NCBI GenBank assembly: GCA_018433765.1
Contig: JAHDQO010000002.1
Coordinates: forward strand, 191,874 to 215,873
Source of the DNA: Tissierellales bacterium
GTDB taxonomy: Bacteria; Bacillota; Clostridia; Tissierellales; Sedimentibacteraceae
Length of the DNA stretch: 24,000 bases
Reading direction: 5' to 3'
Shown here: piece after piece, positions 1 to 24,000 of the stretch
Position numbering within the stretch: position 1 is the stretch's first letter
Layout of the letters: each line of letters begins with the position of its first letter
The notes under the pieces: generated by a model
The model's input: the letters and a program-made list of their open reading frames with translations, nothing else
Databases searched by the model: none
Told to the model about the DNA's origin: nothing
Translations under genes and position numbers: made by a program

Positions 1-735
1 CATATTATTTCTTTCTGCTGCTAATGATAAACAATATAATGATTTAGAAGTATATCCTGTTTTAACTCCTAATATTCCTTTATATGTTTTAACTAATTTA
101 TTTGTATTTACAAGAACTTGTTCTACATCTTTTTCTTTGCCTACATATATGCTATCTATCCATGTAGTTAAATATGGTCGTAGATATTCATATTTTAATA
201 ATTCTTGTGACATTAAAGCAACATCATAGGCACATGAATAATGGTTATCATCATGAAGACCTGTAACATTTTGAAAATTAGTGTTTGTCATTCCTAACTT
301 TACAGCTTTCTTGTTCATTTGTGAAACAAATTCTTCTTCACTGCCTGCAACATGTTCAGCCATAGCCAGTGCAGCATCATTAGAAGATCTAATACATATT
401 GCCTTTATTAAATTCTCTACAGTTTGAATTTCATTAGCTTCTAGGTATACTTGGCTTCCTCCCATACCTGATGCGTTTTCTGATACAACTACTTCGTCTT
501 TTAAAGTTAACTCTCCATTTTCTATTTTTTCAGAAACTAGAACTAAAAGCATTATTTTAGTTATACTAGCTGGATAGAGTTTTTCTTTACTATCTTTTTC
601 AAATAAGATTCTTCCATCTTCAGAATTTATTAATATAACTGATTTAGATGTAAAACTATCTTGTTCCATACCGAAGCAGCTTAGACTATTAATAATTAAT
701 ATAAAAATAATAAATATAGTTATTTTTTTACTCAT
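1..735 (-). CDS. dacF: D-alanyl-D-alanine carboxypeptidase (low-MW PBP, peptidase S11); C-terminal end runs off the window
   Basis: Not in the ORF track. My hand translation from ATG 735-733 (RBS AGGAGG at 746-741) gives MSKKITIFIIFILIINSLSCFGMEQDSF... It contains all three PBP motifs: SxxK (PASITK), SxN (RSSND) and KTG (GVKTGYT). The frame stays open to base 1. The symbol rests only on synteny (deoB-pdp-dacF, as in B. subtilis drm-pupG-dacF). Confidence 0.85.
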   Translation of the reverse strand, partial: MSKKITIFIIFILIINSLSCFGMEQDSFTSKSVILINSEDGRILFEKDSKEKLYPASITKIMLLVLVSEKIENGELTLKDEVVVSENASGMGGSQVYLEANEIQTVENLIKAICIRSSNDAALAMAEHVAGSEEEFVSQMNKKAVKLGMTNTNFQNVTGLHDDNHYSCAYDVALMSQELLKYEYLRPYLTTWIDSIYVGKEKDVEQVLVNTNKLVKTYKGILGVKTGYTSKSLYCLSLAAERNNM

Positions 736-754
736 AAAAACCTCCTTTATGAGT

Positions 755-783
755 TATGATAACCACATTTTTTCTATATATTC
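755..783 (-). promoter_or_regulatory. Candidate forespore (sigma-F/sigma-G type) promoter for the carboxypeptidase gene
   Basis: The minus strand reads GAATA (783-779), a 14-nt spacer, then GGTTATCATA (764-755). This compares with my recalled consensus GYATA/GHATR-15-GGnnAnAHTR with one mismatch in each element. Motif match only. Confidence 0.3.
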
Positions 784-784
784 A

Positions 785-2113
785 TTATTTATACTCTTTA
801 AAACCATTATCATCTACTATTCCATATATAAGTTTCTTATTAATATTTATATTTGTATCTATTTCAAATGCTGAAAGGATAATTTTTGTTATACTATCTA
901 TATTTTCTTTTTTATTTGTATGAATTTCGGCTATGCAATCGTCTTTTGATACTTCTTCATTTGTTTTTTTATATAAAACAACACCTGTACTGTGCTGAAT
1001 ATTGTCTTCCTTTTTTTCTCTTCCAGCACCTGCTAACAGAGCAGCTTTGCCTATTTTTTCAGCATCTATATTTTGAATATTTCCAGATTTAATTGAGTTG
1101 ATTTTTGTTATATATTTACATTTATCAAATAAACAATAATCTTTAATTATTTTTGCATTTCCATGCTGAAGATTTATAAATGTTTCAAAATACCTTAATG
1201 CTTTCCCAGAATTTATTGAATTTTCAGCTTTTTTTAATCCTTCGTCCATATTGCAAACAACACCTGTCATATGAAAGATGTTTGCAGCCAAAAATAAACA
1301 CAAATGTGTAAAATCATTTGGTCCATTACCTTTTAACGTTTCAACAGCTTCAATAACTTCCAAAGAATTTCCTACGGCTCTTCCTAACGGTTCATACATA
1401 TTAGTAATGACCGCTCTTACTTTTTTATTAAAAGCGTCTCCAATTGCTACCATTGTTTTAGATAGTACTACAGCATCTTGTAAATTCTTCATAAAAGCAC
1501 CGTTTCCAACTTTTACATCTAATAGTATATAATCAGCACCTGAAGCAATTTTTTTTGACATAATACTACTAGCTATAAGTTGTATATTATCTACAGTAGC
1601 AGTAACATCTCTTAATGAATATAATTTTTTATCTGCTGGTACTAAATTAGATGTTTGTCCGCATATAACAAATCCATTCTTATTAATAATTTCTTTTATT
1701 TTTTTTTCACTCAAATTTATTTGAAACCCTTCAATTGATTCTAGTTTATCTAAGGTTCCTCCTGTATGTCCAAGGCCTCTTCCAGACATTTTAGATATTT
1801 TTAATCCATTTGAAGCTAAGATTGGAAGAAGTACTAAAGATGTTTTATCACCAACTCCACCAGTGCTGTGTTTATCAACTTTAATACCTTGAATATCAGA
1901 AATATCAACTGTATCTCCAGAATTAATCATTGCTTCTGTTAATAAAATAGTTTCATTCATGTTTAACTTATTAAACCATATTGACATTAAAAGTGACGAA
2001 ACTTGATAGTCTGGTATACTCTTATTAACATATCCATTTATAAAAAAATTAATTTCTTCTTTTGTTAATTCTTTCCCTAATTTCTTTTTTGTTATAATAT
2101 CATACATTAACAT
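785..2113 (-). CDS. pdp: Pyrimidine-nucleoside phosphorylase
   Basis: 442-aa ORF. The N-terminus MLMYDIITKKKLGKELTKEEINFFINGY..IPDYQVSSLLMSI and the KHSTGGVGDK and SGRGLGHTGGTLDKLESI motifs are typical of Pdp/thymidine phosphorylase. It starts 4 nt after the deoB stop. Confidence 0.93.
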   Translation of the reverse strand: MLMYDIITKKKLGKELTKEEINFFINGYVNKSIPDYQVSSLLMSIWFNKLNMNETILLTEAMINSGDTVDISDIQGIKVDKHSTGGVGDKTSLVLLPILASNGLKISKMSGRGLGHTGGTLDKLESIEGFQINLSEKKIKEIINKNGFVICGQTSNLVPADKKLYSLRDVTATVDNIQLIASSIMSKKIASGADYILLDVKVGNGAFMKNLQDAVVLSKTMVAIGDAFNKKVRAVITNMYEPLGRAVGNSLEVIEAVETLKGNGPNDFTHLCLFLAANIFHMTGVVCNMDEGLKKAENSINSGKALRYFETFINLQHGNAKIIKDYCLFDKCKYITKINSIKSGNIQNIDAEKIGKAALLAGAGREKKEDNIQHSTGVVLYKKTNEEVSKDDCIAEIHTNKKENIDSITKIILSAFEIDTNININKKLIYGIVDDNGFKEYK

Positions 2114-2117
2114 ATTA

Positions 2118-3290
2118 TCACCTTAATATTTTATCTTTCACACTATATCCTGATAAATCATTATCTATATCAAATATATCCAATATTGTTTTTCCAATGC
2201 ATGCATAAGTTTCTAATGTACCTAAATTATTTGATTTTTTGATATTATTTCCATAAATGATTAAAGGAATATATTCTCTTGAGTGATCAGTGCTTTCTGT
2301 AGTAGGATCACAACCATGATCAGCAGTTATTATTAATATGTCATTATCATCTAATGAACTGATTATTTCAGGTAATTTTGAGTCAAAGTATTTTAAAGCT
2401 TCAGAATAACCAATAACGTCATTTCTATGTCCATATAACATATCAAAATCAACTAAATTGGTAAAAATTAAACCATCAAATTTTTTATTAATAGCCTTTA
2501 TAGTTTCTTCAATTCCATCAGCATTATTTTTAGTGTGTATAGATTCTGAAATTCCTTTATTAGAAAAAATATCGCTAATTTTTCCAACAGCTAGAACATG
2601 TTTACCATTATTTTTTAGATAATCTAACATCGTATCTTTAAAAGGCTTAACTGAAAAATCTTTTCTATTTTCAGTTCTTTTAAAATTACCTTCTGTACCA
2701 ATAAAAGGACGAGCTATTACTCTACCTACATTATAATCATCTATTAGCATATCTCTTGCAATTTGACATATTGAATACAATTCTTTAACAGATATAACAT
2801 CTTCATGAGCAGCTATTTGAAAAACACTATCCGCAGACGTATATACAATTGGACTACCAGTATTTATATGTTCTACACCTAAATCTTTTATTATTTCTGT
2901 GCCAGATGCTACTATATTACCTAATATTTTTCGACCTATTTTGTCTTCAAATTGTCTAATTAATTTTTGAGGAAATCCATTTGGAAAAACCGGAAAGGGA
3001 TTATCTAATATTAAACCGCTTATTTCCCAATGTCCAGTTGTAGTATCTTTTCCTTTTGATTTTTCTGCACATCTAGCTATAGTAGCATTATATTGATCTG
3101 ACTTCTTAATTTCTGATAATCCTTCTATATTAGTAATTCCTAATTTTTCCAAATTAGGAAGTGAGAATTGTTTTACAGATTTGTATATATTTTTTAAGGT
3201 ATTGCTTCCAACATCATTATACTCTATAGCATCAGGAAGTTCTCCAATACCTAAACTATCTAAAACTATTATAATAACTCTATTTTTCAT
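2118..3290 (-). CDS. deoB: Phosphopentomutase
   Basis: ORF 2118-3302. It has the alkaline-phosphatase-superfamily metal motifs (IIVLDSLGIGELPDA, TADHGCDPT) and DeoB-like length. I prefer the ATG at 3290 (MKNRV...) because GGAGG at 3300-3296 sits inside the longer ORF as its RBS. Confidence 0.92.
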   Translation of the reverse strand: MKNRVIIIVLDSLGIGELPDAIEYNDVGSNTLKNIYKSVKQFSLPNLEKLGITNIEGLSEIKKSDQYNATIARCAEKSKGKDTTTGHWEISGLILDNPFPVFPNGFPQKLIRQFEDKIGRKILGNIVASGTEIIKDLGVEHINTGSPIVYTSADSVFQIAAHEDVISVKELYSICQIARDMLIDDYNVGRVIARPFIGTEGNFKRTENRKDFSVKPFKDTMLDYLKNNGKHVLAVGKISDIFSNKGISESIHTKNNADGIEETIKAINKKFDGLIFTNLVDFDMLYGHRNDVIGYSEALKYFDSKLPEIISSLDDNDILIITADHGCDPTTESTDHSREYIPLIIYGNNIKKSNNLGTLETYACIGKTILDIFDIDNDLSGYSVKDKILR

Positions 3291-3302
3291 TTCTACCTCC
3301 AT

Positions 3303-4178
3303 TTAAGCTCGTGGATGAGTTTTTTTAAATACATCTATAGATTTATTTTTAATATTTCCCAAATAAATTTGAGTAGCAGTTATGTTTTTGTGTCCTAACA
3401 GTTTCTGCACTGAAATTAAATCAGCTCCATTGTTTAATAAGTGAACAGCAAAAGAATTTCTTAAAATTTGAGGAGATAATTCTTTACCAATATCTAATTT
3501 TTTTTGGTAAAATTTAAGTATCTTCCATATGCCTTGTCTCGTTATAGGATGTCCGTTAAAATTTATGAAAACATATTGACTTTCCTTAGGCGCTTTTTGA
3601 CTCCTATAATTATTTAAGTAATGTTTAATTCTTTCTTCAGCAATTTTGCCTAACGGTATAATTCTTTCCTTTTTGCCATCTATATATACAAATGAAGCAC
3701 TAAAGTTTATATCTTTAATTTCTAATTTTATTAATTCACTTACTTTAATACCAGAAGAATAAAACAATTCTAAAATTGCACCATCTCTAGAACCCTTAAA
3801 GCTATTTTCATCTGGCAGATTCAATAAACTATTGATTTGTTCAATAGTTAATATTTCAGGTATTTTTTTAATTTGCTTAGGACTGTGAATTGCTATTACA
3901 GGATTGTTTGCTATTACTTTATTATTAATCAAAAAATTAAAAAAGATTTTAAGTGAAGATATATTTCTAGAAATAGTTGCAGTGCTTTTGCCCTCTTTTT
4001 GTAAATTAACTAAATAAGTTAATATCATTCCCTTTGTAGTTTGTTCTATTAATATATCATATTCTTTTTTTAAATAATCAATAAATTTTTTTATATCTAT
4101 TAAATAAGAACTTACTGAATTACTAGAAAAATCTTTACTAACTAAATATTTATTAAAATCATTAATATAATTATCCAT
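3303..4178 (-). CDS. xerD: Tyrosine site-specific recombinase XerD (chromosome dimer resolution)
   Basis: ORF 3303-4232. It has an N-terminal SAM-like core-binding domain plus a catalytic C-terminus (LRNSFAVHLL, LLGHKNITATQIY). The likely start is ATG 4178-4176 (MDNYINDF...), preceded by GGTGGGA, which overlaps the spoIIM stop by 1 nt (TAATG). Confidence 0.85.
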   Translation of the reverse strand: MDNYINDFNKYLVSKDFSSNSVSSYLIDIKKFIDYLKKEYDILIEQTTKGMILTYLVNLQKEGKSTATISRNISSLKIFFNFLINNKVIANNPVIAIHSPKQIKKIPEILTIEQINSLLNLPDENSFKGSRDGAILELFYSSGIKVSELIKLEIKDINFSASFVYIDGKKERIIPLGKIAEERIKHYLNNYRSQKAPKESQYVFINFNGHPITRQGIWKILKFYQKKLDIGKELSPQILRNSFAVHLLNNGADLISVQKLLGHKNITATQIYLGNIKNKSIDVFKKTHPRA

Positions 4179-4759
4179 TATCCCACCAGCATTTTGAATA
4201 AAATAGTTAAATAACCGCAATAAATTAAACAATATAATATTACAATAAATATATAAATTATTGTCAGTTTAATATAACTATTTGTTATTATATCAAATTT
4301 ATATGATTTAGTCTCTATTATTTTATTTTTTTTAATATAATTTGATATAGATATTGATATAAAAGAATAGTGTACTAAAAAAGGAAAATAAAAAATGTAA
4401 TCGGGTAAAGTAAAAATTAAATATAGTTTATCAGTTTGCAAAATTTTAACACAATATATTATAGATAATCCCCAAAATGTTGATATTATCATAAATAATG
4501 AATAAATTAATTTATTGTAACCTAATAAAGCAATTATAAATATAAGAATCAAAGATAAAATATTGCGAGTAAATACATTCATAAAAATTGAGAAAAAAGG
4601 TAAGCTTTTAATAGCTGTATAGTCTATATTTATTAATCTACCATGCTGAGTAATATAGTATATTATAGATGAAAATAATAAAGATATAATTAATACAATC
4701 ATTAAAAAAATTAAATTTTTTTTCTGTGAACTTGTTACTTTTCTAATTACTTTGTACAC
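4178..4759 (-). CDS. spoIIM: Stage II sporulation protein M (SpoIIM/DUF95 family polytopic membrane protein)
   Basis: ORF 4178-4819. The product is a multi-TM protein of SpoIIM-like size, in the conserved position next to xerD. I prefer the GTG start at 4759-4757, which lies 9 nt after AGGAGG (4774-4769). The ATG at 4819 lies 5' of the terminator-like hairpin and has no RBS. Confidence 0.65.
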   Translation of the reverse strand: MYKVIRKVTSSQKKNLIFLMIVLIISLLFSSIIYYITQHGRLINIDYTAIKSLPFFSIFMNVFTRNILSLILIFIIALLGYNKLIYSLFMIISTFWGLSIIYCVKILQTDKLYLIFTLPDYIFYFPFLVHYSFISISISNYIKKNKIIETKSYKFDIITNSYIKLTIIYIFIVILYCLIYCGYLTILFKMLVG

Positions 4760-4808
4760 AAATAAAAACCTCCTGTACAGCTTAATATATTTTATGCTTG
4801 TACAGGAG
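4760..4808 (-). terminator. Intrinsic-terminator-like hairpin between nudF and spoIIM; its 3' arm contains the spoIIM Shine-Dalgarno
   Basis: On the minus strand, CTCCTGTACA (4808-4799) pairs perfectly with TGTACAGGAG (4779-4770). Two more G-C pairs follow across a 1-nt bulge, leaving a 14-nt AU loop. The stem is followed by G then TTTTTATTT (4768-4760) and GTG. Confidence 0.55.
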
Positions 4809-4816
4809 TAATATGA
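4789..4816 (-). promoter_or_regulatory. Candidate sigma-E-type (mother-cell) promoter for spoIIM
   Basis: The minus strand reads TCATATT (4816-4810), a 13-nt spacer, then CATAAAAT (4796-4789). This compares with my recalled consensus kmATATT-(13-15)-CATACAmT at 7/7 and 7/8. spoIIM is sigma-E dependent in B. subtilis. Confidence 0.4.
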
Positions 4817-4819
4817 CAT

Positions 4820-5344
4820 TTATATCTGAAAATAACTTAGGATGCCTATAATGGTTTTACTATCAATTATTTTACCTGATTTAATCATTTCTCTTGCATC
4901 ATCCAAATTGACAAATAGCAATTCAATGAATTCATCCTCATCAGGTTCTGCACCAGTTTCAATTAGATCTGTTGCTTTATATAAATAAATCTTTTCAGTA
5001 CAAAATCCTGGAGAAGTATAAAATTGGCATATTTTTTCTATATTCTTTGCTTCAAATCCTGTTTCCTCTTTTAGCTCTCTTTTAGCACAATCAATGCTCT
5101 TTTCATTGCTTTCTATTTTTCCAGCAGGTAATTCCAATAAGAAATCTTCTGCAGCTTTTCTAAATTGCTTAACCAATATTATTTCATTATTATCAGTTAC
5201 AGCTAAAATTGCCACTGCTCCATTATGTTCAATAATTTCTCTTTTTTTGTATTTCTTATTTGGTAATTCAACTGTGTCAACTCTTAGTTTTAATATTTTC
5301 CCCTCAAATATTTTTTCACTGTTTAATGTTATTTCATTATTCAA
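4820..5344 (-). CDS. nudF: ADP-ribose pyrophosphatase (Nudix hydrolase)
   Basis: 174-aa ORF. The Nudix box is GKIESNEKSIDCAKRELKEETGF. The TTG start at 5344 lies 7 nt after AGGAGG, which overlaps the spo0A stop codon. Confidence 0.85.
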   Translation of the reverse strand: MNNEITLNSEKIFEGKILKLRVDTVELPNKKYKKREIIEHNGAVAILAVTDNNEIILVKQFRKAAEDFLLELPAGKIESNEKSIDCAKRELKEETGFEAKNIEKICQFYTSPGFCTEKIYLYKATDLIETGAEPDEDEFIELLFVNLDDAREMIKSGKIIDSKTIIGILSYFQI

Positions 5345-5355
5345 AAAACTTCCTC

Positions 5356-6165
5356 CTATGAAATTTTTTGTTCGAGCCTCAATTTATCTGATATCATTGC
5401 TATAAATTCACTATTTGTGGGTTTTCCCTTATTGTTGTGTATAGTGTAACCAAATATTTCGTTTATTGTTTCAATTCTACCTCTATTCCAAGCAACTTCT
5501 ATTGCATGTCTTATAGCTCTTTCAACTCTACTAGGTGTAGTTCCATATTTTTTTGCAATACTAGGATAAAGTTCTTTTGTTATAGCACCAAGCAATTCAA
5601 TGTTATTAATTACATCTAATATTGATGTCCTTAGATATTGATAACCTTTTATATGTGCAGGAACCCCAACTTCATGAAGTATTTCTGTTATTTTAGATTC
5701 TAATGTATATTCTGTACGAACTTTTTCATTGATTGTCATTTCTTTATTCTTCACAAAAATACCAGAAGACTCAAAACCTGCTATTTGCATTAATCTTTCT
5801 GCAAAAGAATCAAAATTAAAAGGTTTTACAACATAATAATCAACACCCATATGAATGGCTTTTTGAGTTATTTTATCATGACCCACTGCTGATAGGACTA
5901 CAACTTTAGGAAATTTTCTAAGATTCATTTTATGCATCTTTTCTAAAACTCCTAGTCCATCTAAATGAGGCATGATAATATCAAGTATCAAAATATCTGG
6001 TTCCAGTTTCTCAATTTTTTCAATGGCTTTTAATCCATCATCAGCCATTCCTGCAACTTCAAATACTTTTTTACTTGATAGAAAGTCTTTGAGAATCACC
6101 CTAAAATCTCTGTTATCATCTGCTATTACAATTTTTACCTTATTCTTCAAAAATAATCCCCCCAT
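5356..6165 (-). CDS. spo0A: Sporulation master response regulator Spo0A
   Basis: The ORF has a receiver domain (VIADDN..., [13 protein letters not shown]) and the Spo0A-specific C-terminal DNA-binding signature ([17 protein letters not shown]). The true start could be the in-frame TTG at 6150 rather than the ATG at 6165. Confidence 0.95.
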
Positions 6166-6193
6166 TCCAAATTTTTCTATATTATCTATCTTT

Positions 6194-6222
6194 ATATTCG
6201 CTTTAAATATAAAATTCCCTTT
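6194..6222 (-). promoter_or_regulatory. Candidate sigma-H-type promoter upstream of spo0A
   Basis: The minus strand reads AAAGGGAAT (6222-6214), an 11-nt spacer, then AGCGAATAT (6202-6194). This compares with my recalled consensus RNAGGAWWW-(11-12)-RNNGAATWW with one mismatch in the -35. Motif match only. Confidence 0.3.
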
Positions 6223-6237
6223 ATTTTTTTTATTTTT

Positions 6238-7338
6238 TTAAATATCGGACGACTTATTATAATTTTCATCAAATAACCATTCAATATAAATTCCATATCC
6301 CTTATTAGGATCATTTGTAAAAACATGTGTAACTGAACCAACTAACTTGTTATCTTGAATTATTGGACAACCACTCATTCCTTGTATTATACCATTAGTA
6401 TAATTTAGCAATTGTTTATCTGTGATCTTAATAACCATACTTTTAGAAGACGGTTTATATTGCTTATATAACTTAGTTATTTCAATATCATATTCCTTAA
6501 CTTCACCATCTATAGAAGCATATATGCTTGCTGGTCCAGTGTGTATTTCATTTCTATTGCCAACCTCAATTAAATCCTTGGAAAAAAAATCAATCTTTGC
6601 ATCGTTAACTTTTCCAAAAATTCCATATTTCGTATTCTTCTCTACATTTCCTAATGCACCACCTTCTTTCATTATATAACCTATAATTTCTCCTGGTTCA
6701 CCTTTTTTTCCTACTTTAATATTTGTTACTTGTGCTTTAGATATTATACCTGCATCAACATCAATTAATTTGCCTGTATCTGTATCAGTAATTCCGTGTG
6801 CTATAGCACCAAAGTCATATGTTTGTGGATTAATATATGTCATAGTACCTATTCCAGCAATGTTATCTCTAGCCCAAAAACCAAATTTAATATCATCAGT
6901 TTTATAGCTTTCTACAGGTGTCATTTTGATTTTTATTTCCTGATTATTTCTATCAATTGTAAATAAATATTCTTTAACTTTATTTTTATTTGCATAATAA
7001 ATTATATCACTAGTTTTATTCACCGGTTCATTATCAATAGCAATAACTTTATCACCAATTTTAATTCCTGATTTTTTAGCTGGTGAAGTTGTTACTTTTT
7101 CATTTGTAACTATATCAGCTAATCCTACAACTAATACTCCTTTAGTTTTTAATTCTACACCTATAGTTTGACCTCCAGGTATAATATATTGAGCATAATT
7201 GCTTACTTTCTCATTATTGTCAGATTTAGATAAAAGGTTTAATGGATTTATAGTATTGGTGAGAGTATATGTTTTAACTCCTAAAATAATAGAGAGCAAT
7301 AAAATAAAGAGTAAAACAGATTTGTTATATCTTTTCAT
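6238..7338 (-). CDS. spoIVB: SpoIVB signalling serine peptidase (S55) with PDZ domain
   Basis: 366-aa ORF with an N-terminal TM/signal segment, a PDZ-like region (GIKIGDKVIAIDNEPV) and a catalytic-Ser context GMSGCPI...GSVTHVF. It lies directly upstream of spo0A, as in Bacillus and Clostridium. Confidence 0.92.
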   Translation of the reverse strand: MKRYNKSVLLFILLLSIILGVKTYTLTNTINPLNLLSKSDNNEKVSNYAQYIIPGGQTIGVELKTKGVLVVGLADIVTNEKVTTSPAKKSGIKIGDKVIAIDNEPVNKTSDIIYYANKNKVKEYLFTIDRNNQEIKIKMTPVESYKTDDIKFGFWARDNIAGIGTMTYINPQTYDFGAIAHGITDTDTGKLIDVDAGIISKAQVTNIKVGKKGEPGEIIGYIMKEGGALGNVEKNTKYGIFGKVNDAKIDFFSKDLIEVGNRNEIHTGPASIYASIDGEVKEYDIEITKLYKQYKPSSKSMVIKITDKQLLNYTNGIIQGMSGCPIIQDNKLVGSVTHVFTNDPNKGYGIYIEWLFDENYNKSSDI

Positions 7339-7363
7339 CAGATTCTCCTTTAAGTTTTACTCT

Positions 7364-7393
7364 TAATTTTTCCTCTATATAAATAAATTATTC
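7364..7393 (-). promoter_or_regulatory. Candidate forespore (sigma-F/sigma-G type) promoter for spoIVB
   Basis: The minus strand reads GAATA (7393-7389, overlapping the recN stop by 1 nt), a 15-nt spacer, then GGAAAAATTA (7373-7364). The -10 fits GGnnAnAHTR at every specified position. spoIVB is sigma-F/G dependent in B. subtilis. Confidence 0.4.
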
Positions 7394-9072
7394 TAAATTT
7401 TGTTACTAAAATCTATCAATTCCTTTGCGTTATTTATGGACTTTTCTGTAATATTCATTCCGCTTAAAAGTCTTGCAATTTCTTGTGTTCTTTCATCATC
7501 TTCAAGTTTTTTTATAATGCTATAAGTGCTATTTTTACTTATATTTTTCTCAATTAGTAAATGTTTATCTGCAAAAGATGCTACTTGTGGTGAATGAGTA
7601 ACACAAATTACTTGATGATTATCAGAAATATATTTCATTTTAATACCAGCCATTTGAGAAGTTTTGCCACTTATTCCAGTATCAATCTCATCAAATACTA
7701 TAGTTGGTATTAAATCAATGTCTGACATAATTTTTTTAAAAGCTAACATTAGTCGAGAAGCTTCTCCGCCAGAAACAATTTTTTGAACAGAATCTAAATC
7801 ACTTCCTACATTAGTAGATATTAAAAATTCTATGTCATCTTTTCCTTCCTCAGTAAAATCTTCTGTAGAATCAATACTTACTTTAAAATTTACATTTTTC
7901 ATATTTAAATCATTTAACTCTTGAATAATATTCTTTTCTAGTAAATGAGCAGATTTTTTTCTAATGTCGGTTAACTTGTTAGAAGATAATTTTAGCTTTT
8001 TATATACTGCATCAATTTCTTTATTTAATTTAGCTATATTTAAATCAATATCCAATAAAAATTTGAGTTCATTAGCACAATTCTCTTTATATTCTTCAAT
8101 TTTTTCAAAAGTATAACCATATTTTCTTTTCATTCTATTAATCAAAGAAATTCTTTCTTCAATTAAATTAATACTTTCTTTGTCAACTTGCAAACTTTCA
8201 GTATAATTTAAAATATTAAACAATAATTCTTGAATATTGTCTATTATAATATCTAATTTAGAATTATTAATAGAGAGTTCTTCATCGTAATCTTTTATCT
8301 TAGTTAAAATCTTTGATGAAGCTATAATATTATTTATGGCAGAAGTATCTGAATCATTAATAAATACAACTACCTTTTCTAAACTATTTTTTATTTCTTT
8401 TATATTAGATAGTTTTTTAATTTGTTTTAGTAATGAATCTTCTTCTCCATTTTTAATATTTGCTGAATTAATTTCATCAAGTTCATATTTTAGTTGTTCA
8501 ATTCTACTTTCTTTATTTTCAAAGCTATTATGTAGTTCATCAATCTCTTTTATAAGTTTTTTATAATATTTATATGTATCTTTATATTTTTTCTTAATTT
8601 CTAAAACTTCTTCAAACATCAAATTATCAAGAATTTTAATGTGATTTTCTTTTTTTAACAATGATTGATGTCCAAATTGACCATGTATATTAATTAAGTA
8701 AGAAGATACTATTTTTAAATTGTTCAAAGTAATCATTCTATTATTTATTCTTGAAATACTTTTTCCAGTGCTTAAAAGTTCTCTTGATATAATTAATAAA
8801 TTATCTTCATCTATCTCAAAACCATTTTTTATGAGTAATTCAATTAATCTATCATTTTTAGTAATATCAAAAACAGCTTCTACTATAGCTTTAGTTTGTC
8901 CTTTTCTTATAAGGTTTCTATTTGCTCTCATACCAAGCAATAATAAAACAGATTCAATTATAATAGATTTTCCTGAACCTGTTTCTCCTGTAATGATATT
9001 TAATCCTTTATGAAAATTAATATTTCCTGTTTCAAAAACAGCAAGATTATTTATACTTAAACTTAAAAGCAT
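7393..9072 (-). CDS. recN: DNA repair protein RecN (SMC-like ATPase)
   Basis: ORF 7393-9084. It has Walker A GETGSGKS, a long coiled-coil middle, the ABC signature SGGEASR and Walker B IVFDEIDTG. I prefer the ATG at 9072 because MLLSLSINNLAVFE is the usual RecN N-terminus; the ATG at 9084 (TAATG overlap with argR) is also possible. Confidence 0.93.
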   Translation of the reverse strand: MLLSLSINNLAVFETGNINFHKGLNIITGETGSGKSIIIESVLLLLGMRANRNLIRKGQTKAIVEAVFDITKNDRLIELLIKNGFEIDEDNLLIISRELLSTGKSISRINNRMITLNNLKIVSSYLINIHGQFGHQSLLKKENHIKILDNLMFEEVLEIKKKYKDTYKYYKKLIKEIDELHNSFENKESRIEQLKYELDEINSANIKNGEEDSLLKQIKKLSNIKEIKNSLEKVVVFINDSDTSAINNIIASSKILTKIKDYDEELSINNSKLDIIIDNIQELLFNILNYTESLQVDKESINLIEERISLINRMKRKYGYTFEKIEEYKENCANELKFLLDIDLNIAKLNKEIDAVYKKLKLSSNKLTDIRKKSAHLLEKNIIQELNDLNMKNVNFKVSIDSTEDFTEEGKDDIEFLISTNVGSDLDSVQKIVSGGEASRLMLAFKKIMSDIDLIPTIVFDEIDTGISGKTSQMAGIKMKYISDNHQVICVTHSPQVASFADKHLLIEKNISKNSTYSIIKKLEDDERTQEIARLLSGMNITEKSINNAKELIDFSNKI

Positions 9073-9083
9073 AATATCACCCA

Positions 9084-9536
9084 TTAACGAATATTTTTTT
9101 TAAATTCATTTAAAACACTTTCAATACAATCTAAATCTCTTATCGCAACAAATACTGTATCATCACCTGCTAAGGTTCCCACTATATCATTAACTCCCAT
9201 ATAGTCTATTGCAGAAGCACATATCTGAGCTGCTCCTGGTATAGTTCTAATAACTATAACATTTAGAGCATTATCTATAGAAACTACTGAATTTTCAAAA
9301 ATTTTATTTAATCTATCTGTAATACCTTCTTGGCTTTGACTAATTGTAGCATATCTATATTTTCCACTTTTAGCCATTACTTTAACAAGTCTAAGTTCTT
9401 TTATGTCTCTAGATATAGTTGCTTGTGTTACGTCTATACCCATAGCTTTTAAACCATCTGCTAACTCTTCTTGAGTTTCTATTTCTTTTCTAGTAATTAG
9501 TTCTAAAATTTTAGATTGCCTTGTGTATTTTTTCAT
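9084..9536 (-). CDS. argR: Arginine repressor ArgR/AhrC
   Basis: 150-aa ORF with a winged-helix N-terminus (TQATISRDIKELRLVKV) and a C-terminal oligomerisation/arginine-binding motif (GTLAGDDTVFV). Confidence 0.93.
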   Translation of the reverse strand: MKKYTRQSKILELITRKEIETQEELADGLKAMGIDVTQATISRDIKELRLVKVMAKSGKYRYATISQSQEGITDRLNKIFENSVVSIDNALNVIVIRTIPGAAQICASAIDYMGVNDIVGTLAGDDTVFVAIRDLDCIESVLNEFKKNIR

Positions 9537-9551
9537 TATTTCACCTCATTA

Positions 9552-10355
9552 TTATAATGAATTAAAGGATTCATTTACTACATCTTGAAATAAATTATAA
9601 ACTCCAATTTTATCAATAAATTTATTTTTTATTAATGCTAAATATTCTATATTTCCTTCTGCTCCTTTTATTGGAGAATAGGTTAATTTATCTATATACA
9701 TATTATTTTGCATACAATATTGCAAAATATTATTTAGCACCTCTAAATGTACTTCTTTATTTTTTACTACTCCTTTTTTTCCTACTTTATCTCTACCAGC
9801 TTCAAACTGAGGTTTAATTAAAGTAATTATTGTAGTATCATCATTAGAAATTTCTCTTACTTTTGGTAGAATATTTTTTAAAGAAATAAATGAAACATCT
9901 ATAACAACAACATCTATCTGTTCTTTAAATATACTTGAATCTATATATCTAAAATTTGTTCTTTCAAGCACTGTTACTTTATCATTATTTCTTAATTTCC
10001 AATCTAATTGTCCATATCCAACATCAATAGAATAAACCTTTTTAGCCCCGTTTTGAATCAAGCAATCTGTAAATCCTCCTGTTGAAGCGCCAATATCAAC
10101 AGCTGTACTATTAAGAATATTTATATCAAAACATTTTAATGCTTTTTCAAGCTTATATCCGCCTCTTCCTACATACTTTAGCATATTCCCTTTTAACGTA
10201 ATAGCAGAATTTACATCAACTTTAGTTCCGGGCTTGTCAACTCTTACATTATCAATAAATACATTTCCAGCCATTACTAAACGTTTTGCCTTTTCTCTAC
10301 TTTCAGCCATTCCTTTGTTATACATTAAAACATCTATTCTTTCTTTTTCAGACAT
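9552..10355 (-). CDS. tlyA: TlyA-family rRNA 2'-O-methyltransferase (S4 domain + FtsJ/RrmJ fold; 'hemolysin A')
   Basis: 267-aa ORF with an N-terminal S4 RNA-binding region and the SAM-binding motif VDIGASTGGFTD. The ATG at 10355-10353 directly abuts the TAA of the upstream membrane-protein gene. Confidence 0.9.
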   Translation of the reverse strand: MSEKERIDVLMYNKGMAESREKAKRLVMAGNVFIDNVRVDKPGTKVDVNSAITLKGNMLKYVGRGGYKLEKALKCFDINILNSTAVDIGASTGGFTDCLIQNGAKKVYSIDVGYGQLDWKLRNNDKVTVLERTNFRYIDSSIFKEQIDVVVIDVSFISLKNILPKVREISNDDTTIITLIKPQFEAGRDKVGKKGVVKNKEVHLEVLNNILQYCMQNNMYIDKLTYSPIKGAEGNIEYLALIKNKFIDKIGVYNLFQDVVNESFNSL

Positions 10356-10937
10356 TTATTCTCCTCTAATAAATATAATTCCAATTTTTTCTTCTATAGT
10401 CTTTAATAATTTAGAAGTTAATAAAATAATTTCATTAGAATTATTAATAGCTATTTCTTTTCCTAAAGCTTTTCCACCTACTGTTAATGAAGCAATTATG
10501 CAGCTCATTAATATAGTAAGAATAAAAGCTGCATCTTTTATATTATAAGTACTTATTATTGTAACTATTATAATAGTACCTGTAGCACCACTTAAGATAC
10601 CTGATATATCTCCAATAACATCACTACAAAAATTTGAAACTTTACTAGCATTTTTTACTATTCTTATAGCATAATTAGCCATTGGTATTTTATTTGCAGC
10701 CATTGAATTAAAAACCTTAATGTCTGCAACAGTAGCTGCAACACCAATTATATCAAAGATAACTCCAATTAAAATTATTACTATTAGTGTAAAAACAGCA
10801 GCATATATATTTAAGTTTCTAGTTACAAAATCTGAAATAAAGCTAAAAAATAATGTTAATAGAAAAGTAACAAAAGTAATAAAAATAATCCATTTTTTAT
10901 TATACTTTTTACCAAATAATTTTATTTTATACTTCAT
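10356..10937 (-). CDS. oapA: Small 4-TM membrane protein immediately downstream of the large RNA: candidate OLE-associated protein A
   Basis: 193-aa ORF with four hydrophobic segments (WIIFITFVTFLLTLFFSFI; AAVFTLIVIILIGVIFDIIGVAA; ISGILSGATGTIIIVTII; AFILTILMSCIIASLTVGG) and no enzymatic motif. Its position between the structured RNA and tlyA is the position reported for oapA. The family was not verified by HMM. Confidence 0.6.
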   Translation of the reverse strand: MKYKIKLFGKKYNKKWIIFITFVTFLLTLFFSFISDFVTRNLNIYAAVFTLIVIILIGVIFDIIGVAATVADIKVFNSMAANKIPMANYAIRIVKNASKVSNFCSDVIGDISGILSGATGTIIIVTIISTYNIKDAAFILTILMSCIIASLTVGGKALGKEIAINNSNEIILLTSKLLKTIEEKIGIIFIRGE

Positions 10938-10965
10938 ATTTTGTAATACTCCTCAACATAACTAT

Positions 10966-10990
10966 ATCCCCTTTTCTAGGGGATTTTTTT
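10966..10990. other. GC-clamped hairpin at the junction of the structured RNA and the 4-TM gene
   Basis: ATCCCC (10966-10971) pairs with GGGGAT (10979-10984). The run of seven T (10984-10990) follows the stem on the plus strand only; on the minus (gene) strand the stem is preceded by A7. Confidence 0.5.
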
Positions 10991-11575
10991 CTTAAAATGG
11001 CAACAAAATAAGTAAATTTTACGGCTTAGGTCTAGCAGGTTTTCCCATATATCTACTATTCGTCGCCGTTTAGCGGTTTCCCTTTAAAGATATATCTGCA
11101 AAGTTGCCTTTAGCAGAGCTAGATTACCACTTAGACCGTACTGTAATCCTTATCTTGTTTCTTAAGAACAGTCTAGGAGTTTTCCTCATTAGCCAGTATG
11201 TTTTTTATCCTCTTTTGCAATGGTAGTTTCAACAGCATAACTTATTCCTTTATGAGCTCCTAAAGTTCAAAGCTTAATTACTATTTCCCCTAGCACCACT
11301 CAAGGCAGGCTACACTGTATACAGCATTGCTGTCATACAGGTTTTCCTAAATATAGGTCTCCACGATAGTGGGGTCTACGCCCGCATGCCGTTGCGGATC
11401 GCCCCATCTACCTTACTCCCTGAAATGACCCCCGACTGGGCGTCAAAAGCCAAAACAAGAAACTTCATCGATATGCCCTTTGACGGATTTTTAGCCCCGC
11501 CCTCAAAAACATCTGTACTTACTAGAATACTGCGCCATATTAAGTACAATGATTATAGCATAAATGTTATAATAA
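10991..11575 (-). ncRNA. ole: Large structured non-coding RNA, assigned to the OLE (ornate, large, extremophilic) RNA class; boundaries approximate (+/-30 nt)
   Basis: The 647-nt gap has no ORF on the gene strand. Local G+C is far above the flanks (hand count 37/60 for 11371-11430). It holds many nested helices, for example 11382-11386/11393-11397 inside 11371-11374/11402-11405, 11441-11447/11479-11485 and 11029-11034/11132-11137. The ~600-nt size and the context xseA-xseB-[RNA]-[4-TM protein]-tlyA-argR-recN match the published OLE neighbourhood. No covariance-model check was possible. Confidence 0.65.
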
Positions 11576-11584
11576 TTCAAATAT

Positions 11585-11788
11585 TTATGCATTAAATTTT
11601 GTATCAATAATTTTTATTTTTTTTTCAGCTTCTTCTAACTTGTTTACACAAAAATTATATGCTTCAATTCCATTTTCATATTTTTTAACAAGTTCATCTA
11701 AAGTTAAATTATCATTTCTTTCAAAGTTTTCAATGATATATTTTAACTTATTAAAAGCATCTTCAAAGTTCTCAAAATTATTTGACAT
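11585..11788 (-). CDS. xseB: Exodeoxyribonuclease VII small subunit
   Basis: ORF 11585-11791. The small helical protein contains FEDAFNKLKYIIENFE...LTLDELVKKYENGIEAYNFCVNKLEEAEKKI, typical of XseB. ATG 11788 (or GTG 11791) overlaps the end of xseA. Confidence 0.9.
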   Translation of the reverse strand: MSNNFENFEDAFNKLKYIIENFERNDNLTLDELVKKYENGIEAYNFCVNKLEEAEKKIKIIDTKFNA

Positions 11789-12974
11789 CACTCACCTCTT
11801 CAAATTTTTTAATTTCAGCTTTTATTTTTAATTTATTAAAAATTATGTCAATTAATTTATTTTCACAAACATCGTTTATATTATTTATAATGTTACCATC
11901 TTTATCTAATACTAAAGCATATCCTTTTTCTAAATTTTTTCTATAATTATAACTTCTAATTTTTTCTCTATATAATTCTAAATTATATTTATTATAATTT
12001 AAATTGCTGTTCGTGAATTTTTTGAGTATATTTGCATAATTTAAAACTTCATATTTAAAGTTATTAATAGTTGCTAAAGGCATCATATTATTAATAGCAT
12101 AATTATATCCTCGTAAATTATTATAAATATAATCTATTTCGTTATTCATTTTATTTTTTAATATGAGTAACATTTTATCTATTTCTATTTGTATATTCTT
12201 ATAACTTTCAATAACAACACTTGCAGCCGCAGTTGGTGTATGACAACTTAAATCAGCTGTAAAATCAGATAAGGTCTTATCAGATTCATGCCCTATTCCT
12301 GTTACAATAGGTATTATAGAATTATATATATTTTGAGCAATATCTGTATCATTAAATACAGATAAGTCTTCAAAACTCCCTCCACCTCTACAAATCATAA
12401 TTATATCTGTTTTCTCTACTTCATTGAAATATTTTATACCCTCAATAATATTTTTTTTAGCTATATCTCCTTGCACAACAGCATTGTATATAAATATTTC
12501 TATATTCGCTGATACTTCATCAAAAGTCTTTAAGACATCTTTAATTGCTGCTCCATTTTTAGAAGTTACAAGACCAATTTTTTTAGGAAATTTAGGAATT
12601 AATTTGTTCTTGGAAAACATCCCCTTATTTTTTAAGTTTTCCTTTAAAAGTTCTAAATCTTTAAGCATGTTTCCGATACCAATCTTTGTAATCTCTTTTA
12701 CATTTATTTGATAAGTTCCTCTTTGCTCATAAACATTTAAATTTCCAGAAACTATAATCTTATCTCCATTTTTTATAGTATCTTCTTTAAAAAAACATAT
12801 GCAATTAATACATGAATCATTTTCTTGCAATGTAAAATAAGTAATATTATTTTTACTAACCTTATGATTAAGAATTTCTCCTTCAACATAAAGATTATTA
12901 AGTAAAGAATTATTACTTAAATGTTTTTTTATATATTTATTTAGTTGAGATACTTTAATTGGATTTAATTTCAT
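11778..12974 (-). CDS. xseA: Exodeoxyribonuclease VII large subunit
   Basis: 398-aa ORF with an N-terminal OB-fold region (VSQLNKYIK...LYVEGEILN), the catalytic-core motif ICRGGGSFEDL and the GIGHESD motif. It overlaps the upstream TsaD-like gene by 20 nt. Confidence 0.92.
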   Translation of the reverse strand: MKLNPIKVSQLNKYIKKHLSNNSLLNNLYVEGEILNHKVSKNNITYFTLQENDSCINCICFFKEDTIKNGDKIIVSGNLNVYEQRGTYQINVKEITKIGIGNMLKDLELLKENLKNKGMFSKNKLIPKFPKKIGLVTSKNGAAIKDVLKTFDEVSANIEIFIYNAVVQGDIAKKNIIEGIKYFNEVEKTDIIMICRGGGSFEDLSVFNDTDIAQNIYNSIIPIVTGIGHESDKTLSDFTADLSCHTPTAAASVVIESYKNIQIEIDKMLLILKNKMNNEIDYIYNNLRGYNYAINNMMPLATINNFKYEVLNYANILKKFTNSNLNYNKYNLELYREKIRSYNYRKNLEKGYALVLDKDGNIINNINDVCENKLIDIIFNKLKIKAEIKKFEEVSDVK

Positions 12975-13920
12975 TAAACCACCTATCCATAACAGGTAAA
13001 AAACAATTACCTAAAGCATTATCTGTTGAGCATCCTATATTAGGAAATATAATTTTAAAATCTTTAGAAAGTTGTTTTTCTATATTATATCTAAGATAAT
13101 TATTGGAGGATACTCCCCCTGTTATTACTATTGAATTAAAATAATAATCTTTATTTATTTCTTTAATGATATGTAATATACATTTTTTTATATAATCAAA
13201 TAATGAAGATATAATCTCTTCATTAGTATATTTTTTACTTATATATTTATCCTTTAAAAAGTTTTCTATTCCAGATAAATTTATATATGTATTTCCAGAA
13301 ATTTTAGGCATTCTAATGACATTGTTTTTATCATTTATAAATTCTTCCATTTTTTTGCCTGATGGAAATGGAAATTTCATAAAAACACCTAATCTATCTA
13401 TTAACTGCCCAAAAGTAATGTCTTTTGTTCCACCTAATATTTTAAATTCAAATCCTTTTTTTACTTTCTTTGTTAATAAAAATTCAGTAGTTCCACCAGA
13501 TATATGTATAGTTAGAAATGGATGTTTTATATTTTTATAATAATCTATTAATGCAGCTGAAACATGTCCTTCTTGGTGTGAATATTCAATGAGCTTAGCA
13601 TCACAAGATTTAGAAAGAACTTGTCCATAATTTTTACCAACCATAAAAACTGGCATATATGAGTCTTCAAAATTTCTAGGTTTACTGCTAACAGATATTA
13701 TGTGAATTTCATTAAAATTAATATTAAATTCGTTTAAAATTTCAGGTATATTACCTAAATGTTGAAAAACAGCCTCTTGCTGTCTTAACCCTACGCTTTT
13801 TTTAGGAACATTTAATTTTTTTCTAGAATCATATATAATATTATTATCATTCATGTCTATTATTGAAACAGAAGTGGTATAAGCACTTGTATCTATTCCA
13901 AGTATATAACTTTTACTCAT
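12955..13920 (-). CDS. Kae1/TsaD (glycoprotease, ASKHA-fold) family paralogue of unknown role
   Basis: 321-aa ORF. By eye it aligns to TsaD along its length: LGIDTSAYTTSVSI, HQEGH (the two His metal ligands), ISGGTTEF, GGTKDITFGQLIDRLG, LSGIENF, ITGGVSSNNYLR and CSTDNA (the Asp ligand). The N-terminal motif departs from the canonical GIETSCDET. It overlaps nusB by 8 nt (ATGAGTAA). Confidence 0.75.
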   Translation of the reverse strand: MSKSYILGIDTSAYTTSVSIIDMNDNNIIYDSRKKLNVPKKSVGLRQQEAVFQHLGNIPEILNEFNINFNEIHIISVSSKPRNFEDSYMPVFMVGKNYGQVLSKSCDAKLIEYSHQEGHVSAALIDYYKNIKHPFLTIHISGGTTEFLLTKKVKKGFEFKILGGTKDITFGQLIDRLGVFMKFPFPSGKKMEEFINDKNNVIRMPKISGNTYINLSGIENFLKDKYISKKYTNEEIISSLFDYIKKCILHIIKEINKDYYFNSIVITGGVSSNNYLRYNIEKQLSKDFKIIFPNIGCSTDNALGNCFLPVMDRWFNEIKSN

Positions 13921-14323
13921 TTAAATTCAACCCTCTATATATACTACCGAGAATTCCGTTTATAAACTTGTGAGAATCTTTATTAGAATATTTTTTACTT
14001 ATTTCAATAGCTTCATTTATAGAAACGCTGCAAGGTATAGAATTATTGTATAACATCTCAGATATACCTACTCTAAGTATTGCAAGGTCAACTTTAGCTA
14101 TTCGGTTTATTCTCCAGTCTTTTGAGTTTTTATTTATTAAATCATTTATATTATTTTTATTATTTATTATGTTTTTTATTGTTTCTTTAATATATTGAAA
14201 ATCTAAATTTTCAACTGAGAAATCATTTAAATACTTTTCTAATGCATCTTCACTGAAATCATTATTTAAATCCATTGAATATGAAATCTTGATAACTTCT
14301 TCTCTACTTAACTTACGTTTCAT
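13913..14323 (-). CDS. nusB: Transcription antitermination factor NusB
   Basis: 136-aa all-helical ORF with NusB-like motifs (W.INRIAKVDLAILRVGISEML, INEAIEISKKY, KFINGILG). Its position after the Asp23 gene matches other Firmicutes. Confidence 0.88.
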   Translation of the reverse strand: MKRKLSREEVIKISYSMDLNNDFSEDALEKYLNDFSVENLDFQYIKETIKNIINNKNNINDLINKNSKDWRINRIAKVDLAILRVGISEMLYNNSIPCSVSINEAIEISKKYSNKDSHKFINGILGSIYRGLNLNE

Positions 14324-14340
14324 TTTGCCTCCAATTTTTT

Positions 14341-14362
14341 AACCCTCTGCATGCAGAGGGTT
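14341..14362. terminator. Perfectly palindromic GC-rich hairpin between the Asp23 gene and nusB (possible leaky or bidirectional terminator)
   Basis: AACCCTCTG (14341-14349) pairs with CAGAGGGTT (14354-14362) around a CATG loop. On the plus strand TTTT follows the stem. On the gene strand only UU and then an A-run follow it. Confidence 0.4.
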
Positions 14363-14395
14363 TTGAATATATAAATGCTAATACGTAAAAGAAGG

Positions 14396-14776
14396 CTATA
14401 CTTCTTCTGGCTTTTGCTTTTCTTTCTCGGTTATAATATTTTGAACATTCACATTAACTTTTATAACTTTTAAATCGGTCATGGTTTCAACTTCTTTTTT
14501 TACCTTTTTCTGAACTTCTTCTGCTACTTTACTTATTTTATATCCATAATCAATATTTATAAATATATCAATTATAACATTCTCGTTATTAATATCAACT
14601 TTTATACCCTTTGAATAATTGTTTTTATTAAATAAATTTGAAAACCCTTCGACAAATCCAGTATGCATGCTGTTTACACCATCAATTTCATTAGCTGCTA
14701 TACCAGAGATGATTCCTATAACATCATCAGAAATTTTAACTTGCCCATTTTCAAATGTTTCTTTTTTAACGGCCAT
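14396..14776 (-). CDS. Asp23/Gls24 (alkaline shock protein, DUF322) family protein
   Basis: ORF 14396-14809 with the family signature ISDDVIGIISGIAANEIDGV. I prefer the ATG at 14776 or 14779 (MMAVKKETF...), which lies 4-7 nt after AGGAGG (14789-14784), over the ATG at 14809. Confidence 0.85.
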   Translation of the reverse strand: MAVKKETFENGQVKISDDVIGIISGIAANEIDGVNSMHTGFVEGFSNLFNKNNYSKGIKVDINNENVIIDIFINIDYGYKISKVAEEVQKKVKKEVETMTDLKVIKVNVNVQNIITEKEKQKPEEV

Positions 14777-14818
14777 CATAGCACCTCCTTTTACAATTAT
14801 ATCAGACACTTAATTTTT

Positions 14819-15349
14819 TTACAATTCTATATTGCTAAATTTAAGAATTTTAATTTGAGTTGCATTAAAATCAGTTTCATCCATTATAACATCCAGTATA
14901 CGTACAGTATCTTCTTCTTCTAAATCATTGTCAGAAACAACTTTAACATTATCGCTATTAATAATTGCTATAATTTTATTATAACCTTTAGATTCTAATA
15001 TTAACTTAATATTATTTTCCATTTCTATATATGCATTTTTTTCTATCAACAGATCCTCAAATTTTTTTCTTGTAATATCCGACAATTTATCATTTGCTAT
15101 ATTTTCTTCTAAATGATCAATTATTCCCATATCATTTTTCTCTTTATTTAATTGAAACAGTTCAAAGCTAACTTTAGTTTCTTCTTCTAAGTTAAGGTTA
15201 ACTGTTTTATTTATGCAGTCTTCTTCATATTGGGAATACTCATTATCATTGAATGTACCTTTAGTTGACATATTTAAATTTATGTAACCTATTAAGAATA
15301 TTATAGCAACTGAAATGAAAATAATTATTGTTTTTCTTCTAATAATCAT
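14819..15349 (-). CDS. spoIIIAH: Stage III sporulation protein AH
   Basis: 176-aa ORF with a single N-terminal TM segment and a charged ectodomain. It is the last gene of an eight-gene spoIIIA-ordered operon. The ATG overlaps the spoIIIAG stop (TAATG). Confidence 0.75.
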   Translation of the reverse strand: MIIRRKTIIIFISVAIIFLIGYINLNMSTKGTFNDNEYSQYEEDCINKTVNLNLEEETKVSFELFQLNKEKNDMGIIDHLEENIANDKLSDITRKKFEDLLIEKNAYIEMENNIKLILESKGYNKIIAIINSDNVKVVSDNDLEEEDTVRILDVIMDETDFNATQIKILKFSNIEL

Positions 15350-15933
15350 TACTCTCCCTCTCTTTCTTTTTCCGCAGCAACTACTTCTATTCTGTTTAAA
15401 TTAGTATTTAGTAAAGTTTTTACTGCATCTAAAATATCTTTTTTTATTTTTTCATTATCAGAATAGTCGGCAACAACTAATATGCCTGTTATTTCTGGAT
15501 ATTCATAATACTTCTCAAAAACTTTTGATTTTTCATTATTTAATAATGTTTCTTTTTGTGAACTTTCTTTAATTATTTCTCTTTTGAATCCATCATTGCC
15601 AATTTCTATATTGCTTTCGTTGTCATTATTTTCATCATATAATGGTATTAGTTTGGGAGTATTTTTAGTATATATCATGACTTTGACATAATTTACACCT
15701 TTAATTTTTATCAATATACTTTCTAATTTATTTTCTAAATCACTAGTATAGCCTGATATATCATTCGTTTTTTGAAGTTTTACTGAATTATCATAACTTT
15801 CAATACTATTTTTTTTAGTAGGTTGTTTAAGTAAAAGAGATATAACAATTAGTATTAGTAATAAATTAATGGCATAGAATAGTTTTTTATTACTTTTTAT
15901 CGTGCTTACTACGTCGTTAAAACTTTTAAACAC
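15349..15933 (-). CDS. spoIIIAG: Stage III sporulation protein AG
   Basis: 194-aa ORF with an N-terminal TM segment and a C-terminal YPEITGILVVADY motif like the SpoIIIAG ring-forming domain. The GTG start at 15933 lies 6 nt after GAGGAGG. Confidence 0.8.
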   Translation of the reverse strand: MFKSFNDVVSTIKSNKKLFYAINLLLILIVISLLLKQPTKKNSIESYDNSVKLQKTNDISGYTSDLENKLESILIKIKGVNYVKVMIYTKNTPKLIPLYDENNDNESNIEIGNDGFKREIIKESSQKETLLNNEKSKVFEKYYEYPEITGILVVADYSDNEKIKKDILDAVKTLLNTNLNRIEVVAAEKEREGE

Positions 15934-15934
15934 T

Positions 15935-16387
15935 TTAATCCTCCTCGTATAAAATGTTTACATTTTTACTTTCTACCTCAAGTATTTTAGCTGCTTCTTT
16001 TATTGCAATATTAAGTTCGTCCTTATTCATTCTTTTATTTATTTTAATAGAAATTTTAAAATCATTATCATATTTTGCTATTACCTCCAATACATCAACA
16101 TTATTATCAAAAGCTTTACTTTCAATTAGGTCAATAGTTTTCTTATCATTGATATTTATATTGAGATTTCTTTCAATTTCAGTTGCATTATAATTAAGTT
16201 CATTGGAATTTATAAAATTATCAATATTAAAATCAAATGATTTTACAACACTACTAAACAAATAAACTACTATATAAATCCTAATTACTAGTTTACAATA
16301 TTTTTGTGTTTTTCCCTCAGGAAATATTAAAATTATTAAATTTAAACATATAATTAAAATTAAAATATTTACTATTATTTCTTTCAT
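15935..16387 (-). CDS. spoIIIAF: Stage III sporulation protein AF
   Basis: 150-aa ORF with two N-terminal TM segments followed by a soluble domain. Its position between AE and AG fits the operon order. Confidence 0.75.
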   Translation of the reverse strand: MKEIIVNILILIICLNLIILIFPEGKTQKYCKLVIRIYIVVYLFSSVVKSFDFNIDNFINSNELNYNATEIERNLNININDKKTIDLIESKAFDNNVDVLEVIAKYDNDFKISIKINKRMNKDELNIAIKEAAKILEVESKNVNILYEED

Positions 16388-16395
16388 ATTTTCAT

Positions 16396-17571
16396 TTATC
16401 CAAACACATTATTTAAATAATTAAGCATTATAGAATAATATATTGTTATGATAAAAATCGGAGTTGTATAACAAATTAAATAAATATAAAAAACATCAGA
16501 CATTTCGTTAATAAAATTAGCTATTTTTGAATTAAATGGCTCAACTAGAACCGCAGTTATTTTATATATTAAAAAAATAAATAAAATTTTTAATACGACA
16601 TCACCAAAAGCTGAAAGTATAAAAACTATAAAAATAAACCCTAGTATATCTTTTATGAGCAATAAACTTTTAAAAAAGACTCCAAATAAATTATTAATTG
16701 CATTACCAATTATAGGTACAGATGATGGTGATAGTGCTTTAATTGAATTTATAAATACATTATCTGTTCTATATAATATATATCCTTGTACTGAAAAATT
16801 TATTACAACAATAAATATATATACGCCAACAATAATTATCACAGTTTTTTTTACAAATTTATATAGCAACTTGAAATCAAATAAATCACTTATGTTGTTT
16901 ATAATAATTATTACAATTAAAATGCATGATGATATATTCATTATTACAAATATAATTTTTGTAGTGAGATTAATAATATAATTGCTGTAATTATGAAAGA
17001 ATTGCATTATGCTTAACTTACCAAATGTTATCATAATAGTTAAAAATACAGAATTAAGTTTTGACGTAATTTCTTCCATATTCAAACAAGCTTCATCAAT
17101 AATTAATCTTGTTTTGTTTAAATCCTTTATAACTATAGAGAAAACAATCATTATTGAAATAGTAAATACTATATCTGATACCCCTTTATTGTTTGTTTCT
17201 TTAGAAAAATAGTTAATTATAGTTAAAATTACAGCAATAATTAGAATATTAATACAATTTTTAGTGTTATCCTTAAAATAATTAATTTCATTACTTATTA
17301 CATACTTAATATAGTCAGTTATTTTAAAAGGAAATTTTCCAGAAATAATTCCCTTTACAATTTCTATTAAATTGTAATCTTGAGCTTTAAAATAGTCGTT
17401 ATTATTTTCAAAGAATTCTTCAATAGTATTAAAATCAATCTTATCTATTGCTTCATCTATATAATCTTTTTCTGTTGCTTCTACATTGAATGAAAACAAT
17501 AACAAAAAAATTAATATTAAGTAAATTACATTTTTCACTTCATCACCCGTTAAATAGAATGAAAATTTCAT
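16396..17571 (-). CDS. spoIIIAE: Stage III sporulation protein AE (polytopic membrane protein)
   Basis: 391-aa ORF with an N-terminal signal-like segment and then multiple TM helices, matching the size and order of spoIIIAE. The in-frame GTG at 17538 (VKNVIYLILIFLLLFSFNVEA, after GGGTGA) is a plausible alternative start and would remove the 29-nt overlap with AD. Confidence 0.85.
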   Translation of the reverse strand: MKFSFYLTGDEVKNVIYLILIFLLLFSFNVEATEKDYIDEAIDKIDFNTIEEFFENNNDYFKAQDYNLIEIVKGIISGKFPFKITDYIKYVISNEINYFKDNTKNCINILIIAVILTIINYFSKETNNKGVSDIVFTISIMIVFSIVIKDLNKTRLIIDEACLNMEEITSKLNSVFLTIMITFGKLSIMQFFHNYSNYIINLTTKIIFVIMNISSCILIVIIIINNISDLFDFKLLYKFVKKTVIIIVGVYIFIVVINFSVQGYILYRTDNVFINSIKALSPSSVPIIGNAINNLFGVFFKSLLLIKDILGFIFIVFILSAFGDVVLKILFIFLIYKITAVLVEPFNSKIANFINEMSDVFYIYLICYTTPIFIITIYYSIMLNYLNNVFG

Positions 17572-17932
17572 CTATAAATTGTTTTAATATATCAAAAGAG
17601 TATATCAGTATTACAAATTTACCAGCTAATTCAATTTTTTTACCTATAGATTCGTATTTTAAGTCTTTACATATTAATGATATAAAATCACAGACATATG
17701 CTATAAGTACTATTTTTAGAAGTGTATTAAAATTTTCAAAGTCTATATTATAATAATAAATTAAGTTTTTTAGTTCAGTAACTTTTATTGATATTTCATC
17801 AAATAGAATTACTAAAACTATAATCCCAAAGATAACAGTAAAATACAATTTAAATTCTGGATTAAATTCAGAAACTATAATACTTAATATTATACAAATA
17901 ACACATGCAAAAATAATTTTTAATAGAATCAT
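17543..17932 (-). CDS. spoIIIAD: Stage III sporulation protein AD
   Basis: ORF 17543-17941. The 4-TM protein has IELAGKFVIL and IAYVCDF motifs resembling B. subtilis SpoIIIAD (IELAGKILIL, IAYIAEF). I prefer the ATG at 17932, which lies 6 nt after TAGGTG. Confidence 0.85.
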   Translation of the reverse strand: MILLKIIFACVICIILSIIVSEFNPEFKLYFTVIFGIIVLVILFDEISIKVTELKNLIYYYNIDFENFNTLLKIVLIAYVCDFISLICKDLKYESIGKKIELAGKFVILIYSFDILKQFIDEIFILFNG

Positions 17933-17941
17933 AAAGTACAC

Positions 17942-18139
17942 CTAGTAAATATTAAATATTGTTTTGACTTCATTAAATAAATCGCTAAGCATATTAATTA
18001 TTAATGCCATAACAACTATTACTCCCGCTAGTGTAACAAACATTGCCTGCTCCTCTCGTCCTGTACGAGTTAATATTTGATTAAAAACTGCAACTATTAT
18101 ACCTATAGCTCCAACTTTTAAAATTATATCAATATCCAT
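17942..18139 (-). CDS. spoIIIAC: Stage III sporulation protein AC
   Basis: ~65-aa two-TM protein. The segment VGAIGIIVAVFNQILTRTGREEQAMFVTLAGVIVVM closely resembles B. subtilis SpoIIIAC. The start is ATG 18139 or GTG 18145. Confidence 0.88.
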   Translation of the reverse strand: MDIDIILKVGAIGIIVAVFNQILTRTGREEQAMFVTLAGVIVVMALIINMLSDLFNEVKTIFNIY

Positions 18140-18149
18140 ATCCACCTCT

Positions 18150-18668
18150 TCAGATTAGTAAGATTGCTAATAAAACTCCAATAAGTATAGAAATTTTATT
18201 GAAAAAATCTTTCCTTTCTTTAGCTTGTATTTGAAATTCATTAACATATTTCAACATTTCAGTTTGGATGTAAGCTAACTTTTTAGACAATACCTCTGAC
18301 GCTGAGTAACCATAAAAATCAACTATCTGTATAAAAATTTTATTAAATTCATCTGGTGTTAATAGCTGTTCTTTTATATAGTTCATAAACTTGTCTCTTG
18401 TTAAATCGTTATTCTTAGATAAATTAATATAACTATTCAATTCTTTACATACCTTTTGAATATTAGAATCTTTAAATAAATATTTATCTATTATTTCATT
18501 TATCTGCATTTTCATTTCACATGAGAAAATTTGTAAATGTTCAGTAAATTTAATTAATTCTTTCATATTATAAATTTTTTTATATTCAGCTTCACTTACA
18601 TAATTAAAAATCATTCTTATAATTATTACAATTAAAATAAATAATATAATTTTAATTACTATTATCAT
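18150..18668 (-). CDS. spoIIIAB: Stage III sporulation protein AB
   Basis: 172-aa ORF with N- and C-terminal TM segments flanking a helical domain (GspF-like topology). It overlaps spoIIIAA by 17 nt and is in the right operon position. Confidence 0.75.
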   Translation of the reverse strand: MIIVIKIILFILIVIIIRMIFNYVSEAEYKKIYNMKELIKFTEHLQIFSCEMKMQINEIIDKYLFKDSNIQKVCKELNSYINLSKNNDLTRDKFMNYIKEQLLTPDEFNKIFIQIVDFYGYSASEVLSKKLAYIQTEMLKYVNEFQIQAKERKDFFNKISILIGVLLAILLI

Positions 18669-19641
18669 AGAGCATATTATCCTTTAAATTATCATATATT
18701 TTTTTTACATATATAGGTCTCTTTGTATATCCTAGAATTATTATTCTTTCTATAAATTTATTATCCAAAATTTTCTTAATGTAAATATTGTCATATAAAT
18801 CGCTAATATCAAAGCAATGTGCTGTTGTGATAATATTTACTCCACTTTTTAATGCATACTGTATAATTTCAAAATCTTCTGCAGAACCTAATTCATCTGA
18901 AACTATTATTTTAGGTGCTAATGAACGAATACTCATAAAAAAACCATCTTTCTTTAAGCAATATGATAATATATCAGTACGTCTACCTATATATATTTGT
19001 GGTATACCATTGTATTGCGAAGCTATTTCTCCTCTTTCGTCAATAACTGTAATATCACATCCATAGAATTCAGGATTAGCTATACCATCGCTTAATTTTC
19101 TTGTTAGTTCTCTAATAAAAGTGGTTTTCCCTGACAATGGAGGTCCTGCTATTAAAGTATTGTAGATTTGCCTGCTGTTTTTTATAATATATTTGTAGTA
19201 ATTGTTTGTACAATTGTTATAATCTTTTGCCACACGTATATTAAATGAAGTTATATTTTTGAATCCAGTAAAATCCTTTTCATGATATATGCAGTCTCCA
19301 CTAATACCTACTCTATGTCCTCCTTGTATCGTTATGTATCCTCTTTTTATTTCATTTTCATAGGCATGTATTGAATAAGAAGTTAAAGCAGCCATAGTAT
19401 GTTTTATATCATTCCTATTTACTTTGTAATATGAATCATTGTACGTATGGGAATACTTATTATAGCTTATAAAATAATTGCCCTGCATAGTTTTAATATA
19501 TATAGGTGTGTTAACTCTAATCCTTATTTCATAGGTATCTTGAATGATTATACTGTTCTGAGTTAACATAATATTTTTTATGTTAATACTCAAATATTTT
19601 ATAATGTTATTAATCACATTCATTTCATTTTTCTTATCCAA
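18652..19641 (-). CDS. spoIIIAA: Stage III sporulation protein AA (secretion-type ATPase)
   Basis: 329-aa ORF with Walker A GPPLSGKTT and Walker B-like IIVSDELG. It is the first gene of the spoIIIA operon. The TTG start at 19641 lies 7 nt after AGGAGG. Confidence 0.88.
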   Translation of the reverse strand: MDKKNEMNVINNIIKYLSINIKNIMLTQNSIIIQDTYEIRIRVNTPIYIKTMQGNYFISYNKYSHTYNDSYYKVNRNDIKHTMAALTSYSIHAYENEIKRGYITIQGGHRVGISGDCIYHEKDFTGFKNITSFNIRVAKDYNNCTNNYYKYIIKNSRQIYNTLIAGPPLSGKTTFIRELTRKLSDGIANPEFYGCDITVIDERGEIASQYNGIPQIYIGRRTDILSYCLKKDGFFMSIRSLAPKIIVSDELGSAEDFEIIQYALKSGVNIITTAHCFDISDLYDNIYIKKILDNKFIERIIILGYTKRPIYVKKIYDNLKDNMLYDNSN

Positions 19642-19690
19642 AACATGTCCTCCTATTTAATTTTATTAAATAGAAGCTTGTATATGACAA

Positions 19691-19727
19691 AAAATAAAAA
19701 AAAGATGACAACTATATGTCATCTTTT
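19691..19727 (-). terminator. Rho-independent terminator after the acidic 95-aa gene, upstream of spoIIIAA
   Basis: On the minus strand, AAAAGATGACA (19727-19717) pairs with TGTCATCTTTT (19710-19700) around the loop TATAGT. The stem is followed by TTTTATTTT. Confidence 0.7.
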
Positions 19728-19747
19728 CTAAAACTAGTAAATACTTT

Positions 19748-20035
19748 TTATTCTTCGATTACATCTTCAACTAACTCATCTTCAAATAAATTAGCATCAT
19801 CTATGCTGTAATCTCCAAACAATTCTTCTTCAACAGTTGATAAGTCTTCATCCATTAATTCTAAGTATTCATTTACTTCTACCTGTTCTTCGTCTAAATC
19901 GCCAATAATATCAGCCATTTCTTCAATAACATCAATTAAAGCACTGTATAACTTACTTTCTTTTGTGTCTCCATCAAGCTCAATTCCTTCAGCTAATCCT
20001 TTTAAATAAGCAATTTTTTCATATAAGTAATCCAT
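19748..20035 (-). CDS. Small hyper-acidic protein of unknown function (from memory, resembles the family NCBI labels 'CD1247 N-terminal domain')
   Basis: 95-aa ORF with RBS GAGGAGG upstream. By hand count it has 34 D/E, 4 K and no R/H. The N-terminus is MDYLYEKIAYLKGLAEGIEL, and there is no Cys-rich or zinc-ribbon tail. It sits in a conserved slot between efp and spoIIIAA. Confidence 0.6.
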   Translation of the reverse strand: MDYLYEKIAYLKGLAEGIELDGDTKESKLYSALIDVIEEMADIIGDLDEEQVEVNEYLELMDEDLSTVEEELFGDYSIDDANLFEDELVEDVIEE

Positions 20036-20046
20036 ACTTACCTCCT

Positions 20047-20604
20047 CTAAACTCTTGATAAATATTCTCCTGTTCTTGTATCAATTTTTATTTTATCCCC
20101 TATCTCAATAAATAGAGGTACAGTAACTGTAGCTCCTGTTTCAACTGTTGCAGGTTTATTAGCTCCTGTTGCTGTATCACCTTTAAATCCAGGCTCTGTA
20201 TGAGTTACTTCTAATTCTACAAAATTTGGTGCCTGAACCTCAAAAGGCTTTTCTTCGTGAAAACGAATTATTGCATTTTCATTTTCTTTAAGATAAATTA
20301 TAGCATTTTCTACTTGATCATGATTTAATGGAATTTGCTCATATGTTTCTAAATCCATAAAATAATACAACTCACCATCATTATATAAATATTGCATCTC
20401 TTTTGTTTCTATATGAGCTTTTGGAAACTTTTCTGTAGGGTTAAAAGCTTCTTCTCTTATTGCGCCTGTCTTAACATTTTTAAGTTTTGTTCGAACAAAT
20501 GCAGCTCCTTTCCCAGGTTTTACATGTTGAAAATCTATTATTTGCCATAATCCATTATTCCATATAACTGTAATTCCTTTCTTAAAGTCGCCTGCTGATA
20601 CCAT
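20047..20604 (-). CDS. efp: Translation elongation factor P
   Basis: 185-aa ORF. The segment [41 protein letters not shown] contains the conserved KPGKG loop, and the protein is full length for EF-P. Confidence 0.96.
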
Positions 20605-20644
20605 ATGTCTCCTCCTTTATGTATTATTAACAGTTATGTAACTG

Positions 20645-21061
20645 TTATTCTAAAATTAAGATTCTTCCTGTTTCAACAACTATTGATATTTTTTTGGATT
20701 CTTTTGTTTTTTTATTAGTAATAGTAATAGTTTGAGAATTGTCAGGAGTACCATTATAATTAAAAGATATCTCTTGATGAATATAATCTAACTTAAAATT
20801 AGTTTTTAACTTAACTAGTTTTATTCTTTTTAGTGATTTCCTTAATTCATAACTATCATTTGTCAGAAGAATATAATATAATTCTTTATCGTTAGTCATG
20901 CTATTAATTCTGATTTTTCTTATATCATACGCTAATTCTTTTGTAAAACTCTCTAAATATGATTTATCATAGTTAAGCTTAGGTACAACTATTAATACTA
21001 TAACTATTATTAACGAAATAGTTATAATTAATTCAATTAAAGTAAATCCTTTTGTATTCAA
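20645..21061 (-). CDS. Prepilin-type N-terminal cleavage/methylation domain protein (minor pilin or pseudopilin, GspH/FimT-like)
   Basis: 138-aa ORF. The class III signal is MNTKG|FTLIELIITISLIIVIVLIV, with Gly at -1, Phe at +1 and Glu at +5. The TTG start at 21061 lies 5 nt after AAGGTG. Confidence 0.8.
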   Translation of the reverse strand: MNTKGFTLIELIITISLIIVIVLIVVPKLNYDKSYLESFTKELAYDIRKIRINSMTNDKELYYILLTNDSYELRKSLKRIKLVKLKTNFKLDYIHQEISFNYNGTPDNSQTITITNKKTKESKKISIVVETGRILILE

Positions 21062-21216
21062 GTTTACACCTTAGTCAAATAAATTTAGTATCTTAAAATC
21101 TATTTATAACAATACTATACTAATTTATATTAGCATTTTATTCTTCATAAAGCAATATTAATTAATTAATTAATAACACTTTTATTCTTAATTTTATTTA
21201 AACTTTTATATCTGTT

Positions 21217-24000
21217 TTATTCAAGTTCAGGTAAATCTTTTATTTTTAAAATTATAGAGTCTTCTGCATTACCAACCATAACATCCATTTGAACAGTTGA
21301 ATCCACTTCAGCATTTACTTCTGCATCAAATAAGATAGCATAGATTTCTTTCTTTGATAATTTAGTTGAAATTTCTAATTCATTAGAATCAGATATTGTA
21401 ATATTGCTTTCTATAGGAGTTAAATTAATATCTCCTTCATCATTAGCTTTAAATAATCTAATATTAGAAAAAGTATATTTATCTGCATTGTTTTTGCATA
21501 AGTAGATATTATCATCTAGACCATTAGTTGAAAAAACAGTTCCATATGTGTTTTTGAAATTCTTTACAACATTAGGAGTAGTGTTATATGTATTATTTAA
21601 ATATAATCCTAAATGATATATCTCAGATCCAAATGTATCATTATTAAATTCCTTAAAAGATTTTGTACCTCTATTAAACCATTCATCGTCAGCTTTAAAA
21701 TATGCTGTATTATAATCATACCAACTGTTATTAAAACTAATTAGAGCAGATTTACCATCTTCAGATATATTATCTTTTAGATTAACAATTTTTAAGTTTT
21801 CACGAATTTCTTTTCCTTTATAGAAATATAAATAAAAATTATTAACTTTTTCATTAAAATTTACTTTTATTGCAGATCTGCCTTTAAATTCGTATTGTAT
21901 TTCTGGAGGCATTGCATCAATATATTTTTCAAAATATAAATTTGTTGTATTATAATCTTTATTTTTTGCTTTACTTATTATTTTATTAATACCATCGTTT
22001 AATAAAACATCAACACTATATAGCTGACCTTCAGATATCATGTTTGAACCTGTTATTGACTTTCCATCTACTATAAATGATGTTAATTCAATTATGCCGC
22101 TTTCTGCTTCAAAGTTAAGAGTAATAGTTCTGTTTCCTTTATTCTCATTAGGTATTTCTGTATTCCATTTTTCACCTATATAATTTAAAGTTGAAACTGT
22201 GTCTGTATCAGAAATATCATTATACACTTCTGCTTCAACTGAAAAATTATTTTCTATATTATTAGCATATTTTAAATCCACATTTTTTGTCATAGTATAA
22301 GGTATTTTAGATACAATTTCAGAAGGTATATTAGTATTTAAAATTGATAATTTTGTTTTATCATCTACAGTAACTGATATTGCAGCAGTTGTAGAATCTT
22401 GAACCATATCTAAATGTATATCCATATTAGGTAAATTGGTATTTGATATTGTTCTTGAGATGTTTGGAAATACCCTATATGAAGAAGAACCATCTAAGTC
22501 TTTATATTCAATATATGTATTAAGTTTACTTAAATCGTCAAGTTCAGGGTTTATATCACCTATAATATATGTTCCATTATTAAATACTCTGTTAACTTTT
22601 ATTTTAATAATTATAGGATCAGCTTCATAATATTTATTGTTAGGATTACTGTCATTAAGAACATATTTTACATCATTAATACTTCCAGTAATAGTATTAG
22701 TATTTGCATTTAAAAATGTACTGATATTAGTAATTTTTTTAACAGTTCCATCAATAATTGTCTCAATTTCTATATTTGGATTAACATTAAATTCATTAGG
22801 AAGTTTTGCATTAAAGTTTATTTGTTCTAGTGGTAGTTCTTGTATAATTTCATCACCTATTTGTGAATATATTATATCAATATCATCACCATTTGAGGCT
22901 ACATGATAATAATTATTTAAATTTGTATTATTTGATTTTTGTGCAACTGCTTTATTATTATTACTATCAATATTAAATCCAATAACATGTGTAGTAATGT
23001 TTATATCATCACTGTTATTTCCTAATAGAGTCTCAGCAACATTTAATACATACTCAGAACCCTTTAAAGTGCTGTTTGATCTAGGAATTATGAAATATTT
23101 ATTATCTTTATCAAAAAAATAATAATAATAACTGTAATTTTCATATTCATCAGGAAGCTCTATATCTCCATAATAATATGTATAATCGTTACTCCATTTC
23201 CTTTCAACCCATGTTGATTGTGTTTCATATCTTCCATTAATATTCTCATAATTACTTTTATTAAATCTAATAACAGGAATATTATCATAATAATGATGTA
23301 TATAATAATAACCACTATGCCAGCTATTACTGTTATACCTTCCTGTTATATTTTTATACCTGCCTTTAATAAAAACACTATTTTCATTAATTTCTTCAAA
23401 ATTATATACTTTCCTATGAACGTTTTTGATTTTTTTCCCATTAAAGTAAAATTCATCTATTATATTCCTGTTATCATCATAATATCCTTCTACCCATTTA
23501 GTTGTTTTTTCATAATGTCCTTCTATCCATCCTTTTGATTTAGTATAGAAGGTCGGCTCTCCATCAGTTAACAATATTATATACTTTTCTGCATCATCAT
23601 TGCCTGAATTCAACAAATTATAATAGGCTAAACGCAAACCATCTCCTGTATTAGTTCCTCCATCAGCACTTAAAGAATTTACAACATCATTTATTTTTGT
23701 TATTTGCTGACTATCATCTAAATCTGCAAAAACTTTACTATTAAATTGAACTACATTTGCTTTACTATTAAAATCTACTATAGATATTTTTATATTGCTT
23801 CCAGTACTCAGTTTGCTAACAAAATTTCTAAGAATCTTTTTTACAGCTGATATACGAGACATTTTTTTATTATTATATCTTGTCTTATCTTCCATACTGC
23901 CTGAAGTATCTACTACTAGAACAACTTCTTTATCCTTATCTTTTGTAACATCATTATAAGGTATGATTTGAGGATCGATGATATACTTTATGATAAAACT
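21217..24000 (-). CDS. Large secreted or pilus-associated von Willebrand factor A (vWA) domain protein; N-terminal end runs off the window
   Basis: The track ORF begins at the ATG at 23895, but the frame stays open to 24000. My translation of 24000-23896 is SFIIKYIIDPQIIPYNDVTKDKDKEVVLVVDTSGS, which supplies the MIDAS DxSxS motif. The other vWA elements follow: ADGGTNTGDGL, YIILLTDGEPT and THVIGFNID. After that comes ~580 aa of beta-rich sequence with no recognisable motif. Confidence 0.8.
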   Translation of the reverse strand, partial: SFIIKYIIDPQIIPYNDVTKDKDKEVVLVVDTSGSMEDKTRYNNKKMSRISAVKKILRNFVSKLSTGSNIKISIVDFNSKANVVQFNSKVFADLDDSQQITKINDVVNSLSADGGTNTGDGLRLAYYNLLNSGNDDAEKYIILLTDGEPTFYTKSKGWIEGHYEKTTKWVEGYYDDNRNIIDEFYFNGKKIKNVHRKVYNFEEINENSVFIKGRYKNITGRYNSNSWHSGYYYIHHYYDNIPVIRFNKSNYENINGRYETQSTWVERKWSNDYTYYYGDIELPDEYENYSYYYYFFDKDNKYFIIPRSNSTLKGSEYVLNVAETLLGNNSDDINITTHVIGFNIDSNNNKAVAQKSNNTNLNNYYHVASNGDDIDIIYSQIGDEIIQELPLEQINFNAKLPNEFNVNPNIEIETIIDGTVKKITNISTFLNANTNTITGSINDVKYVLNDSNPNNKYYEADPIIIKIKVNRVFNNGTYIIGDINPELDDLSKLNTYIEYKDLDGSSSYRVFPNISRTISNTNLPNMDIHLDMVQDSTTAAISVTVDDKTKLSILNTNIPSEIVSKIPYTMTKNVDLKYANNIENNFSVEAEVYNDISDTDTVSTLNYIGEKWNTEIPNENKGNRTITLNFEAESGIIELTSFIVDGKSITGSNMISEGQLYSVDVLLNDGINKIISKAKNKDYNTTNLYFEKYIDAMPPEIQYEFKGRSAIKVNFNEKVNNFYLYFYKGKEIRENLKIVNLKDNISEDGKSALISFNNSWYDYNTAYFKADDEWFNRGTKSFKEFNNDTFGSEIYHLGLYLNNTYNTTPNVVKNFKNTYGTVFSTNGLDDNIYLCKNNADKYTFSNIRLFKANDEGDINLTPIESNITISDSNELEISTKLSKKEIYAILFDAEVNAEVDSTVQMDVMVGNAEDSIILKIKDLPELE

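Follow-up and report, generated by a model that had tools for sequence, protein, structure and literature searches.

Evidence for a standard ole-oapA locus in a very AT-rich, spore-forming member of the Bacillota

The 24,000-nt stretch of DNA analysed here (the window) contains one long intergenic stretch, a 647-nt gap at 10938-11584 between xseB and oapA, as confirmed by the ORF list and the gap count. The next-largest gaps between minus-strand genes measure 155, 106, 72, 72, 54 and 40 nt, and positions 1-784 are coding, with an open minus-strand frame that runs past the window edge. On its gene strand, the gap has no ORF of 60 aa or longer; the longest spans 57 aa and begins with TTG. The G+C content is 39% in the gap and 41% in its OLE part, compared with 25% in the remainder of the window, and is exactly 37 of 60 at 11371-11430. 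A first-pass annotation, made from the letters of the window, had singled out the same gap as the only long non-coding one and had counted these 37 by hand; its statement that the gene strand carries no ORF was true in substance. OLE RNA occupies 574 of the 647 nt, leaving 30 nt upstream and 43 nt downstream, and nearly all of the gap is accounted for by OLE, a promoter-like site, a hairpin and a ribosome-binding site (Table 1).

Table 1. Coordinates of the genes, RNA elements and candidate signals at the ole-oapA locus (positions in the window)
Feature	Position	Strand	Basis or remark
xseA	11778-12974	-	TIGR00237, 369.7 bits, above cut-off
xseB	11585-11791	-	TIGR01280, 54 bits, above cut-off
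Sigma-70-type promoter-like site, TTGAAT-17 nt-TATAAT, upstream TG (extended -10)	11552-11580	-	Motif scan, 10/12
OLE RNA, 574 nt	10981-11554	-	Full-length match to Rfam RF01071
P3/P3.1 5' arm, CAG + AUGUUUUU	11505-11515	-	Pairs with 11194-11205
P4 hairpin, conserved A-rich loop CUAAAAAU	11482-11501	-	Covariation helix 1, 99% paired
AUCGAUGAAG in J4a/5	11463-11472	-	Exact consensus match
P7 minimal hairpin, CCUAUAUUUAGG	11346-11357	-	Rfam alignment
P9 arm, palindromic terminal loop GAGCUC	11254-11259	-	Alignment across loci
P13 hairpin, CUGC-U-AAAG GCAA CUUUGCAG (3' side CUUU GCAG)	11096-11116	-	GNRA tetraloop and one-nucleotide bulge
Closing helix 3' arm, GCCAU	10997-11001	-	Pairs with AUGGC at 11534-11538
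Hairpin AUCCCCU-AGAAA-AGGGGAU	10966-10984	-	Just past the conserved OLE 3' end
Ribosome-binding site GAGGAG	10949-10954	-	11 nt upstream of the oapA ATG, read directly
oapA, 193-aa four-helix membrane protein, DVIGD (D106, D110)	10356-10937	-	ORF and homologues
tlyA-family methyltransferase gene	9552-10355	-	Above an NCBIfam cut-off
argR	9084-9536	-	Above an NCBIfam cut-off
recN	7393-9084	-	Above an NCBIfam cut-off

The gene order around the gap largely agreed with the neighbourhood that the first-pass annotation had given for OLE. Pfam and NCBIfam searches recovered nusB, xseA, xseB, tlyA, argR and recN, and the stop codon of the 193-aa ORF abuts the ATG of tlyA, as had been noted; ispA and dxs, which had also been listed there, are absent here. 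In many relatives, the positions corresponding to ispA and dxs hold additional DNA of about 1 kb and about 1.9 kb. The compact order xseB-OLE-oapA-tlyA was also found in the closest relatives (loci L002-L004, L007, L011 and L016). Genomes with OLE are expected to contain oapB (ybzG) and oapC (ybxF) and to lack mpfA. No KOW-motif or L7Ae-type protein, as expected of oapB and oapC, was found among the 28 complete genes of the window; a 95-aa ORF at 19748-20035, after efp, was considered as OapB and rejected, as its product is a protein with a CD1247 N-terminal domain. OLE hosts belong to the Bacillota and are typically anaerobes or extremophiles. Among the genes of the window are spo0A, spoIIIAA-AH and spoIVB, and the nearest named RecN sequences are those of Sedimentibacter (53-55% identity). 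By sequence, the gene content and the RecN matches fit a Bacillota host, Clostridia or Tissierellia-like.

In both sequence and fold, the 574-nt minus-strand segment is an OLE (ornate, large, extremophilic) RNA, a class of about 600 nt in which roughly a quarter of the positions are nearly invariant. The first-pass annotation had proposed a search with the Rfam OLE covariance model and had guessed at an RNA spanning 10991-11575; the model (RF01071) matched on the minus strand over positions 1-616 of 616, with 474.8 bits against a gathering score of 50 and an E value of 1.2e-136. This score equals those of Dethiosulfatibacter aminovorans and another relative (478.9 and 478.7 bits). Standard base pairs were found in 130 of the 145 model pairs, and of the 202 columns with a conservation of 90% or more in 68 other OLE RNAs, 199 were kept; the three highly conserved positions that differ are 11520, 11190 and 11139, the last of which is compensated by its pairing partner. 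An nhmmer search with this sequence recovered the OLE of 76 other loci, and a near-identical copy is present in an independent assembly (L001). That a new large structured RNA class fills the OLE slot, a fallback offered by the first-pass annotation, is excluded by the full-length model match; the shared conserved columns and the nhmmer recovery also argue against it, and we give it practically no chance.

The fold was supported by covariation in a structure-blind MAFFT alignment of 69 OLE RNAs. In this alignment, 86.4% of the cells were paired, compared with 41-46% when the partners were slid, and changes on both sides were found at 115 of the 145 pairs. The covariation score was 0.50 against 0.10-0.15 for the slid controls, and none of 500 shuffles reached 0.50. 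Folded as a single sequence, this OLE gave z = -2.9, and none of 100 shuffles was equally stable.

The four pairs of complementary segments quoted in the first-pass annotation are all perfectly complementary, and two of them are part of the family fold: 11382-11386/11393-11397 and 11371-11374/11402-11405 constitute the hairpin numbered P6/P6.1 in the literature. The remaining two, 11441-11447/11479-11485 and 11029-11034/11132-11137, are absent from the model pairs. As alternative conserved pairings, both were rejected, since the arms of the former belong to the covarying P4 and P5.1 and those of the latter are two strands of a long covarying 3'-domain helix.

The gap might instead be what is left of a protein-coding gene, for example ispA or dxs, both of which are missing here and adjoin OLE in many other genomes. 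However, the part of the gap outside OLE consists mostly of the promoter-like site, the hairpin and the ribosome-binding site, and no gene-strand ORF exceeds 57 aa. The closest relatives have the same compact order, and therefore the compact form is a lineage trait and not a recent decay. A degraded ispA or dxs, which the first-pass annotation had named as a threat to its own reading, is thus excluded, its probability being vanishingly small. By contrast, the reading put forward in the first-pass annotation, an OLE/OapA locus, is supported by the Rfam match, the OapA hallmarks, the OLE-oapA linkage and the neighbourhood.

Every published protein-binding and dimerisation element is, as judged from sequence, kept in this OLE. 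The closing helix is missing from the Rfam structure line and present in the single-sequence fold; in the 69 sequences, 96% of its cells are paired, with both-side changes at 4 of 5 pairs. P3/P3.1 consists of 8 + 3 bp with one bulged A (roughly 11 bp), and its 8-bp part is 87% paired in the 69 sequences, with both-side changes at all 8 pairs; the published length is about 12 bp, and this helix has been proposed to span the membrane (PMC12265935). In alignment A2, most positions of AUCGAUGAAG show either no variation or at least 90% conservation. This segment contains an AUCGAU palindrome and a kink-turn-forming strand; AUCGAU in J4a/5 has been mapped as a partial OapA site, and the kink turn is bound by OapC (PMC9723947, PMC12286853, PMC12265935). 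The kink-turn strands AUCGAUGAAG and CGUGGAGAC are intact, and the short palindromes CUAG and AUCGAU, mapped in the literature as OapA sites, are both kept. The GNRA tetraloop and one-nucleotide bulge of P13 correspond to the published OapB binding site and its requirements (PMC7936274); P13 (helix 20) is 93% paired, and 7 of its 8 pairs covary.

The predicted dimer contacts are likewise all present, namely CUAAAAAU in P4, GACGCCCAGUC and CAACGGCAUG in the complementary P5.1 and P6.1 loops, and GAGCUC in P9. The A-rich loop of P4 is a known dimerisation contact (PMC12265935), and the P5.1 and P6.1 loop sequences kept here are family-invariant. In other loci, the P9 loop reads GGGCCC, UGGCCA or GGAUCC; this loop forms a symmetric kissing-loop contact between two OLE molecules and switches among GGCC, GAUC and AGCU (PMC12286853).

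A decaying, non-functional relic could be suspected from the truncated P7, the three deviating conserved positions and the 15 non-standard model pairs. Yet the score equals that of relatives, one of which is a cultured strain, the protein-binding and dimerisation motifs are all intact, and so is the oapA ORF, which keeps every invariant residue of alignment A1. Of the distal insert of P7, 34 nt long in the model, just 2 nt are left; all of the closest relatives listed above have this short P7, which is common to the whole clade, and P7 is not a dimer contact (PMC12265935). The near-identical copy in the independent assembly also speaks against decay, and we consider a relic very unlikely.

This OLE was compared with the types described by Fernando & Breaker (2024). 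It agrees with the "full-length" type of RF01071 in its length class, its conserved nucleotides, the full set of model helices together with P1 and P3, the kink-turn strands and OapB site, the loops used for dimerisation, the oapA gene directly downstream, the nusB-xseAB...tlyA-argR-recN neighbourhood and the Bacillota host. It differs in its P7, a hairpin of just 4-5 bp, and in its P9 loop, where the palindrome AGCU (GAGCUC) replaces the more frequent GGCC; in addition, the cluster has neither ispA nor dxs, and no terminator follows the RNA. These four features are common to its nearest relatives, except for the palindrome in L016, and both P7-region variation and the AGCU palindrome have been published (AGCU: PMC12286853). 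In variant 1, P7, P8 and P9 are all shortened, and the OapB site is frequently missing. The present RNA resembles it in the shortened P7; in contrast, neither P8 (about 12 bp) nor the long P9 arm is reduced in size and the P13 loop and bulge are present, and variant 1 was rejected. Variant 2, which has neither P7 nor P8, was rejected as well, since both helices exist here. This RNA is thus a complete, typical copy of an already-known class, to which it adds no new feature.

OapA proteins are small (about 200 aa), with four transmembrane helices and no soluble domains, and their hallmark is a conserved DxxxD motif (PMC11332333). The DVIGD of the 193-aa protein occupies residues 106-110 and shows no change in any of the 20 aligned homologues (alignment A1). 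OapA also carries a cluster of basic residues on its cytoplasmic face; in the present protein, the N-terminus MKYKIKLFGKKYNKKW contains seven lysines, and K15 and W16 are conserved. Hydropathy revealed four hydrophobic segments, at about residues 14-39, 37-76, 107-140 and 133-158. The predicted model (mean pLDDT 78) is all-helical with six helices, four of which (H14-41, H44-70, H85-131 and H137-165) cover the hydrophobic segments, in agreement with the four transmembrane helices of the first-pass annotation. Homologues numbered 5750. In a separate scan of genome contigs, the best identity among the matches listed was 58%, and the Bacillaceae OapA orthologues located behind OLE were 40-44% identical. 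Of the 80 oapA-homologue loci fetched, 76 had OLE immediately before the gene and in the same orientation, and two of the four exceptions had no upstream DNA.

Searches of the ORF against Pfam and NCBIfam gave no match even at E 10, and a search against PDB sequences gave none; the identification as OapA therefore relies on motifs, fold, homologues and position, which together indicate that the protein is an OapA-type four-helix membrane protein. The four top Foldseek matches in the PDB were MtCorB (entries 7M1T and 7M1U; E 8.5e-3 to 8.9e-2, probability 1.00, TM 0.44-0.46), and the matches after CorB had E values above 1, making the support for a CorB fold modest. CorB is an archaeal CNNM protein, and the same best fold match was reported for H. 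halodurans OapA (PMC11332333). Likened by published description, the present protein resembles H. halodurans OapA in its position directly after ole, its length (about 190-200 aa), its four transmembrane helices and DxxxD motif, its basic N-terminal cluster, its CNNM-like predicted fold and its CorB top match.

The MpfA/CorB/CNNM Mg2+ transporters (PF01595) share a distantly related transmembrane fold with this protein, some close homologues of which (50-55% identical) have a precomputed PF01595 hit, and related Mg2+-handling roles have been proposed for OapA and CNNM-type proteins (PMC11332333, PMC12265935). In contrast to these transporters, OapA here is predicted to have four helices instead of three and possesses the DxxxD motif; with 193 aa, it lacks a CBS pair or CorC domain. 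It ends 28 residues past the fourth transmembrane helix (H137-165), with no CBS-pair or CorC/HlyC domain detected, and it gave no PF01595 hit at E <=10. On these two counts, it falls outside the CNNM/MpfA Mg2+ transporters.

The promoter-like site lies between the xseB stop codon and OLE. Comparable sites (at least 10/12, mostly with a perfect TATAAT) were found in 50 of 68 OLE loci, 14-27 nt upstream of the invariant CAGUAUUCUAGU motif, compared with 3.7% of shuffled upstream regions, and we infer that the site at 11552-11580 functions as a promoter. Downstream, the 10966-10984 hairpin (about -10.9 kcal/mol, z -1.4) takes its first stem bases from the final 4 nt of the Rfam match and is statistically unremarkable alone. 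No U tract follows it on the minus strand; read on the plus strand, it resembles a terminator. In 26 of 68 relatives, a terminator hairpin with a U tract stands at this position, and no U-tract terminator was found between OLE and oapA in this locus. The post-OLE terminator hairpin of other clades has the conserved sequence GCUGAUAGC...GCUAUCAGCUUU; a literature search returned no title or abstract that deals with it. Instead of being a generic terminator, this hairpin might represent a further part of OLE at its 3' end that has so far gone unrecognised.

The arrangement of these signals bears on how OLE acts here. It could work chiefly in cis rather than as a free trans-acting RNA: as a very long, structured leader on the oapA mRNA, it would regulate oapA expression or tie the assembly of the RNP to the translation of OapA. 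OLE and oapA are separated by 43 nt (19-37 nt in the closest relatives) with no U-tract terminator, and the promoter-like site stands in front of OLE and not of oapA, as a leader would have it. However, the terminator-like hairpin and U tract after OLE in those 26 other loci imply a free RNA, with oapA expressed by read-through; in H. halodurans, OLE occurs as an abundant, discrete RNA acting together with the OapA protein (PMC12265935), and co-transcription is compatible with processing. A mainly cis-acting OLE is thus improbable. A related proposal concerns the compact clade, i.e., this window and its Dethiosulfatibacter-like relatives, where ole and oapA might form one obligatory transcript, driven by a promoter in front of OLE and without a terminator between them, whose RNA would fold and be captured in cis by nascent OapA at the membrane, while other clades would release OLE at the GCUGAUAGC...GCUAUCAGCUUU hairpin. 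We regard this proposal as speculative and unlikely.

Taken together, these findings make it almost certain that the locus is an ordinary ole-oapA pair in a spore-forming Bacillota host with very AT-rich DNA. OLE is predicted to be transcribed from a strong promoter of its own, located directly after xseB, and probably by operon read-through as well; ole and oapA would be co-transcribed, because no terminator separates them, and the 3' end of OLE might be set by processing or by the short hairpin. The functional picture comes from Halalkalibacterium halodurans and two Clostridium species and is carried over to this locus by analogy. Two OLE molecules dimerise via the P4, P5.1/P6.1 and P9 loops (PMC12265935, PMC12286853), and in H. 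halodurans, OapA dimers bind OLE and hold it at the membrane, with P3 possibly crossing it (PMC12265935). OapB, OapC and bS21 join the particle, which helps cells under short-chain alcohols, cold, excess Mg2+ and poor carbon sources. By this analogy, the particle may act by controlling a CNNM-like ion pathway formed by OapA.

OLE, which is membrane-associated, is one of the largest bacterial non-coding RNAs still awaiting a biochemical function, and recent cryo-EM work suggesting that it may span the membrane adds to the interest of the class. The present copy comes from a poorly sampled, very AT-rich spore-forming lineage and belongs to a stripped-down locus, with a minimal P7, neither ispA nor dxs, and no terminator before oapA. 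Since this locus still keeps every published protein-binding and dimerisation element, it supports the view that these elements, and not P7 or the isoprenoid genes, are the core of the system.

All genes in the window lie on the minus strand, and both the ORF list and a count of the gaps bear out the first-pass annotation, made by reading the sequence, in naming the 647 nt at 10938-11584 as the only long intergenic stretch. The gaps ranking below it measure 155, 106, 72, 72, 54, and 40 nt, and at positions 1-784 a minus-strand frame stays open past the window edge. The longest gene-strand ORF that the scan found in the gap has 57 aa, in agreement with its description as non-coding, and the G+C content of the gap is 39% vs 25% in the remainder of the window. 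The earlier hand count for 11371-11430, 37/60, was confirmed exactly, as was the observation that the stop codon of the 193-aa ORF abuts the ATG of the following gene.

An Rfam 15 scan of the entire window at gathering thresholds returned a single match, RF01071 (OLE), covering model positions 1-616 of 616 without truncation. The OLE reading, for which a search of the gap with the OLE covariance model had been proposed as a check, is thus supported by a minus-strand match over the full model (see table). The window copy is as good as those of relatives, since its 474.8 bits compare with 478.9 and 478.7 bits for two relatives' OLE RNAs, one of them from the cultured Dethiosulfatibacter aminovorans. 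When the model structure was projected onto the window sequence, 130 of its 145 pairs were standard base pairs. A single-sequence thermodynamic fold recovered most of the family helices, with a stability that beat 100 of 100 dinucleotide shuffles (z = -2.9). The four complementary segments picked out by eye are all perfectly complementary; two of them are OLE model pairs in the P6/P6.1 hairpin, while 11441-11447/11479-11485 (7 bp) and 11029-11034/11132-11137 (6 bp) lie outside the model. Each of the latter links arms of two different covarying helices, and they are therefore probably chance or alternative pairings.

Features of the OLE/oapA locus and its surroundings in the window
Feature	Position	Strand	Remarks
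Promoter-like site	11552-11580	-	Sigma-70 type, TTGAAT-17-TATAAT, extended -10 TG; between xseB stop and OLE
OLE RNA	10981-11554	-	RF01071, 474.8 bits vs threshold 50, E 1.2e-136
5'/3' closing helix	11534-38 with 10997-11001	-	Outside Rfam structure line; covaries
P3/P3.1	11505-15 with 11194-11205	-	8 + 3 bp, bulged A; outside Rfam structure line; covaries
P6/P6.1 hairpin	11382-86/11393-97 inside 11371-74/11402-05	-	Model pairs
7-bp hairpin	10966-10984	-	No U tract after it; then GAGGAG, then oapA ATG
oapA, 193 aa	10356-10937	-	OapA by motif, fold, and position behind OLE
TsaD/Kae1-family ORF, 321 aa	12955-13920	-	Between nusB and xseA
213-aa ORF	4178-4819	-	Between NUDIX hydrolase and xerD; overlaps xerD start by 55 nt
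892-aa protein, then ComGD-like minor pilin	20645-23895	-	Upstream of efp
Gene order (transcription)		-	VWA-domain protein, ComGD-like pilin, efp, CD1247-type small protein, spoIIIAA-AH, Asp23-family protein, nusB, TsaD/Kae1-like protein, xseA, xseB, OLE, oapA, tlyA-family methyltransferase, argR, recN, spoIVB, spo0A, NUDIX hydrolase, unassigned 213-aa ORF, xerD, phosphopentomutase-type (metalloenzyme superfamily) gene, pyrimidine-nucleoside phosphorylase

Comparison with other genomes gave the same picture. An alignment of the 193-aa protein with 19 homologues, used as query against one genome per GTDB species, identified at least 80 loci; among the matches listed, OLE immediately preceded the protein gene, in the same orientation, at 76 of 80, as detected by nhmmer with the window RNA as query. 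In two of the four exceptions (loci L020 and L051), upstream DNA is lacking. At the other two, L030 (Gudongella MAG, 1-727) and L064 (Anaerofustis stercorihominis DSM 28733, 1-5000), neither nhmmer nor Rfam at the gathering score found OLE upstream of the oapA homologue, which is followed by tlyA and recN, with argR also present in L064. The RNA could have been lost there with the protein retained, or could be very divergent.

In a structure-blind MAFFT alignment of 69 full-length OLE RNAs, the window retains 199 of the 202 columns whose conservation among the other RNAs reaches 90% or more. It differs at 11520, 11190, and 11139, and the change at 11139 is compensated by its pairing partner. 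With the Rfam structure imposed, paired cells made up 86.4% vs 41-46% when partners were slid 1-3 columns, and 115 of the 145 pairs showed changes on both sides. The covariation across relatives that the first-pass annotation had proposed testing for is present, with a score of 0.50 vs 0.10-0.15 for the slid controls among these 69 RNAs; none of 500 shuffles reached any of five covariation measures. The weakest-supported helices were the length-variable P7 and distal P9, as expected because a structure-blind alignment should fail where length varies. The closing helix and P3/P3.1 had 85.5% of cells paired and a covariation score of 0.58 vs at most 0.20.

The elements named in the OLE literature are all intact in the window RNA. 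Its A-rich P4 loop reads CUAAAAAU, its P5.1 and P6.1 loops carry their invariant sequences, and the kink-turn strands AUCGAUGAAG and CGUGGAGAC (PMC9723947, PMC12286853) and the GCGA loop of P14.1 are present. So are CUAG and AUCGAU, the palindromes to which OapA sites have been mapped (PMC12265935). The P9 terminal loop is palindromic, with GAGCUC in the window and GGGCCC, UGGCCA, or GGAUCC at other loci; a GGCC/GAUC/AGCU switch was earlier cryo-EM evidence for a symmetric kissing loop (PMC12286853). The P13 hairpin carries a GCAA tetraloop and one bulged U, and a GNRA tetraloop with a one-nucleotide bulge in P13 is the OapB binding site (PMC7936274). The sole structural economy is P7, which is cut to a hairpin of 4-5 bp in the window as in its six closest relatives in the RNA alignment. 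P7 makes no dimer contact (PMC12265935), and variation from J6/7 through P8 has been described (Fernando & Breaker 2024; PMC12265935). As P8, P9, and the OapB site have their full size, we rejected OLE variants 1 and 2 and assign the window RNA to the full-length type.

The 193-aa protein matched no Pfam or NCBIfam model and no PDB sequence, and had 5750 homologues at E ≤0.001. Several of these carry a CNNM/DUF21 or "CorB" label, given by their source or by a precomputed PF01595 match. The window protein itself is not a canonical CNNM/MpfA transporter, because it has no PF01595 match and no CBS or CorC domains. It has four hydrophobic segments, a lysine-rich N-terminus, and the motif DxxxD as DVIGD, invariant in the protein alignment; the Breaker laboratory described DxxxD as a distinguishing mark of OapA that CNNM domains lack (PMC11332333). 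The best four PDB fold matches of its AlphaFold2 model (pLDDT 78, pTM 0.66) were to the archaeal CNNM protein MtCorB (7M1T and 7M1U), all others having E >1, and 7M1U is the top structural match reported for H. halodurans OapA (PMC11332333). These segments, the N-terminus, the motif, the CorB-like predicted fold, and the position behind OLE identify the protein as OapA.

The published OLE gene set surrounds the RNA, as stated in the first-pass annotation, although ispA and dxs are missing here; neither oapB nor oapC was found within the 24-kb window. In many relatives, xseB and OLE are separated by about 1 kb, and oapA and tlyA by about 1.9 kb; L002-L004, L007, L011, and L016, which are the nearest relatives, are compact like the window. 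The 321-aa ORF scored 134.8 bits, well below the NCBIfam TsaD cut-off of 207.8. Because a homologue keeps the same position in about 30 OLE loci, it looks like a divergent paralogue travelling with the cluster. The 213-aa ORF had no Pfam or NCBIfam match. An N-terminal VWA was the sole domain detected in the 892-aa protein, and the 20645-23895 region possibly represents the last part of a type IV pilus or competence cluster. The host, with a G+C content of about 25%, belongs to a poorly sampled Bacillota lineage, since the nearest named relatives of its RecN are Sedimentibacter species at 53-55% identity and just three other assemblies exceed 59%. Only a few Logan or NCBI contigs are closer to it than any named organism, and an independent assembly, L001, has a near-identical copy.

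At 50 of 68 OLE loci, the invariant CAGUAUUCUAGU is preceded, at a distance of 14-27 nt, by a site comparable to the promoter-like sequence (at least 10/12), vs 3.7% of shuffled controls; these sites are near-consensus, often with the extended -10 TG. Therefore, judging from the sequences, a dedicated OLE promoter inside the operon appears to be a family trait. At the 3' side, the closest relatives have an OLE-oapA interval of only 19-37 nt without a hairpin; this, together with the lack of a U tract after the 7-bp hairpin, suggests that ole and oapA are most likely co-transcribed in the window lineage. On the plus strand, 10966-10984 reads as a hairpin with TTTTTTT after it and receives an intrinsic-terminator score, although there is no gene on that strand nearby. 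The A run behind the TTTTTTT corresponds to the 3' tail of the OLE model match, which is poorly conserved. A terminator-like hairpin, (A)GCUGAUAGC-loop-GCUAUCAGCUUU(U/A)U, begins 7-18 nt past the OLE 3' end at 26 of the 68 loci, across many genera (e.g., L012:4895-4925; also L009, L018, L031, L060, L065, L023, L005, L028, and others). It is absent from the window and outside the Rfam model, and it looks like an intrinsic terminator conserved in sequence as well as shape.

Our analysis establishes the sequence, fold, conserved motifs, partner gene, and context of this locus, and the mechanism is carried over from studies of H. halodurans and Clostridium (PMC12265935, PMC12286853). By analogy, OLE would form a homodimer that OapA binds and holds at the membrane, with P3 possibly spanning the bilayer, and OapB, OapC, and bS21 would join the particle. 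The particle would help cells withstand alcohols, cold, excess Mg2+, and poor carbon sources, perhaps through control of a CNNM-like ion path. This OLE copy is an ordinary representative of the well-described OLE family, of the kind that any Rfam scan finds, and its local peculiarities lie inside published variation or are common to its relatives.
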